Of a DNA stretch of 64,000 bases, positions 1 through 64,000 are shown in pieces. This stretch comes from Patescibacteria group bacterium (GTDB lineage Bacteria > Patescibacteriota > Microgenomatia > Levybacterales > GWA1-39-11), in NCBI GenBank assembly GCA_035549295.1, contig DASZRG010000043.1:1910-65909 (forward strand), in the 5' to 3' direction. The notes under the pieces were generated by a model. It saw nothing but the letters and a program-made list of their open reading frames with translations, searched no databases and was not told the DNA's origin. The number at the start of each line of letters is the position of its first letter. Within the stretch, counting starts at the first letter, position 1. The translations under genes were made by a program, and so were the position numbers.

Positions 1-340
1 CTCGAGCACCATCGGCGAGTGCCTTGACTCTACCGTGGTAGCGATATGACCCTTTATCAAAGACTATTTCTTTCACTTTTTTGTCGATTGCAGCTTTTGC
101 GATCAACTTACCAACCTCAGCAGCTCTTTGGGTTTTGTTGAGCTTTTTATCCTCAATTGCTGCCTCACTTGCTGAAGCTAAAGTCGAACCTTTTTTATCG
201 TCAATTACCTGAGCATAAATATATTTATTTGATCTGAATACAGAAAGCCTAGGCAATACGCCATTTGCCAAAATTTTTCGGCGAATACGATTTTGACGTC
301 GTGATTTTCTAATTTTTTTAACTTTTTCTTCTTTTTGCAT
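1..340 (-). CDS. rplR: 50S ribosomal protein L18 (N-terminal part; gene runs off the window start)
   Basis: The reverse-strand translation starts with ATG at 338-340 and reads [48 protein letters not shown], which is typical of L18. It lies immediately upstream of L6, in the canonical spc order. Confidence 0.8.
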
Positions 341-341
341 A

Positions 342-890
342 TTATTTACCTGCAACTGCTTTTGCAGCTTTTCCAACTTTTCTTCTCAATTTTTCACCCA
401 TGTATTTTATTCCTTTTCCTTTGTAAGGATCTGGTGGGCGAACTTTTCTTATATCCGATGCGACGTCTCCAACAAGCTGCTTGTTGGCACCCGCAACAGT
501 AATAACATTTTCTGCGACTGTTATTGTAACACCTGTGACAGGAGACACCTTAACAGGAAGCGAATAACCCACATTTAAAACTAGATCTGTACCATCGACT
601 CTTGCGCGATAACCGACTCCTGTTAACTCAAGCTTTTTCTCAAAACCTTGATTAACTCCTGTCATCATGTTGGCAACAAGTGCGCGAACAAGACCTGCAT
701 ACTTTTCAACTTCTTGTGTCGCAAGAGTCTTTTTAATCCTAACACTATTATCTTCAACAACAAGCTCAATACCATCAGGCATCTTTTCTTCAAGACTACC
801 CTTTGGCCCCGTCACAACTATTTTTCCGTTTTGAACGGTTACTGTTGATCCGGTTTGAATTTGTACTAATTTTTTTGCTATGTTTGACAT
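342..890 (-). CDS. rplF: 50S ribosomal protein L6
   Basis: The 182 aa ORF has the L6 duplicated-domain sequence ([14 protein letters not shown] ... [10 protein letters not shown]). Its position between L18 and S8 matches the spc operon. Confidence 0.95.
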
Positions 891-966
891 ACTTTATATA
901 TTAAATATTAGATATTGCATATTATATTTTTTGAAATTTTATAATCTACAGTATATTATCTATTTC

Positions 967-1392
967 TTAAAAAATTTGAGCTATGAGCTCTCCCCCAACA
1001 CCAGTCTTTGTCGCTTCACGACTTGTCATAATTCCCTTGCTCGTTGATACAATTCCCATACCATGTCTTGAGACAGCAGTTTTTAGCTTCGTACGACCAA
1101 CGTAGTGATGCACTGATGGTTTTGAAACAATTTTTACGTCGACTATTGCAGGCATCCTATTTGTGTATTTAAGATCAATTTCCAAAAATTTCTTCTCAGT
1201 TGTAACTTTTGATCCAGCTCTCTTAGCCTTATCAAATTTTTCAGTTTTTGTTTTTATTTTTCCAACAAAACCTTCTTTTTCAAGAATTGCAGCAATAGAT
1301 GCAACCACGTTTGAATGTGGATAAACCAATTGCTTTTTTCGGGCTTGATACCCGTTTTTAACTTGTATTAAGAAATCTCCGATTGTATACAT
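967..1392 (-). CDS. rpsH: 30S ribosomal protein S8
   Basis: The 141 aa ORF starts MYTIGDFLIQVKNGY and ends ...GGELIAQIF, matching S8. Operon position agrees. Confidence 0.95.
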   Translation of the reverse strand: MYTIGDFLIQVKNGYQARKKQLVYPHSNVVASIAAILEKEGFVGKIKTKTEKFDKAKRAGSKVTTEKKFLEIDLKYTNRMPAIVDVKIVSKPSVHHYVGRTKLKTAVSRHGMGIVSTSKGIMTSREATKTGVGGELIAQIF

Positions 1393-1463
1393 ATTTTTTG
1401 CTTTTGGCGTTTGGCTCTTGGCGATTAGTTTCTAATTGCCAACTCCCAACCCCTAACTCCCAA
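1393..1463. repeat. Intergenic hairpin repeat, type A (a TTGGCK-rich arm facing a CTAACCCCTAA-rich arm), at the S8/S14 junction
   Basis: The junction reads TTGGCGTTTGGCTCTTGGCGATTAG-TTTCTAA-TTGCCAACTCCCAACCCCTAACTCCCAA. The two arms can pair if G-U wobbles are allowed. Confidence 0.75.
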
Positions 1464-1649
1464 TTACCAGCTGGCTTTTTTAACCCCTGGCAATTCTCCG
1501 CGTAATGCTCGCTCACGAAAACATATTCGGCAAAGACCAAATAGTCTCATGTAACCACGTGATCTACCACATAATTTACATATATTTTTTTGCCTAGTAC
1601 TAAATTTAGGCTTTCTAGAATTTTTTACTATGTTTGATAATTTGGCCAT
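1464..1649 (-). CDS. rpsN: 30S ribosomal protein S14, zinc-binding type Z
   Basis: The 61 aa ORF carries the CKLCGR ... CRIC zinc-ribbon motifs of S14 type Z. Its start is adjacent to or overlaps the L5 stop. Confidence 0.9.
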
Positions 1650-2200
1650 TAGTTCTTTGCCTCCTTTTTAAAAGGCATGCCCATTGCGCCAAGCAAAGCG
1701 CGCCCTTTTACATCATCTCCTGCAGATGTAACTATTGTTACCTGAAGACTGCGAACCTTATCAACTTTACCCGGGTCTATCTCTGCAAATACAGTTGTTT
1801 CAGTAAACCCAAGAGTTAAATTTCCTCGACCATCAAAAGCCGATGCATCAATCCCTGTAAAGTCACGAACCGCAGGAAAAATGATTTTAACAAGTTTTTC
1901 CATAAAATCATACATGCGCTTACCTCGAAGAGTAACATACATGCCTATTTCGTCTCCTTCTCGAAGCTTAAAAGTAGCAACAGATACCCTTGCTTTTGCA
2001 ATTTTTGGTGCTTGACCCGTAATAAGAGATAAATCTTCTTTCATTCTCTCAATATTCTTTTTATCAGATAGGAAATCTTTCATGGATGTATTAACCATAA
2101 TTTTCTTAATCCTTGGTATTGCCATAGGATTTTTAATAGATAATTCATCCATTAACTTCTTGACTGTTTCTGATTCAAATTGTTTTTTATAATCACTCAT
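1649..2200 (-). CDS. rplE: 50S ribosomal protein L5
   Basis: The 183 aa ORF shows L5 family sequence and lies between L24 and S14 in operon order. Confidence 0.95.
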
Positions 2201-2290
2201 AATTTTAGATATTAGTAATTAGATATTAGTTACTAGGTAATTTCCTAGTTACTAGTATCTAGTAACTATTTCCTAGCCCTGTCTCTGTTT
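2201..2290. repeat. Intergenic hairpin repeat, type B (TAGATATTAG units facing CTAGTAACTAG units), at the L5/L24 junction
   Basis: TTAGATATTAGTAATTAGATATTAGTTACTAGGTAATTTCCTAGTTACTAGTATCTAGTAACTATTTCCTAG. Confidence 0.75.
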
Positions 2291-2390
2291 GTGTTTTGGA
2301 TTTTCGCAAATTATATACAATCGTCCTCTTCTTTTAACGATTTTACATTTGTTACATCTTTTTTTTACTGACGCTTGCACCTTCATATTT

Positions 2391-2699
2391 TTAATCAATT
2401 GGCTTCAAACATTTTCTACAAATGCGAACCTTTGCTCCTTTTTCAATCTTCAAACCAATTCTTGTTGCTTTGTGACATTTTGGACAAACAATCGCAACTT
2501 TTGACGATACCATAGGCTTGGTTATCGTTATAATCTCTGACTTTTCGTTCTGAGAACGGGCTTTAACATGTCTTTTATATTCATTGATTCCCGGTACCAA
2601 AACTGTATTTTTGTCAGGATTGACAACTTCAACCTTTCCGGTTTTACCGTTGTCTCGTCCCATTAAAACTTTTATTGTATCTCCCTTTTTTATTTTCAT
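2391..2699 (-). CDS. rplX: 50S ribosomal protein L24, with the C-terminal hairpin converted to a C4 zinc ribbon
   Basis: An N-terminal KOW-like segment ([23 protein letters not shown]) is followed by CPKCHK ... CRKC in the C-terminal region. The gene lies between L14 and L5. Confidence 0.9.
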
Positions 2700-2766
2700 A
2701 TATTTTAGCTTTTAGCTCTTGGCGGTTAGTAAAAACTAATTGCTAACCCCTAAGCGCCAACCCCTT
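2700..2766. repeat. Type A hairpin repeat at the L24/L14 junction
   Basis: AGCTCTTGGCGGTTAGTAAAAACTAATTGCTAACCCCTAAGCGCCAACCCC. Confidence 0.75.
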
Positions 2767-3141
2767 TTACACTACGTGATTTGCAAGTGATGCAATTTTC
2801 GCGTAACCCAAATCTTTTATCTCTCGAGCGATAGGTCCAAAAATTCTAGTCCCCATCGGATTTTTTGATTTTTCATTTTCTACTATAACTCCAGCATTTT
2901 CAGAAAATCTGATATATGTTCCATCGTCACGTCTGTACTCTTTTCTTGTTCTAACGAGAACAACTTTTACTTTGTCTCCTTTTTTAAATTGAGTGTTTGG
3001 AAGTGCTTTCTTAACAACACATCCGAGATATGATCCAAGTTCTCCTTTTCTTCTCTTTGAACCACCATAGATATGTATAACTTGAAGGATTTTAGCCCCC
3101 GTGTTATCCGCAACTGTTAACATTGTTCTGTGCTGTACCAT
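2767..3141 (-). CDS. rplN: 50S ribosomal protein L14
   Basis: The N-terminus MVQHRTMLTVADNTGAK aligns with the L14 N-terminus MIQEQTMLNVADNSGAR. Confidence 0.95.
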   Translation of the reverse strand: MVQHRTMLTVADNTGAKILQVIHIYGGSKRRKGELGSYLGCVVKKALPNTQFKKGDKVKVVLVRTRKEYRRDDGTYIRFSENAGVIVENEKSKNPMGTRIFGPIAREIKDLGYAKIASLANHVV

Positions 3142-3215
3142 ATGTTTGCTTTTGGCGCTTGGCTTTTGGTGTTTGGTTTGCGTTTTAAAATTAACTAAAC
3201 GCTAACCCCTAAACC
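3142..3215. repeat. Type A hairpin repeat at the L14/S17 junction
   Basis: GCTTTTGGCGCTTGGCTTTTGGTGTTTGGTTTGCG ... ACTAAACGCTAACCCCTAAACCCTAAACGC. Confidence 0.75.
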
Positions 3216-3470
3216 CTAAACGCTTTTTGCTCCTTCCTTAATAATTCCTATAACCTTAAAATTTTTATCGCGACTCATTGGTCTTGTTTGTTCAATTTTT
3301 ACGTTTTGACCAACCATAAGCGCCATTCCAGCAGTATCTGCTTTTAAGTTAGTTGTTCGTCTCAACATTTTTTTGTAAATAGGATGCTTTACAAATCTTT
3401 CGATCTCAACGACAACCGTATTTTGCATTTTTGTCGATTTTACTCTTCCGATAAATGTTTTTTTAGCCAT
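3216..3470 (-). CDS. rpsQ: 30S ribosomal protein S17
   Basis: The 84 aa ORF has an OB-fold S17 sequence (GRVKSTKMQNTVVVEIER) and sits in the S17 operon position. Confidence 0.9.
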   Translation of the reverse strand: MAKKTFIGRVKSTKMQNTVVVEIERFVKHPIYKKMLRRTTNLKADTAGMALMVGQNVKIEQTRPMSRDKNFKVIGIIKEGAKSV

Positions 3471-3528
3471 ATTTATTAGAAATTAGATACTAGAAATTAG
3501 ATACTAGGAATTTCCTAGTTTCTAGTCT
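3471..3528. repeat. Type B hairpin repeat at the S17/L29 junction
   Basis: TTAGAAATTAGATACTAGAAATTAGATACTAGGAATTTCCTAGTTTCTAGTCTCTAGTGACTAG. Confidence 0.75.
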
Positions 3529-3789
3529 CTAGTGACTAGTCTCTCCTTTCGCGCGTGATTTATTTTTTACTTTTTCTTCTTCAAAAACTTGCCCCATTTC
3601 TTTCAAAGACATGAAAGTCAAAACTCTTGCTATGTCTTTATTCTTGGCGCGTCGCGCATTCATGTTTTTTGCTTTTCCAAGTTTTTCCTCAATCGATAGC
3701 TTTGAAAGCTCTTCTCTCATGTCAAGAAGCGTGCGCTTCAACTCGTCTAACGTTTTCATTTTTAAATCTGCAATATCTGTTTTTTTCAT
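3529..3789 (-). CDS. rpmC: 50S ribosomal protein L29, with a lysine-rich C-terminal extension
   Basis: At 86 aa it is longer than the usual ~65 aa. It sits in the L29 position between L16 and S17 and has an L29-like helical N-terminus. Confidence 0.8.
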   Translation of the reverse strand: MKKTDIADLKMKTLDELKRTLLDMREELSKLSIEEKLGKAKNMNARRAKNKDIARVLTFMSLKEMGQVFEEEKVKNKSRAKGETSH

Positions 3790-3792
3790 AAT

Positions 3793-4209
3793 TTATAAAT
3801 GACCCCTTTTAATAAAGCTGCTTTTGACAGGAAGCTTGTAAGCTGCAAGTCTCAATGCTTCTTTTGCTATTTCCTCTGTAATTCCACCCATTTCAAAAAG
3901 AACACGTCCACTCTTAACTGGCGCAACATATTCATGTATGTCGCCTTTTCCGCCACCCATTCTAGTCTCCGGGGGTTTTCTAGTGATAGGTCTGTCTGGA
4001 AAAATTCTTATCCAGATTCTTCCCCCACGCTTCGTAAAATGAGTGATAGACTTTCGAGCAGCCTCTATTTGTCGGCTGGAAATATTTCCTGACGCGTCGG
4101 CTCGAAGCCCAAACTCACCAAACGAAACCTTGTTGCCGGCAAATGCTATTTGGCCAGCGACCTTTGGTTTAAATTGTTTTCTATATTTTGATCTTCTTGG
4201 CGTTAACAT
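3793..4209 (-). CDS. rplP: 50S ribosomal protein L16
   Basis: The 138 aa ORF shows the L16 signature [12 protein letters not shown] ... GGGKG. Confidence 0.95.
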
Positions 4210-4276
4210 AAATTTAGCTTTTAGCGTTTAGCGTTTAGGTGTTAGTTACTAATTGCTAACCCCTAACTGCCAACTG
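4210..4276. repeat. Type A hairpin repeat at the L16/S3 junction
   Basis: TTAGCGTTTAGCGTTTAGGTGTTAGTTACTAATTGCTAACCCCTAACTGCCAACTGC. Confidence 0.75.
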
Positions 4277-4915
4277 CTACTTATTTATCCAGACTTTTAC
4301 TCCTATATATCCACTTTTTGTTAGGGCTGGATTTGATGCATAATCAATATCCTCACGAATTGTTGAAAGCGACACTTTGCCTGCCTGCAGTCTCTCGCGT
4401 CTTCCAATCTCAGCTCCTCCAATTCTTCCCGACAAAACAACTCTCACTCCCTTTGCACCTGCGCTCATAACCTTGTCAATTGTCTGCTTCATGACGCGTC
4501 TTGCAGGCATACGTCGAATAAGTTGATCCGAAATATTTGTAGCAACCAGATATGCCGAAAGATTTGGATCTTTAATAGGCTCTACTTTTAATTCAATCTT
4601 CTTTGAATTTCTCTCTTGCTTTGTTACTCCAAGCATTTTTACAATCTCACGCTTGAGATCTTCAAGACCTGAACCGCCACGACCTATTACAATTCCAGGA
4701 CGGGTAACATAAATTGTAAGCTTTATGCTTGATAGAGATCGCTCAATAATAACGTCTCCTACACCAGCCGGCTTTAGCTTTGCAAATAAAGCTTCACGAA
4801 TTTTGATATCCGAAAGAACGGTCTTTGAATATTGTTTTTTTGAATAATATCCTACGCTCTTAAAACCCTGGTGTATACCAAGACGAAGTGCTACTGGATT
4901 TACTTTTTGTCCCAT
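4277..4915 (-). CDS. rpsC: 30S ribosomal protein S3
   Basis: The 212 aa ORF starts MGQKVNPVALRLGI and carries the KH domain typical of S3. Confidence 0.95.
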   Translation of the reverse strand: MGQKVNPVALRLGIHQGFKSVGYYSKKQYSKTVLSDIKIREALFAKLKPAGVGDVIIERSLSSIKLTIYVTRPGIVIGRGGSGLEDLKREIVKMLGVTKQERNSKKIELKVEPIKDPNLSAYLVATNISDQLIRRMPARRVMKQTIDKVMSAGAKGVRVVLSGRIGGAEIGRRERLQAGKVSLSTIREDIDYASNPALTKSGYIGVKVWINK

Positions 4916-4989
4916 GATTTTTGGCTTATGGCAATTGGCTTTTGGCGGTTAGTATAAAAAACTAACTGCTAACCCCTAAACGCTAAGTG
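4916..4989. repeat. Type A hairpin repeat at the S3/L22 junction
   Basis: TTTTGGCTTATGGCAATTGGCTTTTGGCGGTTAGTATAAAAAACTAACTGCTAACCCCTAAACGCTAAG. Confidence 0.75.
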
Positions 4990-5442
4990 CTATTCGCTTT
5001 TCTCCTTTCTTACTCTTTTTGCTGCGGCTTTAATACCTGCAGTCAAACCTTTTGGCTTTGCTTCTTCGGCTGTTTCAACGGGCGCAACCGCGCGCATTGT
5101 GTCGCGAGTCTTACCATCTGCCAATATAACTCGTATGTGACTTGTTCTTCTTTTGTAGGGTCTGGTTCTTCCGCGACCAGCAAAATGAAAACGCTTCATT
5201 CCCACTCCACCGTCAACGATTATGTCTTTTATGGTCAGTTCATCTTTTTTAGCCTGAAAATTGTTGGTTGCATTAGCAACGGCTGAATCAAGTGCTTTTT
5301 TAATAGGGCCTGCAGCTCGCTTATTCATAACAGAAAGAGATGATAAAGCAACCATGAGCTTCTTCTCCTTTACGCCATCAGCAACCAAACGAACTTTTCG
5401 TGGCGATATTTTTATATTTTTTGCAATTGCTATATATTCCAT
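4990..5442 (-). CDS. rplV: 50S ribosomal protein L22, with a C-terminal Ala/Lys-rich extension
   Basis: The 150 aa ORF has an L22 core (ISPRKVRLVADGV) followed by an extra roughly 35 aa tail. Confidence 0.9.
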   Translation of the reverse strand: MEYIAIAKNIKISPRKVRLVADGVKEKKLMVALSSLSVMNKRAAGPIKKALDSAVANATNNFQAKKDELTIKDIIVDGGVGMKRFHFAGRGRTRPYKRRTSHIRVILADGKTRDTMRAVAPVETAEEAKPKGLTAGIKAAAKRVRKEKSE

Positions 5443-5518
5443 AATTCTAGATATTAGTGACTAGATATTAGATATTAGGAATTTGTTCTACTAGTTCCTA
5501 GTATCTAGTTTCTAATTA
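5443..5518. repeat. Type B hairpin repeat at the L22/S19 junction
   Basis: TCTAGATATTAGTGACTAGATATTAGATATTAGGAATTTGTTCTACTAGTTCCTAGTATCTAGTTTCTAATTACT. Confidence 0.75.
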
Positions 5519-5803
5519 CTATGTTTTACTGACCTCCCTCGCAACAACTCTCCCGTGACCTCTAAATAGTCTTGTCGGCGCGAATTCACCAAGTCTATGA
5601 CCAACCATATTTTCAACTACTTTTACAGTAATGTGATTTTTTCCATTGTGTACCAAGAAAGTAAGACCAACAAATTCTGGCGGAATTTGGCTTGCACGTG
5701 CCCAAGTCTTGATAGGTGCAACTTGCCCACTCGCGCGCTGTGCCTGAACTTTCTTCATAAGCTTCTCATCAATGTATGGTCCTTTTCTAAGTGATCTACT
5801 CAT
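5519..5803 (-). CDS. rpsS: 30S ribosomal protein S19
   Basis: The 94 aa ORF starts [12 protein letters not shown] and contains [11 protein letters not shown], matching S19. Confidence 0.95.
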
Positions 5804-5887
5804 ATTTTAAAATTAAATTGTTTAATTGCTAAAAATTGTTAAATTGTTTTAAACAATATAGCTATTCAACAATTTAGCAAATATATT

Positions 5888-6628
5888 TTACTTTCTTCTC
5901 TTAACTATATTCTTGTTTGAATATTTCTTTGGTCTTCTTGTCTTACCAACTGCCTTGCGTCCTCGGTAGGTCTTTGGTGAAGTCATACCGATTCCAGAAC
6001 GTCCTTCTCCTCCACCGTGAGGGTGAGAAGATGGATTCATCGCAACTCCGCGAACTGCTGGCCTTATACCTCGGTGTCTTGATGCTCCTGCCTTACCAAG
6101 TACTCGATCTTTCCAATCTACATTTCCGAGTTGTCCGATTGTAGCAAAATTTTTAACTAAAATCTTCCTTATTTCGCCTGAAGGCATTCTAACATATGCA
6201 TATTCACCCTCGCGAGATACTATAAAAGCTTGATTTCCTGCTGAGCGAGCAAGCTGTCCACCCCGTCCCGGGTTCAATTCGATATTGTGAATTGGCTGTC
6301 CGACCGGAATATTTGCAATCGGCATAGCGTTTCCAGGACGAATATCAACATCTACACCTGATGCAACCTTATCCCCAACCTTAAGTCCTACTGGAGCTAA
6401 TATATATCTTTTGTCTCCGTTCTTATAGTTTACCAGAGCCAGGTCAGCTGAGCGATTTGGATCATACTCTATAGCTGCAACAACACCCTCGATTCCAACA
6501 TTATTGCGCTTAAAATCAACGCTTCTGTAAAATCTTTTGTGTCGTCCACCCTGATGGCGAACAGCAACACGACCTTGCGAATCGCGCCCTGACTGTTTTT
6601 TAAGAATTGTTAGTAATTTCTTTGACAT
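5888..6628 (-). CDS. rplB: 50S ribosomal protein L2, with a shortened N-terminus
   Basis: The 246 aa ORF contains the conserved L2 motifs EYDPNRSA, GQLARSAG and HPHGGGEG. Confidence 0.95.
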   Translation of the reverse strand: MSKKLLTILKKQSGRDSQGRVAVRHQGGRHKRFYRSVDFKRNNVGIEGVVAAIEYDPNRSADLALVNYKNGDKRYILAPVGLKVGDKVASGVDVDIRPGNAMPIANIPVGQPIHNIELNPGRGGQLARSAGNQAFIVSREGEYAYVRMPSGEIRKILVKNFATIGQLGNVDWKDRVLGKAGASRHRGIRPAVRGVAMNPSSHPHGGGEGRSGIGMTSPKTYRGRKAVGKTRRPKKYSNKNIVKRRK

Positions 6629-6631
6629 GGT

Positions 6632-6976
6632 TTATTTCTTCGTTTCTTTCTCTTTTTTCTTATCTTCTTTCTTTTCTTCCCCGGTACTCTCTTCAAAAAT
6701 TGCTATTTTTTGTCCATTTGCCAGCTTTACGCGTGCTTTTTTATAATCAGCAGGAAGAATTCTGCGACCTGTTCTTGTATTTCTTGTTTTTGTTCCTTTA
6801 ATATTTGCTGTGTAAACATTTCTAACATCAACGCTAAAAAGCATCTCAACGGCATTTTTGATATCAGTTTTAGTAGCTGCTTTATCCACTAAAAATGTAT
6901 ATTTACCCGCTTTTGCCTCAGTAAATGACTTTTCAGAAATAATTGGTTTTACTAAAAAGCTTGCAAAATTTTTCAT
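6632..6976 (-). CDS. rplW: 50S ribosomal protein L23
   Basis: The 114 aa ORF has L23-like sequence and sits between L4 and L2. It has a Glu/Lys-rich tail. Confidence 0.9.
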   Translation of the reverse strand: MKNFASFLVKPIISEKSFTEAKAGKYTFLVDKAATKTDIKNAVEMLFSVDVRNVYTANIKGTKTRNTRTGRRILPADYKKARVKLANGQKIAIFEESTGEEKKEDKKKEKETKK

Positions 6977-6977
6977 A

Positions 6978-7745
6978 TTATTTTCCTAAAAATACCTTCT
7001 CAAGCGTTGGGATTGAATCCTTGGTAATAACCAAGTAGCTACTATTCAAAACTTCATAAGTGTTGATGCTGTGAGTTGGTAATACGCTCGCGCCATCAAT
7101 ATTTCTAACTGATCTAACAACACTCTTTGCGTCTGCAACAAAAAGGAATTTGTTTGTTTTATTCTTCTTTGTTACAACTTCAAGTGTTTTAAGCAATTTA
7201 TTCATTTCGGATGTTTTTCCTGATGCGCCGGTTACATCAATTGCAATAATTCGACCAGCAGCTAACTTTTGTGAAAGAGCTGAAAAAATTGCTTTTTTCT
7301 TCATTTGTTTTGATAATTTAAGCTCAAAATTGCGAGGTTTTGGACCATGTGCAATTCCTCCTCCAACAAAAATAGGTGCTTTTATCGCTCCGTGACGTGC
7401 ACGACCTGTACCTTTTTGTCTATAAATTTTTCTAGTTGAACCGATAACTTCTCCGCGAGTCTTGGTAGACGCTGTACCTTGTCTTTGGTTAACCAAATAA
7501 ACACGAATCGCCTGAGTCATAAGATCTTCATTGATCTTTGCTCCAAATATCTCTGCTGGAAGACTAATTGTTCCGCTTTTTGCACCATCTATACTAAAAA
7601 CAGGGAGTGAGAGACTTGTGCTCTTTGCAGTAACTGTCTTTTCGGCTTTAGGTGCAGCAGCACGTGAAACAGCAACAACTTTTGCCTTTTGTGTTGTTGA
7701 ACTTTTGATATTTGATTTTTGATTTTTGATCTTACTTTCCGGCAT
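6978..7745 (-). CDS. rplD: 50S ribosomal protein L4. Start placed at the internal ATG 7743-7745; the tracked ORF extends to 7835 but would overlap rplC
   Basis: The L4 core is present (QRQGTASTKTRGEV ... GPKPRNF). An AAGGAGGAGG ribosome-binding site lies just upstream of the ATG at 7745, and the L3 stop is at 7732. Confidence 0.88.
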   Translation of the reverse strand: MPESKIKNQKSNIKSSTTQKAKVVAVSRAAAPKAEKTVTAKSTSLSLPVFSIDGAKSGTISLPAEIFGAKINEDLMTQAIRVYLVNQRQGTASTKTRGEVIGSTRKIYRQKGTGRARHGAIKAPIFVGGGIAHGPKPRNFELKLSKQMKKKAIFSALSQKLAAGRIIAIDVTGASGKTSEMNKLLKTLEVVTKKNKTNKFLFVADAKSVVRSVRNIDGASVLPTHSINTYEVLNSSYLVITKDSIPTLEKVFLGK

Positions 7746-8676
7746 TTTCCTCCTCCTTTGACTCGACGGAACCTTCAGTGGAGTCGGTCTTTGTCTCGCC
7801 AGAGCTTTCAGCGTCGGCGGACTTTTCAGCTTCATTTACCACTTCAGTTGCAGTTGCTGGTGTCGCATCAGTTGGCGCCTCGACAACATCTGCTGCAGGT
7901 GCTGTCTCAACGACTTCTGCCGTTTCTTCAGTCTTTACTTCTTCTTTTCCAAGATCTGCGACTTCTGCAATCTGGGATAAATCCTCCTGAACTGTCTCTA
8001 TCTTTTCTTCTTCTTTTTTCTCAGCCCAAAGAGGAGTGAAGTTTTTGTTCTTTCGACCAACCTTATTTAAAACAACTATGCTTCCACGAGTTCCTGGGAT
8101 CAAACCTTTAACCAAAATTAAATCATCTTTGATCTCAAGAACCTCAAGGTTTTTGACAGTTACTTGCTCATTACCCATGCGACCGGCCATTTTTTTACCT
8201 TTGTAAACACGGCCTGGAGTTGTACCTGATCCGCTTGATCCGCGAGCACGCTCACGATCTGACTGTCCATGAGTTCTTGGTCCACCAGCAAATCTGTATC
8301 TCTTAACAACACCTGCAAACCCTTTTCCTTTTGAAGTTCCAGTTACGTCTACGTAGTCGCCAGCCTCAAAAACCTCATCAATTACAACTGGCGATCCGGC
8401 TGTCGCGCCTGCGACATCATCTACCCTTATTTCGCGAAAAAAGCGGGGTGTTGTTGATAATCCCGCTTTTTTTATGTGGCCGCTCGTTGGTTTGTCAGGG
8501 CGCATATTTTCTCCGAATGAGAGTTGAATGGATGAATAACCCTCTTTTTCAGGAGTTTTGACCTGAGAAACGACGTTTCCACCCACGGCGATAATCGAAA
8601 GCGGAACGCGGGTTCCATCTTCCAAAAAGCCTTGCGTTTGAGCAATTTTTTGACCAATAAGACCTGTAATGTTCAT
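7732..8676 (-). CDS. rplC: 50S ribosomal protein L3, with a roughly 110 aa acidic Glu/Thr/Ala-rich C-terminal tail. An alternative start lies at 8721
   Basis: The N-terminus MNITGLIGQKIAQTQGF matches L3. The tail runs in frame to the stop at 7732. Confidence 0.9.
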   Translation of the reverse strand: MNITGLIGQKIAQTQGFLEDGTRVPLSIIAVGGNVVSQVKTPEKEGYSSIQLSFGENMRPDKPTSGHIKKAGLSTTPRFFREIRVDDVAGATAGSPVVIDEVFEAGDYVDVTGTSKGKGFAGVVKRYRFAGGPRTHGQSDRERARGSSGSGTTPGRVYKGKKMAGRMGNEQVTVKNLEVLEIKDDLILVKGLIPGTRGSIVVLNKVGRKNKNFTPLWAEKKEEEKIETVQEDLSQIAEVADLGKEEVKTEETAEVVETAPAADVVEAPTDATPATATEVVNEAEKSADAESSGETKTDSTEGSVESKEEENAGK

Positions 8677-8791
8677 GTTTTTTAAGGCAACAAAAAAGCG
8701 ACATCGAGTCGCTCCATTCACGTCCCAGGGATTGAACTCGTAGCATCATGTAACTAAAGAACCTATCAATAGTTTGGACATGTAAGATAGA

Positions 8792-8820
8792 ATTATATAC
8801 TGTTTCGGCCTTAATTGCAA
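8792..8820 (-). promoter_or_regulatory. Putative sigma70-type promoter for the rplC operon (TTGCAA, 17 nt spacer, TATAAT read on the minus strand)
   Basis: On the plus strand, the reverse complement of TATAAT lies at 8792-8797 and the reverse complement of TTGCAA at 8815-8820. It lies upstream of rplC in the gap opened by the CDF/NUDIX insertion. Confidence 0.4.
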
Positions 8821-8867
8821 CACGCACGAAATACGCTCCAAAAAATCATATCTGATATACTAAAATC

Positions 8868-9797
8868 GTGGAAAAACGAGAGGTAAAAAATACACCTCCA
8901 TCATCAAAAAAAGTAATTTTGGCATCTTTTTTGGTCGATCTTTCTGATGTTCTGCTGAGCCTTTTCGCTGCGACCACCTCCGGAAGCATCATCATGTTTA
9001 TCGAGCTAATTGAGGCTATTGCTGACCTTTCAGCATCCGGACTACTTGTAATTGGTGCCAACCGAGCAAAACTACCCGCAAATAAAGCCTTCCCATTTGG
9101 TCACGGCCGTGAAGTCTACTTCTGGAGCTTCATTTCGGCGATTTTGATAATAGGGATCGCATCAACATTTTCGATATATTTTGGCTGGCAAAGACTCACA
9201 AACCCGCATGAAATTAAAAATATTCAGTTAACTTTTCTTATACTTCTTATAACAACCTGCACCAATGGGTATGCGTTCTACATAAGCCTAAAGCGTCTTC
9301 GTGGCAAAATACACTCAAGAAGCATTTTAAATTCATTCCTGAGATCGTCACTGGTCGAAATTAAAACCACTTTTGTACTCGATCTAATGGGAACTGTTGC
9401 ATCAATTCTGGGATTTTTCGCATTACTAATATATGTTGCAACAGGCGACTTACGATTTGATGGAATTGGAGGAATTACGGTTGGATTCACACTTGCTACG
9501 CTCGGAATACTTCTGATTCTTGGAATACGAGACCTCTTAGTTGGTAAAAGCGCATCAAATGAGACTTTGGAACTTCTCAAGAAAATTGCCCTCACAATAC
9601 CTGAAGTAAATGATGTTTTGGAAGTAAAAACAATGCACATTGGGTCAGAAAGGCTTCTTGTAAACATGAATGTTACGATGAAAAATAACCTCACGACACA
9701 AGAAGTCGCAAAAACTATAGATGAAATCGAAAGAAGAATAAGAATAGAGATGCCAGCCGTAAAACATATTCAGGTCGAACTTGACCTTCCAGAATAG
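8868..9797 (+). CDS. Cation diffusion facilitator (CDF) family metal efflux transporter; GTG start
   Basis: The 309 aa ORF has six predicted TM helices (HGREVYFWSFISAILIIGIA) plus a C-terminal cytoplasmic CDF domain. It is encoded opposite to the flanking ribosomal genes. Confidence 0.8.
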   Translation: MEKREVKNTPPSSKKVILASFLVDLSDVLLSLFAATTSGSIIMFIELIEAIADLSASGLLVIGANRAKLPANKAFPFGHGREVYFWSFISAILIIGIASTFSIYFGWQRLTNPHEIKNIQLTFLILLITTCTNGYAFYISLKRLRGKIHSRSILNSFLRSSLVEIKTTFVLDLMGTVASILGFFALLIYVATGDLRFDGIGGITVGFTLATLGILLILGIRDLLVGKSASNETLELLKKIALTIPEVNDVLEVKTMHIGSERLLVNMNVTMKNNLTTQEVAKTIDEIERRIRIEMPAVKHIQVELDLPE

Positions 9798-9808
9798 TAA
9801 TTTATAAT
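9781..9808 (+). promoter_or_regulatory. Putative promoter TTGACC (9781-9786), 16 nt spacer, TATAAT (9803-9808), placed 8 nt before the NUDIX ATG, consistent with a leaderless mRNA
   Basis: The hexamers are read directly. There is no Shine-Dalgarno sequence between the -10 element and the ATG at 9817. Confidence 0.45.
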
Positions 9809-9816
9809 CACAATAT

Positions 9817-10239
9817 ATGAATCAGCGAGTCGTCATGGGCGGATTTATTGTCCGAGATAAAAAATTTTTGATTGTAAAACGATCCAAAAATGATAGTTTT
9901 CTTCCAGGATTTTGGGAAATACCAGGCGGCAAACTCGAGCATGGAGAATCTCCAGAATCTGGTTTGTATCGGGAGCTCCTGGAAGAAACAGGATTGAAAG
10001 TAAAGCCTATTAGCGCACTTTCTTCGTGGACTTATGGAAATGTAGACAAAACACAGTTCATTCAAATAGACTATTTATGCGAAATAGAGCAAGATGCACA
10101 AGTTATTTTAAGCGAAGAACACGAAGAATATAGATGGGTTGATTTTGAAGAGGCTAAAAAAATGGATATAACAAGTCCTATGAAAACTGAAATTTTGAAA
10201 TTTGAACAAAATCCGCTAGTGAGAACTTACTTCTCCTAG
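9817..10239 (+). CDS. NUDIX hydrolase (MutT-like)
   Basis: The Nudix box GGKLEHGESPESGLYRELLEETGL (G-x5-E-x7-REUxEExGU) is present in a 140 aa ORF. Confidence 0.85.
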   Translation: MNQRVVMGGFIVRDKKFLIVKRSKNDSFLPGFWEIPGGKLEHGESPESGLYRELLEETGLKVKPISALSSWTYGNVDKTQFIQIDYLCEIEQDAQVILSEEHEEYRWVDFEEAKKMDITSPMKTEILKFEQNPLVRTYFS

Positions 10240-10242
10240 AAG

Positions 10243-10554
10243 CTACATTTTAATTTCAACATCAACTCCGGCTGGAAGATCAAGGTGAATAAGAGACTCA
10301 ATTGTCTTTTCAGTTGGCGAAATAATATCTATGAGTCTTTTGTGAGTCTTGAGTTGGAAGTGTTCACGAGCATCTTTGTCGATAAAAGGTGACTTATCAA
10401 CTGTAAAAACGCTTCTTTTTGATGGTAGCGGTATAGGACCTGCAATTTTTGCTCCAGTTCTGATAGCCGTATCAAGGATTTGTTGACACGTTGAATCTAT
10501 GATCCTTGAATCATATGATTTTAGTCTAACTCTGATTCTTCCTTTTTGTGCCAT
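10243..10554 (-). CDS. rpsJ: 30S ribosomal protein S10
   Basis: The 103 aa ORF starts [15 protein letters not shown] and carries the S10 fold sequence. Its stop codon lies 3 nt from the convergent NUDIX stop. Confidence 0.95.
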
Positions 10555-10570
10555 GACTTCCTTTTTAAAA

Positions 10571-10605
10571 TAAAAAAACCTACCGCTTTCAGCGCAGTAG
10601 GTTTA
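10571..10605 (-). terminator. Intrinsic terminator after tuf
   Basis: On the minus strand, a CCTACTGCGC / GCGGTAGG stem-loop is followed by a 7-U run. It sits between the tuf stop (10678) and the rpsJ start. Confidence 0.55.
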
Positions 10606-10677
10606 CACATGCTTTTCTAACCAAAATTGTAAAATGTGCTACCAGAGATCCCGGATCAAGTCCGTGATGACCAAATG

Positions 10678-11859
10678 TTATTTGGTCACTTTAGTAATAA
10701 CTCCGGCTCCTACTGTTCGGCCACCTTCACGAATAGCAAATCTCATTCCTTCTTCAAGTGCGATAGGTACAATAAGCTTTGCACTCATCTTGGTGTTGTC
10801 TCCTGGCATAACCATCTCAACACCCTCACCAAGGAATATTTCACCAGTTACATCAGTCGTTCTGATATAAAACTGTGGTCGGTATCCTTTGAAGAATGGA
10901 GTGTGACGTCCACCTTCTTCTTTGGTAAGAACATAAACTTCAGCTTCAAATTCTGTGTGAGGAGTAATAGATCCTGGTTTTGCTATAACCATTCCACGCT
11001 CAACATCAGCTTTTTCGATACCTCGAAGAAGAAGTCCAGCATTATCTCCTGCTTGAGCATCTTCCAATGTCTTTCGGAAAGCCTCAATTCCTGTGATAAC
11101 TGTTGATTTAGTAGGTTTGATACCAACTATTTCGATTGTGTCGTTAACTTTTGTAATACCGCGTTCTACGCGTCCAGTAACAACTGTTCCGCGACCCTTG
11201 ATTGAGAAAACGTCCTCAACAGGCATAAGGAATGGCTTGTCTGTATCACGAACTGGAGTTGGAATGTACTCATCAACCTTGTCCATGAGCTCCATGATTT
11301 GAGCTTCAGCCTCAGCATCACCTTGAGTTGCTTTAAGAGCTGAACCCTTGATGATTGGTACCTCTGCACCAGGATATTGATATTTTGAAAGAAGTTCACG
11401 AACTTCCATTTCAACGAGATCAATAAGTTCAGGATCTGAAACCATATCAATTTTGTTAAGGAAAACAATAATTGAAGGCACTCCAACCTGGCGAGCAAGA
11501 ACGATGTGTTCACGAGTTTGAGGCATTGGTCCGTCAGCTGCTGAAACAACGAGGATTGCTCCATCCATCTGAGCAGCACCTGTGATCATGTTCTTAACAT
11601 AATCAGCGTGTCCAGGAGCGTCAATGTGAGCGTAGTGTCTTTTGTCTGTTTCGTATTCTTGGTGGGAAATGTTAATCGTAACTCCACGAGCTTTTTCCTC
11701 AGGTGCGTTATCGATATCTTCATATTTTCTTGCTTCTGCGTAACCTTTTTTAGCAAGAACCATTGTGATAGCGGATGTCAAAGTTGTCTTACCATGGTCG
11801 ACGTGACCAATGGTTCCAATGTTGACGTGCGGTTTGTTGCGGTTAAATACTCCAGCCAT
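10678..11859 (-). CDS. tuf: Elongation factor Tu
   Basis: The 393 aa ORF contains [10 protein letters not shown], the DAPGHADY switch region and the NKID motif, and matches EF-Tu along its full length. Confidence 0.97.
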
Positions 11860-12156
11860 TTTTGTAAAAAATAAACCCTTCGTTTAACTCAGGGTGAAAT
11901 ACATGATACAAAACTTTTTAAAAATCGTCAAGAGGTAAATTGCATGCAAATACTCTACAAATATAAATCGTGCGAATATCTACAAATAATAACGGTTTGG
12001 TAATAAGTCTGCGCTACACGAATAAACCCGAATGTAAACGAATGAAATCCGAATAATTTAGTCATCAAGACTAAAGGAGTTAATGATTAGTCTGATGTCT
12101 TAATGATTGATCACTAATTCTTTTAATCCTAATCACTAAAAGGGATTGCTTAATAC

Positions 12157-14625
12157 TTACTTACTGATGGCGCCGAGTTCGACAATTGTTAATCCGTCTC
12201 GTTTTATTTTTTGCAAAACGGGATAATTTTTAACTTCTTTATTTGATGATGAAACTTTTAATATCATTCTAAAAGTATTCTGTGGTGCTGGATCAACCAA
12301 AATTGGAAGCTTATTGCTCATCTCATCTTGCGAAACAAGCGATATTGACAGGAATTTTTCTTTTGGCAAATTGCTGATTACACCTTGCGTGTCAGATATG
12401 AGTGCGTTTGTTTCAGAATTATTTAGGCCAAGAGGTTTTGAAAATTTATCTATGATTTCATCCCTCCAATTGCCAGCATCAATAGTAAACTCTCCTTCAC
12501 TATTCAAATGGATTTTCTTCGGATCAAATTCATAATATATATTTGAATAATTAATATCATTACTAAACTTCAGATTACTATTGCTGCTAACAGTAAAATT
12601 CCATAGTGGATTATTTGAGCTGTAAGACGGCGATGTATATGTAGTTTGGAAATCAGTCGTTAGACTTAGTTGCATTGGTTTTTGAGAGTAGACAAAAATG
12701 TGAGGAGATACTCCTGTAATATAACAATTTCCTACTGAGCCTTGAGATAAGAACAGATTCTGAATAGTATCAACCGTTGATGACGGAAATAGATCGGGTT
12801 TCTTTACCCAATCCGAATACTGATAGTGCTCCATCGCGTCATTTAGAATTGATTTTGTATCGCTAAGTACTTGTGACACGTATTTTGTTTCGAACGAAGC
12901 ACCCCCATCAAGACCTCCATATTGTTTCATGCAACTACTCGTCATAGGTGCTGGCATCGCATAAGTTGAACAGTTTTTATTCATCGTATCAAATAGCTGG
13001 TCAAGATCTGTACCATAGGTTAAGCTGGGATTCGCGCGAGCAACATTAATTGCATATTGCTGTGCAACAACTTTAAAAAATGCATCTCGAACCGCATCGA
13101 TGTTTATATCACTTGGATTATCAGAATAAACATAATAAGAATGTGTAGTTCCTGACGGTGCAACTACTAGTTGTCCATATCCTTCTACATCAAACTCAAT
13201 AAGATTATTTATGTCTCCACCATTCTCATCTATACATGCGTCAGCAGGCGGAGTACTAGAATACTGAGGGGCTGGTGAATTTGTTTGTTGGGCAATGCTT
13301 GGTTGAGACGTTGGGGTTACTTGGGTAATAGAGGGACTAAATGATCGCATCTGAATCGTTTGCTGACCGAGAACTTGCTCACCACTTGCAGTATTTGATG
13401 CTAAATCATTTTCATTTGAAACCATACTTAGATCTGATCTCAAGGCAGGAACTACCTGGGCAAATTTAACATTATAGCCTGAATCCAACTCGACACTACC
13501 TCTTACGAGGTAATATGGAACGTATGTATCCTGTGCCACATCAGTAGGTTTATCAAGATAGATAAGACCCACATCATAAATCACGGCATTGTTATATGTA
13601 GCTTTTGCTTGATCATCTGGATAAACTTTGCTCAGGTCAGTTGCTCCCGATCCGTCAGGGACCGTAAAGCTATAAAGTGCTTTATGGCTCTTTAACGAAG
13701 CTAGAGCTTCATCGGTTGAAATAATCTCATCGGCAGACGCACTACTTTTTATTTGCTCAGAGTTTAATATCCAACGAATATTTGAATCGATTGACAACAG
13801 TGACCCATCTGAAGTTACTGCAATTGTTATAGTGTTAAATGAATTTGGTCGAGCAAGCCCATCAAGACCGGAACTTTCAGATATTATATTTTTGTCTTGC
13901 GGTGAATCAGCATTTTCAACAACGCCCGGCAGAATTTGCGAGATAGGTTTGTTAACAGGCAGATTCAATGCCCCTCCCAAGTTTACAACAGGCAAGCCAA
14001 GGCTTGTTCTATGACACTCTACAAAAGTAACAGATGAGGGATAGCCTGTTTTTTTATAGGTATGCTGACAAGAAAGGAATGAATCTGCTAACCCTATACT
14101 CTTTATTACACTCTGTGCCATGTCAATCGGAGTCGAAGAGGAAATATTATCTGAGTTAATTGTGCTTATTTTAAAGTCTCCATACGAACGATAGTTAAAT
14201 TCTCCCGACGATTTGTTAAATTGCATTATTCCACGCTTCTCGGGATCTACTAAATTGTCAAACACCACGTTTGGGTCACCCGCTGTTTCTTTAAGCTGGT
14301 CAAGACCGAATTTATTTCCAAAGGCAAACGCTTCGGCGGTCGTAAAATTGGATTTGAGAATATATTTTGAAACAGATACAGGAGCAACTGAACTACTAGG
14401 CTGTTTTTCAGTGTAATAATTAAAATACACTTTTTGGCTCGGTGTTTCTGCCGTTTTTGAGGTTTTATTTCCCTTAGCTGGTTCGTTTTGTGCGACTTTT
14501 GGTTTGTTTAGTAGTAAAAATATTGCTAGCACCAAAGTAATGAATATAGCAATTCCGCAAGCTATAAAAATCCAGTTCTTTTTGAAGTTAAAATTTTGAA
14601 ATAAATTCCTGATCTTTTGGATCAT
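12157..14625 (-). CDS. Large hypothetical extracytoplasmic protein (822 aa) with an N-terminal membrane anchor
   Basis: An N-terminal TM helix (NWIFIACGIAIFITLVLAIFLLL) is followed by Ser/Thr/Asn-rich, low-complexity domains. I do not recognise any family. Confidence 0.6.
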   Translation of the reverse strand: MIQKIRNLFQNFNFKKNWIFIACGIAIFITLVLAIFLLLNKPKVAQNEPAKGNKTSKTAETPSQKVYFNYYTEKQPSSSVAPVSVSKYILKSNFTTAEAFAFGNKFGLDQLKETAGDPNVVFDNLVDPEKRGIMQFNKSSGEFNYRSYGDFKISTINSDNISSSTPIDMAQSVIKSIGLADSFLSCQHTYKKTGYPSSVTFVECHRTSLGLPVVNLGGALNLPVNKPISQILPGVVENADSPQDKNIISESSGLDGLARPNSFNTITIAVTSDGSLLSIDSNIRWILNSEQIKSSASADEIISTDEALASLKSHKALYSFTVPDGSGATDLSKVYPDDQAKATYNNAVIYDVGLIYLDKPTDVAQDTYVPYYLVRGSVELDSGYNVKFAQVVPALRSDLSMVSNENDLASNTASGEQVLGQQTIQMRSFSPSITQVTPTSQPSIAQQTNSPAPQYSSTPPADACIDENGGDINNLIEFDVEGYGQLVVAPSGTTHSYYVYSDNPSDINIDAVRDAFFKVVAQQYAINVARANPSLTYGTDLDQLFDTMNKNCSTYAMPAPMTSSCMKQYGGLDGGASFETKYVSQVLSDTKSILNDAMEHYQYSDWVKKPDLFPSSTVDTIQNLFLSQGSVGNCYITGVSPHIFVYSQKPMQLSLTTDFQTTYTSPSYSSNNPLWNFTVSSNSNLKFSNDINYSNIYYEFDPKKIHLNSEGEFTIDAGNWRDEIIDKFSKPLGLNNSETNALISDTQGVISNLPKEKFLSISLVSQDEMSNKLPILVDPAPQNTFRMILKVSSSNKEVKNYPVLQKIKRDGLTIVELGAISK

Positions 14626-14667
14626 ATTTCAGGTTACACATAAGCTGAACTTTATTCAAGCAAGAGG

Positions 14668-15333
14668 CTACTTTTGTTTAACTAAGAAGTATTCTTCGCG
14701 AGGCAAACCTTCTCTGAGCTTTAAAATTCTTTCGTAATCATGTTTTTGAGACTTGTGGGCTGCCATCGCTGCAAGCTTTGTGTCCCAAACACTTGAAACA
14801 TCGACAACCTCATCTATATCTTCCATCTTGTATCCATCTGGCCTGTAGACAAAATATGGCTGACCTTTTTGTCGATCCGTCATTTGTCTAGTATTTGCCG
14901 TATACATGATCTTTTTAATAAAAGGTGACCTTTCAAAGACGAATGACGAAACCATGGACATAACTATGTGATCTATATGACCTGATCCGCCATTGGGATT
15001 GGAAGTGAGTATCAATTCGGGTTTTATTTTCTCAAGATGCTTCTCAATTGAATCGGCTATTTTATGATAGATCGAATTGGAAAGCGTGCCGTCAACAAAA
15101 CCTAGGAAAAAAACTTTTTTGATTCCCAAAATTTTTGCGGATTTTCTAAGTTCGTCGGCACGAACTTCGGATAATGGTTTACCATTTCTTAAACTATCCT
15201 TCCCTATTTCTCCCTTAGTAGCACAAAGCAAATATAGATCGTATTTTTGGGCAAGAAGCGCTATCGTCCCGGCCGGCCCGAAAGCCTCGTCATCCGGGTG
15301 GGCGAAAATACATACTGCGGTGCGGTTTTTCAC
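14668..15333 (-). CDS. PIG-L / LmbE family N-acetylglucosaminyl deacetylase
   Basis: The N-terminal AVCIFAHPDDEAFGPAGT motif (HPDDE) is characteristic of PIG-L. It lies upstream of, and co-directional with, the 822 aa gene. Confidence 0.75.
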   Translation of the reverse strand: MKNRTAVCIFAHPDDEAFGPAGTIALLAQKYDLYLLCATKGEIGKDSLRNGKPLSEVRADELRKSAKILGIKKVFFLGFVDGTLSNSIYHKIADSIEKHLEKIKPELILTSNPNGGSGHIDHIVMSMVSSFVFERSPFIKKIMYTANTRQMTDRQKGQPYFVYRPDGYKMEDIDEVVDVSSVWDTKLAAMAAHKSQKHDYERILKLREGLPREEYFLVKQK

Positions 15334-15374
15334 AACTGTATTTTATCACTAATGTATCCGAATGGTTAGTCCGA

Positions 15375-15809
15375 ATGAACCGAATGCACTATACTTTAAT
15401 TATGCCCAATATCGTTTATCCGGAACTTTCATATAAGTTAATGGGTATTCTATTTCAAATACATACAGAATTAGGTAATAGATATCAAGAAAAATATTAT
15501 CAACGAGCAATTGAATTATCTCTTAAGAAAAATGGAATTATATATAAAAAGGAACTACCAGTAGATTTAATCTTTGAGGGAGAGAAAATTGGTAAATATT
15601 ATCTCGATTTTTTGGTTGAGAATAAAATTATTTTAGAAGTAAAAGCAGTCGAGAGAATCTTACCTAAAGATTTTACTCAATTACTTGCATATTTAAAGGC
15701 AAACAACCTAGAGCTAGGAATTCTAGTAAACTTCAGGACTAATAAATTATTTTCTCGAAGAATTTTAAACTCGGATTTTCAAAGAGACAATTCGGGTCAT
15801 TTGGAGTAA
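15375..15809 (+). CDS. GxxExxY family protein
   Basis: The sequence YLDFLVENKIILEVKAVERILPKDFTQLLAYLKANNLELGILVNF matches the GxxExxY (TIGR04256-like) family. The start may instead be the second ATG at 15384. Confidence 0.65.
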   Translation: MNRMHYTLIMPNIVYPELSYKLMGILFQIHTELGNRYQEKYYQRAIELSLKKNGIIYKKELPVDLIFEGEKIGKYYLDFLVENKIILEVKAVERILPKDFTQLLAYLKANNLELGILVNFRTNKLFSRRILNSDFQRDNSGHLE

Positions 15810-15834
15810 AAATTCGGATTTATTCGTGATACCG

Positions 15835-16374
15835 CTACGCGGTGCCTAGTTGTTCCAGTTTTTCTACCATATGGTCATCACTAATATTTGATACATCAAC
15901 ATTTTGCTGATGCATAAGGATGAGGCCTTGGATGATTTTTCTAGCTTTCGCAGCATCTGCTTTTCTTAGATATGGCACAGAGACTGTATTATCGGCAAAT
16001 GACTGGTCAACAATCTTGAGCGTTGAAAAAAACGGACCCTCATCAAGAAAAACATCAAGAATATTTTTTACATATATGCAGTGGACATTAAAAGATGAAA
16101 AGAACTCTTTTGTAATGACATTTACCTTGAGAGGGTCTATCGTTATCTTATCGGGAAAAAGTGCAAAAGGAAAAACAGATTTTGTTTTGAAAAGAACATG
16201 ATTGGATTTGGAAATGATGAGATTAAATTTTCTCGTATTCTCTGCGACTTTTTTGACATATTCTTTGGCCGCATCTTTGAGTCCCTCTTTGTTGGCTTCA
16301 TCTATAAATTTCTGGCGAGCGGGATCGCTTCTGATCTGACCGTTTTTTGGGTATGATGAAAGTTGATTATCCAT
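15835..16374 (-). CDS. Hypothetical protein (179 aa)
   Basis: A clean ORF with no recognisable motifs. It is convergent with the GxxExxY gene. Confidence 0.5.
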   Translation of the reverse strand: MDNQLSSYPKNGQIRSDPARQKFIDEANKEGLKDAAKEYVKKVAENTRKFNLIISKSNHVLFKTKSVFPFALFPDKITIDPLKVNVITKEFFSSFNVHCIYVKNILDVFLDEGPFFSTLKIVDQSFADNTVSVPYLRKADAAKARKIIQGLILMHQQNVDVSNISDDHMVEKLEQLGTA

Positions 16375-16610
16375 AGCTATCTAAGTTACACAAGAGGGTT
16401 TAAGTTCACACAAAGATTGGCGAAGAAAAGGGTAAGAACTTATCGAGAATATCTAGATCAATACTACAAATAAGCAAATGAATTAAGAAACTCTAAAATG
16501 AATTAATATATAAATATTATTTCGAATTTATATATTTAACAATTTATAATTCATTTGAACTTTATCATTTGCATATTTGCTTATTAAAGCATGGCTCACC
16601 CTCATCCTAA

Positions 16611-16653
16611 CCTTCTCCCCTCAAGGGAGAAGGAAATCAAGGTTTTTTGATTT
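16611..16653 (+). promoter_or_regulatory. Two consecutive hairpins in the msrB upstream region (CCTTCTCCC-CTCAA-GGGAGAAGG, then AAATCAA-GGTTTT-TTGATTT)
   Basis: Perfect inverted repeats are read directly. They overlap the -35 region of the extended -10 promoter at 16663-16671. Confidence 0.35.
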
Positions 16654-16662
16654 GCGATCTCC

Positions 16663-16671
16663 TGATATAAT
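16663..16671 (+). promoter_or_regulatory. Extended -10 element TGATATAAT, 6 nt upstream of the msrB ATG (leaderless configuration)
   Basis: TGnTATAAT lies at 16663-16671 and the ATG at 16678, with no intervening ribosome-binding site. Confidence 0.45.
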
Positions 16672-16677
16672 GTCTAT

Positions 16678-17070
16678 ATGAAATATAATGACCTTACGGA
16701 TGAAGAGAAACACGTTATTGAGGATCGGGGCACTGAGCGCGCGTTTACGGGTGAATATGACGACTTCTATGTTCCGGGGACTTTTATATGTCGTAAATGC
16801 AATCTCCCTCTATTCTCATCAAAAGCAAAATTTGATGCTGGATGTGGATGGCCGGCGTTTGATGATAATTTTCCAAATGCAATTCGTCGCATGGCTGACC
16901 CTGATGGTGAGCGCACTGAAATAGAATGCGCGAATTGCGGAGCACATCTTGGACATGTTTTTGAAGGTGAGCAGATGACTGAGAAAGATACTAGGCACTG
17001 TGTAAATTCACTTTCTATTCGCTTTGTTAAAGAAGGCGATAAAATACCTCCCACAATAACTGAAGAATAG
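16678..17070 (+). CDS. msrB: Peptide-methionine (R)-S-oxide reductase MsrB, cytoplasmic form
   Basis: The ORF carries two CxxC pairs (CRKC, CANC), the motif GCGWPAF and the catalytic RHCVNS. Confidence 0.9.
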   Translation: MKYNDLTDEEKHVIEDRGTERAFTGEYDDFYVPGTFICRKCNLPLFSSKAKFDAGCGWPAFDDNFPNAIRRMADPDGERTEIECANCGAHLGHVFEGEQMTEKDTRHCVNSLSIRFVKEGDKIPPTITEE

Positions 17071-17098
17071 TTGATATAATTTTTCTCCCAGGTCTTTT

Positions 17099-17662
17099 TT
17101 GTTTATGAAGAAGAAAATGTCGTATGGCAAGTTGTTTTCTATATTTCTCGCTGCCGGCTGGGCCTTTGGAGGCGGCTTGGGAGTAATTTTTGAGATGGAA
17201 AAACAACTCGTACACAAGCACCATTTCCTAAGTAAAAAAGAATTTATGTCTCTTTTTGCAATAGGACGCGTCGTTCCAAGTGGAACAGTCACGGCCATTG
17301 CGATCGCCGTCGGCTACAAATACAAAGGGCTTCTCGGAACTTTAGTTGCGCTTCTCGGGGTCATGATTCCAGGTTTTACAATAACTTTGATACTCGCCGC
17401 GCTCTATACTGTTTTTAAACAAAATAATTATTTTGAAATAATAAATGCCAGCATTATGCCAGCGGCAGTAGGCCTCATATTCCTCGCAGCAGTAAATATG
17501 GGAAAAGACGTTTTTCATTCACCGCTTCTTATTGCGTTCGCTCTAGCAGCATTTCTCGCGACCATGCTTGGCATGAGCGTTACACTTGTCATTGGACTCG
17601 GAGCACTACTTGGAATTGTTCTTTTCTCACAAATAAAGGAGGGTCATGATCTCCCTTATTAA
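17099..17662 (+). CDS. chrA: Chromate transporter ChrA family, N-terminal-half homolog (short-chain CHR)
   Basis: A 187 aa polytopic membrane protein with ChrA-like sequence. It is paired with a second half-size paralog immediately downstream. Confidence 0.75.
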   Translation: MFMKKKMSYGKLFSIFLAAGWAFGGGLGVIFEMEKQLVHKHHFLSKKEFMSLFAIGRVVPSGTVTAIAIAVGYKYKGLLGTLVALLGVMIPGFTITLILAALYTVFKQNNYFEIINASIMPAAVGLIFLAAVNMGKDVFHSPLLIAFALAAFLATMLGMSVTLVIGLGALLGIVLFSQIKEGHDLPY

Positions 17663-18179
17663 TCTCCTTTGGATATTTGTAGTCGATACAGTCATAACTT
17701 TTGGAAATGGCCCAGTCATACTACCGCTTCTCAATCAATCCCTAGTTCAACAGCTTCATGTTATCTCAAGCGATCAACTTCTTTATGCATATGCAATAGG
17801 AAGAGTAACACCCGGGCAGGTAAATCTTTATATTGCAGCTGTTGGATATTTTCTTTTTGGACCAGTGGGTGCAGTTTTATCCTCTATCTCAATAATTCTT
17901 CCTGGATTTTTGATGATTCCAATGGTCGCATGGTATGAAAAATTTCACAAAGTATCGATCATCAACAATCTAATAAAAGGAATAACAGTTGTATCAATCG
18001 GACTGATATTTACAGCAACAGTTGCCATCGGTCAGGATGTTTTGAAAGGAGTTAACACCTGGATCGTTTTCCTATCAGTTATTGTTTTTAACAGAGTATT
18101 TAAAATAAACGGCTTCCTGAGCTTCATCGCCGGAAGCGTACTGGGAATAGCAATCTATTTCTTCCCCCTCCACCACTAA
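17646..18179 (+). CDS. chrA: Chromate transporter ChrA family, C-terminal-half homolog (short-chain CHR)
   Basis: A 177 aa polytopic membrane protein. It overlaps the upstream partner by 17 nt, as is typical of short-chain CHR pairs. Confidence 0.75.
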   Translation: MISLINLLWIFVVDTVITFGNGPVILPLLNQSLVQQLHVISSDQLLYAYAIGRVTPGQVNLYIAAVGYFLFGPVGAVLSSISIILPGFLMIPMVAWYEKFHKVSIINNLIKGITVVSIGLIFTATVAIGQDVLKGVNTWIVFLSVIVFNRVFKINGFLSFIAGSVLGIAIYFFPLHH

Positions 18180-18236
18180 ATTACCCAAGCTTGACAACTA
18201 CCACTAAGAATTGCAATCCGATATAATTCATTTCAA

Positions 18237-18794
18237 ATGGATTCATCACCTGACTTAAAAGAAGGAAGAGGCTTAACCAGTTCTATTGATTTCTCCAGGG
18301 CACCGACTGAAATTCACGGCTATAGCTTCGGCGAACCTATTGATAGAAGTAATTATACAAGCTTTCTTATTGACGATTTCAAAAGATCAAGAGGAAAAGC
18401 TGCAGCACAAGTATATTCGTGGGAATGGATGAAAAACCACACTGGTGTAGATATTCCACGTTTATTAACACAATTTGTGCAAAGTGGTGGATTAAGCGTA
18501 TTGACCCCCGAAGAATCTTCAAGAGTTTTACAAGAATTTAGTAGAGAAGGTAGACACAAAAGAACAATAAATCAAATATCATATGAGGAAGATAAATCTT
18601 TTTCATCTCATCTATCCAAACAAATAATGGATGTTGTAAAAATACATAATAATCAAGGGAAAGCAATTATATTAAACGGACAAGATCATCAGGTCGGAGT
18701 AATTGATGAGAGCGTAATAGGAATGAGCAGAGATGACTTTCTGAAATGGCAGGCCACGGATGCTCAAAAAGATGAGAGCCTCTTAAGAGGATGA
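18237..18794 (+). CDS. Hypothetical protein (185 aa)
   Basis: Clean ORF with no recognised motifs. Confidence 0.5.
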   Translation: MDSSPDLKEGRGLTSSIDFSRAPTEIHGYSFGEPIDRSNYTSFLIDDFKRSRGKAAAQVYSWEWMKNHTGVDIPRLLTQFVQSGGLSVLTPEESSRVLQEFSREGRHKRTINQISYEEDKSFSSHLSKQIMDVVKIHNNQGKAIILNGQDHQVGVIDESVIGMSRDDFLKWQATDAQKDESLLRG

Positions 18795-18805
18795 CCCCAT
18801 AATCT

Positions 18806-18850
18806 TAATTGATGTAGACTTAATTTTTGTCGGGGACAAATTTGAGGGCT
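18806..18850. repeat. Direct repeat copy 1: duplicated msrB 3' end (last 9 codons, ALKFVPDKN-stop, plus about 15 nt of 3' UTR)
   Basis: The 31 nt core at 18820-18850 matches 19849-19879 with one mismatch, and similarity extends back to 18806 and 19834. Confidence 0.8.
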
Positions 18851-18856
18851 GATTTT

Positions 18857-19753
18857 TTATTGTTCATTTGCAACTCTTTCAAGATCTTGACCATTAATCT
18901 TGCCCATTTTAATACTATCTGTTACAAGTCTATTTGAAGGATTTGCTGTTTCTAGGATCACTTCTTCAGTTACGCGCACACCGAATTGACCTAATTTATC
19001 GGTTAGGTTTCTGTGAGTATCTCCTATTGTAATTAGAACCTTTAGCTGTCCCAAACTTAATTTTTGAAGTAAATCTGGATCTTTTTCGACTAAGGACGCT
19101 ATTTGTTGACCAAATTGACCTACCATAAACCATTCCCTTAAAGACTCAAATGCAACTGTATTTATAATTTTAGCCTTTTCCACTTCTGAGCCTTGTCCAG
19201 TAATTCCATAAATAACATCTCCTTGCTCTATCATCCCGCTTCTTAACTCATCTCCCTCTTCATTATCTACATCAAAAAAGCTTACTCTTGTCTGTGTGCC
19301 AGAAATTGCATCTGCAATTCTGCGATTAAAGGGGTACTGAACAAAATCTTGAACATCCCTATTATCCTGTGCCGATTCACCCGTATCTGCAAGAAAATCT
19401 AAACCTTCTTGTAAATTTTTAGTCCAGCCAAGTCCTTCAAGTAAATAGATATCTGCATCGCTAACTTGCTGCTCATAGCTTTGGTCGCCTAATTCCTCAG
19501 GCGTAGCATGTCTTCCGTATCTAATATGAGTATGGATACCTTGACCAAATTCACTTAAGAACTGGTAACCCTGGCCTAATTCTTCATCTTCTTGCAATCT
19601 ACTAGGAGGCACCAAAGGCGAAATTCTCTCTTTCTTTTGTGGTTCTTGAATAACATAATCTCCGTTTTCCTTAAAAAAGGAATTATTATGCCATGCCACT
19701 TGCGCATCAAGTCTACTATGTATACCTTGCTCAGCTGTATCGTCAATACTCAT
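18857..19753 (-). CDS. Hypothetical acidic protein (298 aa), flanked by the msrB 3'-end direct repeats
   Basis: Clean ORF. A TGTTATATT -10-like element lies 5 nt upstream of its ATG. Confidence 0.5.
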   Translation of the reverse strand: MSIDDTAEQGIHSRLDAQVAWHNNSFFKENGDYVIQEPQKKERISPLVPPSRLQEDEELGQGYQFLSEFGQGIHTHIRYGRHATPEELGDQSYEQQVSDADIYLLEGLGWTKNLQEGLDFLADTGESAQDNRDVQDFVQYPFNRRIADAISGTQTRVSFFDVDNEEGDELRSGMIEQGDVIYGITGQGSEVEKAKIINTVAFESLREWFMVGQFGQQIASLVEKDPDLLQKLSLGQLKVLITIGDTHRNLTDKLGQFGVRVTEEVILETANPSNRLVTDSIKMGKINGQDLERVANEQ

Positions 19754-19833
19754 GTTCTCAATATAACATAGGTTTTATATAAAGATTTAAAAATTCTAGA
19801 ATTTAGCTTAAAATTGTAACACTAAAGGAATTT

Positions 19834-19879
19834 GAATTGATTTATATATTAATTTTTGTCGGGGACGAATTTGAGGGCG
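19834..19879. repeat. Direct repeat copy 2: the functional 3' end of msrB2
   Basis: See copy 1. This copy encodes the actual C-terminus of the 19849..20397 gene. Confidence 0.8.
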
Positions 19880-20397
19880 ATGGAATTCATGCAATAGCGC
19901 TTGCCTGTGGGCTGTGGGCCATCGTCAAAGACGTGGCCCAAGTGGCCGCCGCATTTATCAAGAACTTCTATTCTTGGCTCGCCAGGAATACTATCATCTT
20001 CGCGAAGGACTAATGCATCAAGCTTAATAGGTGCCCAAAATGATGGCCAGCCAGTACCGGAGTCATATTTTTGCTCAGAGCGGAAAACAGGCTCGTTACA
20101 ACCAACGCTGTAATATGTTCCTTTTCGAGTCTCGTGATCTAGCGCTCCAGTAAAGGGCACTTCTGTCCCGGCCTGCCTGAGTATATTGAACTGCTCAGGA
20201 GTCAAGATTTTTTTCCACTCGGCGTCAGACTTGAACTCTGATTTGTCGAAGGATCCGGAGATGATCTTGGCGGTGCTCGCTGAGTTAGAGGTATTAGGAA
20301 TGTTAGTATTGTTAGAAACGAACCTTAGATAAACTAAAACACCGATAAGTACGAAAGCGACTGCGATAAAGGGTAGCTTGTTTTTCATGATGAGCAT
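19849..20397 (-). CDS. msrB: Exported or membrane-anchored MsrB (peptide-methionine (R)-S-oxide reductase)
   Basis: An N-terminal TM or signal segment ([17 protein letters not shown]) is followed by an MsrB domain ([24 protein letters not shown]). Confidence 0.85.
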
Positions 20398-20615
20398 TTA
20401 CCTCCTGGTGCGCAAACGCCCCGGGGCATACTTGATGGCGATGCATGCGAACAATTTTCAACATTATCACACAAAAGCTTGGGTTTGCTGTGAATGAGGG
20501 CTTGTCTGTTGTTTATCTTCTGACTTAGAAAGAATAAAACCAAAGCAGAAAATATGATTAGAAGAAATAAAAATAAGTTGTTGTTTGATTTATTTTTTTC
20601 CTGCTTTTTCGTCAT
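20385..20615 (-). CDS. Possible small membrane protein (76 aa) with a Cys-rich C-terminal tail
   Basis: The ORF lies between the CcdA-Trx gene and msrB2, with one TM segment and a CDNVENC ... CAPGGKC tail. It overlaps the msrB2 start by 13 nt and has no homology support. Confidence 0.25.
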
Positions 20616-20649
20616 GTATAGAGTATACCAATAAACAAATGTTAAAGGG

Positions 20650-20700
20650 TTAACGAATAAATTGTCTGATTCTGGACTTCCTCATTGCTTCGCAATGAGT
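20650..20700 (-). terminator. Long imperfect hairpin downstream of the CcdA-Trx gene (core CTCATTGC-TTC-GCAATGAG, with flanking ATTCTGGAC / GCCAGAAT)
   Basis: The inverted repeat is read directly. It has only a weak U tract, so it is a candidate terminator or stability element. Confidence 0.35.
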
Positions 20701-20800
20701 CGCCAGAATGACAATTCGACTAGAGCACATCGATACCCCAATCTCGACCCGACTCTCAAGAATTCGGCAAAACGGAGTGAATATTACGAATACAGAAGAA

Positions 20801-22582
20801 TCAGCCAAATGTAAAAGCAAACACTTGAATTCCTGGGGAGAATTCGAGATGCAGTAAGTGTTGGCCAGGTTTACCATGAAGATTGATCAAATCGTAAAGG
20901 CGATCTTGATCTATTGTCACAGTACCGTTTTTAACATCCGCGCCTGAACTCGAATCATCGACTACCTTACCATCCATCAGCACCTTAACGGATCCATTTC
21001 CGCTCGCCGGCTTGTGCATGACAAGATATACATGTTCTGCGGAAAACTTGTATTCCAAAACTGCATTATTACCGGTAGTTGAGTCTTCATCAGCAACTTG
21101 CCAGTTTCCACCAAAATTAAATGAATTAACCGGAATATCAGGTGCAAGATTTAAGTTTTTTTGATTGCCATTATTTATTGATCCATTTGGATAATAGTAT
21201 TCCATTCTTGAGGTACCAACATAAGTCTCAGGTGAAATCTCCTCAGTCGGGGTCTGGTCGGGCATATTAGATAGAGAGCCAGATATTTTTGCTCCCGATT
21301 CTTTTAGAAGCTCACGTATCGCTTCTTCTGACTGGTCATATTCTCCTTCACCAAAATGAGTTCTTCTGACTACTCCATTTTTGTCTATTAGATATTCCGC
21401 TGGCCAATATTGATTTGAGAAAGCATTCCAAGTCGCATAATCGTTGTCCTGAGCAACTGGATAGTGAATATTGTATTGCTTTATTGCATTTGCGACGTTT
21501 GTCGTATCATGCTCAAATGCAAATTCTGGGGTATGAACACCTATTACAACAAATCCATCATCTTTATATTTGTCATACCACGAAGTGACAAATGGCAGTG
21601 TGCGAATACAATTTATACAGGTGTATGTCCAGAAATCTATAAGAACAACTTTTCCTCGAAGATCTTTGAGTGACAGTACCTGCCTGCCGGCAGGCAGGTT
21701 CAGCCAATGATTTATACCAGTTATTTCTGGTGCCGGATAATTTTCATTGAGCAGACCATTAGTGCTTGGAGAAGTTGGCATCGGACTAAAAGGTTGTCCC
21801 ACAATATTTTTGTTTTGACTATTCCCTTTTATACTGTTCAGCTGAGATGTAACCGCAGAGTTGCTTTCGATACTAGTTATGAAGTTTGAATATGAAGGAA
21901 TAGCATTTAGAAGGTTTGCTTCAAGAACTTTGTCATAATTTGAAAATATGAGGAGTGCTGTCGCAATAATTATTACTCCAAAAATTTTCTGGAGATTTCC
22001 TGTATATTTATTAAGTGATCTACTCTTTTGCACAAATCTTTGTCCGGCGTATGAGAAAAGAAACAGTGGAATTCCAACACCTACAAGATAAACAAAAGTT
22101 ACAAGAATAATACTTGCCCCAACTGTGCGAGTCGCAGAAAGCGTTGCAATAGTTGCAAGAATTGGACCTGCACATGGAGCCCAAACAACACCTAGCGCAA
22201 GACCCGAAATAAAACCAGGTAAAAAGCCTCCCGCGAAGCGGGATCCGGCTCCGCCGGATAATTTTCCTGCAAACCCAGACACAAATCCCTCGACAATTCT
22301 AGTCAAGCTTGGAATAACCATTGTTGCACCCAAAAATAGAAGTATTAGAACAGCAACAATTCTTAAAATATTTGGATCAAAACCAAATAATTTAACAAGA
22401 TACGAAATTGATAAAGTTATAAAACCGAAAGAAAGAAGTATTCCAAGTGTTAAACCGAACGGTCTTCTGTGATCACCTCCGGCTGCCGCAGATGAGAGAA
22501 CAATAGGAAGGAGAGGCCATATACATGGGGCAGCAATCGTTACCAGACCAGATAGAAATGCAAAAAACAAAAGAATAACCAT
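20801..22582 (-). CDS. Fusion of a CcdA/DsbD-type thiol-disulfide transporter with a TlpA/ResA-like thioredoxin domain
   Basis: The N-terminal polytopic region has a conserved Cys (AAPCIWPLLP, WAPCAGP), as in CcdA. A thioredoxin fold (LIDFWTYTCINCIRTLP) follows, then an Asn/Ser-rich C-terminal domain. Confidence 0.8.
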   Translation of the reverse strand: MVILLFFAFLSGLVTIAAPCIWPLLPIVLSSAAAGGDHRRPFGLTLGILLSFGFITLSISYLVKLFGFDPNILRIVAVLILLFLGATMVIPSLTRIVEGFVSGFAGKLSGGAGSRFAGGFLPGFISGLALGVVWAPCAGPILATIATLSATRTVGASIILVTFVYLVGVGIPLFLFSYAGQRFVQKSRSLNKYTGNLQKIFGVIIIATALLIFSNYDKVLEANLLNAIPSYSNFITSIESNSAVTSQLNSIKGNSQNKNIVGQPFSPMPTSPSTNGLLNENYPAPEITGINHWLNLPAGRQVLSLKDLRGKVVLIDFWTYTCINCIRTLPFVTSWYDKYKDDGFVVIGVHTPEFAFEHDTTNVANAIKQYNIHYPVAQDNDYATWNAFSNQYWPAEYLIDKNGVVRRTHFGEGEYDQSEEAIRELLKESGAKISGSLSNMPDQTPTEEISPETYVGTSRMEYYYPNGSINNGNQKNLNLAPDIPVNSFNFGGNWQVADEDSTTGNNAVLEYKFSAEHVYLVMHKPASGNGSVKVLMDGKVVDDSSSGADVKNGTVTIDQDRLYDLINLHGKPGQHLLHLEFSPGIQVFAFTFG

Positions 22583-22647
22583 AACTACGTAATACCCTCT
22601 GATAATCCCGCGTCATAACGATCGGCGGTCGGGATCATCGCAAAATA

Positions 22648-23148
22648 TTATTTTGCAACGTGCCATATACCACCAATTCCGTCACCATATGCATCGCCAG
22701 AATCTTTGTCTTTTTCGTAGTAATACAATGGCTTTCCATCCCATGCATATTGGGTAGATCCATCGTCACGCTTGATAGTTGATAGATGTACTGGCATAGG
22801 AGATGGAGCGGCTCCAGTCATAAGATATGGCGGCCAAATTGTCGCGCATTGACCGGTACAATTACTCTTTGTGGCAGTATCTTTATCATATGTATAAAGA
22901 GTCATGTTTTTTGAGTCTGCTGCGATCTCGCCGAGCTTAGCATCCTTCTTCATCATTACAGCACTTTCCTGTGGAACTGCAGTGGGAGTCGGCTGCGCTG
23001 TCATTTTTGCATCTTCAACCATTTTCTGAGCTTCCATCTTGTAGGCTTCCATCTTGTCGGTTGCTCTCTGCCTTTCAACCAAAAAACCGACAAGACCACC
23101 TATCAAAAATGCAACAACGACCAATATCCAAGTTGTTGTTTTATTCAT
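22648..23148 (-). CDS. Secreted or membrane-anchored protein with a COG4315-like repeat (LYTYDKD ... C..C..WPP; secreted repeat of unknown function)
   Basis: An N-terminal TM helix is present. The paired motifs LYTYDKDTATKSNCTGQCATIWPP and LYYYEKDKD match that repeat family. Confidence 0.55.
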   Translation of the reverse strand: MNKTTTWILVVVAFLIGGLVGFLVERQRATDKMEAYKMEAQKMVEDAKMTAQPTPTAVPQESAVMMKKDAKLGEIAADSKNMTLYTYDKDTATKSNCTGQCATIWPPYLMTGAAPSPMPVHLSTIKRDDGSTQYAWDGKPLYYYEKDKDSGDAYGDGIGGIWHVAK

Positions 23149-23297
23149 ACTAATTCACCTCCCATCTGAGAGAATTATTTTTTAAAAATATCACGGGCAG
23201 GAAGAATGACCTTAGTAAAGCAAAATAGGCACGATATGTCAACTTGCAAATCAGTGTTTAAAACGTTATAAACAAGAATAATACAAATCAGATATAC

Positions 23298-23681
23298 ATG
23301 ATAAAAGGCATTGATTCAATACTTATAGGAAGCAGTAACGCAGCAAAACTTGCTGAATTTTATCGCGAAGTAGTTGGGCTCAAACAAACAATGGAATTTG
23401 AAATGGGCGAAAATGGTGAAAGCGGATTTTCATTTCAAGTAGGCGACCAATCTCTTGCGATCCTTGATCATTCTGAAGTTGTCGGTAAAAACAAAGCTCC
23501 TGGAAGACTTATCATCAACTTTGAAGTAAGCGATATTGAAAAAGAAGTTGCACGACTTGAAAGGCAGGATGTAAAGAAACAACAGGATATATATCATGTA
23601 GAAGGATATGGACTTATTGCGACATTTATAGATCCCGATGGCAACTATTTTCAAGTTGTTCAAATAAAAGCCGCGAATTAG
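23298..23681 (+). CDS. VOC / glyoxalase-family protein
   Basis: A 127 aa beta-alpha-beta-beta-beta module with glyoxalase-like sequence (IDSILIGSSNAAKLAEFYREVVGL). Confidence 0.65.
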   Translation: MIKGIDSILIGSSNAAKLAEFYREVVGLKQTMEFEMGENGESGFSFQVGDQSLAILDHSEVVGKNKAPGRLIINFEVSDIEKEVARLERQDVKKQQDIYHVEGYGLIATFIDPDGNYFQVVQIKAAN

Positions 23682-23745
23682 TTGAAAATTAATTCAAAAT
23701 CTTCAATACTGTGCTTGCAAAATATGATTTAGATGTTATTATATT

Positions 23746-24381
23746 TTGTGTCCTATGGAAGAAGATCAACCTAGTGAAATTTTTCAGGCCCCCCCAGAAT
23801 ACCAAAGCAGACTCTCGCGTCAAAATTCCGGCGGATCTGGCAAACGCTATCTTATAATCATAATCTTTATTGTTGTCCTTGTTGTAATAATTTTAGGAGT
23901 ATTTAAATTCTTACGAGGAGGAAAAAATACAGACGCAGATATTATGCCAACGCCAACCTCTGAAATTGCTCCTTCAGATACTCCTTCACCAACTCCTATT
24001 AACGGCAGTCCAACACCAACTGGTGCAGTTTCGACCACCCCAAGCCCTTCCACTACTCCGGGCGCATCATCAAGTATCGACAAAGCTACAGGTCTTGATA
24101 GAAGCAAACTAGCAATACATGTCCTAAATGGAAGCGGCGTGTCTGGTGCGTCAAAAAAAGCTAGCGATTTCCTGGAAGGACTTGGCTATAACGTTGTCGA
24201 ATCAGGAAATGCGGAGAATTTTGACTACGACAACTCGGAAATACAAATAAAGGCAAGCGATAGTAAATATCTTGCTCTTTTGAAAAAAGATGCTTCCTCA
24301 AAATATACGATTGGAAGCACTTCAGCAACCCTGAAAGAATCCGGACGAGACGACGCCGTATTCATCGTTGGAAAAGAGTAA
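23746..24381 (+). CDS. Membrane-anchored LytR_C (LytR/CpsA/Psr C-terminal) domain protein
   Basis: A TM helix is followed by a Pro/Thr/Ser-rich linker and a LytR_C-like domain (LAIHVLNGSGVSGASKKASDFLEGLGYNVVESGNAENFDY). Confidence 0.65.
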   Translation: MCPMEEDQPSEIFQAPPEYQSRLSRQNSGGSGKRYLIIIIFIVVLVVIILGVFKFLRGGKNTDADIMPTPTSEIAPSDTPSPTPINGSPTPTGAVSTTPSPSTTPGASSSIDKATGLDRSKLAIHVLNGSGVSGASKKASDFLEGLGYNVVESGNAENFDYDNSEIQIKASDSKYLALLKKDASSKYTIGSTSATLKESGRDDAVFIVGKE

Positions 24382-24387
24382 TTGCAA

Positions 24388-24498
24388 GGGTATCACGGGT
24401 ACCATGGGTATCACGAGTATCACAAGCTATTCATTTTTCAGCAATAACTGTCCACTATAGCACGTGATACTCTTGATACTTGTGATACACTTGATACC
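24388..24498. repeat. Inverted pair of four-unit 9-mer arrays (GTATCACGG-like units) separated by a 33 nt spacer
   Basis: Left arm GGGTATCACGGGTACCATGGGTATCACGAGTATCACAAGC. Right arm GCACGTGATACTCTTGATACTTGTGATACACTTGATACC, which is the reverse complement at about 75% identity. It starts 7 nt after the LytR_C gene stop. Confidence 0.85.
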
Positions 24499-24510
24499 TC
24501 TCATATAACC

Positions 24511-25116
24511 ATGTACACTCTTGCCCTTGATCACTTCGAAAAGAATGACCCCATATTATTTGAGGTTTCAAAAAACACAGAACCTTTTGAACTTGAAATA
24601 CATCCATACCCTTTTATCAGACTTCTCAGATCTATAGTTGGACAACAGCTTTCTGTAAAAGCGGCGAGTACTATTTTTGGCCGATTTGAAAATCTTTTTG
24701 AAAACAAAAATATTACACCCACCGGTTTATTAAAAATCACAGATGACAATTTAAGATCGGCGGGAATTTCTTATCAAAAAATTTCTTACCTTAAAGACTT
24801 TGCAAATAAAATAGTTGACGGCGAAGTGGTCCTTGAAAAATTTGCATTACTTGAAAATGAGGAAGTTATCGTAGAACTCACCAAAATAAAAGGCGTAGGC
24901 CGATGGACGGCGGAAATGTATTTGATGTCAACACTTGCGAGACCCGATATTTTTTCATATGGGGATTTGGGACTGCAAAATGCGATAAAAAAACATTATG
25001 GCATGAAGAATAAACCAACGATAAAACAAATGGAAAAACTTTCAAAAAAATGGTCGCCATTTAGAACTTACGCAGCAAGAATTTTGTGGAAAAGTCTTGA
25101 AAATAATCCAATATAA
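24511..25116 (+). CDS. alkA: HhH-GPD family DNA glycosylase (AlkA-like DNA-3-methyladenine glycosylase II)
   Basis: The helix-hairpin-helix GPD motif IKGVGRWTAEMYLM ... SYGDLGL is present. Confidence 0.75.
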   Translation: MYTLALDHFEKNDPILFEVSKNTEPFELEIHPYPFIRLLRSIVGQQLSVKAASTIFGRFENLFENKNITPTGLLKITDDNLRSAGISYQKISYLKDFANKIVDGEVVLEKFALLENEEVIVELTKIKGVGRWTAEMYLMSTLARPDIFSYGDLGLQNAIKKHYGMKNKPTIKQMEKLSKKWSPFRTYAARILWKSLENNPI

Positions 25117-25120
25117 TGTC

Positions 25121-25678
25121 TTAACTGATTTTTGCAACAATACCCTTAAATTGCATATAAATAACCTGAGCGAGAACTGAAAAGATTAAAACCATTGCCA
25201 TAAGCTCCCAAGAACGAAGCTCGAAAAATCCGTAATAAGCAACCTTTTTTGTATTTGTTACAATTTCCCAGGAATTGATTCTTAATATTCGCCCAAGCAC
25301 CATACCAAATCCGACTAAAAAATTTACAAAATATATAACCTTCATACTATTTTTTTTCTTAAATTTTTCCGCAATCATTCTTTCAAAAGGGTTTAGAGCT
25401 AAAACGAATGTAATAATTCCAAGCACGACGAGCACAAGATACATAAATAAATCCAACAATATATATACCCCACTTATTTTTTGCATATCTTCGAAAAAGT
25501 GATAAATATCGGTCAGCAAATATACTGTATTGGGCAAAAAACCCAACCAAACAACTCCTAAAATAACTCGTGTGATAAGTGACTGAGACTTATACATCAC
25601 TACGGCGATTACGACGGGGAGAAGTGCTAGGAGGATGTTAAAAGACATCCACTGCAAATTAAAAGCTAAAACATCCAT
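25121..25678 (-). CDS. Hypothetical polytopic membrane protein (185 aa)
   Basis: About six hydrophobic helices; no recognised motif. Confidence 0.5.
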   Translation of the reverse strand: MDVLAFNLQWMSFNILLALLPVVIAVVMYKSQSLITRVILGVVWLGFLPNTVYLLTDIYHFFEDMQKISGVYILLDLFMYLVLVVLGIITFVLALNPFERMIAEKFKKKNSMKVIYFVNFLVGFGMVLGRILRINSWEIVTNTKKVAYYGFFELRSWELMAMVLIFSVLAQVIYMQFKGIVAKIS

Positions 25679-25757
25679 TCAGAGTATCCTGCGAGATCTG
25701 CCAGTTTCGAGGTACATTATATTAGCAGGATTATGTGGATCAGTCAAATTAGCCAAT

Positions 25758-26408
25758 TCAGATCTGGCCGTTTTTTAGTCTTTTTGAAAAATCTTCAAGA
25801 AGCTGCTCGAACGAATTAACAGGAATAACGTTTGCCGGAAGTTCAAGTCCCGCCCAATGCCTAAACACAGCGTTGTTAGTGAAATTTTTCATAACATATG
25901 CCAATACATTAGACGGCAAATTCATACTTACTGCCAAATCATCATCCACCTCAACTACTGAGTAGCCTTCGTCAACTTTAGTTTTAACAGTATTTACCTT
26001 ATATGGCAATGAATGCTTACGACCATCATGGGGATTTAAGTTAAAGTCGTCAATCACACTTCTGTAGCCCCACTTATAAAACCATTGTCTTGTTGTCTCA
26101 TGGTGCCGTGGTTCCCTTCCAGATAGAATATCAACACTTACCGCGCGACCTTCCTGGGCTACAATATTTCTAAAACTCCTAACCATCTCTGCTCCTCCGG
26201 GTTTTGGCATTCTATGTTCATATTTTGAATCGCCATCACCCTGAACTGTCGTTGCACTTAGAGTGTCATGTGCGGTTAATATTGGAACTATTAAATTTGA
26301 TCTTCGGATGAGTTTCCAGGCAGTTGGACCTGGCAACGGAGCATTAACGTGCACTCCATCGGCGTCGTTTTGAAATGAAATAGGACTTGGTAATTCACCG
26401 CTTGGCAT
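25758..26408 (-). CDS. Hypothetical protein (216 aa)
   Basis: Clean ORF; no recognised motif. Confidence 0.45.
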   Translation of the reverse strand: MPSGELPSPISFQNDADGVHVNAPLPGPTAWKLIRRSNLIVPILTAHDTLSATTVQGDGDSKYEHRMPKPGGAEMVRSFRNIVAQEGRAVSVDILSGREPRHHETTRQWFYKWGYRSVIDDFNLNPHDGRKHSLPYKVNTVKTKVDEGYSVVEVDDDLAVSMNLPSNVLAYVMKNFTNNAVFRHWAGLELPANVIPVNSFEQLLEDFSKRLKNGQI

Positions 26409-26445
26409 TTCCGGATGGTAACAGAGTCGACTTTAAAAGTCAAAG

Positions 26446-27399
26446 CTAGCTTACAATTTCCACCTCAACTTCCGGCGTAAAGTTGAATGTCTCGACGAAT
26501 TTTTCCTGAATTGCCTTAATTATTGAAAGTACGTCTGTTGCTTTTGCGCCGCCTAGATTGACAATAAAATTTCCATGCTTTGACGAGACCATCGCATTAC
26601 CTACTCTATATTCTGAAAAATTGAGTCTTTTTATCAAATAACCCATAGCAACTTTTCCATACCAATCGCGCTTTATTTTATCTTCTAGATCAGGAAACAC
26701 TTCAATTATTGACTGAGTGTGTTCGGGGTCTGAGATATTTTTGAAAACACTTCCGCAATTTGGATATTCCAGGGGATGGCGAACTCTTCTATACTCCATG
26801 TTGTTAACATAAGTCTGTCTTGCTTTGAGAACCGTTGCATCATCTACTTTTGTAAGTCTGAATTGCGCCGAAATAACTCCAAGTTTTTTCATTTTTACTA
26901 ATGAATTGCGATAAGAAAATTTAAGTTCAAATCTTTTTAAAACTTTGAATTTTGGTTTACCATTTATCACCTCAAATATCTCTACCTCTTTTACGCTATC
27001 CTTTATTTCTCCTCCAAATGCGCCGACATTGCCGCGAATTGCAGCACCTACATCCCCAGGAAGGCCACCTGCCCATTCAAGACCAACGAGGTTATTATTT
27101 AGTGCAAACTTTACAAGATCATCAAGCACAACACCCGCATCTGCCTCTATGATATGTGGTTTTAAGAGTCTTATTTTGCCGGGAACAAAACGAATAACAG
27201 CTCCATCAAAATATTCATCTGTGAAAATGAGATTTGAACCAGTCCCAAGAAAAAATGTTTTGGTAATCTTTTCTCGTTTTAACAACTCAAATACCTTTTT
27301 GATATCATCCTTATTTTCGACATCATATAGATATTTAACTAGTCCACCAATTCGATAGTAAAGGATATCCGATATTTTAAAGTCTGAATAAAGTTTCAT
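26446..27399 (-). CDS. murB: UDP-N-acetylenolpyruvoylglucosamine reductase
   Basis: An FAD-binding domain is followed by the MurB C-terminal domain (GLEWAGGLPGDVGAAIRGNVGAFGGEI). Confidence 0.85.
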   Translation of the reverse strand: MKLYSDFKISDILYYRIGGLVKYLYDVENKDDIKKVFELLKREKITKTFFLGTGSNLIFTDEYFDGAVIRFVPGKIRLLKPHIIEADAGVVLDDLVKFALNNNLVGLEWAGGLPGDVGAAIRGNVGAFGGEIKDSVKEVEIFEVINGKPKFKVLKRFELKFSYRNSLVKMKKLGVISAQFRLTKVDDATVLKARQTYVNNMEYRRVRHPLEYPNCGSVFKNISDPEHTQSIIEVFPDLEDKIKRDWYGKVAMGYLIKRLNFSEYRVGNAMVSSKHGNFIVNLGGAKATDVLSIIKAIQEKFVETFNFTPEVEVEIVS

Positions 27400-27489
27400 A
27401 TCTAGGAAATTCTAGTGCTATTCCTAATCAAGCACCAAATTCAAAATAACAAGATCCAAATAATTTTTCAAATATAAATTTTCAAACTA

Positions 27490-27849
27490 TTAAGATTTAT
27501 TTGCTATTGCTGCAAAGATTTTAACAAATTCACTCGCCTCCTGCATTAGAGGTTCCAATTCACGTCTGAAGTCTAAATTTGCGTCTATGAGCAGGTCAAA
27601 CCAATAAACAGTTTCCTTCGACTCTTTTCTACAGATTCTTATCCTAAAAAAGAAATCCTTTTTTGTTTCTGTTTCATTTGCTTCTCGATAATTTGCACCG
27701 ATTGAGGTCGCTGATCTTACAAGTTGATCTATTAGTTTAAAATTAACGGTATTCTTGGGTAAAGAGCTTAAAACTTTAATCGTTTTCTTGCTGAACTCTA
27801 AAGTTCTATCTTCTAAGTCATACTTTTTAATGTTTGATGCTTGAGACAT
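27490..27849 (-). CDS. Four-helix-bundle protein (23S rRNA intervening-sequence protein / bAvd-like family)
   Basis: The sequence LIDQLVRSATSIGANYREANETETKKDFFFRIRICRKESKETVYWFDL matches the TIGR02436-type four-helix-bundle family. Confidence 0.75.
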   Translation of the reverse strand: MSQASNIKKYDLEDRTLEFSKKTIKVLSSLPKNTVNFKLIDQLVRSATSIGANYREANETETKKDFFFRIRICRKESKETVYWFDLLIDANLDFRRELEPLMQEASEFVKIFAAIANKS

Positions 27850-27881
27850 TATTTGGAACTTGGAATTTGGAATTTGATGCT

Positions 27882-29675
27882 TTAGTCTCTTGTTGCGTCG
27901 GCAACATGTTCTTCTTCCAGGCGGAAGATACCTTCATCAAGTCTTTTTTGATCAAGGAAATGGGAGATAAATCCAATTGAGCGGGATGCGACAAAAATTG
28001 CGTTAAAGAATTCAATATCTACAAGCTGCTTTAATTCATCAACTGAATAGCCTTCCTTTTCTGATAATAAATCAAGAAGTACCGCAGCTATTGATCCATC
28101 TATATTGAGAATGAGATTTCCCTTTTTCGCAACTGTTACTTTTTCTATTTCTTTTGCAAATTTTGTGTACTTGGCATCAAGTCCTTCTGTGAAAGACAGA
28201 ACTTCAGCAACACGCGGATCTGGAATATCAACTCTATATTTTCTGTGACCTATTCCTGAAATATATTTTTTATTTGCCGCAAATTCTTCAACAAACTTTG
28301 ATGCATCAACATCTCGTTCAACACCCATCACAAAATTTGCTGCTGCTTCATTTATGGCCCCTCCAAATCGTGGACCTATTGTTAAAATTCCTGTAGCTAG
28401 TGACGACACAAGATCGCGTCCTGCGCGTGCTGTAATAATGGTATTAACTGCACCTGATACATATGGACCATGGTCAACAAGAAGTTTGAGAACAAAATTC
28501 ATAAAATCTTCGAGTTCTTGTGACTTGATTTTTTTTCCAAGAAACATTGAGGCAACAACGTACCCAAACGAGTGATTTTTTGAAAAACTCAAAAGTTCTT
28601 CACCCACTATTTTGACACTTCCACCATCATCCCTTGAAATACTTGTTGATATAAGTCCATGTTTTCGACTGTCCATATCATCTATTATAGCCTGTTTCTC
28701 ATCATTTTCTTCCGATAACTCCTGAGGTATCTCGCTCATCATTTGCACAAATTCAGAAAAGCTTTCTGCGACATGAACTCCGGCGTCCCTCAGAGCATCT
28801 CGTTTGGCGCGAGCTGTCTCGCGCGCGTTTGCCGCCATTGCTTTCGCATGACCAAATTGCGGAGCTGTTGGGAAAATTTCAGCAACGGTTCCCGCAATAT
28901 AACAATAAACAGGTTTTGTAAGTTTTCCGCTTTGTATAAGTTCACAAACTCCATATTCATCCGTTCCACCTAGCTCTCCAAAATAAACTATATACTCAGT
29001 TGCCGCATCATTTTCAGCCGCAAGGAATGCTTCTTTTGGTGGAGTTGCAGGAAATCTTTCACCTCCGAAATGGAGCGCAAATGAAATATTTTTCTTGTGT
29101 TGTGCAAGAATGTTTATAAGCTCATTCGTTGTCCCACCTGATGCTGAAAAAACCGCAATGTTACCTCGCTTAAATAAGCGTGCATCAACCAGTTGTCTAT
29201 GCGTAACTCCTCCGATAGCACCAAGTTTTACAATATTCGGAATAATAAGTCCCACCGATGCTGGACCGATGATAAATATATTTTTCGCATCGGCAAGAGT
29301 CTTAAGATCTATCGCATGTTTTTCTGGAACACCTTCTGCAAAAACAGTACCGCCAATAATCGACGGTAATTTTTCAATCGCGTCAGCCGATGAAACAAAA
29401 GCGCGTCTACCCGATGAAACATTTATAAAATATGTGATAGCCTCACGAAGATCACTTGGGATTTTTGCAACTTCAGAATAGACGGGAATTAAAATTTCTT
29501 TTTTTCCAAAAAAGTATCTCTCAAATCGACGGCCCGCAGCAACAATTCCAATAATCGATGGTTTAGTATTTCCCGATGTAAATTCAAAATCTAGAATTGA
29601 TTGAATTATCGACGGATAAGATCCGATGAATAATATTTTTTTGTCTGAACTGATTATTTTGTCTATGCTGATCAT
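27882..29675 (-). CDS. aclA: ATP-citrate lyase subunit A-like protein (succinyl-CoA-synthetase-alpha-like CoA-binding domain plus citrate-synthase-like citryl-CoA lyase domain)
   Basis: Alignable blocks to ATP-citrate lyase include KEILIPVY, IIGPASVGLI, the phospho-His loop QFGHAKAMAA, HGPYVSGAVNTIITARAGRDLVSSLATGILTIGPRFGGA, GIGHRKYRVDIPDPR, KKGNLILNIDG and FISHFLDQKRL. Confidence 0.85.
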   Translation of the reverse strand: MISIDKIISSDKKILFIGSYPSIIQSILDFEFTSGNTKPSIIGIVAAGRRFERYFFGKKEILIPVYSEVAKIPSDLREAITYFINVSSGRRAFVSSADAIEKLPSIIGGTVFAEGVPEKHAIDLKTLADAKNIFIIGPASVGLIIPNIVKLGAIGGVTHRQLVDARLFKRGNIAVFSASGGTTNELINILAQHKKNISFALHFGGERFPATPPKEAFLAAENDAATEYIVYFGELGGTDEYGVCELIQSGKLTKPVYCYIAGTVAEIFPTAPQFGHAKAMAANARETARAKRDALRDAGVHVAESFSEFVQMMSEIPQELSEENDEKQAIIDDMDSRKHGLISTSISRDDGGSVKIVGEELLSFSKNHSFGYVVASMFLGKKIKSQELEDFMNFVLKLLVDHGPYVSGAVNTIITARAGRDLVSSLATGILTIGPRFGGAINEAAANFVMGVERDVDASKFVEEFAANKKYISGIGHRKYRVDIPDPRVAEVLSFTEGLDAKYTKFAKEIEKVTVAKKGNLILNIDGSIAAVLLDLLSEKEGYSVDELKQLVDIEFFNAIFVASRSIGFISHFLDQKRLDEGIFRLEEEHVADATRD

Positions 29676-29747
29676 TTTTTTTCCTTGTCATTCTTAAGGA
29701 GCAACGCGACTGAAGAATCTTTGTTAAAGATCCTTCGAGCTTCGCTC

Positions 29748-30935
29748 TCAGGATGACAAACTTATAATTGCTTCACCTACAATATCTGACACCACAAATT
29801 CCGGGCCATGAACTGCACCTAGTAGCTTATTTTCATCTAAGAATTTTCTCATAATCTCAAGGCCTTCTTTCTGATGTGGACCACCGCGTCTTACAAAAAC
29901 TTTAACTCCTTGCTCTTGAAGATCTGGTACGACATCCGATATAGCACGAATAACTCCCAAAAAAGTCGTTCTAATATCTGTAAAGTTTGCAACTCCTCCA
30001 CCGATAATTAACACCTTTTTCTTCGCCTGAGATTTTAAAAGTAGAGAAAGTAAATTTTTTGCATAGAGAAATGTCTCCTCTTCAGTCGGATTTCCAGAAT
30101 ACTCTCCATAGTTTGCAAGTTCTCCACCATATCCAAGACTCTGGACTTCATCTGCCAGCATTACACTCACTCCTCCACCTGAGAGCAACATAAAAATAGA
30201 ACCATTAGGATTGAGAACAGTTAGCGTAAGCGACGATGAACTTTTCTCGGCAACTTTTGCAATATTTTTCTCTTCCTCAGTTTTATCAAGCTTTGCGGAT
30301 CGGATATCGTGACTACTCCAGTTATCGACAAAAAATTCAGCAGCCGAATCTACTTCACTTGCTATATCAAGCATGAACGGTGTCTTAAAAGAAATAACAA
30401 GAGGATTTATCTCAAGGAATGAAAAATAATTTATTTCAAAAACTTCAATTATTTTGGTAAGAAAGTCAGGACTTAATTCTATTTTTGACGCGACTTCTTC
30501 TATATCTTTTGGATCTGTAATCAGATGTTTTTTTACTTCATGCTCATACGCTTCAACATCAACTCCACCCTTACTTGAGTAATAAAGGACAGTCCCCTCC
30601 CCCGCTCTCTCAAGTGCAAGATAGTGTTCTTCTGAATCTTCATGAGCTATCATTTCCTCAATCAAAAAATGAGAATATCCTTTTTTACTCAGTTCTGAAA
30701 CTGCATCTATTATGTCGTTTGCTTTTTCAAGATCAAGTTTTATAAGTCCTTGTTTAAATCTCTTTTTAATTCCTTGATCAACTTTAACAACGTATTTTTT
30801 ATCGGTCTTTACTGAATCTTCGATCTTTGAAATTGGATCATGATCTATCGTGAAAGGGAAACCAGAATATGGTGTTTTGAGATGATTGTTGACGATAGTT
30901 TTTGCGCGAAATTCGGATAACTTTACTCGTGGCAT
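29748..30935 (-). CDS. aclB: ATP-citrate lyase subunit B-like protein (ATP-grasp, succinyl-CoA-synthetase-beta-like)
   Basis: Blocks matching the ACLY N-terminal half include YLEINPLV, LTVLNPNGSIFMLLSGGGVSVM, ELANYGEYSGNPTEEETFLYAKNLLSLL, KVLIIGGGVANFTDI and VFVRRGGPHQKEGLEIM. Confidence 0.85.
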   Translation of the reverse strand: MPRVKLSEFRAKTIVNNHLKTPYSGFPFTIDHDPISKIEDSVKTDKKYVVKVDQGIKKRFKQGLIKLDLEKANDIIDAVSELSKKGYSHFLIEEMIAHEDSEEHYLALERAGEGTVLYYSSKGGVDVEAYEHEVKKHLITDPKDIEEVASKIELSPDFLTKIIEVFEINYFSFLEINPLVISFKTPFMLDIASEVDSAAEFFVDNWSSHDIRSAKLDKTEEEKNIAKVAEKSSSSLTLTVLNPNGSIFMLLSGGGVSVMLADEVQSLGYGGELANYGEYSGNPTEEETFLYAKNLLSLLLKSQAKKKVLIIGGGVANFTDIRTTFLGVIRAISDVVPDLQEQGVKVFVRRGGPHQKEGLEIMRKFLDENKLLGAVHGPEFVVSDIVGEAIISLSS

Positions 30936-30992
30936 ACTAGTATCAAGTATAAGGTATTAGGTATAAAGTATAAAGAGGCAGCGGCAATAAGA

Positions 30993-31766
30993 TTAAACTT
31001 CAATTCTCATCATATCTTCGCCAACAATGACTTCGCAATTGGCAATATTTTTGATGGTTGCGATCATCTCCTCTTCGCGACCCACGCATTGAGGACCAAT
31101 ATGAGTTAAAACTACTTTCTTAAATCCGCCAATTTTTGCCAAGTTACCAATATCCTCGGGACATAAATGATTACCTATCAATGACTTTTTATCCGGGAAG
31201 GAACATTCAAGTATTGCTATATCGGCATTGCGACCTAGCTCACATATTGTTTCGTCATAACCCATATCTCCTGAATAGACAATGGATTTATCTGAAAAAT
31301 CCAATCGATATGCAAGACTATCTGCGGTGTGTTTTATGCGTGAAGTTGTTACTTTAAAATCAGATGAAGCAATAACAGTACCATCATTAATACTTTGAAT
31401 ACTAAATACATCTTCTAATTTGAAATCTTCTTTATACAATTTCCAAACATTCAACATAATGTCTTGCACACTTGGTGGAACGTTAACTAAAACTTTTTCA
31501 AGTTTTCTATTACGAGTCTCCACGCATCGTCCCTGCATAAATTGGATAAGATCCACATTGTGGTCTATGTGATGATGAGTAATAAAGATATGAGTTGGTT
31601 TAACAAATATATCCATCCCACTCGAGAGCATTTTATGTAACACGCCACCGCCCATATCAAATAATAAATACGAGTCTCCAATTTCAATTCCCCAACCGGA
31701 ATACGATCTAAGCGGTTTATTAGGGGACGGCGCACAGAATCCGGTGCCGTAGAGAGTTAATTGCAT
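30993..31766 (-). CDS. MBL-fold metallo-hydrolase
   Basis: An HxHxDH motif (ITHHHIDHNVD) with downstream His/Asp ligands in a 257 aa ORF. Confidence 0.75.
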   Translation of the reverse strand: MQLTLYGTGFCAPSPNKPLRSYSGWGIEIGDSYLLFDMGGGVLHKMLSSGMDIFVKPTHIFITHHHIDHNVDLIQFMQGRCVETRNRKLEKVLVNVPPSVQDIMLNVWKLYKEDFKLEDVFSIQSINDGTVIASSDFKVTTSRIKHTADSLAYRLDFSDKSIVYSGDMGYDETICELGRNADIAILECSFPDKKSLIGNHLCPEDIGNLAKIGGFKKVVLTHIGPQCVGREEEMIATIKNIANCEVIVGEDMMRIEV

Positions 31767-31912
31767 GAGGATATTATATCAGTAAGGAGAGTTGGGGGAG
31801 TAAGGTAAGTTAGGGGTTAGTAATGACGTTGGGATACGGAAGAGATTCTGAAACAAGTTCAGAATGACGACGTTGGATGGTCAATTGTCAGTTGTTAATT
31901 GTCAATTGTAAA

Positions 31913-34060
31913 TTACTGGGCTGTAATGCGGCCTGTGAATGTGGATTTTGCGAGCATTGCTTGGACAATGTTCTGTGGAACTTCTTCATAGTGTGATGGC
32001 TCCATGTAGTAAGTTGCGCGACCCTGTGACATAGACCTGAGAGTTGTTGCATAACCTGAAAGCTCTGATAGTGGAACCATTGCAAGAATAATTCTTGCAT
32101 TTCCACGCTCTTCAGATCCTGAAATCTGTGCACGCTTTGAAGAAAGATCTCCAATAACATCTCCCATAAACTCCTCAGGTGTTGTGACTTCAACTTTCAT
32201 GATTGGCTCAAGAAGTTTCATGTCACCTTTTTTAGCTGCTGCTTGAAGTGCCATAGATGCAGCAATCTTAAATGCGATATCTGACGAATCGACATCATGA
32301 TATGAACCATCGTAAACAGTAACTTTCAAATCAACAATTGGATACCCTAATAGAATTCCTTTCTCGAGAGTTTCAGCAACTCCCTTACTGACTGATGTTA
32401 CAAATTCCGCTGGAATCGCACCACCCTTAATTGCATTTACAAACTCATATCCTTCACCGCGTGGATTTGGCTGAATTCTCAACCAACAATGTCCATATTG
32501 TCCTCGTCCTCCTGTTTGCTTAATATACTTACCCTCCCCTGTTGCTTCAATTCCAAATGTCTCTTTGTATGCAACTTGAGGAGCACCAACATTTGCAAGC
32601 ACATTAAATTCTCGCTTCATACGGTCTACCATGATCTCAAGTTGAAGCTCTCCGACTCCAGAAATAATAGTCTGGTTGGTCTCGTGGTTGGTCTTAACTG
32701 TAAATGTTGGATCTTCTTCCATGAGACGCTTTAGAGCAAGCCCCATTTTTTCTTGGTCTGATTTGGTCTTTGGCTCAATGGCAAGTGAAATAACAGGTTC
32801 TGGGAAGGTAATCTTTTCAAGAACAATTGGTTTTGTTTCATCACAAATTGTATCTCCGGTTATTGTGTCTTTAAGCCCTACTACAGCAACTATTTCTCCA
32901 GCATAAGCTTCCGCTATCTCTTCTCTCTGATTGGAGTGCATCAGAAGAAGTCGACCTACACGCTCTTTTACATCGCGAGTTGAATTGTAAGCGTAAGAAC
33001 CGGATACCAACTTACCAGAATATATACGAACGAAAGTAATTTTTCCGACGTGCGGATCAATTTGGACCTTAAATGCAAATCCTGTAAATGCCTCTTCAGG
33101 AACTAATTTTCTTGTTTCATCAGTATTTGTCTTTGGATTGATACCCTTAACTTCACCAAGATCAGCAGGAGATGGAAGGTAGTCAACAACTGCATCAAGA
33201 AGTGGCTGAACTCCTTTGTTGCGAAGCGATGTACCTGCATAGATTGGAACTAATTTATATCCGACAACTGCTTTGCGAAGTCCTTGTTTCAACTCTTCAT
33301 TTGAGATCTCTTCACTGTTGAGGTATTTTTCAAGAAGTGTGTCGTCATTTTCTGCAATCTTTTCGATCATCTTGTGACGATATTCCTCAACTTGTGCCTT
33401 CATATCAGCAGGAATTTCATCTGAAATATCGTACTTTGCTCCAAGCTCTTCCCCGCCCCAAGTAAGTGCTTTCATATTGAGAAGATCAACAACTCCTTTA
33501 AAATCGTTCTCAGCACCAATCGGAAGAACCATAATGCATGGGTTTGCACCGAGTCTATCCTCAATTGATTTAACGGTCTTTAGAAAGTCAGCACCGAGCT
33601 TGTCCATTTTGTTAACAAAACAAATTCTTGGAACATGATATTTATCAGCCTGACGCCATACAGTCTCTGACTGTGACTGTACACCTTCTTCTGCATCAAG
33701 AACAGTTACGGCTCCATCTAAAACACGAAGTGAACGCTCAACCTCTGCTGTAAAGTCGACGTGCCCGGGAGTATCAATAAGATTTATTCTGTATGGGATA
33801 TCTTGCCCTTCTGAACGTCCAAGTGGTGTATGTGTCCAAAAAGTGGTAGTTGCCGCAGAAACGATAGTAATACCTCGCTCTCGCTCTTGGTCCATCCAGT
33901 CCATTACTGTATTTCCATCGTCGATATCTCCAATTTTGTATGACTTTCCAGTATAGTAAAGAATACGTTCTGAGGTGGTTGTTTTACCTGCATCAATATG
34001 CGCAATAATTCCAATGTTGCGAATTTTATCGAGTGGTACTTGTCGTGATGTGTCTGCCAT
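31913..34060 (-). CDS. fusA: Elongation factor G
   Basis: The 715 aa ORF has the N-terminus [22 protein letters not shown] and matches EF-G along its full length. Confidence 0.97.
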
Positions 34061-34204
34061 AAATAAAAATAAACTCGAGCTACTTGCCTCGAGGTTTATA
34101 TTCTATCAAAAATTTCCTCCCCCTGCAATAATGCGCAGTGGCTGAGTTGGATCATCACTGATTGTAAACTGATTCACGCTGATTTAATTTCACAAAATGA
34201 TTTT

Positions 34205-34213
34205 TGCTATAAT
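34205..34213 (+). promoter_or_regulatory. Extended -10 element TGCTATAAT, 6 nt upstream of the pepP ATG (leaderless configuration)
   Basis: TGnTATAAT lies at 34205-34213 and the ATG at 34220. Confidence 0.45.
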
Positions 34214-34219
34214 CGTCCA

Positions 34220-35302
34220 ATGAGTGGAAACAGAATTAAAATTCTTCAGGAGAATTTGGTGGATTATAAGATTGATGCGCTCCTTGTTTCATCGGCTATT
34301 AATATTCAATATCTAACAGGTTACTCGAACTTCTCAAAAGATGAGAGGGAGGCGTATCTTTTTGTTACGGGAACATCCGCAACTCTTTTTACTGACTCAA
34401 GATACATTGAGGCGGTCGAAAAAATCATTCCTAAAAATGTTAATGCCACAACCAAAAGACCAATTTCTGATGAAATAAACAAAATCGTAAAAGAAGAAAA
34501 CGTTGAAAAAATTGGTTTTGAAAATAACTTTACATATGATGAGCATTCGCGATTTAAAAAGAAAATATCTGCAAAACTTGTTTTGGTCGACAGCCTAATT
34601 GAAGAACTTCGAAGCGTAAAGGATGATTCAGAAATTGAATCAATTAAAAAAGCTGCAGCACTAACCGACAAAACGTTTACATTTATTAAAAATCAAATAA
34701 AGATCGGTTCTACAGAAAAACAAATTGCGTGGGAAATGGAGAAATATATTCGAGAAAATGGTGGCATCTTGGCTTTCGATACTATAGTAGCTTTCGGTGC
34801 AAATTCTTCGGTGCCGCATCACTTAACATCAGATAAAAGACTTAAGACTGAAGATGAATTTGTTTTACTTGATTTCGGATCGAGAGTCGACGGATACTGC
34901 TCTGACATGACGCGGACTATTCTCACAGAAAGCGCATCGGATCGCGCAAGAAAAATTTATGAAGCAGTTTTAGAAGCTCAAGAGTCATCCGCTCAATTGA
35001 TTAATCAATTAATCAAAGCGTCAAAACCTGTTGATGGAGCAGTTATTGCTCGACGCGCAAATGAAGTATTAAAACAACATGGGTTTGCCGACGTTCCACA
35101 TGGGCTCGGCCATGGGATAGGACTTGAAGTACATGAGCTACCTCATCTTCATCCAAAATTGACAGACGAAATACTTGTTGAGGAGAATTATTTCTCAATA
35201 GAACCAGGAATATATATACCAGGATTTGGTGGAGTTAGAATTGAGGATGATTATTTGATGACAAAGAATGGGCTTGAGCAAGTAACAAAATCACCGAAGT
35301 AA
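34220..35302 (+). CDS. pepP: Xaa-Pro aminopeptidase / M24 family metallopeptidase
   Basis: The pita-bread fold carries metal ligands in the motifs HGLGHGIGLEVHE and DGYCSDMTRT. Confidence 0.85.
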   Translation: MSGNRIKILQENLVDYKIDALLVSSAINIQYLTGYSNFSKDEREAYLFVTGTSATLFTDSRYIEAVEKIIPKNVNATTKRPISDEINKIVKEENVEKIGFENNFTYDEHSRFKKKISAKLVLVDSLIEELRSVKDDSEIESIKKAAALTDKTFTFIKNQIKIGSTEKQIAWEMEKYIRENGGILAFDTIVAFGANSSVPHHLTSDKRLKTEDEFVLLDFGSRVDGYCSDMTRTILTESASDRARKIYEAVLEAQESSAQLINQLIKASKPVDGAVIARRANEVLKQHGFADVPHGLGHGIGLEVHELPHLHPKLTDEILVEENYFSIEPGIYIPGFGGVRIEDDYLMTKNGLEQVTKSPK

Positions 35303-35429
35303 TCGAGATACTAGATATTAGAAACAAGTAACTACTTAAGGATTAAGTTAAAAAAAGTTTAAAGTTATTATTCAAATATATTGATCCAAATCACATACAA
35401 CTCGCATAATTCATGATTAAATTCGCATT

Positions 35430-36596
35430 ATGAGAAAGTTTTTTGCAATATTTATCGCACTATTTTTACTTCTTTCTATCTTTCCTGTACCGACATTTGC
35501 TGCTGAACCTCAAAAAATTGTTGTTCTTGCAAGAGGGAAAACGGTTGACAGTGATTACTTTGGCGCAGGAAACGAAGTTAGAATTTCAGGAACTGTAAAT
35601 GGAGATGCATATGTTGCAGGAGGAACTGTAGTAGTCGATGGTACGATTAACGGAGATTTACTTGTAGCCGGTGGCAATATAACTGTCACAGGAACAGTAA
35701 GAAATAATATTAGAAGCGCTGGTGGAAATATAAGCATATCAGGCGCAACCGTCGGAGGAAATATCACAGCTTTAGGAGGTCAAATTAACATCGATAGTGC
35801 AAACCGACTTCAAGGCAGCATTGTTGCAGGAGGAGGAAATATCCAGATTTTTGCCACCGTCCCACGAGGAGTTACACTTGGAGGAGGAAATGTCGTGTTA
35901 GGAAGCGTTGTTGGAAAAGATGTTTTTGCTGGTGTTGGTAATTTAACAATAACTCAGAATGCGCAAATTAACGGAAATTTAACTTATTTATCTGATCAGA
36001 ACGCTAATATCGCGGAGGGTGCATCAATTTCAGGTCATGTCAAACACGAAATACCTCAGAGAAATCAAGTAAGAGCGAGCCAAATAGGTCGAACTACCGC
36101 ACATGCCGCGGCAGGATTTCTGGGAATACTCAAGATATTTGATTTAGTAATAATTATAATTTGGGGATTATTCTTCATAACGTTCTTCCCTGTATATACA
36201 ACCAATGTTTCAAATTATATTAGAACCAATTTTTGGACCAGCTTAATTACTGGACTAGCAGTCCTAGTACTTACTCCTATTATCGGAATATTATTGTTTG
36301 TATCTATACTTGGGATTCCTTTTGCGCTACTGTTGTTTGTTCTATATATGATACTAATTTGGATTTCAAAAATATTTGTCATCAACACTTTTGGACAATT
36401 TATTCTAGCTCGAACAAATAATAAAACAGGCGCTATTACTACTTTTATAGTCGGAGTTGTCGCCTACTTAATACTAACTCTCATTCCAATAATTTCATTT
36501 CTAACTCATTTGATTATTACACTGGTAGGAGTTGGCGCAGTTGCTGCTCAAAAACAAAAATATTACTCCGATCTCCGAGCAAAGAAGTTGATATAA
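35430..36596 (+). CDS. Secreted bactofilin-like (polymer-forming, beta-helical repeat) protein with a C-terminal polytopic membrane domain
   Basis: A signal peptide (AIFIALFLLLSIFPVPTFAA) is followed by about eight degenerate G-x-V/I-x-G-D/N repeats (GTVNGDAYVAGGTVVVDGTINGDLLVAGGNITVTG...) and then four or five TM helices. Confidence 0.55.
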   Translation: MRKFFAIFIALFLLLSIFPVPTFAAEPQKIVVLARGKTVDSDYFGAGNEVRISGTVNGDAYVAGGTVVVDGTINGDLLVAGGNITVTGTVRNNIRSAGGNISISGATVGGNITALGGQINIDSANRLQGSIVAGGGNIQIFATVPRGVTLGGGNVVLGSVVGKDVFAGVGNLTITQNAQINGNLTYLSDQNANIAEGASISGHVKHEIPQRNQVRASQIGRTTAHAAAGFLGILKIFDLVIIIIWGLFFITFFPVYTTNVSNYIRTNFWTSLITGLAVLVLTPIIGILLFVSILGIPFALLLFVLYMILIWISKIFVINTFGQFILARTNNKTGAITTFIVGVVAYLILTLIPIISFLTHLIITLVGVGAVAAQKQKYYSDLRAKKLI

Positions 36597-36663
36597 GATA
36601 AAAAGTCACATTAAATCAAAGAAGGTTGATAATAGAAAATATTTGTTTTATTCTTGAGGATGA

Positions 36664-38154
36664 TTGGAATTTATCAAATTGGAACAATTACTAAGCTCTA
36701 AATTTTACAAAAAACATAGCTACGAAATCATGGTCGTAGCAATAATTCTGCTCGCCATTTTTCTTCGCTTCTACAACTATTCAGGCCGCTTACTACTTGC
36801 TGGAGATCAAGCACGCGACGCAATAATTGCCCAAGAAATAGTAAACGAACACAAGATTCCTGCTGTTGGTCCATTTTCATCAGTCGGTAACTTCACAACC
36901 GGAAACATTTGGTACATATGGCTTGGATTTTCAGCGGCTCTTATTCCTACTTTCGAAGGACCTTGGATAATTCTTACCCTGTCCTATATCACGATAGTAA
37001 TTTTGATGATAATTATTGCAAGAAACATAGGCGATAAGTCCTTTTCACTGATAGTCGGACTTTTGGCGGCAGTTTCACCAGCCGAAGTTGCCCAAAGTAC
37101 CAATCTTACTAACCCATCTCTTGTAGCAGTATTTTCGGTTTTAACGCTACTGTTTGCACTGCTTTATTTAAAAAAGGGTACAAATTTATTTTTGTTTTTG
37201 GTTGCCTTCTTTATAGGAGAAGCGATAAGTACGCATTTTCAAGCAGTCTATCTTCTTGTATTAATTCCAATAGTTCTTGTTGTTAAAAGACCAAAGTTAT
37301 CTGGATTTGTTTATTTAGCAATTGGACTTATTATTCCATTCATTGCCTATTTTTATTTTGACTTCAATCACAACTTCTACAATATTCGTGGAATCATTGA
37401 CTATGTAAGATTCGGCCAATATAGAATATACATTGCAAATCGATGGCTTACATACGCAGCCGTTTTTTGGCCCGACATGTGGGGAAAAATAATCGGTGGG
37501 AACAAACTATTCGGCTATTTGTTTATGGCCCTTGTAACGCTCTCCACAATCTATTCACTTCTTAAAAAACAAATTAACAAACAATTGCTATCCGTCGTTG
37601 CAACTTTTGCAATCGTTTTTGTTGCGCTTCGATTTTATCGCGGAGAAAGATTTGATGGATATTTTGTATTTTTACATCCATACGTATTGTTATTGTCTGC
37701 ATTCGTAATCTATTTTATTTACAAGTTAAACAAATATTTAGGACTGCTTATTTTATTTCTTGTATTAATCTTTAGCATAAATGCAAGTTTACCTGCTCTT
37801 TTCGATAAACAAACAGAAGTAAATAAAGGCGAGTATTGGAGCAACGTTTTTATAAAAGATTTTCCTGATAAAAAATTTGAGTTTTATCAATTCACAAATA
37901 GCAATGAATCGCTAAGTCTTCCAATAGTTATTAATCTTTATAAAAAAGGCAAAATTCAAGATGGTGGATATCGAATTGGTTTTGGAGGTCCAAAACCTGC
38001 GGACAGAAAAAATTATGTTTATCTAAAAGACAATAAGTTAGGATTTGACCTATGGAGTCTAAATAGTAGTAGTTCTGCGCAGCTCATAAAATCCGGCTGG
38101 CACAAAGCAAATCCTTCCTCAATATATAAGGTGTCGGCGGAGTGGTATAAATAA
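36664..38154 (+). CDS. Polytopic membrane glycosyltransferase-like protein (GT39 / ArnT / PMT-like fold)
   Basis: The 496 aa ORF has more than 10 TM helices. An extracytoplasmic-loop motif AGDQARDAIIAQEIV resembles the DE/DD loop of GT-C mannosyltransferases. Confidence 0.5.
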   Translation: MEFIKLEQLLSSKFYKKHSYEIMVVAIILLAIFLRFYNYSGRLLLAGDQARDAIIAQEIVNEHKIPAVGPFSSVGNFTTGNIWYIWLGFSAALIPTFEGPWIILTLSYITIVILMIIIARNIGDKSFSLIVGLLAAVSPAEVAQSTNLTNPSLVAVFSVLTLLFALLYLKKGTNLFLFLVAFFIGEAISTHFQAVYLLVLIPIVLVVKRPKLSGFVYLAIGLIIPFIAYFYFDFNHNFYNIRGIIDYVRFGQYRIYIANRWLTYAAVFWPDMWGKIIGGNKLFGYLFMALVTLSTIYSLLKKQINKQLLSVVATFAIVFVALRFYRGERFDGYFVFLHPYVLLLSAFVIYFIYKLNKYLGLLILFLVLIFSINASLPALFDKQTEVNKGEYWSNVFIKDFPDKKFEFYQFTNSNESLSLPIVINLYKKGKIQDGGYRIGFGGPKPADRKNYVYLKDNKLGFDLWSLNSSSSAQLIKSGWHKANPSSIYKVSAEWYK

Positions 38155-38266
38155 GAGTATCACGAGTAATTACAATCGTTTAAAGTTATTGGGTAACGAA
38201 ACCCGTATCGGTGAAGTTTTACGTTTAACATACCCCATTGACGAAACGGGCATCGTAACCGATTAA
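38155..38266 (+). repeat. Roughly 110 nt dispersed element, copy A. It starts with GAGTATCACGAG and directly abuts the stop codon of the GT39-like gene
   Basis: About 85% identical to the reverse complement of 53462-53573, including an identical 18-mer CAATCGTTTAAAGTTATT and an identical 22-mer ACGAAACGGGCATCGTAACCGA. Confidence 0.85.
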
Positions 38267-38276
38267 CTTAGATAGT

Positions 38277-38924
38277 CTACTGGGTGGTGATGTCTATTCC
38301 GAGGATTTTTGTTCCTACGACCACTTGATCAACTACATCAAGACCGTTTGTAACTTTTCCAAATATTGTATATGCGTGCGGCAGTGGGGTATCTTTTTTC
38401 AAAATAAAGAATTGACTTCCATTTGTGTTAGGACCTCGATTGGCCATAGCAAGAACCCCTCTTATATATCCCGCTTGGTATGAGGGTGTGTTAGGATTTA
38501 GCTCATCTTCAAATGTTGGTCCATAGATTGATGTACCGCCAGATCCATTACCGCTTGGATCACCACCCTGAATAACCCAATCCTCTACTCGATGGAAAGT
38601 AAGATTATTATAGTATCCTCGTTTTGCCAGAGTTGCAAAGTTAGTTACAGTCTTTGCAGCTTCTGATGCGTAAAGATCAACCGTGATGTCTCCTTTATCG
38701 GTTCTAATAGTTGCGGATTTTGCATTTGTTACTTCATCTGTTGAGTTTGTAACCTGCTGACTTTCTCCGCCAGGTGTTGGTGTATTTATGGATACTGTTG
38801 GAGATGCCGTAGGTGTCAAAAAATTTGGTGTCTGAGACTGTTGATTGGTACTTTGATTTGTCATAAAGTAAATTCCTAAAAACGCAACAAGAACTATTAA
38901 ACCGAAAACCACTGCCGTTTTCAT
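38277..38924 (-). CDS. ppiB: Cyclophilin-type peptidyl-prolyl cis-trans isomerase with an N-terminal membrane anchor
   Basis: Cyclophilin motifs include FHRVEDWVIQGGDPSGNGSGG and MANRGPNTNGSQFFI. A TM helix is present at the N-terminus. Confidence 0.85.
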   Translation of the reverse strand: MKTAVVFGLIVLVAFLGIYFMTNQSTNQQSQTPNFLTPTASPTVSINTPTPGGESQQVTNSTDEVTNAKSATIRTDKGDITVDLYASEAAKTVTNFATLAKRGYYNNLTFHRVEDWVIQGGDPSGNGSGGTSIYGPTFEDELNPNTPSYQAGYIRGVLAMANRGPNTNGSQFFILKKDTPLPHAYTIFGKVTNGLDVVDQVVVGTKILGIDITTQ

Positions 38925-39003
38925 GTGACATTTATTCTAATCATTTCTGATCATTTTTTCAAGCACAAATACGCCTGAGCTGGTTGGAAGATTGGAGAGA
39001 CTA

Positions 39004-39483
39004 TTACCAGCGGAAGTGAGAGAAGGCTTTGTTAGCCTCTGCCATGCGGTGTGCAACATCGCGCTTTTTAATAGCTTCACCTTCATTTTTTGTCGCTGCG
39101 ATAAGTTCTGCGGCAAGTTTTTCAGAAAAAGTCTTGAATTCTGCTGTTGGTCTTTTTTTGGCTGCTTCTAGAATCCAGCGAATAGCAAGAGCTGTTTTTC
39201 GTGCACCTCGGACTTCTGTTGGAACTTGATAAGCAGCACCACCGATGCGTCGTGCTTTAACTTCTACTTTTGGTCCAACCGCCTCGAGAGCACCCTCAAA
39301 TATCTCAACAGGATTACCTTCTTTTTTGAGAATTTCAAAAGCATCCATCATGACTTTCTGAGCAATGGTCTTTTTACCATCAACCATAAGTCTGTTGGTG
39401 AACATAGACACTAAAATATTTCCGTAGACCGGATCACCTTTTATTTCGTGTCTTTTTATTTTTTTACTTACTCCACGTGCCAT
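39004..39483 (-). CDS. rpsG: 30S ribosomal protein S7
   Basis: The 159 aa ORF matches S7 sequence. Confidence 0.95.
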   Translation of the reverse strand: MARGVSKKIKRHEIKGDPVYGNILVSMFTNRLMVDGKKTIAQKVMMDAFEILKKEGNPVEIFEGALEAVGPKVEVKARRIGGAAYQVPTEVRGARKTALAIRWILEAAKKRPTAEFKTFSEKLAAELIAATKNEGEAIKKRDVAHRMAEANKAFSHFRW

Positions 39484-39520
39484 AAATTTAGATATTAGAT
39501 ACTAGTAACTAGATATTAGG
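39484..39520. repeat. Type B repeat at the rpsG/rpsL junction
   Basis: AAATTTAGATATTAGATACTAGTAACTAGATATTAGG. Confidence 0.7.
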
Positions 39521-39943
39521 TTATGCGGCGGCGGCGGCTGGTCGCTTTGAACCATATCTACTTCTTGATGTTCTTCGTGTCTCAACCCCTGCAAGATCGA
39601 ATTTACCACGAACCAAGTGATATTTAACTCCTGGTAAATCTTTTACACGACCACCACGAACCAAAACGATACCGTGTTCTGCTAAATTGTGACCAATACC
39701 CTGTATGTATGCTGTTACCTCTTCTCGGTTGGACAACTTAACACGGGCAACTTTACGAAGTGCTGAATTAGGTTTTTTAGGAGTCATTGTACGGACGAGC
39801 GTTACAACTCCACGCTTTTGAGGCGAAGGAACCTCAGAATAAGTACGAAGTTTGGCATTAAAAATAGTACGCAAACCTGTTGCTTTTATTTTCTTTGATT
39901 TTTTCGAACGACCTTTTCTTATTAACTGATTAAGTGTAGGCAT
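39521..39943 (-). CDS. rpsL: 30S ribosomal protein S12
   Basis: Starts [12 protein letters not shown] and contains the PNSALRKV region. It has a short Ala-rich C-terminal tail. Confidence 0.95.
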
Positions 39944-40108
39944 TGTCGTATTGTACTATAAATCGTGCTCAAATACCAGTATTTAAACAAATTGACCAAG
40001 AACCAAATTCCAAATTCCAAACCAAATTTAAAAGTTAAATTTTAAATTGTTTAAACATTGATGATTTGTTAATAGGTGCTTGGTGAATTGATTATTAGGA
40101 AGTGAGAA

Positions 40109-43100
40109 TTAGGCAGCTGAGGCAGCCTCAACTACAGGCTCTGCTTCTTCTTTTTGTGCTCCGACGTTTGCTTCCATGAATTCACCACGAACTGGGATAA
40201 GACGACCAACGATGACATTTTCTTTAAGCCCAATAAGATGGTCTATTCTACCTTCAAGTGCTGCATCTGTTAGAACCTGAGTTGTCTCCTGGAAGGAGGA
40301 TGCTGACAACCATGAATCTGTAACGAGTGATGCTTTTGTTATACCAAGTACAATCTCTCGTGCAGATGCTGGCTCTCCACCTTCTGAGATAATATTTGCA
40401 TTTTCTTCCTCAAATCTGAGCTTTGAAACGAGGTCGCCAGGCATAAGAGCTGTGTCGCCTGGTGTCTCAATCATAACTTTATCAGACATTTTTCGAATGA
40501 TAGTCTCAAAATGCTTGTAGTGAATAGCAATACCCTGTGACTCGTAAACGTTCTGAATCTCATCAATAAGATATTGTTGTGACGCACGAAGACCTGAAAT
40601 CTTTAAGATATCGCGTGGATCAAGGTAACCCTCACAAAGCTGTGTTCCTGCAACAACATTTTCACCTTCCTCAACGAGAATTGTTGAAGTAAGAGGTACA
40701 AAATATTCACGCTCATCAACTGGCTTTGATTTGGTATTTCTAACTCTTATGATATACCCATCTTCAACCTTGGTAACTTCAACTTTTCCTGCGATTTCAG
40801 CAACAGGTGCAAGAACCTTTGGACGTCTTACCTCGAAAAGCTCCTCAACACGTGGTAGACCCTGGGTAACGTCAGACATAACGACTCCTCCAAAATGACG
40901 AACACGCATGGTAAGCTGGGTTCCAGGCTCTCCAATCGACTGAGCTGCTATAACTCCAACTGGTGTACCTTGATCTGCTCGCTTGTAAGCTGAGAGGTCC
41001 CATCCGTAACACGCTGCACAAAGACCGTATTTAAGTCTACAGAAAAGTGGTGAGCGAACAATAATCTCAGCAATTGAGTCATCTGCTAGAATTTGTGCAA
41101 GCATTTCGTAGTTAACCTCATCTCCTTTTTTAACGAGAGTCTTTTTGTCGCGCTTTGAAACAACGTCTTTTAGAACTACACGACCCAAAATCATGCTTGT
41201 CATGTATGTTTCGTTGTCGCGCTTTTCCATCTCGACTGGAATACCCTCGTCAACTCCACAATCCTCTTCGCGGATAATAACATCGTGGGCAACGTCAACA
41301 AGTCTTCTAGTCAAATATCCTGCGTCTGCTGTCTTAAGAGCTGAATCGGTCAATCCTTTTCTTGAACCACGAGCTGAGTTAACGTATTCGAAAATTGAAA
41401 GACCTTCTCTAAAGTTTGACTTAATTGGAAGTTCAACGATTCGTCCCATTGGATCGAAAATAAGACCACGCATTGCAGCAAGCTGCTTAATCTGATCTTT
41501 TCCAGCACGAGCTCCTCCTGACTCAGCAATAATGCGAACAATATCGTTTTTGTCAAACAGATCCCATGTAAGATTTGCCATCTTTTCAGTTGCTTCAAGC
41601 CATACGTCATTTGAAAGACGTCGCTGCTCAGAATGAGTTATAAGACCGTTTTGGTATTCCTGCTCAATCTCAGAGATCTTCGCTTCTGCTTCATCAATAA
41701 GCTTGTCTTTGTTATCAAGTCTCTTCAAATCAAAGGTTGAAACTGAAATACCAGATAAGGTTGCTGCATAAAATCCAATACCTTTTATATTGTCGATCAA
41801 GTGTGCAACCTCTTCCTCTGAACAAATTACCATTGCTCGTGTAATAAGTTCTTTAATAGTTGATGCTTTAACTTCGCGATTAACAAATTTGAGTGACTCA
41901 GGAAGTCTTTCGTTGAAGAGAATTCTTCCAATCGAAGTCTCAATGAGTGCTCCGCTCAGTCGAACCATAATAGGTTCACGAACCTGAATTTTCTTAAGTG
42001 AGAATGCGAGATGCGCCTCTTCTTCGCTTGAGAATGTAGGAATAGTTTCGCGTCTTGTTCTCTCATCGATTGATGTGAGGTAGAAAACACCAAGAGCCAT
42101 TTCTTTGTTTGGAAGAGTAATAGGTGCACCATCTGCTGGCTTGAGCAAGTTGTGCTGCGGCATCATAAGACTGATTGCCTCCTCTTGTGCTTTCTGTGAA
42201 AGAGGAATGTGAATTGCCATCTGATCTCCATCAAAGTCAGCATTGTATCCAGCGCAGACACAAGGATGGATCTTTATAGCCGATCCTTCAACGAGAACTG
42301 GGTAAAATGCCTGAATACCTAGCTTGTGAAGAGTTGGAGCACGATTCAGGAGAACTGGGTGGTTACGTGTAATTTCTTCCAAGATATCAAATATCTCAGG
42401 TGAGCGGCGCTCAATAAATCTCTTTGCAGCTTTGACATTGGGGGTCGTGAGACCTCGTGCTATAACTTCACGAATAACAAACGGTTTGAAAAGCTCAAGT
42501 GCCATTTCTTTTGGAAGACCACACTGGTTAAGAGTGAGCTCTGGACCAACGATGATAACTGATCTACCTGAATAATCGACTCTTTTTCCAAGAAGATTCT
42601 TTCTAAATCGACCTTGTTTACCTCGCAAAATATCTGAAAGTGATTTGAATTGCTTTTGAGTTTGTGAAGTTCTTATTGAGGTATCAATAAGGTAATCAAC
42701 TGATTCTTGAAGCATTCTTTTTTCGTTTCTCAAAATAATCTCAGGTGCACCAAGTGAAATAAGGTGCTTCAAGCGGTTATTTCGGTTAATAACACGGCGG
42801 TAAAGATCGTTTAAGTCAGATGTCGCAAATCGTCCACCGTTAAGCTGAACCATAGGACGAAGATCTGGTGGAAGAACTGGAAGGACTTCGAGAACTAATG
42901 ACTCTGGTGAGAATCCTGCCTTGTTAACTGACTCGATCAAGTGTTGACGCTTGAGAAGCTTGAGCTGTTTTTGACCTGATGACTTTTGCACTTCTTCACG
43001 AAGATCACCGATAAGTTTTGTGAAATCAACTGACTGAATAGCATGCAGTATTGCAGCAGCACCTGTCTCAACTTCGAAGAAGATTGGGACATCATATTCA

Positions 43101-43939
43101 ATAAGTCTTACGTACTCTTCCTCAGAGATAACATCCCAAAGCTTAAGACCTTTAATAATGTCGCCAACTCTTGAGAAAATTTCCTCAGTTCTTGAAATTT
43201 CTGTCTCAAGTCTTTTGTCGAGTGCAATCTTTTTCTGGCGATATACAACATCAGTCTCCTCAAGGATAAGTTCTTTCTGCTCATCTGGAAGTTTTCCCTT
43301 TACGCCTTTTACCTTTTCTTTTTCTTCCTCACCAAGTGCCTTTAGTTCCTCTTCAACTTGTGCTTTAAGATTCTTAACCCTTTCTTCTTTTATGTCATTT
43401 ATTGTCTTTTGAGCATCTTTTCTCTTATCCTCATCAATCTTTGTAACAAGATATGAAGCAAAGTAAACAACTGACTCTAGATCTTTTTGTGCTATATCAA
43501 GAAGCGTTGAGAGCTTTGAAGGGCTTCCCTTTGAAAACCAGATGTGAACTACTGGACATGCAAGTGATATGTGACCCATGCGCTCACGTCTTACTCTTGA
43601 ATAAGTGACCTCGACTCCACATCTATCACAAACTATACCCTTGTATCGAATTCTTTTGTATTTTCCACAGTAACATTCGAAATCGCGCGTAGGACCAAAA
43701 ATACGCTCATCAAAAAGTCCGTCTTTTTCAGGTCGGTATGTTCTATAGTTTATGGTCTCAGGCTTTGTGATCTCACCGTATGAGTAAGTTTTTATATCCT
43801 GTGACTCTGCAACCAATACCTTAAGACCTTTAAAGTCTGAAATATTAATTGCGTCAAATTTTTTATCTTTTCGTGTTTTTGGCTCCATAAATATTAATTG
43901 AGGTCGTTTATTATACGCCTGTTTCCTCCTTTGCTGCAA
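40109..43939 (-). CDS. rpoC: DNA-directed RNA polymerase subunit beta-prime. An alternative start lies at 43888
   Basis: The 1276 aa ORF contains the zinc-binding CYCGKYKRIRYKGIVCDRCGVEV and the catalytic NADFDGDQM. The annotated start overlaps the rpoB stop by 29 nt. Confidence 0.97.
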   Translation of the reverse strand: MQQRRKQAYNKRPQLIFMEPKTRKDKKFDAINISDFKGLKVLVAESQDIKTYSYGEITKPETINYRTYRPEKDGLFDERIFGPTRDFECYCGKYKRIRYKGIVCDRCGVEVTYSRVRRERMGHISLACPVVHIWFSKGSPSKLSTLLDIAQKDLESVVYFASYLVTKIDEDKRKDAQKTINDIKEERVKNLKAQVEEELKALGEEEKEKVKGVKGKLPDEQKELILEETDVVYRQKKIALDKRLETEISRTEEIFSRVGDIIKGLKLWDVISEEEYVRLIEYDVPIFFEVETGAAAILHAIQSVDFTKLIGDLREEVQKSSGQKQLKLLKRQHLIESVNKAGFSPESLVLEVLPVLPPDLRPMVQLNGGRFATSDLNDLYRRVINRNNRLKHLISLGAPEIILRNEKRMLQESVDYLIDTSIRTSQTQKQFKSLSDILRGKQGRFRKNLLGKRVDYSGRSVIIVGPELTLNQCGLPKEMALELFKPFVIREVIARGLTTPNVKAAKRFIERRSPEIFDILEEITRNHPVLLNRAPTLHKLGIQAFYPVLVEGSAIKIHPCVCAGYNADFDGDQMAIHIPLSQKAQEEAISLMMPQHNLLKPADGAPITLPNKEMALGVFYLTSIDERTRRETIPTFSSEEEAHLAFSLKKIQVREPIMVRLSGALIETSIGRILFNERLPESLKFVNREVKASTIKELITRAMVICSEEEVAHLIDNIKGIGFYAATLSGISVSTFDLKRLDNKDKLIDEAEAKISEIEQEYQNGLITHSEQRRLSNDVWLEATEKMANLTWDLFDKNDIVRIIAESGGARAGKDQIKQLAAMRGLIFDPMGRIVELPIKSNFREGLSIFEYVNSARGSRKGLTDSALKTADAGYLTRRLVDVAHDVIIREEDCGVDEGIPVEMEKRDNETYMTSMILGRVVLKDVVSKRDKKTLVKKGDEVNYEMLAQILADDSIAEIIVRSPLFCRLKYGLCAACYGWDLSAYKRADQGTPVGVIAAQSIGEPGTQLTMRVRHFGGVVMSDVTQGLPRVEELFEVRRPKVLAPVAEIAGKVEVTKVEDGYIIRVRNTKSKPVDEREYFVPLTSTILVEEGENVVAGTQLCEGYLDPRDILKISGLRASQQYLIDEIQNVYESQGIAIHYKHFETIIRKMSDKVMIETPGDTALMPGDLVSKLRFEEENANIISEGGEPASAREIVLGITKASLVTDSWLSASSFQETTQVLTDAALEGRIDHLIGLKENVIVGRLIPVRGEFMEANVGAQKEEAEPVVEAASAA

Positions 43940-46900
43940 TCAGATCTTCCTCAGTTGGCTCAGCTGTCTCATCAAGTGATGCTGCAACTTCCTCTTCTCC
44001 TCCAAATGCTTCCTCAACTTCTTTTTCCGTGGCGACATCAACACCCTCAAGGCTCTCTTTTAACTCTTCTGCTTCTTGCTTCAATTCTTCTTGCTTCTCA
44101 GATGTGTCTTCTGCATCGTCTGCAACTATTGCCTGCATAGGAACAATATTAAGCGATAACGACTGTAGCTCACGAATAAGAACTTTAAATGACTCAGGAA
44201 CGCGAGGCGTTGGAATATCAACACTCTTAATTATAGCCTCAAAAGCCTTTGCGCGACCTGAAACGTCATCTGACTTGATGGTCAACATCTCCTGAAGAGT
44301 GTATGCTGCACGATGCGACTCAAGTGCCCAAACCTCCATCTCTCCAAGACGCTGTCCTCCCATTTGCGCTTTTCCTCCAAGCGGCTGTTGAGTAACAAGT
44401 GAGTATGGTCCAGTTGATCTTGCGTGTGCTTTATCCTCAACCATGTGGATAAGCTTCATGATGTAACCAATACCAACAACGACATCATTCTCATATGGAT
44501 CACCAGTTCGAGCATCATATAGCTTCATTTTTCCATTGTCAGGCATTCCAGCATCTTTCATAAGACCCATGTATCGATCCTCGTCCATCTTTTCAAAAAC
44601 AGGAAGAGCAAGCTTGAGACCAAGTCTTTTTGCAGCGAGTCCAAGGTGAGCCTCAAGAAGCTGACCTAAATTCATACGTCCGAGTACTGAAATTGGGGAA
44701 ATAATGATATCGACTGGAGTACCATCTTCAAGATAAGGCATGTCTGAATCTGGAACTATCTTTGAAATAACTCCTTTATTTCCGTGACGTCCAGCGAGTT
44801 TATCTCCAACAACAACGTGACGAATCTGTGCAACTTCAACTTGCATCTTTTTGATCGTTCCAGGTTCAAGCTCATCACCACGTTCTCGGTCAAGAACCTG
44901 TACGCTTGTGACTATTCCGTGCTCACCATGAGGCATGCGAAGCGATGTGTCGCGAACTTCACGTGCTTTTTCACCAAAGATTGCACGAAGAAGTCTTTCT
45001 TCTGCGGTAAGCTCTGTCTCGCCCTTTGGAGCGATTTTACCGACTAAAATGTCGCCTGGTTTTACTTCAGAACCAACAACAACTACACCCTCGTCATCAA
45101 GATTTGCCAAGTCTTCCTCTGCGACATTTGGGATATCGCGTGTTGTCTCCTCAGGTCCAAGCTTAGTATCAACAACAGTTGCCTCATATTTTTCGATGTG
45201 AACTGAAGTCAGCGAATCGTCACGGACCAAACGGTCTGAAATAACGATAGCATCCTCATATCCAAGCCCATCAAATGATGCGTATGCGATGACCAAATTT
45301 TTACCAAGCGCGAGTTCTCCAAGCTCTGATGCAGGACCATCAATAAGGATATCGCCTTTTTTGATTTTTTGACCAGCAGTTACGACAGGTGCCTGATTGA
45401 AGAAAGTATTTTGAGCTGTTCTTTTGAATTTCTCAATCTTGAATGTTTGGGTCTCACCGCGACCATTCCCTTTTATAGTAACTTTGTTGGCATCGACAAA
45501 TATAACTTCCCCGTCATATGGAGCTGTTATAACGCGTGCCATAGCAGAACTTACAGAGCCTTCCATACCTGTTCCAATGATTGGACTTTCACTTTTAATA
45601 AGTGGAACAGCCTGACACTGCATGTGGGTACCCATAAGAGCACGGTTTGCTTCATCGTGATCGACAAAAGGAATAAGAGCCGCTGATGTTCCAACGACCT
45701 GGCGTGGAATAATATCTATGTATTCAACTTTTTCGCGTTCGACTTCAAGATATTCACCCTTGTAGCGAACTGGAAGAAGCTCGTCTGTGATATATCCATC
45801 TTTATCGATTCTGATATCTGCATGAGTGATGTAGTGCTCAAGTTCTGTGGCTGCATCCATATATACAACTTCATCAGTTACTCGAAGTTTGGACTTCTCG
45901 TGGACAACCTTTTTGTATGGAGCCTCCAAAAATCCATACTCATTGACTTTTGTGTAAAGAGCAAGATAGGTAACAAGTCCAATGTTTGGACCCTCAGGAG
46001 AGCGAACTGGACAAATTCTTGAATACTGAGATGAGTTAATATCACGAATCGAGAAGGAAGCACGCTCACGTGAAATACCACCGGTTCCCATAACAGTTAG
46101 ACGTCTGACGTTATCTATTTCTGAGAGTGGATTTGTCTGGTCAAGAATTGCTGAAAGCTGTGATGTTCTGAAGAATTCGTTAATTGCAGCTATTATTGGA
46201 TGAGCGTTTATAAAGTGTGATGGAGCATATTGTTCTTCAACTGATGCAAGACTCATTTTTTCTTTAATGATTCTTTCAAGTCTTAGTGCACCAACACGAA
46301 AAGCTGTTGTCTGAACGAGTTCTCCGATTGAGCGAATACGTCTGTTTGAAAGATGATCTATATCGTCGATATTTCCTTTACCGTTTTGGAGATTTATAAG
46401 GTATGACATGATACCAATTACGTCGTCGATTGTGAGTGTGAACCCGTCTGGAGCGTTGAATGTTGGGATTGCAGATAGCTTCTGGTTAACCTTATAACGA
46501 CCGACGCGAGATAGATCGTAGCGTCTTCTATCAAAGAATGAATCACGGAAATTTTGGCGGATAGTGTCGATAACCACAGGCTCTCCAGGATTCATTTTCT
46601 TGAAGATCTCAATAAGAGCATCAGTACCACCCTTTGTTTCATCTTTTTCGATAGTGTTCTTTATAAATATCTCGGCTGCTTCAACCCCTTTGAATTTCTC
46701 ATAAATCTCTTCATTTGTCTCTATTCCGAGCGCTTTAAGAAAAACAGATGCGAGGAATTTCTTGCGGCGATCAACTCTGACAACAACCATATCTGTTCTT
46801 GTAGTTGAAAATTCAAGCCATGAACCATGAACAGGCCTCATTTCAGCCGTGTAGAGAGTCTTACCAGTAATTGGATCTTCAACTGCTGTGAAGAAAACAC

Positions 46901-47315
46901 CAGGCGAGCGAACAATCTGTGAGACGATAACTCTTTCTATACCATTAACAATAAATGTACCGCGGTCGGTCATTTTTGGTACTTCACCCAGAAAAACATT
47001 TTGCTTTGTGCTTTTTCCAGTCTTTTTGTTAACAAGAGTTGCTTCAACTGTAAGAGGAGTAAAGTATGTAAGACCTTTGTTGAGTGCTATTTCTTCAGTA
47101 ATTTTAGGATCTCCGAGCTTGTAGTCGCCAAGTGCGAGTTCCCAATTTTTACCAGTGAAGTCTTCGATAGGAGATATTTCGTCAATTACTTCTTTGATAC
47201 CTTCTTCGATAAACCACTTATAGGACTCTTTCTGGATAGAAAGGAGATCTAACTCTGGTAGTGCTTTTTCAATTTTTCCCCAGTACTGCCTTGGGCTGCC
47301 AACTTTTTTTGTCAT
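43911..47315 (-). CDS. rpoB: DNA-directed RNA polymerase subunit beta, with a roughly 90 aa acidic C-terminal tail
   Basis: The 1134 aa ORF carries conserved beta-subunit blocks. The terminal 90 aa are Glu/Ala/Thr-rich and low in complexity. Confidence 0.97.
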   Translation of the reverse strand: MTKKVGSPRQYWGKIEKALPELDLLSIQKESYKWFIEEGIKEVIDEISPIEDFTGKNWELALGDYKLGDPKITEEIALNKGLTYFTPLTVEATLVNKKTGKSTKQNVFLGEVPKMTDRGTFIVNGIERVIVSQIVRSPGVFFTAVEDPITGKTLYTAEMRPVHGSWLEFSTTRTDMVVVRVDRRKKFLASVFLKALGIETNEEIYEKFKGVEAAEIFIKNTIEKDETKGGTDALIEIFKKMNPGEPVVIDTIRQNFRDSFFDRRRYDLSRVGRYKVNQKLSAIPTFNAPDGFTLTIDDVIGIMSYLINLQNGKGNIDDIDHLSNRRIRSIGELVQTTAFRVGALRLERIIKEKMSLASVEEQYAPSHFINAHPIIAAINEFFRTSQLSAILDQTNPLSEIDNVRRLTVMGTGGISRERASFSIRDINSSQYSRICPVRSPEGPNIGLVTYLALYTKVNEYGFLEAPYKKVVHEKSKLRVTDEVVYMDAATELEHYITHADIRIDKDGYITDELLPVRYKGEYLEVEREKVEYIDIIPRQVVGTSAALIPFVDHDEANRALMGTHMQCQAVPLIKSESPIIGTGMEGSVSSAMARVITAPYDGEVIFVDANKVTIKGNGRGETQTFKIEKFKRTAQNTFFNQAPVVTAGQKIKKGDILIDGPASELGELALGKNLVIAYASFDGLGYEDAIVISDRLVRDDSLTSVHIEKYEATVVDTKLGPEETTRDIPNVAEEDLANLDDEGVVVVGSEVKPGDILVGKIAPKGETELTAEERLLRAIFGEKAREVRDTSLRMPHGEHGIVTSVQVLDRERGDELEPGTIKKMQVEVAQIRHVVVGDKLAGRHGNKGVISKIVPDSDMPYLEDGTPVDIIISPISVLGRMNLGQLLEAHLGLAAKRLGLKLALPVFEKMDEDRYMGLMKDAGMPDNGKMKLYDARTGDPYENDVVVGIGYIMKLIHMVEDKAHARSTGPYSLVTQQPLGGKAQMGGQRLGEMEVWALESHRAAYTLQEMLTIKSDDVSGRAKAFEAIIKSVDIPTPRVPESFKVLIRELQSLSLNIVPMQAIVADDAEDTSEKQEELKQEAEELKESLEGVDVATEKEVEEAFGGEEEVAASLDETAEPTEEDLIAAKEETGV

Positions 47316-47624
47316 TAGAAATAACTTCTAGGAAGGGCTGCCTTTAGAACAAAAAAAACGGAAGGTACAGTGTACCCCCTCATTCAAAAGGCTCGATAAT
47401 TTATATACTATGGCTCGTGCTTTGTCAAGCACCAGTTTTGAGTAAAGTATCGTGTATGGTTGCGAGTTAACGGGTTTGCGGGTTAATGAGTTAATTTCCA
47501 GTTATTATTTACTATTTTTTGCTTAATACTCTTCCCGCAACTATTACTTTGGGACTAGATCAGACCTGTTACCGCTTGGCTTAAACTAACAGCTAAAAGC
47601 TAACTGCTAAACGCTTGCTTAGAC

Positions 47625-48578
47625 CTAGAGGTACTTTTGGATATTGGCGGCGTGGCCTTCTGAGGTCTTTGCCGGGTGAATGTGGCCTTCCTTATCAGAT
47701 ATATAGTACATATAGTCTGTTGTTGCCGGATTTAGAGCTGCTTGAATTGCCTGAACACCAGGGTTATCAATCGGTCCTGGGGGAAGTCCTACATGCTGAT
47801 AAGTATTGTAAAGCGAGTTAACTTTTAGATCATCAAATGTCAATTCCTGCTTCCACCACTTACCAGTATCGCTCTGATAACCAAGAGCATAAGCAACTGA
47901 TGGGTCAACCTGAAGCGCCATCCCATCATCAAGTCTATTGTGAATAACTGATGAAACGATTGGAAAATCAGCTGCAAACTTTGCTTCTTTTTGAATAATG
48001 GAGGCGATAATAACCGCATTCATAAAACCTGTGTTGCTTTCCGAAATACCTGATTCTTGCATTCTCTTATCAAAATTGTTCTTCATCATCACAATAACCT
48101 GATCAACGCTTGCGTCTCGAGGAATAAGATAAGTATCTGGAAAAAGATAGCCTTCCTGAGCATCAAGCTTGGGTCTCCATGAGTCATCATATGAAGGAAG
48201 GTTCTTTTTGAAAACGTCTGCAATTTCCTCAGCTCGAAGTCCTTCTGGAATTGTTACCCAGCGGTCAAGTGTCCCATGATTTAGAGTCTCAATGATCGCT
48301 GCAAGACTCATAGATGGCGAAAGCCTATAATCCCCCGCTTGAATCTGCTTGTCTTGGTCATTGAGCTTTACATATATAAAAAATGCAACGGCGTCTTTTA
48401 TGAGGCCGTCTTTTTTGAGGTTATTTCCAACTTCGCGAATTGCTTCACCGCGATTTATCACGAAAATTTTCTGACTCTTATCATGCGGATTTACCGGTGC
48501 GTTGCCAGATATCCAGTACATAATCCCGGCTAAAACAACAATACCTACAATAATTAGAGCTATTAAAGGCTTCTTCAT
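47625..48578 (-). CDS. mltG: Endolytic murein transglycosylase MltG (YceG family)
   Basis: A single N-terminal TM helix is followed by YceG-like domain sequence in a 317 aa ORF. Confidence 0.8.
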   Translation of the reverse strand: MKKPLIALIIVGIVVLAGIMYWISGNAPVNPHDKSQKIFVINRGEAIREVGNNLKKDGLIKDAVAFFIYVKLNDQDKQIQAGDYRLSPSMSLAAIIETLNHGTLDRWVTIPEGLRAEEIADVFKKNLPSYDDSWRPKLDAQEGYLFPDTYLIPRDASVDQVIVMMKNNFDKRMQESGISESNTGFMNAVIIASIIQKEAKFAADFPIVSSVIHNRLDDGMALQVDPSVAYALGYQSDTGKWWKQELTFDDLKVNSLYNTYQHVGLPPGPIDNPGVQAIQAALNPATTDYMYYISDKEGHIHPAKTSEGHAANIQKYL

Positions 48579-48696
48579 AACATGCTATTTTACCATATTG
48601 TTATCAGTCAGAAAATCGAACGGCTAAACAATATACATTTGACCTTTGACATGTGACTAAAAAGGTCAATTGTCAATTGTTAAATGTCACATGTTA

Positions 48697-49980
48697 TTAC
48701 TCGATTTCAAAAATCGGAAATAGTGAAAGTGAGTCGATTGACTCACTTATCAAATTCTCGTGACTAGTATAAAGAGTCATCAAATCATCACCGTGTTTTA
48801 CCTCATCGCCCAAGATGTGGTTAAGATATATACCTGATTTTTTATCAGCAGGCGCACCAAGAATCTTTGCAATAACTGTCAAGTTAATATTTTGAAGCTT
48901 TTTGATTTTACCTGACTTTGACGCTTTAACTATATGCGTATGTGCTGCTGGGTGCATTTTACTTGATGAAATATCCTCATCTCCGCCTTGAGCTTTTACG
49001 ATTTGTCTAAATTTTTCAAAAGCTTTTCCGGATGTTAATAAGTCTGTGGCCCAATTTTCAGTATTTTGATAATTCTTCTTTACCATATCTTTCAAATGAA
49101 CCGGTGAATCCTCAAGACATAGATCTAAAAGCTTTGCCGACGCATCTATTGCAAGTTTTTCAAGATGCATTGGCCTGTCTTCGATCTGCTCAAGAACTTT
49201 TACTGAGTCACGTGCTTCAAGAAGTGGACCCACACCAAAACCCGCTGGCGCATCCATTTTATGAATAAATGTCCTAACTTTCACCCCAAATCGCTTTCCA
49301 AGATATTTGAATTTGCGACCCAAAACCTCCGCATCTTCTTCTTTATGTAATTTAACGGTTGGTCCATATGGAAGATCTATTACAACGTGCGTTGAACCAA
49401 ATGCAATTTTTTTTGCCATAACAGAAACGACGATCTTATCATATGATTCAAAAAGAAGAGGCTCTTCTATCTTTATTATGTCATCATCAGCAGGAGCAAT
49501 TCTAAATCCCCCACCCCACACAATGCATCCCCCAGTCTCATCGACTATTTTATATATCTGATCTTTTGTAAATGTAACGTCTGAGATCGACTCCATGCAA
49601 TCTGCAGTTCCCGCAGGAGTTGTAATTGCACGGGATGAACTCTTTGGAATTTTAAACCCAGCCGCTGCAATTATCGGAACGAGTATCAAGGTTACACGAG
49701 TACCGGGTACTCCACCTATTGAATGCTTGTCGGCGACTATACCCTTGAACTCGAGTTTTTCGCCTGTCTCAACCATTGCCCGGGTCAAATAATAGAGTTC
49801 TTCATCAGAAAAACCTTCTGAATATCCAGATGCAACAAAATAAGTTGTCAAAACGTCTCCAAGTTTTTTCTTTGCAATTTCATCCATAATTGCAAAAATT
49901 TCTTTGTAGTTAAGAGTTTTACCAACTAATTTTTTTCTTATCCCTTCAAGCGCTAATTTCTTTTCGTCCTTGTCATCCAT
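48697..49980 (-). CDS. Pyrimidine-nucleoside / AMP phosphorylase family protein (glycosyl transferase family 3 fold), resembling archaeal-type AMP phosphorylase
   Basis: DKHSIGGVPGTRVT and SSSRAITTPAGTAD resemble the AMP-phosphorylase phosphate-binding loops rather than the GRGLGHTGGTLD loop of DeoA. At 427 aa it lacks the archaeal N-terminal domain. Confidence 0.75.
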   Translation of the reverse strand: MDDKDEKKLALEGIRKKLVGKTLNYKEIFAIMDEIAKKKLGDVLTTYFVASGYSEGFSDEELYYLTRAMVETGEKLEFKGIVADKHSIGGVPGTRVTLILVPIIAAAGFKIPKSSSRAITTPAGTADCMESISDVTFTKDQIYKIVDETGGCIVWGGGFRIAPADDDIIKIEEPLLFESYDKIVVSVMAKKIAFGSTHVVIDLPYGPTVKLHKEEDAEVLGRKFKYLGKRFGVKVRTFIHKMDAPAGFGVGPLLEARDSVKVLEQIEDRPMHLEKLAIDASAKLLDLCLEDSPVHLKDMVKKNYQNTENWATDLLTSGKAFEKFRQIVKAQGGDEDISSSKMHPAAHTHIVKASKSGKIKKLQNINLTVIAKILGAPADKKSGIYLNHILGDEVKHGDDLMTLYTSHENLISESIDSLSLFPIFEIE

Positions 49981-50377
49981 GTTTTATAAAATAACAAAAT
50001 TACAAATTCCAATTTCCAAATAAATTCTAAATTTTCAAATTACAAAATCTATAAACAATTGTGCTTTTAGCTTTCTGAATTTGCGAAAGTAACACTTTTT
50101 TGATTTTTTAAATTTGATATTTGTTTGGAATTTGGTGCTTGGTGATTGGTACTTAAACTTATATGTCCTTTCCCATTGCCATTTTGAATATTGCTGAAAT
50201 AAATGATTTGACAAAACGAAGTGTGTAATAAAAAACCATGTTAAATATCTTAACGATTGTGGGCTCAATTTTTTCGAAATAATATTTTATGCGGGAGAGA
50301 AATGCAGAACGATTGTAATCTTTAATATCTTGATCGGTCATCAGACTCGAATTTTGATCGTCTTGCATAGATTAAGT

Positions 50378-51115
50378 TTACGTTGATGCGTTAAGTGTTT
50401 CAAGTGAAGCGTGTATTATAAGTCTTTTCCAAATTGTTCCAGGTGGTGTACATGTAACCAAAGTTATATATGAATGATCAAAACTTTGAGATAGTATGTT
50501 GGTATCATCTGGTGAAGTAATTACTATTGAAAATATTTTGTATTTAAACTGTGTACCTTGAACAGTAATGTTTATTTCATCCCCAACTTTTATAGTGTGA
50601 AGTGTAGCGAAGATAGTTTTATAATTTTTTTGGTCAAACCAAGCAGGAATAGTCGAATGTCCAAATATCACGGCTGTTCCATTCTGACCCGGAATGGCAG
50701 TACCGAGGTACTGAACAAGATGATGATCGAGATCATAGTCACGTGTTGAAACTGTAGCGTTATCTATCCCTAGTTTTGGAATAGATAGGAGATATGAATC
50801 CACCTTTGAGTGTTTAACTGTATTTGATGGAAGACTCGGGTACCAATTTCTTGCATCATTATAATCAGACGTTAAAGACGATATTCCCTGACTAATAAGT
50901 CCTCCAAAGTCCATCCCTCCATTTAAAACCATGTACTTGGGTATCGGAACTTCAAGATTGGTTTGAATATAGTCACCCAGAAAAACCTGATAAGCGATAA
51001 CTGGAAATAAAAAGTAAAGAAATATTCCAAGTCCAATAGTTATTAATATTACTCCGGCGATTTTTTTGTAGATTTTTTTGTCTACTCGTTCATTTTTTTC
51101 GTAGTATTCGGGCAT
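50378..51115 (-). CDS. Sortase family transpeptidase
   Basis: An N-terminal TM helix is followed by a catalytic His (AVIFGHSTIP), the catalytic Cys in the TLVTC motif, and a downstream Arg. Confidence 0.8.
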   Translation of the reverse strand: MPEYYEKNERVDKKIYKKIAGVILITIGLGIFLYFLFPVIAYQVFLGDYIQTNLEVPIPKYMVLNGGMDFGGLISQGISSLTSDYNDARNWYPSLPSNTVKHSKVDSYLLSIPKLGIDNATVSTRDYDLDHHLVQYLGTAIPGQNGTAVIFGHSTIPAWFDQKNYKTIFATLHTIKVGDEINITVQGTQFKYKIFSIVITSPDDTNILSQSFDHSYITLVTCTPPGTIWKRLIIHASLETLNAST

Positions 51116-53388
51116 TAGTTTCTAATTTCAACACTTATATTCTTTGGGTTGGCAGAAAGCATCGCGGGAAGACCAGGAATTTTGTTTTTGAATGAGATGA
51201 CAACATCTGTCACACCCGTCATATCTCGCAATTTTTTATCTGCATCATTGACGCTTTTGCCACGAACATCGCTAATTAATTTTGCCGTATCGATTTGAGG
51301 CGAGAAAACAGCATTTATTTTGAGAGTTGCCGAAGCAGAATCTCCATTCGATCCTGGCTTAACGTCTGTAATATCTATTTTTGAATTCTGGGTTTGAAAT
51401 ACATAGGACCCAGGAACGTCATTTTTAGAAAGTTTTTGGACATAGTCATCAAGATCAGACTTGCTATATGTTCCAACGTTATAGTCAATTGTTGCTGTCA
51501 AACCAACGGTTCCGGCTTCATCTCCAGATTTTTTAGTATACGACTTGTCCTTTACTTCTGATGAAAGAGCTTGGGGAAACGTTACCTCACTTGAGTCAGA
51601 ACTTTGGGCTTTTGAAACCGCATCACCTTCGAGTTTTTGCGTCACAAGAGTTAATAAGTCTTTTAGATCTGTGTCCGAAACAACTGTTGTTGTTTTACTC
51701 GTTCCACCAGTTATTGCATCTGAATTTTTCGCTATAACATCAGATGATGAGACACCTTTTACTGTAAAATTCGAAGCAGATGGTAAATTGTACTCTTTAC
51801 CAAATTTGGAAGCTTGAACTTTTACCGATGCTGATGAAAGGGTCGTTGAAAACGATGAAGTTGAGGCTATATTAACGTCATCTTGCAACTGGAACTCCAA
51901 GCCATTGGGCCCGACAATAGTTGAACCATCAAGAAAAGTTTTACTGTCTTCTGTTTTGTTGTAAATAGTAACTGACCCAGTTGCCTTATCTCCTGTCTCT
52001 TTTTTACCTGTCGCATTTTTACTCTCATCTCCCTTCACTTCTTCTGTTGAAACAGACATTTTGATCTCGTTATCTCCCGTCGGATCTTTTGAAAATGAAA
52101 TCGGGACCGACTTATCAACTGCCTTTTTATCAGCAAATATTATAATTTGCGATTGGAGAAGAACGTTATAATAAAAATACAAAAATCCTGCGATTAAAAT
52201 TATTGCTCCGACAGCAAAAAATATCCCTTTTGATTTGATGAAGTTACCGCCCGAGACCGATGGAACCGTAGGAATACTTGGAATTTTAAGACCCTTTAGT
52301 TTAGACAGAACAGCCGAAACATCAATCGGTACGGGAAGAAGTGCCTTCTTCTCATCAGCAGCTTCCTCGTCTGGCTCATAATCCTCGTCTGTTTCTTTGA
52401 AGTATTTAACGTTTGGTTCTTCTTCAAAACCTGCAAAATCGCCCACTTTTGCAACGTCTGATTTTTCAGTGTTTTTAAGTGACTCTTCAAAAGCGTCTTC
52501 TTTTTCATCCATCTCAGGTGCCGCCTCAATCGCAATATCTTTTTCTTTCAGAAATCCAAACTCCTCAGAAGTTGCCGTATCAAGGATAACTTCCTCATCG
52601 TCGACTAAAGCTCCGCTGTTCGTTCTCACGTCAGACAAAACCTCAAGCTCCATTTGCGTTGCAACTCCATTTATAGTTGCCTCGTTCTCAACGCCTTTCT
52701 CGAGAACAACAACCTGAGGAACATGAAGAAATGGAATTGATTGTGGCCATTTATGAGAAATAAATTCCTGCTGCATTTGTGCAGCATTGTCATAATCAAG
52801 AAGAACGAGTTTTGCGGGAAGTACGTCAACACTATCCATCTTTTTGAATAGCTCTTCCGCCGTTTCAATTACACCCTCACTTACAGAACTTGATTGCGCT
52901 TCCAAAATTTTGCCTGCGCGAACCAGGTAGGCAAATACGTGATTTTTTGTAACTTCAATGAACATTGCAGATACTGGAGCTCCTTCTTTTTTCTCAATGA
53001 AATGAACAATCGCCTCAATAGATGTGAGATATCCTATCGGAGTTAGACCAAGAGACTTACAAACAGTTTTGAGACGATCAAGATAATCAGGTTTTATTTT
53101 ATTCTCAACAATCCAATCATATGGAAGAGAAAAAATTGTTTTATCAACTGTTGCGCCTTCCGGAAGACTTGATTCCAGGAAGCTAATTGAGCGATCGGCC
53201 GCTTTGAGAAGTTCTTCGGAGGATATTTCATCAATGTCTGTTTCGAGGTGATCTTCGTGGCTTGCAAGAATAAAAAGCTTATCACCATGCTCTTCAAAAA
53301 GAATTGCCCCAACCTTATTCGGCTTAATTAAAAGTGATAGAAAATAATTTTTTTCTACTTTTTTGTTCTTTAAAAAAGGCAGCTGCAT
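51115..53388 (-). CDS. Hypothetical bitopic membrane protein (757 aa), translationally coupled to the sortase gene
   Basis: A cytoplasmic N-terminal domain of about 370 aa is followed by a TM helix (GIFFAVGAIILIAGFLYFYY) and a roughly 360 aa Ser/Thr-rich extracytoplasmic domain. Its stop overlaps the sortase ATG by 1 nt (TAATG). Confidence 0.55.
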   Translation of the reverse strand: MQLPFLKNKKVEKNYFLSLLIKPNKVGAILFEEHGDKLFILASHEDHLETDIDEISSEELLKAADRSISFLESSLPEGATVDKTIFSLPYDWIVENKIKPDYLDRLKTVCKSLGLTPIGYLTSIEAIVHFIEKKEGAPVSAMFIEVTKNHVFAYLVRAGKILEAQSSSVSEGVIETAEELFKKMDSVDVLPAKLVLLDYDNAAQMQQEFISHKWPQSIPFLHVPQVVVLEKGVENEATINGVATQMELEVLSDVRTNSGALVDDEEVILDTATSEEFGFLKEKDIAIEAAPEMDEKEDAFEESLKNTEKSDVAKVGDFAGFEEEPNVKYFKETDEDYEPDEEAADEKKALLPVPIDVSAVLSKLKGLKIPSIPTVPSVSGGNFIKSKGIFFAVGAIILIAGFLYFYYNVLLQSQIIIFADKKAVDKSVPISFSKDPTGDNEIKMSVSTEEVKGDESKNATGKKETGDKATGSVTIYNKTEDSKTFLDGSTIVGPNGLEFQLQDDVNIASTSSFSTTLSSASVKVQASKFGKEYNLPSASNFTVKGVSSSDVIAKNSDAITGGTSKTTTVVSDTDLKDLLTLVTQKLEGDAVSKAQSSDSSEVTFPQALSSEVKDKSYTKKSGDEAGTVGLTATIDYNVGTYSKSDLDDYVQKLSKNDVPGSYVFQTQNSKIDITDVKPGSNGDSASATLKINAVFSPQIDTAKLISDVRGKSVNDADKKLRDMTGVTDVVISFKNKIPGLPAMLSANPKNISVEIRN

Positions 53389-53461
53389 ATTTGATTACTA
53401 TCAGACTACGAGTAACTAGATACTAGAGAATAGTAACTAGAAGTCTCCAGTTATTAGTTAG

Positions 53462-53573
53462 TCGGTTACGATGCCCGTTTCGTTTTTGGGTTACGTTAAA
53501 CGTAAAGACTTAACCGATACGGGTATCGTTACCAAATAACTTTAAACGATTGGAATCGCCCTTGATACCCTTA
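53462..53573 (-). repeat. Roughly 110 nt dispersed element, copy B. It is inverted relative to copy A and directly abuts the alaS stop codon
   Basis: The reverse complement aligns with 38155-38266 at about 85% identity. On the alaS strand it begins GGGTATCAAGGG immediately after the TAG stop. Confidence 0.85.
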
Positions 53574-55502
53574 CTAGGCAACCGTTGCGTAAATGCGACG
53601 GTTACTCTTCCCTAGGCTTTCCTCTTTTAATATTTTAAACTCTTTTAGTATGCCTGTAAAATCAACATGAGGCCCCCCGCAAAACTCGATCGAATAGACA
53701 GCGTCCTTTTGACCTCTCTTATGTGTTTTTGAATAAGGATTTGAACCTCCAATAAAATAAACTTTTACATCTTTTGCATATTTATCCTCGAATAGGCCAA
53801 TTGCACCGATTTTTTTTGCCTCTTCGATAGGCAAAATTTCAAAATGTACAGGTAAATTTTCGTTAATTTTTTCATTTACAATTGTCTCGATTTTTTTTAT
53901 CTCTTCATCAGTTAATTTACGATCAAAATTGAAATCAAATCTGACTCTCTCTGATGTGATATTTGAACCCGTCTGATGAACCTCGTCTCCCAGAATATCG
54001 CGTATTGCCTGATGCATGAGATGAGTCGCAGTATGTCCCATAATCGTCTTTTCACTGTGATCTGCAAGACCACCCTTGAACTTCCCGGCTGATGCAGTCC
54101 TTGAATTTTTAGAATGCTCTTCCATTTTTGTCGCAAACGCTTGTAGATCAAAAGTGTATCCAAGACTTTTTATTTGTGTCGGAGATAAACCATGAGTGGT
54201 ATATAAAATAAACGCATCATCAGCTGATATCTCAGTTACGCCCAGCAATTCATCGCCAATTTTTTTATACTTTTTAGCTATAAAACGTTTCGCTTCTCTT
54301 AAAGTGTTTCTGTATTTTTGATCTTCTTCAAGGATGGTATTTTTTATATGCTCATATCTCTCTAAAAGCTTTTCGTCTGTTACCTTATACTGATCGACAA
54401 TTCTATCTAATACCTCAACTATTGATTCACCCCCAAGAGCATAAAAATTATCAAATCCACGACGAAGAAACCGTCTCAAGACATATCCTTGTTCTTTATT
54501 TGAAGGGATAACACCATCTGCTGTAATAAATACTGAAGCAAGCATATGATCAAGGACGATTCTCATCTCTCGCGAATTTGCTTCATACTTTTTTGCAGTA
54601 ACATTTTCAATTGTTGAAATAATTGGAGAGAATAAAGACGTTCTGAAGACATCCTGCTGGTTTTCAATTGCCATCAAAAGGCGCTCAAGTCCTCCGCCAA
54701 AATCAACGTTTGGTTTGGAAAGTGGCGCAAGTCGGCCATCTTCTTGCTTTTTATAAGCCATAAAAACACTATTCCCAATTTCAATAAATCTTCCACAGTC
54801 GCAATTTGGATGACAGTTTTCATCTGCAAATTTACTTTGTTCATGAATTCTCAAATTTTCCCCGAAATCGTAAAATACTTCAGTGCTTGGTCCACCCGGT
54901 TCACCTGCTGGCATCTTGTCAGGAGTTCCAGATCTAGACCACCAATTTTTCTCAGCTCCGTAATATGAAATATGAGACCTGGAATCAATACCTGATGATT
55001 CAAACAAACCTTCCCAAATTGATTCTGCCTCATGATCCAGCTCTAAGTCTTCAAAGCCTTTAAATACTGTTACGTAAAGTTTTTTTGGATCAATGTTTAA
55101 CTCGCGGGTTAAGAATTCAAAAAACCATGGAATTTGGTCTGTTTTGAAATAATCACCGAGTGACCAGTTACCAAGCATTCTAAAAAATGTTGTGTGGCGA
55201 TTGTCTCCTACTTCATCTATATCTTGCGCACGAAAACAGTTCTGAACATTAACAAGCCTTGATCCTTGAGGGTGAGTTTCGCCCAGGAGATATGGAACGA
55301 GTGGCTGCATACCTGAGGAGGTAAACAATGTAGTTGGATCATTGAGTGGAACAAGAGACGAATTTTGAATCATAATATGTCCACGTTGTTCAAAAAACTG
55401 TATATATTTGTTGATTATTTCTTTGGCCGTCATAGCCTCATCATTATAACATGTGCCATCGGAGTAATGGGCATTTGGTAGAAAGTAGTAAGTATTAAGC
55501 AA
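53574..55502 (-). CDS. alaS: Alanine--tRNA ligase, short form lacking the C-terminal C-Ala domain
   Basis: The class II catalytic core (LFTSSGMQP, FRAQDIDEVGDNRHTTFFRMLGNWSLGDYFK) is present, as are the editing-domain HxxxH and CGGPH zinc motifs. At 642 aa it is shorter than the usual roughly 870 aa. Confidence 0.9.
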   Translation of the reverse strand: MLNTYYFLPNAHYSDGTCYNDEAMTAKEIINKYIQFFEQRGHIMIQNSSLVPLNDPTTLFTSSGMQPLVPYLLGETHPQGSRLVNVQNCFRAQDIDEVGDNRHTTFFRMLGNWSLGDYFKTDQIPWFFEFLTRELNIDPKKLYVTVFKGFEDLELDHEAESIWEGLFESSGIDSRSHISYYGAEKNWWSRSGTPDKMPAGEPGGPSTEVFYDFGENLRIHEQSKFADENCHPNCDCGRFIEIGNSVFMAYKKQEDGRLAPLSKPNVDFGGGLERLLMAIENQQDVFRTSLFSPIISTIENVTAKKYEANSREMRIVLDHMLASVFITADGVIPSNKEQGYVLRRFLRRGFDNFYALGGESIVEVLDRIVDQYKVTDEKLLERYEHIKNTILEEDQKYRNTLREAKRFIAKKYKKIGDELLGVTEISADDAFILYTTHGLSPTQIKSLGYTFDLQAFATKMEEHSKNSRTASAGKFKGGLADHSEKTIMGHTATHLMHQAIRDILGDEVHQTGSNITSERVRFDFNFDRKLTDEEIKKIETIVNEKINENLPVHFEILPIEEAKKIGAIGLFEDKYAKDVKVYFIGGSNPYSKTHKRGQKDAVYSIEFCGGPHVDFTGILKEFKILKEESLGKSNRRIYATVA

Positions 55503-55670
55503 TTGTTTTTTAGTGATTAAGACTAAAGTAGTTAGTGATTAAGAAAATTAACTAATCACTTTAATCTTTTAATCCTAATCACTAGCATCTAATCTGATTG
55601 ACAATTGAGCGTAATATTTATATAATTATAGGCTATATCTTCCTCTGCCCATGGGAAAAATAAAATCGCC

Positions 55671-57173
55671 ATGGCCAGAAAAAAACCTAACTTATTTAAT
55701 TCGGTTAAATCAAATCTTTTCAGAACAATCAGTTTGATATTTCAACGTGTACGTTCAGCTAAACTAAAGGATAGATATAAATCTTTAGTTAGCCAGGCAA
55801 ATAAAACAATTGAGAAAAAACCATTTACAGTATTTTTTACACTACTTGGCGTTATTCTTCTTTTAATTATCGTCGGAAGCATAATAAGAAAGCCAAAAGC
55901 TGCTGAGAAAATCACACCCCCTATAAAAACAGTTGAAGTCTATAGAATAGGTACTGCTCCAAGAATCCATGTTCAAGCACAGGTTGAAAAATCGCAAGTC
56001 GCAAAAATAGAAGCTCTATCAGGCGGAGTCGTATCTCAAATTAATGTAGTTGAGGGTCAAACTGTTGAACAAGGCACACCATTGGTCTCCTTAGCATCAA
56101 ATTATAGTGGTGGAAATATGGCAAGTCTTCAAAGACAATTGGCCCAAAACCAATATCAGAATGTTCAAGATACGTATGATGCTCAAAAAGATATCATACA
56201 AAAACAACGACAAGCAGCAGATGAAAACAGGACTAATGAAGACAAAATGCGAGATATTGCAAACGTTTCTGTAACTGATACGCAAGTTTTGGTAAATCTT
56301 GATAACGATATACTATCAACCCTAAATACCAATCTACAGAATTTAGAAAACACTAATACGGGTGGGGTTAATGACCAGATGATACTCTCAACAAAAGAAC
56401 AAATAAGTCAATTCCAAGCAGCTATTGCCCAAGCTGATGCAACACTTCATCAGACAGGATATCAAGCTGATCAAGCAAATCCGCCGTATCAACTTGCGAC
56501 AATTACACACGACGAGACAATCGAGCAACTCAATATTCAAGAAAAAACTCTCGACCTATCACTTGAGGCAAGTAAAATAAATCTTTCTATAGCCCAGGTT
56601 GCTGAGGCAGCTATGTATCCCGTTGCACCGTTTGCTGGAGTGGTTGAGCGAATTTATGTAACAGCTGGACAAAATGTAACTTCAGGCACACCTCTTGTAC
56701 TGATACACGGAGCTGGAGACTTTAAGATAGTTGCGAAATTGCCTGCAAAAACTGCAAAAACAGTTTCAAAACTTGAAACCAGTCAAATTCACATAACCGA
56801 CAAGAAAACGATTAGTGAAAATCCTTCATATATTTCAAATGAAGCAACCGATGGATCTTTGTATGCGGTAATTTTTACAATGGATGCTGCTTACCAAAAC
56901 GATCTATCAGATCAAGGGTTTGTAGATGTTGATATACCTGTTGGATATGCAAATACATCTGAAATTTCACCGTTTATACCTCTTGATTCGGTTTATCAAA
57001 CTCAGAATAATTCTTATGTTTTCGTGAATGATCACGGACATGCAAAAAGCAAAAATGTTACTCTTGGGACAGTTTTTGGACAGTACGTAGAAGTTGAACA
57101 CGGATTGTCGCGCGGCGATGAAATAGTTGTATCAAGAAACGTACTAAATGGTGACCCCCTCAAAACTGAATAA
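55671..57173 (+). CDS. RND efflux membrane-fusion (periplasmic adaptor) subunit
   Basis: An N-terminal TM helix is followed by a biotinyl/lipoyl-like hairpin (VSQINVVEGQTVEQGTPLVSL), a coiled-coil region and a beta-barrel domain. Confidence 0.75.
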   Translation: MARKKPNLFNSVKSNLFRTISLIFQRVRSAKLKDRYKSLVSQANKTIEKKPFTVFFTLLGVILLLIIVGSIIRKPKAAEKITPPIKTVEVYRIGTAPRIHVQAQVEKSQVAKIEALSGGVVSQINVVEGQTVEQGTPLVSLASNYSGGNMASLQRQLAQNQYQNVQDTYDAQKDIIQKQRQAADENRTNEDKMRDIANVSVTDTQVLVNLDNDILSTLNTNLQNLENTNTGGVNDQMILSTKEQISQFQAAIAQADATLHQTGYQADQANPPYQLATITHDETIEQLNIQEKTLDLSLEASKINLSIAQVAEAAMYPVAPFAGVVERIYVTAGQNVTSGTPLVLIHGAGDFKIVAKLPAKTAKTVSKLETSQIHITDKKTISENPSYISNEATDGSLYAVIFTMDAAYQNDLSDQGFVDVDIPVGYANTSEISPFIPLDSVYQTQNNSYVFVNDHGHAKSKNVTLGTVFGQYVEVEHGLSRGDEIVVSRNVLNGDPLKTE

Positions 57174-60100
57174 TGGCAATCAAATCTTATCTGTCAAATT
57201 TAAAATTTGACCCAAAACTTCGAGATTCTTTTAAAGCCAAATATCTAAACAATATACGGCTTGTTATTTTGTTTGTGTTGTTTCTATTTGTAGTTGGAAC
57301 ATCAAGTTTTTTGAGACTTCCAAAAAGACTCAATCCAGAAATTAAAATTCCTATTGTCTCAGTAACTACTGTTCTTCCTGGAGCTGGTCCAAATGATATT
57401 GAATCATTGGTAACGATACCGATAGAAGATGGTCTAAACGGACTGCCCAACAAAACTGATATTGACTCCACTTCGAGTGAATCGGTCTCAAATATTACTA
57501 TCCAATTTACATCTGGAACAGACTCAGAAAAAGCAAAGCAGGATGTTAAATCAGCTCTTGATAGTGTTACGACGCTGCCTACAGATGCGACAGCACCCAC
57601 TATCCAAACCTTTGATATTGAAAATCAACCCGTATGGATATTTGCAATAAAAACAAATGCTGATCCTGCAACCTTATCCCGTTTTGCAACTTCGCTTCAA
57701 GACAAACTTAAATCAAACTCAAATATAGATCACGTTGATATCTCAGGAATCGATAAACAAGAATTTCAAATATTGTTAAAACAAGATACCCTCTCCAACT
57801 ACAATGCCAATCCCATGCAAATTGCTTCTGCTGTTAAAGCGGCTTTGAAGTCATATCCTGCGGGGGATGTCGATACGGAAAATTCTTCTTTTCCAATCGG
57901 AATTGATGCACCAATAACATCTGCGGCTGATATAAGAAACTTAAATATCAATCTCTCGGGAGAAATTTTAAAACTTGGAGATATTGCGACAGTCTCAGAA
58001 AAAACTGCACCTAATGCTCAACAAGCGTACTATGCGGATTCCAATTTTTCAGCGCAAAAAGTTGTGACGTTTTCTGTTTTTAAAACCAAAAGCGCTGATA
58101 TAACAGACGCAGCTGCGGATGCAAAAAAAATAACAAACCAAACAATCTCTTCTTACCAAAATGTTTTTCAGGTGGTAAATGTTCAAGATACTGCAACCGA
58201 AGTTAACAAGCAATTTAACGACCTAATATCCAATTTTATCAGTACAATTATCTTGGTATTTATAACTTTTCTTGTTTTCTTGGGAGTTAGACAAGCCTTA
58301 ATTGTTTCGATAACCATTCCGCTAACATTTTTATCTGCATTTACAGTTATGTATTATGCGGGACTATCAATAAACTTTTTGTCGCTATTTTCACTACTTT
58401 TATCGCTTGGGCTACTCGTTGATGACTCAATCGTTATTATTACTGGAATAACCTCCTATTACAAAACCAAAAAGTTCACACCTCAGGAAGCGGGACTTCT
58501 TGTATGGCGAGACTTTATTGTTCCGATTTGGAGCACGACAATTACAACCGTATGGGCATTTATTCCACTACTTCTTGCAACAGGAATAATTGGTGAATTT
58601 ATCAAAACAATTCCTATTGTTGTAGCCGCTACTCTATACTCTTCAACAACAATTGCCGTTCTTATAACTCTTCCTCTTATGATGGTTACACTTCACTTGA
58701 AAATGCCTAAAAGAGTAAAACTTCTCCTTGTGGCACTTGGAGTTATTTTTCTAATAATGCTTATTTCTCCATTTACATCAGGAAATGCTTTTGGTGGGCT
58801 AATACTTATTCTGTATCTCGCATTTATTTTTGTGACATTTAAGATCAGATATCGAATAGCGGAGAAGATTGCTGAAAGAATTCAACCATCGAATAGAAAA
58901 AGAGTGTCTCAATTCTTTAACCAGTTCCTAAATCGCGGAATAATCGATCTTGAAATAATCGGAGAACGATATAAAGGAATCATCTCAAGAATACTGGAAA
59001 ATAAAAACTCGAGAAGAAAAGTTATTGCTGCCATCATAATCTTCACAGTCTTTGCATATCTTCTAGTTCCAACAGGTTTTGTTGTGAATGAGTTTTTTCC
59101 GAAAGAAAATGCAAACATATTATATGTAACAGAGGAACTTCCGGCTGGAACAAAAATAGAAACTACCAATAGAGAAGCACTGGACTTGGCTAACTTACTC
59201 AGAAAAACGAATGGCGTAAATCATGTTACATCCCAAGTTGGATCAGCAATTGACGAGACGGGAAATAGTTTCGTTTCGGGAAACAACATACTACAGGTAA
59301 CACTCGACCTACCGGATCCTGATAAACAAAAGATCACATCAATTGACATGGCAACCGCGTTACGCGAAAAATTTAAGTCTTACACCAAAGGCAAAATTGC
59401 GGTTGTTGAAGAAAGCGGTGGACCACCTGCTGGCGCTGATGTACAAATACAAATTCTAGGAGATGACTTGCAAAAACTTGATGGCTATGCTGACCAGATA
59501 TCTGCATTTCTTAACAAACAGTCAGGCGTTGTTAACGTAAATAAATCGATAAAACCTGGAGTTAGCAAGATAACTTTCGTTCCAGATTTTGCAAAAATAT
59601 CCCAAAACGGTCTGACAATTGATACCGTAGGTTTTACATTAAGAACATATATCAGTGGAAATAAAATTGACACCGTTAAATTTAACAATTCGACTGATTC
59701 AGAAGATATTGTCCTAAGACAAAATGGAGTAAATGCAAGTCCTGAAGAACTAGGCGCAATAAACATTACAAACCAGCAGGGAGCAGTTATCCCGCTTTCT
59801 GATCTGGGACAGTTCGCCCTAAAAACCAATCCTACCCAAATCACAAGACATAATAACAAGAGGACAATAACAATTTCAGCTGGTGTTTCGGCTGGATATT
59901 CTGTAACGACGATAAATAAAAAACTTGAAGATTTTGCGAATACGAAACTAGGTCTTCCGGATGACTACACATGGCAAACAGGCGGAGTAAATGATGAGAA
60001 TAATAAGTCGGTTCAGTCAATTCTACAAGCCATGCTTTTGGCAGGGATATTAATCTTCGGAACAATGGTCATACAGTTTACATCGTATAGACAAGCTCTC

Positions 60101-60499
60101 CTTGTAATGCTTATTATTCCAATTGCTGTTTCCGGTGTATTTGTAATTTTTGCACTTACTGGAACTCCGCTTTCATTCCCAGCTCTCATTGGAATTCTTT
60201 CACTTTTTGGAATTGTCGTAACTCATGCGATGGTCCTAGTCGATAGAATTAATCTAAATAGAAAATCAGGACTTCCTTTCTCAACTTCTATCGCCGATGC
60301 TGCAGCAGCCAGACTTGAACCAATATTCTTGGGATCATTTACTACTATCGTCGGACTCGTACCAATAACAATTTCAAACCCTCTCTGGCGCGGACTCGGT
60401 GGAGCAATTGTCGCGGGTCTCTCATTCTCAATATTTATAATGCTTTTCTTCGTACCGACAGTATACTATATGTGGTTCAAGCCGAGTTCGGAGAAGTAG
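57173..60499 (+). CDS. RND superfamily efflux transporter permease
   Basis: The 1108 aa ORF has a 12-TM architecture with two large extracytoplasmic loops. Its start overlaps the adaptor stop by 1 nt. Confidence 0.8.
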   Translation: MAIKSYLSNLKFDPKLRDSFKAKYLNNIRLVILFVLFLFVVGTSSFLRLPKRLNPEIKIPIVSVTTVLPGAGPNDIESLVTIPIEDGLNGLPNKTDIDSTSSESVSNITIQFTSGTDSEKAKQDVKSALDSVTTLPTDATAPTIQTFDIENQPVWIFAIKTNADPATLSRFATSLQDKLKSNSNIDHVDISGIDKQEFQILLKQDTLSNYNANPMQIASAVKAALKSYPAGDVDTENSSFPIGIDAPITSAADIRNLNINLSGEILKLGDIATVSEKTAPNAQQAYYADSNFSAQKVVTFSVFKTKSADITDAAADAKKITNQTISSYQNVFQVVNVQDTATEVNKQFNDLISNFISTIILVFITFLVFLGVRQALIVSITIPLTFLSAFTVMYYAGLSINFLSLFSLLLSLGLLVDDSIVIITGITSYYKTKKFTPQEAGLLVWRDFIVPIWSTTITTVWAFIPLLLATGIIGEFIKTIPIVVAATLYSSTTIAVLITLPLMMVTLHLKMPKRVKLLLVALGVIFLIMLISPFTSGNAFGGLILILYLAFIFVTFKIRYRIAEKIAERIQPSNRKRVSQFFNQFLNRGIIDLEIIGERYKGIISRILENKNSRRKVIAAIIIFTVFAYLLVPTGFVVNEFFPKENANILYVTEELPAGTKIETTNREALDLANLLRKTNGVNHVTSQVGSAIDETGNSFVSGNNILQVTLDLPDPDKQKITSIDMATALREKFKSYTKGKIAVVEESGGPPAGADVQIQILGDDLQKLDGYADQISAFLNKQSGVVNVNKSIKPGVSKITFVPDFAKISQNGLTIDTVGFTLRTYISGNKIDTVKFNNSTDSEDIVLRQNGVNASPEELGAINITNQQGAVIPLSDLGQFALKTNPTQITRHNNKRTITISAGVSAGYSVTTINKKLEDFANTKLGLPDDYTWQTGGVNDENNKSVQSILQAMLLAGILIFGTMVIQFTSYRQALLVMLIIPIAVSGVFVIFALTGTPLSFPALIGILSLFGIVVTHAMVLVDRINLNRKSGLPFSTSIADAAAARLEPIFLGSFTTIVGLVPITISNPLWRGLGGAIVAGLSFSIFIMLFFVPTVYYMWFKPSSEK

Positions 60500-60537
60500 A
60501 GTATCAAGGGTATCAGGAGTATCAAGAGTATCACGAG
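60499..60537 (+). repeat. Tandem array of four 9-mers (GTATCAAGG GTATCAGGA GTATCAAGA GTATCACGA) starting at the RND gene stop codon
   Basis: Read directly. It has the same unit as the 24388-24498 arrays and as the 5' end of the 110 nt element. Confidence 0.85.
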
Positions 60538-60556
60538 CTGATTTCCAATTTACATT

Positions 60557-60603
60557 TGACAATTGACCATTGACCCCGATTGAATCGGGGCTGACAATTG
60601 ACC
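60557..60603. repeat. GC hairpin CCCCGATTGAATCGGGG flanked by direct repeats TGACAATTGACC
   Basis: Read directly. The GTCAATTGAC palindrome motif recurs at 31879-31912, 48664-48690 and 55598-55608. This instance lies between the convergent RND gene and the 60725..61468 gene. Confidence 0.7.
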
Positions 60604-60724
60604 GATAAAACTCGTTAACTCGTAGCTTTGCTTAATACTTACTACAGAATACTTTATACAGGAGATAACCTGGGGACTACGCTATGAATTCTCGGAGTGG
60701 GCAATCTGTTGTTTACACGAAGCT

Positions 60725-61468
60725 TTAATAAGCATAAGAGGGATTCGTGTGTACTTTCTTAAGATTTATATTCATATCATATTCAATTGCATATTTGATG
60801 TTTTCAGCAGGTATATCGGGTATTGTAATTTCCTCCTCATCTACTTGTTTAAATGCCTTACTCCCAACATCAACAATACTATAAGGATCGATAATATAAA
60901 CAAATCGACTGATAGTATTATTGGGTATATTAATCTCCTCTGGATAACGTACTGCTATATCTAAAAATGGAGTATTATAAATTACGTCCGTATCCGCGTT
61001 GTCTGGATCCTGCATTGCCTTAAATCCTGTTGTAAACATTCCCCCGTCTCCCTCTGGACGTCTCAAATCACCGCGGAATAAAAAGTCCATATCAATAGAT
61101 TCTTTTATTATCTCTTCCAGTCCCCTACTTAATTCTTCTGGTTCAGCAATACTATCAACCCTAGAAGAGAAAACACCACCATCTCCACTACTTCTCATTT
61201 CGTCGATGATACCTTTTATTCTTCTATCTATAAGTCTTTGTTTTTTAATCTTTTCTTCTTCTTTTGCTTTTCTAAAATTATCCTGAAATCTTGCGGCTGG
61301 AAACTTACTGATAAATGCACCCATATCAACGACTATATAGTCATCTTCGCCTCTTCTTTCGAACCCATTAACTGTTCCTATCATTCCTTTCTTATTTGCA
61401 ACCCTATCTCCAGGAGAAAAAACTGGTGTTCCATCATTTATCTCTATAGATGAAGTATCTTCCGCCAT
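60725..61468 (-). CDS. Hypothetical acidic protein (247 aa)
   Basis: Clean ORF; no recognised motif. Confidence 0.45.
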   Translation of the reverse strand: MAEDTSSIEINDGTPVFSPGDRVANKKGMIGTVNGFERRGEDDYIVVDMGAFISKFPAARFQDNFRKAKEEEKIKKQRLIDRRIKGIIDEMRSSGDGGVFSSRVDSIAEPEELSRGLEEIIKESIDMDFLFRGDLRRPEGDGGMFTTGFKAMQDPDNADTDVIYNTPFLDIAVRYPEEINIPNNTISRFVYIIDPYSIVDVGSKAFKQVDEEEITIPDIPAENIKYAIEYDMNINLKKVHTNPSYAY

Positions 61469-61472
61469 ATGC

Positions 61473-62147
61473 TTACATTACAATAAATTCTCTTAGAGGG
61501 CAATCTGCGTGTTTACATGAAGCTTTACAATAAGTTCTACCATACCAAATAAGTCCCAAGCCAAATTCTCGCCAGTCTTTTTGTGGAACAATTTCCATAA
61601 GATCTTTTTCAATTTTTACAGGATCTGAATTTTTTGAAAGACCAAATAGATTTGATAAACGCTTAACGTGAGTATCAACTACTACACCTTCTGATTTACC
61701 AAAGGCTTCTTGCAAAATTACGTTTGCAGTTTTGCGACCGATAAAAGGAAGCTCTAATAATTCCTCCATCGTCTCAGGCATTTTTCCTTTGTATTTTTCC
61801 GCAACAATATCTGCTGCATTTTTGATAGCTTTTGATTTTCCTTTATGAAAATTTATACTCTTAATATCAGTGTCAAATTCTTCAAGCGATGCTGTTCGAT
61901 AGTCTTCAAGCTTTTTATATTTCTTAAACAACGACTCAGTAACTTTATTCACACCAACGTCTGTCTGTTGAGCCGAAAGTGCTACAGCAACATATAACTC
62001 CCACGGATTACTATGATTAAGTGGTGTTTTGGCGTGAGGAAAAAGTTTTTTTAATTGAGCACTTATCTTTTCAGCCTTTTGTTTCTTGTCCATATCGCAA
62101 TTGTCATTCTGAACTTGTTTCAGAATCTCGTCTAGGTCCTGAATCAA
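61473..62147 (-). CDS. nth: Endonuclease III (HhH-GPD DNA glycosylase/lyase with a 4Fe-4S cluster)
   Basis: The helix-hairpin-helix motif LPFIGRKTANVIL is followed by the C-terminal cluster ligands C-x6-C-x2-C-x5-C (CKASCKHADCPLREFIV). Confidence 0.9.
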   Translation of the reverse strand: MIQDLDEILKQVQNDNCDMDKKQKAEKISAQLKKLFPHAKTPLNHSNPWELYVAVALSAQQTDVGVNKVTESLFKKYKKLEDYRTASLEEFDTDIKSINFHKGKSKAIKNAADIVAEKYKGKMPETMEELLELPFIGRKTANVILQEAFGKSEGVVVDTHVKRLSNLFGLSKNSDPVKIEKDLMEIVPQKDWREFGLGLIWYGRTYCKASCKHADCPLREFIVM

Positions 62148-62165
62148 GTTCAGGACGGCGTGGTT

Positions 62166-63161
62166 TTACTCTCCAATAATCTCTCCAAACACTTTTGCAA
62201 GTCGCTTCGGGTCGTGTCGAATCATGCTTCTTTTAACTATATCTCCCTGCTGTGCCTCTATCTCTTTTCTAAACAAAATTGGAGCTCTTATAACTTTCAT
62301 GGCAGGCGGCAAATCTTTATATGAATCAAGATCATCAACTACAGGAATTGAGAATTCGTCTTTATACTTTTCAATAGTACTCGCGGGGAATTTAGTATCA
62401 TTGTTTATGAGAACAATATTTATTCTATCAATAGGCATGTATTGCTTCAGATCCTCGAGATATTGTGACGCAGTATAGTTGTACGCCTCTCCATATTTTG
62501 TCATGAGATTCATAACAAATACAATTTTGCCACCCGATGCATTGAGAGCATCAACCACTCCATTAATAACAAGATTTGCCACAGTATTGGTATAGAAATC
62601 ACCGGGACCAAGAATAATTGTGTCAGCTTCAAGAATTGCTTCACGTGCCTTCTCAGTCACAGTAGCGTCAGGTCTTGTAAAAAGCTTTGTGATTTTGAGC
62701 TTTCCATCATGTTCTGGCTCATCAATAAGATGCTCCCCTACTACTTCTGAGCCGTCTTCGTAATGCGCTACAAGTCTCACATCTTCATGAGATATCGGAA
62801 GAATACGACCCTTAACCTTTAAAATTTCTGACGTCTGCTCAATCGCTTTCTCTTGTGACCCAACAATATCCGTAACGGCTGCTAGAAAAAGATTACCAAA
62901 CGTCATTCCAGAAATTCCCTGACCTTTGTTATAACGATACATGAAAAGCTCACGAAGAAGAGATGGCTTTGAAGAAAGAGCTGCCAAAGCAAGCCTAACA
63001 CCCGACGTGGGAAGAAGACCAAATTCGTCGCGGAGAACCTTGTTGGAGCCTCCATCATCAACCATCGTTAAAAGGGCTGTTAGATCATAACCCTTATTAT
63101 GAAGCGACGAAAGGACAGTATAGGTACCCGTTCCACCACCTATAACTACGACTTTTTTCAT
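62166..63161 (-). CDS. YvcK / CofD-like (UPF0052, gluconeogenesis-factor family) protein. The tracked ORF extends to 63224
   Basis: The N-terminus MKKVVVIGGGTGTYTVLSSL is followed by the DDGGS motif typical of the YvcK/CofD family. The upstream in-frame ATG at 63224 would add 21 non-conserved residues. Confidence 0.8.
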   Translation of the reverse strand: MKKVVVIGGGTGTYTVLSSLHNKGYDLTALLTMVDDGGSNKVLRDEFGLLPTSGVRLALAALSSKPSLLRELFMYRYNKGQGISGMTFGNLFLAAVTDIVGSQEKAIEQTSEILKVKGRILPISHEDVRLVAHYEDGSEVVGEHLIDEPEHDGKLKITKLFTRPDATVTEKAREAILEADTIILGPGDFYTNTVANLVINGVVDALNASGGKIVFVMNLMTKYGEAYNYTASQYLEDLKQYMPIDRINIVLINNDTKFPASTIEKYKDEFSIPVVDDLDSYKDLPPAMKVIRAPILFRKEIEAQQGDIVKRSMIRHDPKRLAKVFGEIIGE

Positions 63162-63365
63162 GCGTGATCGTATTATAGCATCATGAATGCTCTCATGCGA
63201 GCCTATAGAATTGCAATTGAACACGCTTCCCCAATTTACCCGAATACAATCGAATAAACCCGAATGCCCGGTTTGAATAATATTCTTTAGATAAACACAA
63301 GCGTTCGTTAATCATAGTACTATTCGAGAGTCATTCGGGGCATTCGGGAAAATTAGGGCACAGAG

Positions 63366-63746
63366 TTACTTCTTCTTAATCCCTCTAAATAGGCGTTTTT
63401 TAGAGCTGGAACTTTTTGTGGCAGTCACTTCTTTAACTGGCTCATCAGGCTCTGCTTCGTCAATTTTCTCATCAATAACATCTTCCTCAACAATTTCAGA
63501 TTTTATATCCTCAGCTGCCTGAATTTCATCTTCTTCGTCAAGAATCGTGACAGGAGGCTTGACTTTTTGAGTATGTTTTTTCTCCTCAATAAAGTCCTCG
63601 ACCATTTCAAGGCCAAGACCGGTAATTTCTTTGAGAATCCTTCTACCCTTTTTTGTAACAAGCAAAGAGGCAAAAATGGCGCCTAATATAAAGCCCCACA
63701 GAAATGCGTTGGTTCCGTTTTTAGCATGCTTATTCGTCTCCATCAC
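63366..63746 (-). CDS. Small membrane protein (126 aa, YtxH/DUF948-like N-terminus) with an acidic tail
   Basis: A single TM helix (AFLWGFILGAIFASLLV) is followed by a Glu/Asp-rich region. Confidence 0.4.
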   Translation of the reverse strand: MMETNKHAKNGTNAFLWGFILGAIFASLLVTKKGRRILKEITGLGLEMVEDFIEEKKHTQKVKPPVTILDEEDEIQAAEDIKSEIVEEDVIDEKIDEAEPDEPVKEVTATKSSSSKKRLFRGIKKK

Positions 63747-63999
63747 TTTCCTTTACACGCTTTAAAATTTTTGAGATCGTGGAAAGGGATTTTGAAGAAA
63801 AAAGAAGGCCTGACAGAAACGACATAGGCTCAGATACTGATTCTGTGATATTCTCAGTGTTTTCAAGAATTTTTGTCGCGTGAAAAAGAGTTTGCTTCAA
63901 CTCCCGAAGTATGAAGAAGACTTGCACACCAAGTACAAGAAGAAGTAGAGTCAGTAAAACAATCACGACAAGCAAAACTGCCTGGACAGGGTCGATCAT
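63730..63999 (-). CDS. Small membrane protein (89 aa)
   Basis: A single TM helix (AVLLVVIVLLTLLLLVLGVQVFFIL). It overlaps the downstream gene by 17 nt. Confidence 0.35.
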   Translation of the reverse strand: MIDPVQAVLLVVIVLLTLLLLVLGVQVFFILRELKQTLFHATKILENTENITESVSEPMSFLSGLLFSSKSLSTISKILKRVKESDGDE

Positions 64000-64000
64000 G

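What the first reader, a model, noticed from the sequence alone, without database searches (positions are those of the whole stretch)
24388..24498. GTATCAC 9-mer iteron-like arrays begin within 0 to 8 nt of stop codons at four loci
Arrays of three or four tandem 9-mers (GTATCACGG, GTATCAAGG, GTATCAGGA) start essentially at the stop codon of four genes. They follow the LytR_C gene at 24388, where the array is repeated in inverted orientation 33 nt later (24460-24498). They follow the RND permease gene (60499-60537) and the GT39-like gene (38155, GAGTATCACGAG). On the minus strand, the alaS stop is immediately followed by GGGTATCAAGGG. A degenerate array (GTATCAAGTATAAGGTATTAGGTATAAAGTATAAAG) lies at 30940-30975 upstream of aclB. 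The 9 to 10 bp periodicity places units on one DNA face, as in iterons or arrays of transcription-factor sites. The strict placement after stop codons instead suggests a 3'-end function such as termination, a 3' UTR protein-binding site, or a seed for the 110 nt element.
Basis: seen in the sequence. Interest (0 to 1): 0.65.

Follow-up and report, generated by a model that had tools for sequence, protein, structure and literature searches.

The report
Dispersed nonamer-armed palindromic element in Patescibacteria
The 9-mer arrays are real, but they are copies and fragments of an apparently undescribed palindromic repeat element that litters candidate-phyla-radiation (Patescibacteria) genomes, sitting against stop codons and even in frame inside essential genes, rather than iterons or terminators.

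Summary
GTATCANGR occurs 15 times against 2.8 expected, and a GRGTATCAMGRG unit abuts a stop codon on the gene's own strand at five loci, one more than reported.

The window comes from a Patescibacteria MAG. 24386-24501 is one full copy of an element with fixed anatomy: AARR, four GTAYCA-MRR units, GAGCT, a variable loop, AGCTC, four inverted units, YYTT. 60499-60539 is a lone arm. 38155, 53573 and 15834 are single units.

I found 22 further full copies and many lone arms in other Patescibacteria contigs. They lie against stop codons, or in frame inside LepA-like, Obg, RluA-type and RadA-like genes. Five close relatives with conserved gene order carry none; where the window has the element they have a DUF488 gene.

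The arms show no compensatory change. Partner units are less complementary than shuffled ones, so a conserved RNA hairpin is not supported. There is no U-tract terminator and no Rfam match.

Longer versions enclose a four-helix-bundle "23S rRNA intervening-sequence protein" gene between the same arms.

Best reading: a selfish, IVS-like or RPE-like palindromic element. How it moves is unknown. The 7-mer array upstream of aclB belongs to a different family and is conserved in relatives.

The parts
24386..24501 (+). Full copy of the GTAYCA nonamer palindromic element. It reads AAGG, four units (24390-24425), a 42-nt loop beginning CAAGCT and ending AGCACG, four inverted units (24465-24497), then CTCT. 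It fills the LytR_C to HhH-GPD spacer.
   Evidence: Sequence. Inverted repeat of 42 nt at 79% complementarity. RNA fold -48.2 kcal/mol, z -6.8; the minus strand folds equally well at -49.9. Anatomy matches 21 other full copies.
24379..24381 (+). TAA stop of the LytR_C gene, 6 nt upstream of the first unit.
   Evidence: The C-terminus (..VGKE*) aligns to the end of four orthologues (..GKQ*), so the element lies beyond the native stop.
60499..60539 (+). Lone 5' arm: four units (GAGTATCAA GGGTATCAG GAGTATCAA GAGTATCAC) followed by the GAGCT tail. The G of the RND permease TAG stop is the first base of the first unit. There is no inverted partner.
   Evidence: The GAGCT tail is the same as in full copies.
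38155..38166 (+). Single unit GAGTATCACGAG directly after the TAA of the PMT_2 glycosyltransferase gene. It is the 5' end of the ~110-nt repeat at 38155-38276.
53562..53573 (-). Single unit GGGTATCAAGGG directly after the TAA of alaS. It is the 5' end of the second copy of the ~110-nt repeat (53456-53573).
15823..15834 (-). Single unit CGGTATCACGAA directly after the TAG of hypothetical gene 15835-16374. It lies in a 25-nt spacer between convergent genes.
27400..27881 (-). Related gene-carrying cassette. A four-helix-bundle (PF05635/TIGR02436) gene at 27490-27849 is bracketed by inverted 7-mer arrays: CAAATTC units on the 5' side and GAATTTG units on the 3' side.
   Evidence: Flank duplex -33.5 kcal/mol, z -5.1.
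15334..15834 (+). Related gene-carrying cassette. A GxxExxY PD-(D/E)XK gene (PF13366/TIGR04256) at 15375-15809 is bracketed by inverted CCGAAT / ATTCGG units.
   Evidence: Flank duplex -22.8 kcal/mol, z -3.1.

Best explanation
The feature is a member of a dispersed, palindromic, non-autonomous repeat element family of Patescibacteria. It is not a host regulatory site.

Shown:
- The element has a fixed grammar: A-A-R-R, four GTAYCA-MRR units, (C)GAGCT, an arbitrary loop of 16-59 nt, AGCTC(G), four inverted units, Y-Y-T-T.
- Copies occur in several Patescibacteria lineages. They lie in spacers against stop codons, or in frame inside conserved genes.
- Lone four-unit arms and single units are also common.
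- The window copies are absent from the same sites in close relatives.
- Longer versions carry a four-helix-bundle (23S-rRNA-IVS-protein, Avd-like) gene between the same arms.

Inferred:
- The element spreads, or once spread, as selfish DNA, much as Rickettsia palindromic elements and rRNA intervening sequences are thought to.
- It survives only where it does little harm. In these compact genomes that means the few bases just past a stop codon, ahead of the next gene's start signals, or a surface loop of a protein in a reading frame that gives a hydrophilic peptide.
- Because the element begins with AA, a TAA stop can overlap it. Genome streamlining then removes any remaining gap. This would explain why arrays appear to start at the stop codon.
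- When transcribed, the arms can form an imperfect stem. By analogy with IVS stems this could be an RNase III substrate. The systematic mismatching of partner units may be what keeps copies tolerable. This last step is speculation.

The enzyme that moves the element is unknown.
For: Organism: window proteins are named 'MAG TPA ... [Patescibacteria group bacterium]'.

Fixed anatomy: 22 full copies, always 4+4 units. Four units is the modal array length, 91 of 149 arrays.

Distribution: Saccharimonadales, Curtissbacteria, Levybacteria, Gottesmanbacteria and unclassified Patescibacteria MAGs, plus metagenome contigs.

In-frame copies inside conserved domains: GTP_EFTU (131 residues against 100 profile positions), PseudoU_synth_2 (101 against 61), GTP1_OBG split in two stretches, and PHP_C.

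Recent gain:
- Five relatives with EF-G at least 90% identical and conserved gene order have no two-unit GTAYCA array in about 90 kb.
- Four of them carry a DUF488 gene between LytR_C and HhH-GPD, exactly where the window has the element.
- The LytR_C stop is at the same residue in all.

No selection on pairing:
- 80.7% of cells are paired against 82.3 +/- 0.6 in shuffles.
- The covariation score of 0.153 is below all 500 shuffles.
- C:G at the Y position occurs 5 times against about 13 expected.
- In-register complementarity at Y is 0.32 against 0.44-0.55 at other registers.

Same-loop copies in different contexts: L118 inside a lepA-like gene and L178 in a spacer share an identical 16-nt loop.

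Gene-carrying versions: PF05635 genes lie between GTAYCA arms in L148, L224 and L052. Their flanks pair at -42 to -72 kcal/mol, z about -7.

IVS precedent: terminal inverted repeats forming a stem, an S23p ORF in the loop, RNase III excision, described by its authors as a selfish element (PMC4990558).
Against: - No transposase or other mobilising enzyme is in the window.
- No target-site duplication was found. The TA idea failed: T at position -5 occurs at 13 of 44 ends, which is background.
- No occupied-versus-empty pair with clean boundaries was recovered. The one comparison available shows replacement of a gene, not a simple insertion.
- Loops show no similarity to the interiors of the gene-carrying cassettes, so derivation from them is not shown.
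- All four lone arms or single units in the window face the same way as the gene they follow. Lone arms elsewhere favour the sense strand: 55 to 13 inside open frames, and 13 to 3 beside gene ends. This could instead point to a role in the transcript.
- The precise overlap with stop codons is stronger than a passive filter obviously predicts.
- My sample of other genomes was gathered by searching for the motif itself, so copy numbers and taxonomic range are not unbiased.
Confidence: 0.6

Rival explanations
1. It is a functional RNA element of the 3' UTR or intercistronic spacer. Candidates are a stem-loop that stops transcription, blocks 3' exonucleases or is cut by RNase III, or a set of GUAUCA sites for an RNA-binding protein. 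On this view selection places it right after the stop codon.
For: - It abuts stop codons in the window and elsewhere.
- Lone arms and single units face the same way as the upstream gene: 4 of 4 in the window, and 13 to 3 elsewhere.
- Many lone arms lie between a stop and the next gene's GGAG-ATG.
- The fold is stable, z -6.8.
- Some copies elsewhere are flanked by A-runs and T-runs.
Against: - There is no compensatory change; pairing is below the shuffled expectation.
- Both strands fold equally well.
- There is no U-tract or terminator-like site at either window locus.
- Only 3 of 10 intergenic full copies carry TTTT after the 3' arm.
- The element is absent from orthologous spacers in five relatives.
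- Copies lie inside essential ORFs.
- There is no Rfam family.
- Sense bias inside ORFs is roughly what stop codons and peptide hydrophobicity in the antisense frames would produce. This last point is my inference.
Confidence: 0.2
2. It is an array of double-stranded DNA binding sites, iteron-like. A multimeric protein would recognise GTAnCA cores spaced 9 bp apart, four in each orientation.
For: - The core is invariant, the spacing fixed and the unit number fixed. The variable positions are not complementary between arms, so sequence is conserved rather than pairing.
- From memory, not tested: the unit GGTATCACG resembles a parS half-site (TGTTNCACG).
Against: - Copies are scattered after stop codons and inside ORFs, not at promoters, par loci or origins.
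- They are lost or gained between close relatives.
- A 9-bp period rotates successive sites around the helix instead of keeping them on one face (established B-DNA geometry).
- No candidate binding protein is encoded nearby.
Confidence: 0.12
3. It is a local microsatellite produced by replication slippage in AT-rich spacers. Each array arose on the spot, with no shared origin or function.
For: - The window is full of short tandem arrays of many different units.
- Arrays at the same spacer differ between relatives.
Against: - The same unit grammar, the same count of four units and the same GAGCT/AGCTC junctions recur in distant Patescibacteria lineages.
- Units within an array are heterogeneous rather than identical copies.
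- Identical 16-nt loops occur in two unrelated contexts.
Confidence: 0.05
4. It is a TIGR-type or CRISPR-like guide-RNA array, in which a 36-nt periodic array is processed into guides.
For: Four units of 9 nt make 36 nt, the tigRNA length, and TIGR systems occur in Patescibacteria (PMC12045711).
Against: - TIGR arrays consist of two different alternating 8-12-nt repeats separated by 9-nt variable spacers. They are repeated 5-15 times and lie next to a Nop-domain tas gene.
- Here a 6-nt core alternates with 3 semi-variable bases, there is a single 36-nt block, and no Nop-domain gene is nearby.
Confidence: 0.01

Closest known systems
Rickettsia palindromic elements (RPE)
   Same: Both are short (about 90-150 nt) palindromic repeats dispersed through a reduced genome. 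Both are found in spacers and, in frame, inside protein-coding genes, where they add a hydrophilic peptide. Neither has a known transposase. The RPE properties are from my own knowledge of Ogata et al. 2000; the review PMC10969869 came up in search but I did not read it. In-frame insertion of the present element is shown.
   Different: The sequences are unrelated and the host phylum differs. The arms here are built from four tandem 9-nt units, with partner units systematically non-complementary. Lone arms are common. Gene-carrying versions exist.
23S rRNA intervening sequences (IVS) with an S23p / four-helix-bundle ORF
   Same: In both, terminal inverted repeats form a stem around a loop. The loop is either short or carries a PF05635 gene, and the element is regarded as selfish (PMC4990558). 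L148, L224 and L052 carry exactly such a gene between GTAYCA arms.
   Different: The copies seen here lie in protein-gene contexts, not in rRNA; no rRNA gene was present in any locus I held. The IVS stem is nearly perfect (28 bp with one mismatch and one bulge), whereas these stems average 2.6 mismatches per 9 nt. RNase III cleavage has not been tested here.
Correia / NEMIS elements and other bacterial MITEs
   Same: These too are small non-autonomous inverted-repeat elements. They are co-transcribed with neighbouring genes and often lie at gene ends. This comparison rests on my own knowledge.
   Different: MITEs have terminal inverted repeats matching a known IS, and a target-site duplication (TA for Correia). 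No duplication was found here and no parent IS is known.
REP / BIME elements of enterobacteria
   Same: Both are imperfect palindromes clustered just downstream of stop codons, often as mosaics of several elements. The window's spacers are such mosaics. The REP properties are from my own knowledge.
   Different: REPs are 35-40 nt, are not built from tandem sub-units, and are mobilised by RAYT (Y1) transposases. No such gene was seen here.
Intergenic heptamer direct repeats (TAACTGA repeats of Beggiatoaceae, Cyanobacteria and Bacteroidetes; cyanobacterial STRR)
   Same: Both are short tandem units in spacers, including ribosomal-protein operons. Both lie within a few bases of start codons where Shine-Dalgarno sites are rare (PMC4679880). 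This is the best match for the window's 7-mer arrays, such as the one upstream of aclB.
   Different: Those are direct repeats of one heptamer. They are not 4+4 inverted nonamer arrays, and they are not reported inside ORFs.

Membership tests
Plasmid or chromosomal iterons | Direct repeats clustered at a replication origin next to a rep or dnaA gene. | tested here: not met
   The flanking genes are LytR_C, HhH-GPD, an RND permease, PMT_2 and alaS. No rep or dnaA gene is nearby, and copies are dispersed.
Plasmid or chromosomal iterons | Spacing that keeps the sites on one face of the helix (about 10.5 or 21 bp). | tested here: not met
   The period is exactly 9 bp.
Intrinsic (Rho-independent) terminator | A G+C-rich stem followed directly by a U-tract. 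| tested here: not met
   No terminator-like site falls on the element at 24388 or 60499. After the 3' arm the sequence reads CTCTCATATAACC. Only 3 of 10 intergenic full copies have TTTT.
Conserved structured RNA | Base pairs kept through compensatory changes. | tested here: not met
   The covariation score of 0.153 is below all 500 shuffles, and 80.7% of cells pair against 82.3% in shuffles.
Conserved structured RNA | A match to a curated Rfam family. | tested here: not met
   There are no gathering-score hits in the window. In E-value mode only weak hits to long-hairpin miRNA precursor models appear.
TIGR array | Two distinct alternating 8-12-nt repeats with 9-nt variable spacers, many units, next to a Nop-domain tas gene. 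| tested here: not met
   Anatomy taken from PMC12045711 was compared. No such gene is in the window.
MITE (IS-derived) | Terminal inverted repeats. | tested here: met
   The arms are 36-40 nt inverted repeats with invariant cores.
MITE (IS-derived) | Target-site duplication. | tested here: not met
   No direct repeat flanks the element. T at position -5 occurs at 13 of 44 ends, which is background.
MITE (IS-derived) | A parent IS element with the same ends encoding a transposase. | tested here: inconclusive
   The only genes found between matching arms are PF05635 four-helix-bundle genes, which are not known transposases. Only about 1.7 Mb of motif-selected sequence was examined.
RPE-like in-frame palindromic element | Copies inside ORFs that keep the reading frame and interrupt conserved domains. 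| tested here: met
   Seen in LepA-like, RluA-type, Obg, PHP and RadA-like genes and in glycosyltransferases. Nine of 12 in-ORF full copies have a length divisible by 3 by my boundary definition.
RPE-like in-frame palindromic element | Presence or absence polymorphism between related genomes. | tested here: met
   Present in the window and absent from five relatives at conserved gene order.
IVS-like cassette | Inverted repeats forming a stem around a PF05635 ORF. | tested here: met
   Seen in L148, L224, L052 (3' side only), window 27400-27881, and L200.
IVS-like cassette | Located in helix 25 or 45 of 23S rRNA and excised by RNase III. | not testable with these tools
   No rRNA gene is in the window or in any fetched locus. 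No RNA data are available.

The most novel reading that the evidence does not exclude
Patescibacteria may host a previously unrecognised superfamily of palindromic elements whose arms are tandem 7- or 9-nt units.

The full-length members would carry an Avd-like four-helix-bundle gene (PF05635) or a GxxExxY PD-(D/E)XK nuclease gene (PF13366) in the loop. The short members would be gene-less derivatives that colonise stop-codon-proximal spacers and insert in frame into essential genes.

On this reading the classical 23S rRNA intervening sequences are just the rRNA-resident branch of the same superfamily. The two small proteins, whose function has been unknown for decades, would be its mobility or maintenance factors. 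The deliberate mismatching of partner units would be an adaptation that lets copies escape RNase III or palindrome-directed DNA cleavage.
Probability: 0.3. Interest if true: 0.8.

Novelty: new variant of a known kind. Interest (0 to 1): 0.62.

Why it matters
Patescibacteria make up a large share of bacterial diversity, and their genomes are considered streamlined. A family of selfish palindromes that fills their spacers and sits inside genes such as lepA, obg and radA would be a source of protein insertions, assembly breaks and gene-calling errors in these MAGs.

The link between tandem-unit inverted arms and the four-helix-bundle and GxxExxY genes offers a testable lead on what those widespread orphan proteins do, and on where rRNA intervening sequences come from.

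The finding that partner units are less complementary than chance is unusual for any palindromic repeat. It points either to recognition of sequence rather than structure, or to selection against perfect palindromes.

For annotation, the practical message is that these arrays should be masked as repeats and not called as terminators or binding sites.

Tried and rejected
1. TA target-site duplication, with insertion into the TA of stop codons. I first counted 19 of 44 ends flanked by TA while allowing flexible offsets. A position-fixed count shows T at position -5 in 13 of 44 ends, which is background. The apparent enrichment is just the invariant A at -4. Rejected.

2. Strand-specific G-U pairing as a sign of an RNA hairpin. 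The two strands fold equally well, and both kinds of wobble are mixed within copies.

3. TIGR array. Rejected on anatomy.

4. Derivation of gene-less loops from the four-helix-bundle cassettes. There is no similarity above chance.

5. A DUF488 remnant in the window spacer. None was found.

6. Phage carriage. There were 33 IMG/VR hits, all homogeneous coding repeats and none of the 4+4 type.

7. An rRNA location. No rRNA signature is present in any locus.

9. More copies of the 110-nt element. Only the two window copies were found.

10. Read-through translation of stop-adjacent units. The units are in frame xxG-TAY-CAx at 4 of 5 loci. My own arithmetic gives P about 0.14 for at least 4 of 5 sharing a frame, so this is not significant.

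11. Literature searches for a prior description of such elements in Patescibacteria found nothing. The searched library is incomplete.

Full report
**1. What is in the sequence**

At 24388-24423 there are four tandem 9-mers (GGGTATCAC GGGTACCAT GGGTATCAC GAGTATCAC). At 24460-24498 there are four in inverted orientation. Together they give 42-nt arms that are 79% complementary. The predicted RNA stem has -48.2 kcal/mol and z -6.8. The opposite strand folds just as well at -49.9.

At 60499-60537 there are four more units with no inverted partner. GTATCANGR occurs 15 times in the window against 2.8 +/- 1.9 expected, and no shuffle reaches 15.

A unit of the form GRGTATCAMGRG follows a stop codon on the gene's own strand at five loci:
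- LytR_C (TAA, then 6 nt, then the unit).
- The RND permease (the G of TAG is the first base of the unit).
- The PMT_2 glycosyltransferase (TAA|GAGTATCACGAG).
- alaS (TAA|GGGTATCAAGGG, minus strand).
- Gene 15835-16374 (TAG|CGGTATCACGAA, minus strand).

These are shown. From the GTATCA density, about 0.26 such placements are expected and 5 are seen. That figure is my own Poisson arithmetic, P about 1e-5.

- 38155 and 53573 each hold a single unit. That unit is the 5' end of a separate ~110-nt hairpin repeat present twice in the window (84% identity).
- The array at 30940-30975 has period 7 and lies directly 5' of the aclB start codon.

**2. The wider setting in the window**

A listing of all spacers and their folds shows that the 9-mers are one flavour of something pervasive. 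Nearly every spacer in the ribosomal-protein operon (1-8000), and many elsewhere, holds a hairpin whose two arms are tandem 7-mers. The unit families include GCTAAAA/TTTTAGC, CTAGATA/CTAGTAA, AATTGAC, AATTTGG, CCGAATA and TAATCAC. Some spacers are mosaics of several families, for example 53389-53573 and 60500-60724.

**3. The organism**

Exact look-up of ten window proteins returns NCBI records named 'MAG TPA... [Patescibacteria group bacterium]' on an 81-kb contig. This agrees with a short RpoB (1134 aa), a short RpoC (1276 aa) and an archaeal-type thymidine/AMP phosphorylase.

**4. The element family**

Pattern scans of representative genomes and of metagenomes returned many unrelated coding repeats. 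They also returned a coherent set with the same architecture as 24388-24498.

Twenty-two full copies align without gaps. Their grammar is:
- A-A-R-R
- four units of GTAYCA followed by M-R-R
- (C)GAGCT
- a loop of 16-59 nt
- AGCTC(G)
- four inverted units
- Y-Y-T-T

There are always four units per arm. Among all arrays of up to six units, four is the mode, 91 of 149.

The named source genomes are Saccharimonadales, Curtissbacteria, Levybacteria, Gottesmanbacteria and unclassified Patescibacteria. A few low-GC bins carry other labels. No copy of this type was found among 33 hits in IMG/VR.

The window's 24386-24501 fits the grammar exactly. 60499-60539 is a lone 5' arm that still carries the GAGCT tail.

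**5. Where copies sit**

Intergenic full copies have a stop triplet overlapping their terminal AA at 14 of 20 ends. At five ends this is the TAA of a frame of at least 90 codons. Lone arms often lie between a stop and the next gene's GGAG-ATG.

Twelve of the 22 full copies lie inside long open frames. Translation and Pfam scans show these are real genes interrupted in frame:
- A LepA-like GTPase, just before [10 protein letters not shown]. Here 131 residues align to 100 positions of the GTP_EFTU profile.
- RluA-type pseudouridine synthases in two contigs, at the same site. Here 101 residues align to 61 profile positions.
- Obg, where the GTP1_OBG match is split into two stretches.
- A PHP-domain protein.
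- A RadA-like protein. This rests on my reading of the sequence; Pfam gave no hit for the fragment.
- Two large glycosyltransferase-like proteins.

The encoded peptides are hydrophilic, of the form STTGITG...RDTFDTRDT.

**6. Not conserved between relatives**

The EF-G cluster gave five relatives at 90% identity or more, and I fetched their contigs. Gene order is conserved (rpoB-rpoC-rpsL-rpsG ... fusA ... aclBA ... murB ... HhH-GPD ... LytR_C). None of the roughly 90 kb contains even a two-unit GTAYCA array.

In four of the relatives a DUF488 gene lies between LytR_C and HhH-GPD. In the window that gene is gone and the 116-nt element occupies the gap. LytR_C ends at the same residue in all five genomes. 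No DUF488 remnant is detectable in the window. The heptamer hairpins also differ or are absent at orthologous spacers.

By contrast, a heptamer array of YTnATAC units just 5' of the aclB ATG is present in the window, L236 and L239, with related ATACT units further upstream in L238. That array is therefore conserved in kind and belongs to a different class.

**7. Is the hairpin under selection?**

I counted pairs on the 22-copy alignment with the symmetric structure. 80.7% of cells form standard pairs, but shuffling the 3' letters among copies gives more, 82.3 +/- 0.6 (497 of 500 shuffles at least as high). The covariation score of 0.153 is below all 500 shuffles.

The invariant cores carry the pairing. 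The four variable positions of each unit are anti-correlated between partner units:
- At the Y position, T/C and C/T combinations number 56, T/T 25, and C/C only 5 against about 13 expected.
- Complementarity at Y is 0.32 in register against 0.44-0.55 when units are offset.
- Partner units differ at 2.64 of 9 positions on average, and only 1 of 88 is perfect.

So there is no evidence for a conserved RNA structure. There is positive evidence either that sequence rather than pairing is what is kept, or that perfect palindromes are selected against.

Other negative evidence for a structured RNA or terminator:
- No terminator-like site lies on either window locus.
- Only 3 of 10 intergenic full copies have TTTT after the 3' arm.
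- Rfam has no matching family.

**8. Gene-carrying relatives**

Looking for arms spaced further apart revealed 120-aa genes lying exactly between inverted GTAYCA arms in L148 and L224. A third, in L052, is cut by the contig end. In L148 and L052 the gene's TGA stop is the TGA of the first TGATAC unit. These genes are PF05635/TIGR02436, the 'four helix bundle protein' or 23S rRNA intervening-sequence protein, with a weaker match to DGR Avd.

The window's own PF05635 gene (27490-27849) is bracketed by inverted 7-mer arrays. So are those in L200 and L144. GxxExxY PD-(D/E)XK genes (PF13366/TIGR04256) are bracketed the same way at window 15375-15809 and in L120, L113 and L069. The flanks pair at -23 to -72 kcal/mol with z from -3 to -10 in six of eight cases.

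This is the architecture of the classical 23S rRNA intervening sequence: terminal inverted repeats forming a stem around an S23p ORF, excised by RNase III, and regarded as a selfish element (PMC4990558). In relatives the gene at the window's PF05635 position is not a PF05635 gene.

**9. Interpretation**

The best-supported reading is that the finding is a full copy, a half copy and three single-unit fragments of a dispersed palindromic element of Patescibacteria. In behaviour it is akin to Rickettsia palindromic elements (in-frame copies in genes). In architecture it is akin to rRNA intervening sequences (a stem around an optional four-helix-bundle gene).

I attribute the stop-codon placement to three things:
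- These genomes have very short spacers.
- The bases just past a stop are the least constrained.
- The element begins with AA, so a TAA stop can overlap it.

This is inference. The overlap is tighter than a passive filter obviously predicts, and the sense-strand preference of lone arms leaves room for a role in the transcript. The mechanism of spread is unknown. There is no transposase in the window, no target duplication, and the loops are unrelated to the cassette interiors.

**10. Known or new**

Full-text searches found no description of such elements in Patescibacteria, nor of the association between PF05635 or GxxExxY genes and tandem-unit inverted arms. The closest published phenomenon for the heptamer arrays is the intergenic TAACTGA repeats of Beggiatoaceae, Cyanobacteria and Bacteroidetes (PMC4679880). 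TIGR arrays were considered and rejected on anatomy. The library is incomplete, so prior description elsewhere cannot be excluded.

I rate the finding as a new variant of a known kind (palindromic repeat elements), of moderate to high interest.

Noticed in passing
window 1-8000, and spacers listed (e.g. 2700-2766, 4210-4276, 4916-4989, 2201-2290, 5443-5530): Almost every intercistronic spacer of the ribosomal-protein operon is filled, from stop codon to next start codon, by a hairpin whose arms are tandem 7-mers (GCTAAAA or CTAGATA families). No Shine-Dalgarno sequence is visible before the downstream ATG.
   Followed up: partly
window 30936-30992; L236 14079-14180; L239 4682-4766; L238 13008-13197: A heptamer array of YTnATAC units lies immediately 5' of the aclB start codon in the window, L236 and L239; L238 has related ATACT units further upstream. 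It is conserved in kind, unlike the GTAYCA elements, so it may be a real 5' leader signal.
   Followed up: partly
window 27400-27881 and 15334-15834; L148 1896-2380; L224 10721-11160; L200; L120: Small genes of two orphan families lie between inverted arrays of short tandem units. The families are PF05635/TIGR02436 (four-helix-bundle, Avd-like) and PF13366/TIGR04256 (GxxExxY PD-(D/E)XK). The unit sequence differs from copy to copy.
   Followed up: yes
window 27882-30935; L236, L238, L239: ATP-citrate lyase genes aclB and aclA are present in this Patescibacteria MAG and in three relatives at the same position. To my knowledge this is unusual for a group thought to lack TCA-cycle enzymes.
   Followed up: no
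window 24382-24510 versus L236 20484-21022, L237 15690-16275, L239, L240: A DUF488 gene present between LytR_C and HhH-GPD in four relatives is missing from the window and is replaced by the palindromic element. HhH-GPD's own upstream region is reduced to about 13 nt, so the gene may now be co-transcribed with LytR_C.
   Followed up: yes
window 34205-34219, 16662-16677, 18218-18236, 8850-8867: Several genes have a TATAAT-like box (often GATATAAT) ending about 7 nt before the start codon. This suggests leaderless mRNAs (read).
   Followed up: no
window 38155-38276 and 53456-53573: Two copies of a ~110-nt hairpin repeat, 84-87% identical. Each starts with one GTATCA unit directly after a TAA stop. 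No further copy was found in about 1.7 Mb of fetched Patescibacteria-rich sequence.
   Followed up: partly
window 53574-55502: The alaS ORF is only 642 aa and ends right after the tRNA_SAD domain. To my knowledge typical bacterial AlaRS proteins are about 870 aa, so the C-terminal part appears to be missing.
   Followed up: no
L202 and L216 (metagenome contigs): Lone four-unit and three-unit GTAYCA arms lie in frame at the same position of ComEA-like genes, just before the helix-hairpin-helix region, in two different contigs. The ComEA assignment is my reading of the translated flank.
   Followed up: no
22 aligned full copies (alignment A3): Unexplained: partner units of the two arms are less complementary than chance. 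C:G at the variable core position is strongly depleted, and the symmetric register is the worst of all registers.
   Followed up: yes

What the first reader, a model, noticed from the sequence alone, without database searches (positions are those of the whole stretch)
27882..30935. A two-subunit ATP-citrate lyase (aclB-aclA) in a genome with a reduced-genome character
The 395 aa and 597 aa ORFs align block by block with the N-terminal ATP-grasp half and with the C-terminal CoA-binding plus citryl-CoA-lyase half of ATP-citrate lyase, including the phospho-His loop (FGHAKA). Gene order is aclB then aclA, as in green sulfur bacteria. ACL is the signature enzyme of the reductive TCA cycle or of cytosolic acetyl-CoA supply. 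Its presence in a small, apparently fermentative genome is unexpected. It is flanked by an MBL-fold hydrolase and a four-helix-bundle protein. It could instead act as a citryl-CoA synthetase/lyase-like system on a different substrate.
Basis: partly seen in the sequence, partly recalled or inferred. Interest (0 to 1): 0.6.

Follow-up and report, generated by a model that had tools for sequence, protein, structure and literature searches.

The report
ATP-citrate lyase in a CPR bacterium
The two genes encode what looks like a complete, working ATP-citrate lyase in a tiny symbiotic (CPR/Patescibacteria) bacterium, and across this group its neighbours are acetyltransferase and cell-wall sugar genes, so it most likely makes acetyl-CoA for biosynthesis from scavenged citrate rather than fixing CO2.

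Summary
The ORFs at 29748-30935(-) (395 aa) and 27882-29675(-) (597 aa) are AclB and AclA of a heteromeric ATP-citrate lyase. ACL-specific Pfam domains are present. AclA scores 356 bits to human ACLY, 346 to Methanosaeta concilii ACLY and 240 to Chlorobium AclA. All catalytic and citrate-binding residues checked are present.

The host is a Levybacteria-related Patescibacteria MAG. The enzyme is not an oddity of this genome. At least 596 GTDB species representatives encode relatives, and the best 80 are almost all CPR. They form one clade (196/200 NJ bootstraps), and their active-site residues are invariant.

No rTCA partner gene occurs in the window or in ±10 kb of 81 related loci. Instead aclBA is flanked, often with gaps of 0-12 bp, by:
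- GNAT acetyltransferases (31/81 loci; odds ratio 34)
- MurB
- GlmS
- a GlmM-like mutase

In one out-group locus the neighbour is an amino-sugar aminotransferase plus an LbH acetyltransferase.

Best reading: citrate + ATP + CoA gives acetyl-CoA + oxaloacetate as a biosynthetic acetyl-CoA supply, the same role as in the eukaryotic cytosol. This is a new member of a known enzyme kind. The physiological role is inferred, not shown.

The parts
29748..30935 (-). aclB: small (beta) subunit of ATP-citrate lyase, 395 aa
   Evidence: ORF. Pfam Citrate_synth_N 101.6 bits and Citrate_bind 196.2 bits. PDB: human ACLY N-terminal half 212 bits, M. concilii ACLY-A 199 bits, Chlorobium AclB 129 bits.
30324..30920 (-). 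AclB ATP-grasp domain (residues 6-204)
   Evidence: PF24948 match at residues 6-204.
29766..30284 (-). AclB citrate-binding domain (residues 218-390). It holds G253-G255, S280, G281, N317-F318-T319 and R350, which align with human G281-283, S308, G309, N346-F347-T348 and R379.
   Evidence: PF16114 match at residues 218-390. Residue correspondences were counted in the alignment. They are invariant in 78 CPR AclB sequences, except T319, which is T in 75 and S in 3.
29676..29747 (-). 72-bp aclB-aclA spacer with an AGGA ribosome-binding motif before the aclA ATG
   Evidence: Sequence read. In 71 of 75 related loci this gap is 20 bp or less, median -4 bp.
27882..29675 (-). aclA: large (alpha) subunit of ATP-citrate lyase, 597 aa
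   Evidence: ORF. Pfam Ligase_CoA and Citrate_synt. PDB: human ACLY 356 bits over residues 495-1086, M. concilii ACLY-B 346 bits, Chlorobium AclA 240 bits. By contrast SCS-alpha scores 81 bits or less, CCL 66 and the CCS small subunit 61.
28716..29675 (-). AclA CoA-binding / CoA-ligase half (residues 1-320). E114, S179-G180-G181 and H276 align with human E599, S663-G665 and H760.
   Evidence: alignment, invariant columns, and (81/81 conserved). The residue set defining the catalytic centre comes from PMC11365397.
28839..28856 (-). Phospho-histidine loop F-G-H-A-K-A (residues 274-279)
   Evidence: Aligned with human QFGHAGA, H760. Q273-F274-G275-H276-A277 are invariant in alignment A1.
27882..28658 (-). 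AclA citryl-CoA-lyase / citrate-synthase-homology module (residues ~340-597). H402, H477, R478, D526, R565 and R585 align with human H900, H975, R976, D1026, R1065 and R1085.
   Evidence: PF00285 79.9 bits. The isolated human CCL module 6hxk scores 168 bits over residues 343-586. The roles of H900, R976, D1026 and R1065 are described in PMC10115795.
26446..27399 (-). murB (UDP-N-acetylenolpyruvoylglucosamine reductase), two genes downstream on the same strand. This is the recurrent neighbour of aclBA in the Levybacteria-type loci.
   Evidence: Pfam MurB_C and FAD_binding_4. MurB lies within 3 genes of aclBA in 15 of 81 loci, against 2 among 880 ORFs further away.
30993..31766 (-). MBL-fold hydrolase upstream of aclB. 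This is context only and is not conserved with aclBA.
   Evidence: Its cluster c86 sits next to aclBA only in this genome's own contigs (L001, L002) and in L007.
27490..27849 (-). Four-helix-bundle protein (23S rRNA IVS family) downstream of aclA. This is context only and is not conserved with aclBA.
   Evidence: TIGR02436 82.4 bits. It is not a recurrent neighbour.
31913..34060 (-). fusA (EF-G), the upstream landmark. In Levybacteria-type genomes aclBA lies in the gap between fusA and tuf.
   Evidence: EF-Tu is at 10678..11859(-) and S10 at 10243..10554(-).

Best explanation
aclB-aclA encode a functional heteromeric ATP-citrate lyase of the archaeal/eukaryotic-type ACLY lineage.

Mechanism, inferred from conserved residues and the known ACLY mechanism:
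1. AclB's ATP-grasp domain binds MgATP.
2. His276 of AclA (FGHAKA) is phosphorylated.
3. The phosphate passes to citrate held in the AclB citrate-binding domain.
4. CoA attacks citryl-phosphate to give citryl-CoA.
5. Citryl-CoA is cleaved to acetyl-CoA and oxaloacetate. The C-terminal citrate-synthase-homology module is required for this.

Physiological role, inferred from gene neighbourhoods: this Levybacteria-related CPR bacterium probably lacks a TCA cycle. There the enzyme is not part of a reductive TCA cycle. It is a dedicated source of acetyl-CoA, with oxaloacetate as co-product, made from citrate obtained from a host or the environment. The acetyl-CoA feeds N- and O-acetyltransferases and the UDP-GlcNAc / peptidoglycan / envelope-glycan pathway. 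That is the same role ACLY plays in the eukaryotic cytosol.

Shown here: enzyme identity, conserved active site, CPR-wide clade, and tight linkage to acetyltransferase and amino-sugar genes.
Inferred: reaction direction, citrate as an imported substrate, and the acetyl sink.
For: Identity:
- ACL-specific Pfam domains are present.
- Full-length alignments to human ACLY and M. concilii ACLY reach E 1e-102 to 1e-105, while SCS, CCS, CCL and citrate synthase score at most 81 bits.

Active site:
- hG281-283, S308, G309, N346, F347, R379, E599, S663-G665, H760, H975, D1026, R1065 and R1085 are 100% conserved in 78 AclB / 81 AclA CPR sequences.
- H900 is conserved in 79/81, and R976 is R or K in 80/81.

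Native gene, vertically kept:
- GC is 0.39, like the rest of the window.
- The gene pair sits at the same place, between fusA and tuf/S10, in the window, L003, L005 and other Levybacteria loci.
- The CPR clade is recovered in 196/200 bootstraps.

Role:
- Across 81 loci, GNAT genes lie within 3 genes in 31 (23 directly adjacent). That is 32 GNAT ORFs among 446 near ORFs against 2 among 880 far ORFs (odds ratio 34, p 9e-14), in 19 distinct flank contexts.
- MurB: 15 near vs 2 far. GlmS: 8 vs 2. GlmM-like: 6 vs 1.
- An unbiased Pfam count of 149 directly adjacent genes puts GNAT first (21), then MurB (9), GlmS (6), PGM/PMM (4) and Acyl_transf_3 (4). No TCA family is in the top 25.
- Neighbour identities: GlmS 765 bits (cut-off 381); GlmM 440 bits (cut-off 447.55).
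- Median intergenic gaps: GNAT to aclB 2 bp, aclA to GlmS 1.5 bp, aclA to GlmM-like 2.5 bp, aclA to MurB 12 bp, against about 35 bp for other same-strand neighbours.
- L003 has Alr-Ddl directly upstream.
- Independent support: in out-group locus L091, aclBA directly follows a DegT aminotransferase/oxidoreductase fusion and a hexapeptide-repeat acetyltransferase inside a glycan cluster.
- CPR genomes 'contain few if any TCA cycle genes' (PMC8407418).
Against: - No whole-genome inventory could be made. Only 64 kb of this genome and ±10 kb around relatives were seen, so the absence of TCA genes and of other acetyl-CoA sources is not shown for this organism.
- Some CPR encode PFOR (PMC12114108), so ACL need not be the only acetyl-CoA source.
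- No citrate transporter was identified near any locus.
- In the window itself the only pathway-related neighbour is MurB, which does not itself use acetyl-CoA. No GNAT is adjacent here.
- The GNATs could not be assigned a substrate. Their best NCBIfam and PDB hits are generic and below cut-off.
- The enrichment p-values ignore phylogenetic non-independence.
- 32 of 81 loci show none of the four families within 3 genes.
- ORF starts were taken as the first start codon, so short gaps are approximate.
Confidence: 0.6

Rival explanations
1. Catabolic citrate use. ACL splits imported citrate. The acetyl-CoA is converted to acetate with ATP recovery (Pta/AckA or ADP-forming acetyl-CoA synthetase), and oxaloacetate is decarboxylated or reduced and fermented. 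ACL then stands in for the ATP-independent citrate lyase CitDEF as an energy and carbon route.
For: The enzyme is intact and citrate-specific by residues. CPR are described as fermenters that make acetate, lactate and ethanol (PMC12114108). The step is ATP-neutral if acetyl-CoA is turned into acetate plus ATP (own reasoning).
Against: No acetate-forming, oxaloacetate-decarboxylating or malate/lactate dehydrogenase gene recurs near aclBA in 81 loci. The recurrent neighbours consume acetyl-CoA or build amino sugars, not fermentation products.
Confidence: 0.2
2. Signature enzyme of a reductive TCA cycle: autotrophic CO2 fixation, as in green sulfur bacteria.
Against: - The sequence is far from the Chlorobiaceae type: 240 vs 356 bits, and P0189 lies outside the clade.
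- No OGOR, fumarate reductase, aconitase, IDH or MDH was found in the 64-kb window or among recurrent flank families of 81 loci.
- CPR genomes carry few if any TCA genes.
- The host has a small episymbiont-type genome.
Confidence: 0.03
3. The enzyme runs in reverse as an ATP-yielding citrate synthase (acetyl-CoA + oxaloacetate + ADP + Pi gives citrate + ATP + CoA). This has been reported for Desulfobacter postgatei (own knowledge: Möller et al. 1987).
For: The ACLY reaction is reversible. Citryl-CoA forms from the products in vitro (PMC10115795).
Against: It would need a stoichiometric supply of oxaloacetate and a sink for citrate, and no aconitase or IDH context was seen. The neighbourhood points to acetyl-CoA consumers, not producers.
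Confidence: 0.05
4. An ACL-like enzyme acting on a substrate other than citrate: a CCS/CCL-like system for another di- or tricarboxylate.
For: The CPR clade has no characterised member. It differs from human ACLY at H908, which is V in the window and V/L/M/I/F across the clade. NCBI names the large subunit 'citrate/2-methylcitrate synthase'.
Against: The citrate-site residues G309, N346, F347, T348 and R379 are invariant or nearly so across 78 species, as are the CCL-module residues H900, H975, D1026, R1065 and R1085. The Citrate_bind domain scores 196 bits. H908 is not among the residues described as functional in the papers read.
Confidence: 0.07

Closest known systems
Methanosaeta (Methanothrix) concilii heteromeric ACLY-A/B (PDB 6hxi, 6znw)
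   Same: It has the same two-subunit architecture: a roughly 400-aa ATP-grasp plus citrate-binding subunit, and a roughly 600-aa CoA-ligase subunit with a fused citryl-CoA-lyase module. Full-length matches: AclA 346 bits, AclB 199 bits.
   Different: The window protein belongs to a separate CPR-specific clade (196/200 bootstraps). The host is a bacterial episymbiont-type organism, not a methanogen. The relationship of the two clades is unresolved.
Eukaryotic ATP-citrate lyase (human ACLY; PDB 6hxh, 6poe, 6uuw and others)
   Same: It is the best-scoring solved relative (356 and 212 bits). All catalytic-centre, citrate-site and CSH-module residues checked are shared. The proposed role is also the same: supplying acetyl-CoA for biosynthesis and acetylation outside a TCA cycle.
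   Different: Human ACLY is a single fused polypeptide of about 1100 aa with a regulatory linker. Here there are two genes. H908 is V in the window and hydrophobic across the clade. R976 is K in 50 of 81 clade members, though it is R in the window.
Chlorobium limicola/tepidum AclBA (rTCA-cycle ACL; PDB 6hxj)
   Same: Two subunits, gene order aclB-aclA, same chemistry.
   Different: Similarity is much lower (240 and 129 bits). The Chlorobiaceae representative P0189 lies far from the CPR clade. It works within a complete rTCA cycle, for which there is no evidence here.
Citryl-CoA synthetase + citryl-CoA lyase of Hydrogenobacter thermophilus (PDB 6hxq, 6hxp)
   Same: The same two half-reactions and homologous domains.
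   Different: There the lyase is a separate protein, whereas here it is fused to AclA. Scores are only 61 bits (CCS small subunit), 66 bits (CCL) and 44 bits (CCS large subunit).
Succinyl-CoA synthetase (SucCD)
   Same: The same superfamily of ATP-grasp and CoA-ligase domains with a phospho-His loop.
   Different: NCBIfam SucC/SucD scores are 47 and 113 bits against cut-offs of about 340-375. SCS has no citrate-binding domain and no citrate-synthase-like module.

Membership tests
ATP-citrate lyase (EC 2.3.3.8), heteromeric AclA/AclB type | Small subunit with an ACL-type ATP-grasp domain followed by the ACL citrate-binding domain | tested here: met
   PF24948 101.6 bits (cut-off 83) and PF16114 196.2 bits (cut-off 26.8).
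ATP-citrate lyase (EC 2.3.3.8), heteromeric AclA/AclB type | Large subunit with a CoA-binding/CoA-ligase domain that carries the catalytic phospho-histidine loop | tested here: met
   PF00549 41 bits. FGHAKA His276 aligns with human H760. H is present in 81/81 clade members.
ATP-citrate lyase (EC 2.3.3.8), heteromeric AclA/AclB type | Citryl-CoA-lyase / citrate-synthase-homology module fused to the C-terminus of the large subunit | tested here: met
   PF00285 79.9 bits over residues 268-585. The isolated human CCL module 6hxk scores 168 bits over residues 343-586.
ATP-citrate lyase (EC 2.3.3.8), heteromeric AclA/AclB type | Catalytic-centre residues G281-283, S308, E599, S663, G664-665 and H760 (human numbering; PMC11365397) | tested here: met
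   All are present in the window and 100% conserved in 78-81 CPR sequences.
ATP-citrate lyase (EC 2.3.3.8), heteromeric AclA/AclB type | Citrate-binding residues G309, N346, T348, R379. Their roles are taken from my own knowledge of the ACLY-citrate crystal structures, not from a paper read here. | tested here: met
   They correspond to window G281, N317, T319 and R350. They are invariant, except T348, which is T in 75 and S in 3.
ATP-citrate lyase (EC 2.3.3.8), heteromeric AclA/AclB type | CSH-module residues H900, R976, D1026, R1065 (PMC10115795) | tested here: met
   They correspond to window H402, R478, D526 and R565. Across the clade: H900 79/81; R976 is R in 30, K in 50 and L in 1; D1026 81/81; R1065 81/81.
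ATP-citrate lyase (EC 2.3.3.8), heteromeric AclA/AclB type | Citrate-, ATP- and CoA-dependent formation of acetyl-CoA and oxaloacetate | not testable with these tools
   This needs an enzyme assay on expressed protein.
Reductive TCA cycle (autotrophic CO2 fixation) | The same genome encodes 2-oxoglutarate:ferredoxin oxidoreductase, fumarate reductase and the other cycle enzymes | tested here: inconclusive
   None was found in the 64-kb window or among recurrent families in ±10 kb of 81 related loci. The rest of the genome could not be read. The literature says CPR have few if any TCA genes.
Reductive TCA cycle (autotrophic CO2 fixation) | ACL groups with the ACLs of known rTCA autotrophs (Chlorobi type) | tested here: not met
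   Chlorobium AclA scores 240 bits against 346-356 for the archaeal and human enzymes. P0189 (Chlorobiaceae) lies outside the CPR clade, which has 196/200 support.
Citryl-CoA synthetase / citryl-CoA lyase two-enzyme system | The lyase is a separate polypeptide, and the synthetase small subunit lacks a citrate-synthase-like domain | tested here: not met
   The CS-like module is fused to AclA. CCS and CCL score 44-66 bits only.
Succinyl-CoA synthetase | Scores above the NCBIfam SucC/SucD cut-offs, with no citrate-binding or CS-like domain | tested here: not met
   47 and 113 bits against cut-offs of 336-375. The extra ACL domains are present.

The most novel reading that the evidence does not exclude
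aclBA together with the tightly linked GNAT (or LbH) acetyltransferase and GlmS/GlmM/MurB genes forms a conserved module in ultrasmall episymbionts. These cells would import host citrate as their acetyl-unit currency, a prokaryotic analogue of the mitochondrion-to-cytosol citrate shuttle. They would spend it mainly on N-acetylating cell-envelope amino sugars. The adjacent GNAT might then act as the glucosamine-phosphate N-acetyltransferase, in place of the GlmU acetyltransferase domain.
Probability: 0.25. Interest if true: 0.7.

Novelty: new member of a known kind. Interest (0 to 1): 0.45.

Why it matters
CPR/Patescibacteria make up a large share of bacterial diversity. They lack most central metabolism, and what they take from their hosts is largely unknown.

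A conserved, intact ATP-citrate lyase in hundreds of their species, wired to acetyltransferase and peptidoglycan-precursor genes, gives a concrete and testable answer to where their acetyl-CoA comes from. It also nominates citrate as a host-derived metabolite.

There are practical consequences too:
- aclAB hits in metagenomes should not be scored automatically as evidence of rTCA carbon fixation.
- NCBI's product names for these genes ('citrate/2-methylcitrate synthase', 'hypothetical protein') are misleading.

Tried and rejected
1. Promoter and terminator scans of 26300-34300 gave counts no higher than shuffled sequence (30 vs 23.2±4.6; 6 vs 5.5±2.5). They say nothing about operon structure.

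2. I tried to read the roughly 15 kb of the source contig beyond the window through a window protein. Only a 4.7-kb duplicate contig came back, twice.

3. Naming clades through cluster members was mostly fruitless, because few members carry names. Labels rest on P0127 (Dojkabacteria), P0137 (Norongarragalinales), P0146 (Saccharibacteria), P0189 (Chlorobiaceae) and on PDB scores.

4. The sister group of the CPR clade is unresolved. The commonest candidate (P0133+P0140+P0146) appears in only 42/100 bootstraps, and the 'sister6' grouping from the first NJ tree has no support (0-1/200). Only NJ on corrected p-distances was possible, because no ML software was available.

5. The substrate specificity of the GNATs could not be assigned. 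PDB and NCBIfam hits are generic (polyamine-, RimI- and PhnO-like) and below cut-offs.

6. I looked for existing fitness data. The Tn-seq tables for Southlakia epibionticum contain no citrate-related gene, only an SCS-like pair scored non-essential. That organism therefore appears to lack this ACL.

7. Literature searches found no paper on the function of ACL in CPR. There are only passing mentions.

8. H908 to V looked at first like a lost active-site histidine. It is not among the functional residues in the papers read, and the neighbouring H900 is conserved.

Full report
**1. What is there**

Two same-strand ORFs lie on the minus strand. One runs 29748..30935 (395 aa) and the other 27882..29675 (597 aa). 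They are separated by 72 bp containing an AGGA motif just upstream of the second ATG.

- The first protein carries the ACL-specific ATP-grasp domain (PF24948, 101.6 bits, cut-off 83) and the ACL citrate-binding domain (PF16114, 196.2 bits).
- The second carries a CoA-ligase domain and a citrate-synthase-like domain.
- NCBIfam models for succinyl-CoA synthetase, citryl-CoA lyase and citrate synthase all match only partially and far below their cut-offs.

Against the sequences of solved structures:

| Subunit | Human ACLY | M. concilii ACLY | Chlorobium | Other relatives |
|---|---|---|---|---|
| AclA (597 aa) | 356 bits (residues 495-1086) | 346 bits | 240 bits | SCS-alpha ≤81, CCL 66, CCS small subunit 61 |
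| AclB (395 aa) | 212 bits | 199 bits | 129 bits | CCS large subunit 44 |

**2. Active site**

I counted through the and alignments.

- The window proteins keep the residues that PMC11365397 lists as the citryl-CoA-synthesis centre. These are G281-283, S308, E599, S663, G664-665 and the phospho-His H760. In window numbering they are AclB G253-255 and S280, and AclA E114, S179-G181 and H276 in FGHAKA.
- They keep the citrate-site residues G309, N346, F347, T348 and R379. The roles of these come from my own knowledge of the ACLY-citrate structures.
- They keep the CSH-module residues H900, R976, D1026 and R1065 discussed in PMC10115795, plus H975 and R1085.
- The one difference I noticed, human H908 to V, is at a position not described as functional in the papers read.

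**3. Whose genome**

- A protein 100% identical to AclA is recorded from a 'Patescibacteria group bacterium' MAG. The contig is CAZMXU010000064.1 of GCA_964570355.1, 81 kb.
- The nearest named relatives (64-69% identity) are Candidatus Levybacteria. Levyibacteriota belong to the Microgenomates group of the Patescibacteria group.
- GC content of the aclBA region (0.39) matches the rest of the window.
- Read along the minus strand, the window runs: rpoB/C, S12, S7, PPIase, …, EF-G, MBL hydrolase, aclB, aclA, four-helix-bundle protein, MurB, about 14 kb of mixed genes, EF-Tu, S10, L3, L4.
- The same placement of aclBA between fusA and tuf/S10 is seen in a 467-kb contig (L003), in a named Levybacteria contig (L005) and in many other loci.

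The genes are therefore native, stably inherited in this lineage, and not on an island.

**4. How widespread**

It returned 600 pattern matches, of which 596 were confirmed relatives.

The best 80 (45-67% identity, full length) are almost all CPR: Levyibacteriota, Woesebacteria, Roizmanbacteria, Magasanikbacteria, many Saccharibacteria/Saccharimonadales, Kaiserbacteria, Paceibacterota and Minisyncoccia. Several MAGs carry placeholder labels such as 'uncultured Gammaproteobacteria', but their ACL sequences fall inside the CPR clade and several share the Levybacteria gene order.

An exhaustive search of 1.84 billion representative proteins found 146 representatives at E ≤ 1e-30.

In an NJ tree of 135 AclA sequences the CPR sequences form a single clade, with the window inside the Levybacteria subclade. 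On an 81-sequence subsample, that clade was recovered in 196 of 200 bootstraps.

The Chlorobiaceae enzyme (P0189) lies far outside. Nearer neighbours include:
- a Micrarchaeia (DPANN) sequence (P0137);
- a second, Saccharibacteria-labelled type (P0146);
- a sequence scoring 597 bits to M. concilii (P0133).

The immediate sister group is not resolved (42/100 at best).

Across 78 AclB and 81 AclA sequences of the clade, the catalytic and citrate-site residues listed above are invariant or nearly so. That argues for strong selection on a citrate-cleaving enzyme and against a change of substrate.

**5. What it is for**

No TCA or rTCA gene is present in the window ORFs scanned.

I called ORFs in ±10 kb of 81 non-redundant loci and clustered them.

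- aclB accompanies aclA in 77 loci. The other four are cut by a contig end.
- The aclB to aclA gap has a median of -4 bp.

The other recurrent neighbours are not metabolic partners of a cycle.

| Family | Loci with it within 3 genes (of 81) | Directly adjacent | ORFs near / far* | Odds ratio, p | Median gap to aclBA |
|---|---|---|---|---|---|
| GNAT acetyltransferase | 31 | 23 | 32 / 2 | 34, p 9e-14 | 2 bp (same-strand GNAT to aclB) |
| MurB | 15 | 9 | 15 / 2 | 15.3, p 4e-6 | 12 bp |
| GlmS | 8 | 6 | 8 / 2 | 8.0, p 3.5e-3 | 1.5 bp |
| GlmM-like mutase | 6 | 4 | 6 / 1 | 12.0, p 7e-3 | 2.5 bp |

*Near = 446 ORFs within 3 genes; far = 880 ORFs further away. Other same-strand neighbours have a median gap of about 35 bp.

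- GNAT linkage occurs in 19 distinct flank contexts.
- 49 of 81 loci have at least one of the four families within 3 genes.
- GlmS scores 765 bits against a cut-off of 381. The GlmM-like protein scores 440 bits, just under its cut-off of 447.55.
- Other recurring neighbours are nucleotidyl-transferases, sugar epimerases/dehydratases, glycosyltransferases and membrane O-acyltransferases.
- An unbiased Pfam tally of the 149 directly adjacent genes ranks GNAT first (21). MurB (9), GlmS (6), PGM/PMM (4) and Acyl_transf_3 (4) follow. No TCA family appears in the top 25.
- L003 has Alr and Ddl immediately upstream.

Outside the CPR clade there is an independent case. In L091, aclBA directly follows a DegT aminotransferase/oxidoreductase fusion and a hexapeptide-repeat acetyltransferase within a polysaccharide cluster. 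That acetyltransferase has a fold unrelated to GNAT.

In a DPANN locus the adjacent gene is a class I/II aminotransferase, which could take the oxaloacetate.

Other recurrent flank families are housekeeping or type IV pilus genes.

Together with the published statement that CPR genomes have few if any TCA genes, the best-supported reading is this. ACL cleaves scavenged citrate to supply acetyl-CoA, plus oxaloacetate, for acetylation reactions and for amino-sugar and peptidoglycan precursor synthesis. This is inference from gene linkage. The direction of the reaction, the source of citrate and the acetyl acceptors are not shown.

**6. Rivals**

- A catabolic citrate-fermentation role is possible. 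It has no neighbourhood support.
- An rTCA role is disfavoured by phylogeny, context and host biology.
- Reverse, ATP-yielding operation lacks any oxaloacetate-supply or citrate-sink context.
- A different substrate is disfavoured by the invariant citrate site.

**7. Novelty**

The enzyme kind is well known. The sequences are already in public databases. JGI calls some of them 'ATP citrate (pro-S)-lyase', while NCBI calls them 'citrate/2-methylcitrate synthase' or hypothetical.

Two papers mention the matter in passing:
- A 2022 preprint notes CPR and DPANN sequences mis-annotated as SCS or CS.
- A 2025 paper lists aclAB as enriched in Saccharimonadia MAGs.

I found no paper combining Levybacteria with citrate lyase, and none discussing what ACL does in CPR.

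The window's genes are therefore a new member of a known kind. The apparently unreported part is the CPR-wide clade with conserved linkage to acetyltransferase and cell-envelope genes. It offers a testable hypothesis about what these symbionts take from their hosts.

**8. Limits**

- Only 64 kb of this genome could be read.
- Trees are NJ only.
- Enrichment statistics are not corrected for shared ancestry.
- ORF starts are approximate.
- In this particular window the only pathway-related neighbour is MurB.

Noticed in passing
window 10243-34060 (-); also L003, L005: In this genome about 20 kb of unrelated genes (aclBA, murB, DNA glycosylase, DsbD-thioredoxin fusion, MsrB, chromate transporter, PIG-L deacetylase, an 822-aa orphan) sit between fusA and tuf, which are normally adjacent in the str operon. 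Related Levybacteria share the split, with aclBA always just after fusA.
   Followed up: partly
L091 4040-9755: An out-group aclBA pair lies inside a polysaccharide-synthesis cluster. Directly upstream are a DegT aminotransferase/GFO oxidoreductase fusion and a 176-aa hexapeptide-repeat acetyltransferase. Directly downstream are an epimerase and glycosyltransferases. The organism is unknown (Logan SRR23086398).
   Followed up: partly
L088 4240-8536 (Candidatus Norongarragalinales archaeon, DPANN): A DPANN archaeon carries a related aclBA next to a divergently oriented class I/II aminotransferase. A Lyase_1 gene and an ornithine carbamoyltransferase lie nearby, which hints that oxaloacetate/aspartate is used there.
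   Followed up: no
L093 3107-6104 (archaeal contig with PcrB and Rpr2): Here the aclB position holds a 277-aa ORF with no Pfam hit plus a 93-aa Citrate_bind fragment. This may be a frameshift or a split gene. A 2-oxoacid:ferredoxin oxidoreductase alpha/beta pair lies just upstream.
   Followed up: no
P0130 (1003 aa): This representative matches AclA through its residues 20-599 and then has about 400 extra C-terminal residues. This is the opposite of the eukaryotic AclB-AclA fusion order. It was not examined.
   Followed up: no
L008, L009, L012, L013, L018, L019, L024, L025 and others: Many MAGs titled 'uncultured Gammaproteobacteria bacterium' carry ACL sequences that fall inside the CPR clade, and several share the Levybacteria gene order (EF-G, aclBA, MurB). 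The organism names look like placeholders or mislabels. One 'Dormiibacterota' (L064) and one 'Gemmatimonadetes' (L086) record may be mis-binned.
   Followed up: partly
Supplementary tables of PMC10633639: The cultivated Saccharibacterium Southlakia epibionticum has no citrate-related gene in its tables. It does have an SCS-like beta/alpha pair (SEML1_0896/0897) wedged between glycosyltransferase genes and scored non-essential by Tn-seq. This may be another acyl-CoA-forming enzyme tied to envelope glycans.
   Followed up: no
window 12157-14625 (-): An 822-aa ORF between EF-Tu and a PIG-L family deacetylase has no Pfam match at E ≤ 0.001.
   Followed up: no
window 50378-53388 (-): A 757-aa protein with weak Baseplate_J-like and GlxA beta-barrel hits lies directly upstream of a sortase and abuts it. 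It may be a sortase-anchored surface protein.
   Followed up: no
window 55671-60499 (+): An HlyD-type membrane-fusion protein and a 1108-aa AcrB/RND transporter form a pair. This is noteworthy in a CPR bacterium, a group generally thought to lack an outer membrane.
   Followed up: no
window 53574-55502 (-): The alanyl-tRNA synthetase is only 642 aa. By my recollection that is well short of the usual bacterial length (about 870 aa), so it may be a shortened form.
   Followed up: no
window 16678-17070 (+), 19849-20397 (-), 20801-22582 (-): Two MsrB (SelR) genes and a DsbD-TM/AhpC/thioredoxin fusion cluster within about 6 kb. That is a notable investment in oxidative-damage repair for a small genome.
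   Followed up: no
window 30993-31766 (-): The MBL-fold neighbour is precomputed as Anti-Pycsar_Apyc1-like. Its best NCBIfam hits are RNase Z (98 bits) and a cyclic-nucleotide-degrading phosphodiesterase (87 bits), both far below cut-off. Its function is unclear, and it is linked to aclBA only in the closest relatives.
   Followed up: partly

What the first reader, a model, noticed from the sequence alone, without database searches (positions are those of the whole stretch)
38155..38266. A roughly 110 nt element is present in two inverted copies, each starting exactly at the stop codon of a gene on its own strand
The segment 38155-38266 on the plus strand, immediately after the GT39-like stop, is about 85% identical to 53462-53573 on the minus strand, immediately after the alaS stop. 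Identical blocks are CAATCGTTTAAAGTTATT and ACGAAACGGGCATCGTAACCGA. Both copies begin with the GTATCA 9-mer motif. The 5' segment GGTAACGAAACCCG can pair with the 3' segment CGGGCATCGTAACC, enclosing about 45 nt. Copy B retains a perfect palindrome TTACGTTTAACGTAA. Conservation together with fixed placement as a 3' UTR on the same strand suggests a structured 3' RNA element or a small RNA derived from the 3' UTR, rather than a protein-coding or mobile sequence. Neither copy is coding.
Basis: seen in the sequence. Interest (0 to 1): 0.65.

Follow-up and report, generated by a model that had tools for sequence, protein, structure and literature searches.

The report
Miniature intervening-sequence hairpin repeat copies
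The two inverted ~115-nt copies are gene-less miniature members of a very widespread hairpin-bounded selfish element whose full-length form carries only a small four-helix-bundle protein gene of the family first found in intervening sequences of 23S rRNA, so they are not a dedicated 3' UTR regulator of the two genes they follow.

Summary
Window 38155-38273 (+) and 53446-53573 (-) are about 85% identical, non-coding, start at a stop codon and fold into a long imperfect hairpin.

They are not specific to these genes. Their arms (GGTAACGAnnCCCGTATCG / CGAAACGGGCATCGTAACC) recur as exact 19-20-mers in more than 240 public loci. These come from Omnitrophota, Nitrospirota, Desulfobacterota, WOR-3, Planctomycetota, Cloacimonadota, Bacteroidota and CPR MAGs, often with several copies per genome.

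Most copies have 45-62 nt between the arms. About 10% have ~430-440 nt, which is a 131-135-aa ORF of Pfam PF05635/TIGR02436 (23S rRNA intervening-sequence protein, homologous to Avd). A search started from the protein found the same arms around the ORF in 4 of 4 loci. Short copies are clean internal deletions of the ORF.

A relative with the same gene order has only 18 nt between alaS and the next gene, so the window copy looks like an insertion. Copies fill short spacers inside operons and are 80-85% co-oriented with the flanking genes.

Best reading: a MITE-like derivative of an intervening-sequence-type element. RNase III processing and the mobility mechanism are inferred and untested. I rate it a new variant of a known kind, of moderate to high interest.

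The parts
38155..38273 (+). Copy A of the hairpin element (ORF-less miniature form), immediately after the TAA stop of the PMT_2-like glycosyltransferase gene and convergent with the cyclophilin gene
   Evidence: Alignment to copy B; fold; nhmmer match 38180-38273, E = 1.4e-18, though the window copies were part of the model
38154..38191 (+). 5' extension of copy A: one AGAGTATCA 9-mer followed by ...ATTACAATCGTTTAAAGTTATTG, which includes the 5' strand of the outer stem (AGTTA)
   Evidence: A homologous extension (GAGTATCAGAAGG..GTTAAGAGTTTAAC) is seen in L032
38192..38210 (+). 5' arm of copy A, GGTAACGAAACCCGTATCG
   Evidence: family consensus GGTAACGAAGCCCGTATCG
38211..38241 (+). Inner region of copy A. 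This is the position where full-length family members carry the four-helix-bundle ORF; here only a degenerate inner stem remains (TTACGTTTAACATA)
38242..38260 (+). 3' arm of copy A, CGAAACGGGCATCGTAACC
53446..53573 (-). Copy B of the hairpin element, between the alaS stop (TAG 53574-53576) and the next gene on the same strand (start 53388)
   Evidence: nhmmer 53454-53546, E = 6.1e-18
53515..53533 (-). 5' arm of copy B, GGTAACGATACCCGTATCG
53491..53505 (-). Inner stem-loop of copy B, the perfect palindrome TTACGTTTAACGTAA. It corresponds to the GGTAACGT/ACGTAACC stem that brackets the ORF in full-length elements
53464..53482 (-). 3' arm of copy B, CGAAACGGGCATCGTAACC
36664..38154 (+). Upstream host gene of copy A (PMT_2-like glycosyltransferase; weak Pfam hit below the curated cutoff)
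53574..55502 (-). Upstream host gene of copy B, alanine--tRNA ligase (longest ORF; the public call is 599 aa)
51115..53388 (-). Downstream host gene of copy B (757 aa). In relatives it follows alaS directly, 18 nt after the stop in L130

Best explanation
Both copies are ORF-less, MITE-like members of a hairpin-bounded selfish element family.

Architecture of the full-length element (about 530 nt):
- outer stem
- a nearly invariant 19-bp core stem, GGUAACGAAGCCCGUAUCG / CGAAACGGGCAUCGUAACC, with three A.A mismatches
- an inner stem, GGUAACGU / ACGUAACC
- exactly inside that inner stem, a 131-135-aa gene for a four-helix-bundle protein of the PF05635/TIGR02436 family. [quoted passage not shown]

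Shown here:
- The short copies, including the two in the window, are internal-deletion derivatives that keep the arms and the last few nucleotides of the ORF.
- The family is dispersed in many copies across many phyla.
- It sits in short spacers between co-transcribed genes.
- It is mostly co-oriented with those genes.
- It is absent from the orthologous alaS spacer of a relative, so it behaves as an inserted, horizontally spreading element.

Inferred:
- As with the S23p-carrying intervening sequences of Leptospira and Coxiella 23S rRNA, the element is transcribed as part of the host RNA. Its long stem is probably cut by RNase III, which removes the hairpin and separates the upstream and downstream cistrons. 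This would make insertion between genes tolerable.
- The ORF-less copies are probably mobilised in trans. The only element-encoded candidate is the four-helix-bundle protein, acting on the conserved mismatched stem. The chemistry of movement is unknown.
For: Family size and spread:
- The exact 20-mer of the 3' arm occurs in at least 118 stretches of GTDB genomes from many phyla, often on several contigs of one MAG. It has 0 matches in viral contigs.
- The exact 19-mer of the 5' arm occurs in at least 120 metagenome stretches.

Two size classes:
- Arm-to-arm spacing is bimodal: mostly 18-65 nt, with a second class at about 430-450 nt.
- The long class is a PF05635 ORF (E = 1.5e-18; TIGR02436; PDB 2GSC). 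It is present between the arms in L042, L051, L065, L071, L083, L097 and L105 and in about 11 loci of the second sample.

Independent test from the protein side:
- Homologues of the protein were retrieved (3107 hits) and their contigs fetched.
- All 4 independent loci have the same arms tightly bracketing the ORF, reading ...GGTAACGTA-ATG ... TAA-ACGTAACC....

Deletion origin of the short copies:
- In L121 a short copy and an ORF copy lie in one mla operon. The short one equals the long one minus everything between GGTAACGTA and AAAAGACG.

Conservation without ascertainment bias:
- In copies selected by the 5' arm only, paired positions of the 3' arm are 80-100% conserved (13 of the 16 at 92% or more). 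The three mismatch positions are 71-86% conserved.

Context:
- No neighbouring gene family recurs.
- Copies fill stop-to-RBS spacers. One Nitrospirae operon has a copy in almost every gap.
- Orientation relative to flanking genes is ++ 42 against -- 12 and ++ 29 against -- 5, p = 4e-5.

Insertion in the window:
- Relative L130 has the same synteny (alaS, a 765-aa gene, sortase) but only 18 nt after alaS. L131 has a 121-nt spacer without the element.

Known analogue:
- The Coxiella intervening sequence has a 28-bp terminal-repeat stem, an S23p ORF and RNase III excision (PMC4990558).
- PF05635 ORFs occur in CPR rRNA insertions (PMC11270868) and wedged between cmr3 and cmr2 (PMC3936711).
Against: - No PF05635 gene lies in the 64-kb window, and the rest of this genome was not examined.
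- No target-site duplication was detected, although the element ends are fuzzy.
- The four-helix-bundle protein has no known nuclease, recombinase or transposase activity, so trans-mobilisation by it is conjecture.
- In about 5 of about 20 ORF-bearing copies the ORF is inverted relative to the arm polarity (L105, L135, L220, L242, L249). That would also fit a passenger gene.
- RNase III cleavage was not and cannot be tested here. The stems carry several mismatches.
- A strong orientation bias is unusual for a purely DNA-level MITE.
- The 'empty site' comes from a relative whose alaS is only about 70% identical, so the exact insertion junction cannot be read.
- None of the loci places the element in an rRNA gene.
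- MAG mis-binning could inflate the apparent taxonomic breadth, although several chromosome-level MAGs carry copies.
Confidence: 0.78

Rival explanations
1. A conventional MITE or REP-like palindrome mobilised by an ordinary transposase encoded elsewhere (for example a RAYT/IS200-IS605-type Y1 enzyme acting on single-stranded hairpins). On this view the four-helix-bundle gene is only occasional cargo or a secondary insertion into the hairpin loop.
For: - The four-helix-bundle protein has no catalytic domain.
- The ORF can lie in either orientation relative to the arms.
- Other small sequences also insert into the hairpins, for example CCTGCCTGCCGGCAGGCAGG and ATCAG-repeat blocks.
- The conserved single-base mismatches resemble the imperfect hairpins recognised by single-strand transposases.
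- If insertion targeted the lagging-strand template, the orientation bias could reflect replication direction.
Against: - In more than 240 loci no transposase-like gene was found between or beside the arms, and no neighbouring gene family recurs.
- The only coding cargo seen is the PF05635 gene. Its start and stop abut the inner stem precisely in all cases.
- Short copies retain ORF-end remnants, which fits deletion from the ORF form and does not fit insertion of the ORF into a pre-existing hairpin.
- The two window copies lie 15 kb apart in opposite orientations, each matching its own upstream gene. This fits transcription better than replication direction.
- There is no GTAG-type REP signature.
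Confidence: 0.13
2. One reading: a dedicated structured 3' UTR element or 3'-UTR-derived small RNA that regulates or stabilises the mRNAs of the two upstream genes.
For: - The hairpin lies on the sense strand directly after the stop codons.
- The family shows a strong co-orientation bias with genes.
- The fold is stable, with z = -3.45 for copy B.
Against: - The flanking genes across the family are unrelated, and include tRNAs, glmS, mla, fab and cytochrome genes.
- The element is absent after alaS in syntenic relatives.
- Exact 19-20-mers are shared across phyla, which vertical descent of a UTR cannot explain.
- ORF-carrying full-length forms exist.
- There is no terminator-like U tract and no promoter-like site.
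- There is no Rfam match.
Confidence: 0.05
3. An integron attC-like recombination site that marks gene cassettes.
For: - It is an imperfect palindrome of attC-like length that begins just after a stop codon.
- It is co-oriented with genes and has conserved unpaired bases.
Against: - The arms lack the RYYYAAC / GTTRRRY core sites. Both arms read GTAAC on the same strand.
- The flanking genes are housekeeping genes in conserved synteny, such as alaS, glmS, mla and tRNAs.
- Most loci hold one copy and not cassette arrays.
- No integrase recurs nearby.
- The arms flank the ORF on both sides, whereas an attC follows its cassette.
Confidence: 0.02
4. An intrinsic transcription terminator or attenuator hairpin.
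For: Its position is after stop codons. Copy A lies between convergent genes.
Against: - No T/U run follows the stem, and the terminator scan finds 0 sites in both regions.
- Most family members sit inside operons directly upstream of the next RBS.
Confidence: 0.02

Closest known systems
S23p-encoding intervening sequences (IVS) of 23S rRNA (Leptospira, Coxiella burnetii; also PF05635 ORFs in CPR rRNA insertions)
   Same: Both are bounded by terminal inverted repeats that form a long stem of about 20-30 bp. The loop holds a gene of about 120-135 aa for a PF05635/TIGR02436 four-helix-bundle protein. Both are transcribed as part of a host RNA, are scattered across taxa and are horizontally distributed. 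ORF-less short forms also exist among rRNA intervening sequences (PMC4990558, PMC11270868).
   Different: The family found here sits in intergenic spacers of protein-coding operons and beside tRNA genes, and none of the sampled loci places it in 23S rRNA helix 25 or 45. It has a nearly invariant arm sequence shared across at least eight phyla. ORF-less miniatures outnumber ORF forms by about 10 to 1. RNase III excision has not been shown for it.
ERIC/IRU elements of enterobacteria and Correia (CREE/NEMIS) elements of Neisseria
   Same: They are imperfect palindromes of about 100-155 bp located in transcribed intergenic regions. Size variants arise from internal insertions or deletions. They are co-transcribed with neighbouring genes, and Correia transcripts are RNase III substrates (from my own knowledge of these families, not tested here).
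   Different: Those families are confined to one lineage each and have no known coding full-length partner. This family spans phyla and has a defined ORF-bearing form. No sequence similarity was seen or expected.
REP/REPIN elements with RAYT transposases
   Same: They are short extragenic palindromes dispersed in many copies and thought to be mobilised in trans by a single-copy gene flanked by the same palindromes.
   Different: There is no GTAG head motif, the hairpin is much longer, and the partner gene is a four-helix-bundle protein and not a Y1 (HUH) transposase.
Avd, the accessory variability determinant of diversity-generating retroelements
   Same: The element's protein belongs to the same fold and family: PF05635/cd16375, a pentameric four-helix-bundle protein (PMC10053308; 2GSC hit).
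   Different: No reverse transcriptase, template repeat or variable repeat lies next to the element. The relationship says something about the protein's likely nucleic-acid or partner-binding role. It does not say how the element moves.

Membership tests
S23p-type intervening sequence (IVS) | Bounded by complementary terminal repeats that form a long stem | tested here: met
   Folds. In the family alignment 80.5% of cells are paired, against 21-40% when partners are slid. A 19-bp core stem plus outer and inner stems is present.
S23p-type intervening sequence (IVS) | Encloses an ORF of the PF05635/TIGR02436 four-helix-bundle family | tested here: not met
   The two window copies have only 31-32 nt between the arms and no ORF. 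The feature is met by about 10% of family members. The window copies retain the flanking stems of that ORF slot.
S23p-type intervening sequence (IVS) | Inserted in 23S (or 16S) rRNA, typically helix 25 or 45 | tested here: not met
   The window has no rRNA (Rfam). No rRNA signature motifs occur in any of the loci held when the scan was run (the set and the protein- and alaS-derived loci). The copies lie between protein-coding genes.
S23p-type intervening sequence (IVS) | Excised from the host transcript by RNase III without religation | not testable with these tools
   [quoted passage not shown] It is only inferred, by analogy with PMC4990558.
MITE (miniature inverted-repeat transposable element) | Short, non-coding, with terminal inverted repeats | tested here: met
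MITE (miniature inverted-repeat transposable element) | Many dispersed copies in unrelated contexts, with presence/absence at orthologous sites | tested here: met
   The empty alaS spacer in L130 and L131 comes, though from relatives whose alaS is only about 70% identical.
MITE (miniature inverted-repeat transposable element) | Internal-deletion derivative of a longer coding element that shares the same ends | tested here: met
   A short and a long copy in L121 differ by a clean deletion of the ORF. The arms around the ORF are the same in 4 of 4 independent loci.
MITE (miniature inverted-repeat transposable element) | Flanked by target-site duplications | tested here: inconclusive
   No enriched flanking direct repeat of 2-6 nt in 142 copies, but the element ends are imprecisely defined.
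MITE (miniature inverted-repeat transposable element) | The autonomous partner encodes a transposase | tested here: not met
   The only encoded protein is a four-helix-bundle protein with no known catalytic domain. No transposase recurs nearby.
REP/REPIN-RAYT | A 20-40-nt palindrome with a conserved GTAG head, and a RAYT gene flanked by the repeats | tested here: not met
   Read directly from the sequence; no recurrent neighbouring gene.
Integron attC site | R''/R' core sites RYYYAAC...GTTRRRY, cassette arrays and a nearby intI | tested here: not met
   Both arms read GTAAC on the same strand and no GTTRRRY site is present. Single copies lie beside housekeeping genes. No integrase cluster was found.
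Intrinsic terminator | GC-rich stem followed by a U tract | tested here: not met
   0 terminator-like sites in 38000-38450 and in 53300-53700.
Any Rfam 15 RNA family | Score at or above the family's gathering threshold | tested here: not met
   0 matches in the whole window. At E of 10 or less, the only hit was a meaningless 18-bit match to a plant miRNA model.

The most novel reading that the evidence does not exclude
The conserved mismatched hairpin plus the Avd-like four-helix-bundle gene may be an unrecognised class of mobile element. On this reading, 'intervening sequences' are not confined to rRNA but colonise any transcribed spacer. The small non-catalytic pentameric protein would be the specificity factor that recognises the GUAAC/A.A-mismatch stem. 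It would recruit host enzymes (RNase III, a reverse transcriptase of the DGR type, or repair functions) to copy the cassette and its ORF-less miniatures into new sites. That would give the S23p family a function, which has been unexplained since 1993.
Probability: 0.25. Interest if true: 0.85.

Novelty: new variant of a known kind. Interest (0 to 1): 0.6.

Why it matters
Intervening sequences of 23S rRNA and their S23p (PF05635) ORF have been known for about 30 years, but neither a mechanism of spread nor a function for the protein has been established.

This window led to a family in which the same kind of cassette lies between ordinary genes. The cassette has a nearly invariant 19-bp mismatched stem shared across at least eight phyla, and it has produced abundant ORF-less miniatures. 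Three things follow:
- The conserved arms are a concrete candidate recognition site, which makes the protein's function directly testable.
- It explains why 'four helix bundle protein' genes turn up wedged inside unrelated operons, including cas operons.
- It flags a widespread repeat that breaks MAG assemblies and can be mistaken for a regulatory RNA.

For the window itself the practical message is simple. The two copies are repeat-element insertions and should not be read as a regulatory feature of alaS or of the glycosyltransferase gene.

Tried and rejected
- Rfam at gathering threshold over the whole window, and at E of 10 or less over copy A: nothing meaningful.
- tRNA/tmRNA scan of the window: none found.
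- Exact look-up of the long alaS ORF failed because the public gene call starts later. This was solved through a homology search.
- Viral contigs, PLSDB plasmids and GenBank phages: no real match. The only hit was a 36-nt, 89%-identical match to Acinetobacter rplP, caused by GGTAA-rich coding sequence and judged to be chance.
- Literal sequence strings searched in the paper library: 0 papers.
- Search for a recurrent neighbouring gene by all-against-all BLAST of 1288 ORFs: only the four-helix-bundle ORF was linked to the arms.
- Duplex-energy permutation test for covariation of the outer and inner stems: not significant (p = 0.09 and p = 0.19), because the flanks share a consensus.
- RNAalifold on the family alignment: the core stem is invariant and has no compensatory pairs, partly because copies were selected by one arm. 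A hand-specified structure gave only modest covariation, largely at subfamily level.
- Strand test from wobble-compatible substitutions: no clear difference.
- Target-site duplication search: nothing outside the element.
- rRNA motif scan of the loci: none.
- First metagenome scan with the window-specific 5' extension plus arm: 0 hits.
- Ralph and McClelland 1993 (PMC47033) is not held in the library.
- attC, REP/RAYT, terminator and promoter readings were considered and rejected; see the membership tests.

Full report
**1. The observation**

Window 38155-38273 (+) and 53446-53573 (-) align at 85% identity. For the 22-mer, none of 100 shuffles gave even one match.

Copy A follows the TAA of ORF 36664-38154, a weak PMT_2-like glycosyltransferase. 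Copy B follows the TAG of alaS. The shared sequence begins TAAG(A/G)GTATCA. In A that TAA is the stop codon. In B it is a second stop just after TAG.

Both copies fold into a long imperfect hairpin: -27.6 kcal/mol for A (z = -1.65) and -36.6 for B (z = -3.45). The opposite strands fold at least as well. No ORF of 50 aa or more overlaps either copy.

**2. Not a known RNA and not a terminator**

- Rfam has no match at gathering threshold in the whole window, and nothing meaningful at E of 10 or less over copy A.
- The window has no tRNA or tmRNA gene.
- No terminator-like or promoter-like site lies in either copy.

**3. The element is a member of a very large, cross-phylum repeat family**

The genomes are labelled Omnitrophota, Nitrospirota, Desulfobacteraceae/Deltaproteobacteria, WOR-3, Planctomycetota, Cloacimonadota, Rikenellaceae and several CPR groups. 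Several contigs of a single MAG often carry it, and some of these MAGs are chromosome-level. It is absent from viral contigs, plasmids and phages.

About two thirds of the hits have the partner arm (consensus ACGAAGCCCGTATCG) 18-65 nt upstream. An nhmmer profile found 162 non-overlapping copies or half-copies in the 120 sources, including diverged ones.

A second, independent sample was ascertained by the 5' arm only. It comprised at least 120 metagenome stretches and gave the same picture:
- 102 of 128 matches have a recognisable 3' arm.
- Paired positions of that arm are 80-100% conserved, 13 of the 16 at 92% or more.
- The three positions opposite the A.A mismatches are 71-86% conserved.

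The core stem is therefore under strong sequence constraint that is not an artefact of how copies were found. For the same reason, covariation cannot be used to test the core stem. A hand-specified structure gives 80.5% paired cells against 21-40% in slid controls. Covariation is modest and lies mainly in the outer stem, where it tracks subfamilies. A permutation test on duplex energies was not significant.

**4. What the family is**

Arm-to-arm spacing is bimodal: a main class at about 45-62 nt and a second class at about 430-450 nt.

The long class contains a 131-135-aa ORF that matches three references:
- Pfam PF05635, '23S rRNA-intervening sequence protein' (E = 1.5e-18)
- NCBIfam TIGR02436, 'four helix bundle protein'
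- the Xanthomonas XCC0516 pentamer, PDB 2GSC

The literature treats this family as homologous to the DGR accessory protein Avd (PMC10053308).

The ORF lies exactly inside the hairpin. The inner stem strand GGTAACGT abuts the ATG, and the stop codon abuts or overlaps ACGTAACC. Seven loci of the first sample and about eleven of the second carry it.

I then tested the link from the other direction. I searched for homologues of the protein (3107 hits at E of 1e-10 or less) and fetched the contigs of four of them. All four independent loci have the same arms bracketing the ORF. In these loci the gene is wedged, co-oriented, inside ordinary operons: between mlaF and mlaD, and among fatty-acid synthesis genes.

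In L121 a short copy and an ORF copy lie in adjacent spacers of the same mla operon. The short copy equals the long one with everything between GGTAACGTA and AAAAGACG removed. The short loop consensus (..GGAAA..AAAAGACGAATG..) is the fused ends of the ORF. The short elements are thus internal-deletion derivatives.

The window copies are even more reduced. Only the inner stem-loop TTACGTTTAACGTAA remains in copy B.

**5. Behaviour as an inserted element**

- No neighbouring gene family recurs across loci apart from the ORF itself.
- Neighbours include tRNAs, glmS, cytochrome and propeller proteins, alaS and others.
- Copies typically occupy the entire space from a stop codon to the next ribosome-binding site.
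- One Nitrospirae operon has a copy in almost every gap.

The window organism is a Patescibacteria MAG (GCA_964570355.1). Two relatives keep the same gene order (RND pump, alaS, a ~760-aa protein, sortase). One has only 18 nt between alaS and the next start codon. The other has an unrelated 121-nt AT-rich spacer. The 185-nt spacer in the window therefore contains an insertion.

**6. Orientation**

Where both neighbours are on one strand, the element's strand (the one with A.A mismatches) matches them in 42 cases against 12. In the independent sample it matches in 29 against 5 (binomial p = 4e-5).

The two window copies lie 15 kb apart and are mutually inverted, each matching its own upstream gene. 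This argues that the bias is linked to transcription, not replication, but I could not test that on whole chromosomes.

Substitution patterns (wobble-compatible against incompatible) did not discriminate between the strands.

**7. Mechanism**

The closest characterised system is the S23p-carrying intervening sequence of 23S rRNA. In Coxiella, a 28-bp terminal-repeat stem encloses the ORF and RNase III excises the element from the precursor. Horizontal spread and a possible role of the ORF in mobility have long been suggested (PMC4990558). PF05635 ORFs are also reported in CPR rRNA insertions (PMC11270868) and between cmr3 and cmr2 (PMC3936711).

By analogy I infer three things:
- The intergenic copies are transcribed with their host operon.
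- The roughly 20-30-bp mismatched stem is an RNase III substrate.
- Removal of the hairpin makes insertion between cistrons tolerable.

The excess of ORF-less copies implies mobilisation in trans. The only element-encoded candidate is the four-helix-bundle protein, which has no known catalytic activity. No target-site duplication was found. In about a quarter of ORF-bearing copies the ORF is inverted relative to the arms. A passenger role for the ORF, with an unidentified transposase, therefore remains a live rival.

**8. Comparison and novelty**

The window copies meet the structural definition of a MITE. They lack two textbook features, a target-site duplication and a transposase-encoding partner.

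They share the stem with the classical intervening sequence, and through their full-length relatives they share the ORF. They fail the defining location in rRNA.

I found no paper describing these conserved arms or the intergenic ORF-less derivatives. The library is incomplete, however, and older comparative notes may exist. I rate this a new variant of a known kind.

**9. Verdict**

The claim that the sequence is not mobile and is a gene-specific 3' UTR element is not supported. The feature in the window is ordinary in function, being two repeat insertions. The family it belongs to is interesting, because it ties a cross-phylum miniature repeat to the long-unexplained S23p intervening-sequence cassette.

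Noticed in passing
window 24388-24423 (+), 24464-24499 (inverted), 60500-60535 (+); also 38154-38162 and 53563-53571: The 9-mer AGRGTATCA is over-represented (9 found, 1.07 expected). It forms tandem arrays of four units directly after stop codons. At 24.4 kb a forward and an inverted array bracket a ~40-nt spacer between two genes. Each hairpin copy begins with one such 9-mer followed by GATT(A/C)C(A)AT. Similar ATCAG-type 8-mer arrays lie beside or inside hairpin copies in another MAG (L032, L045, L077, L115). This may be a separate short repeat module that travels with the hairpin.
   Followed up: partly
window 60536-60610: After the 9-mer array and a GATTTCCAAT motif like that of copy B comes a different palindrome, CCCCGATTGAATCGGGG (60574-60590). 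It is flanked by direct GACAATTGACC repeats. It could be another small repeat element sharing the same 5' module.
   Followed up: no
window 38267-53461: The two copies are ~115-nt inverted repeats that bracket 15.2 kb. This stretch holds the cyclophilin, S7, rpoC, rpoB, YceG, sortase and 757-aa genes. Recombination between the copies could invert the block. Relatives L130 and L131 keep the alaS-side gene order, so no inversion is evident.
   Followed up: partly
L042 ~1290-1310, L105 ~6640-6660, L107 ~3105-3125, L089 ~95-115: A small perfect palindrome, CCTGCCTGCCGGCAGGCAGG, is inserted into the arms of several hairpin copies in different MAGs. It is a second, nested miniature repeat that seems to target these elements or GC-rich stems.
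   Followed up: no
L120 638-964 and 1817-2862; L128 3562-3953 and 5603-5881: In the same Omnitrophota-type MAGs, small GIY-YIG genes (92-108 aa) and nucleotidyltransferase genes, some followed by a small unannotated ORF, are also wedged inside biosynthetic operons (for example pyrB, GIY-YIG, pyrC). This suggests that operon spacers in these genomes are colonised by several kinds of small selfish genes.
   Followed up: no
L105 2946-3332; L135, L220, L242, L249: In about a quarter of ORF-bearing copies the four-helix-bundle ORF is inverted relative to the polarity of the arms. This could arise by inversion through the element's own inverted repeats.
   Followed up: partly
L131 4867-4987: The alaS-downstream spacer of this relative lacks the hairpin element but contains its own inverted repeat, CCAATAACCCAAT ... 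ATTGGGTTATTTG.
   Followed up: no
L002, L004, L008, L020, L036, L039, L044, L084, L086, L091, L096, L098, L109, L110: In Desulfobacteraceae-type MAGs the hairpin is embedded in a longer repeat with identical flanks (..GTCAAGTTTTTGCTGGTTTATT[hairpin]CAGTATTTCGTATTTTCTTACTGACA..). It often lies at contig ends, so there it belongs to a larger repeated unit that breaks assemblies.
   Followed up: no
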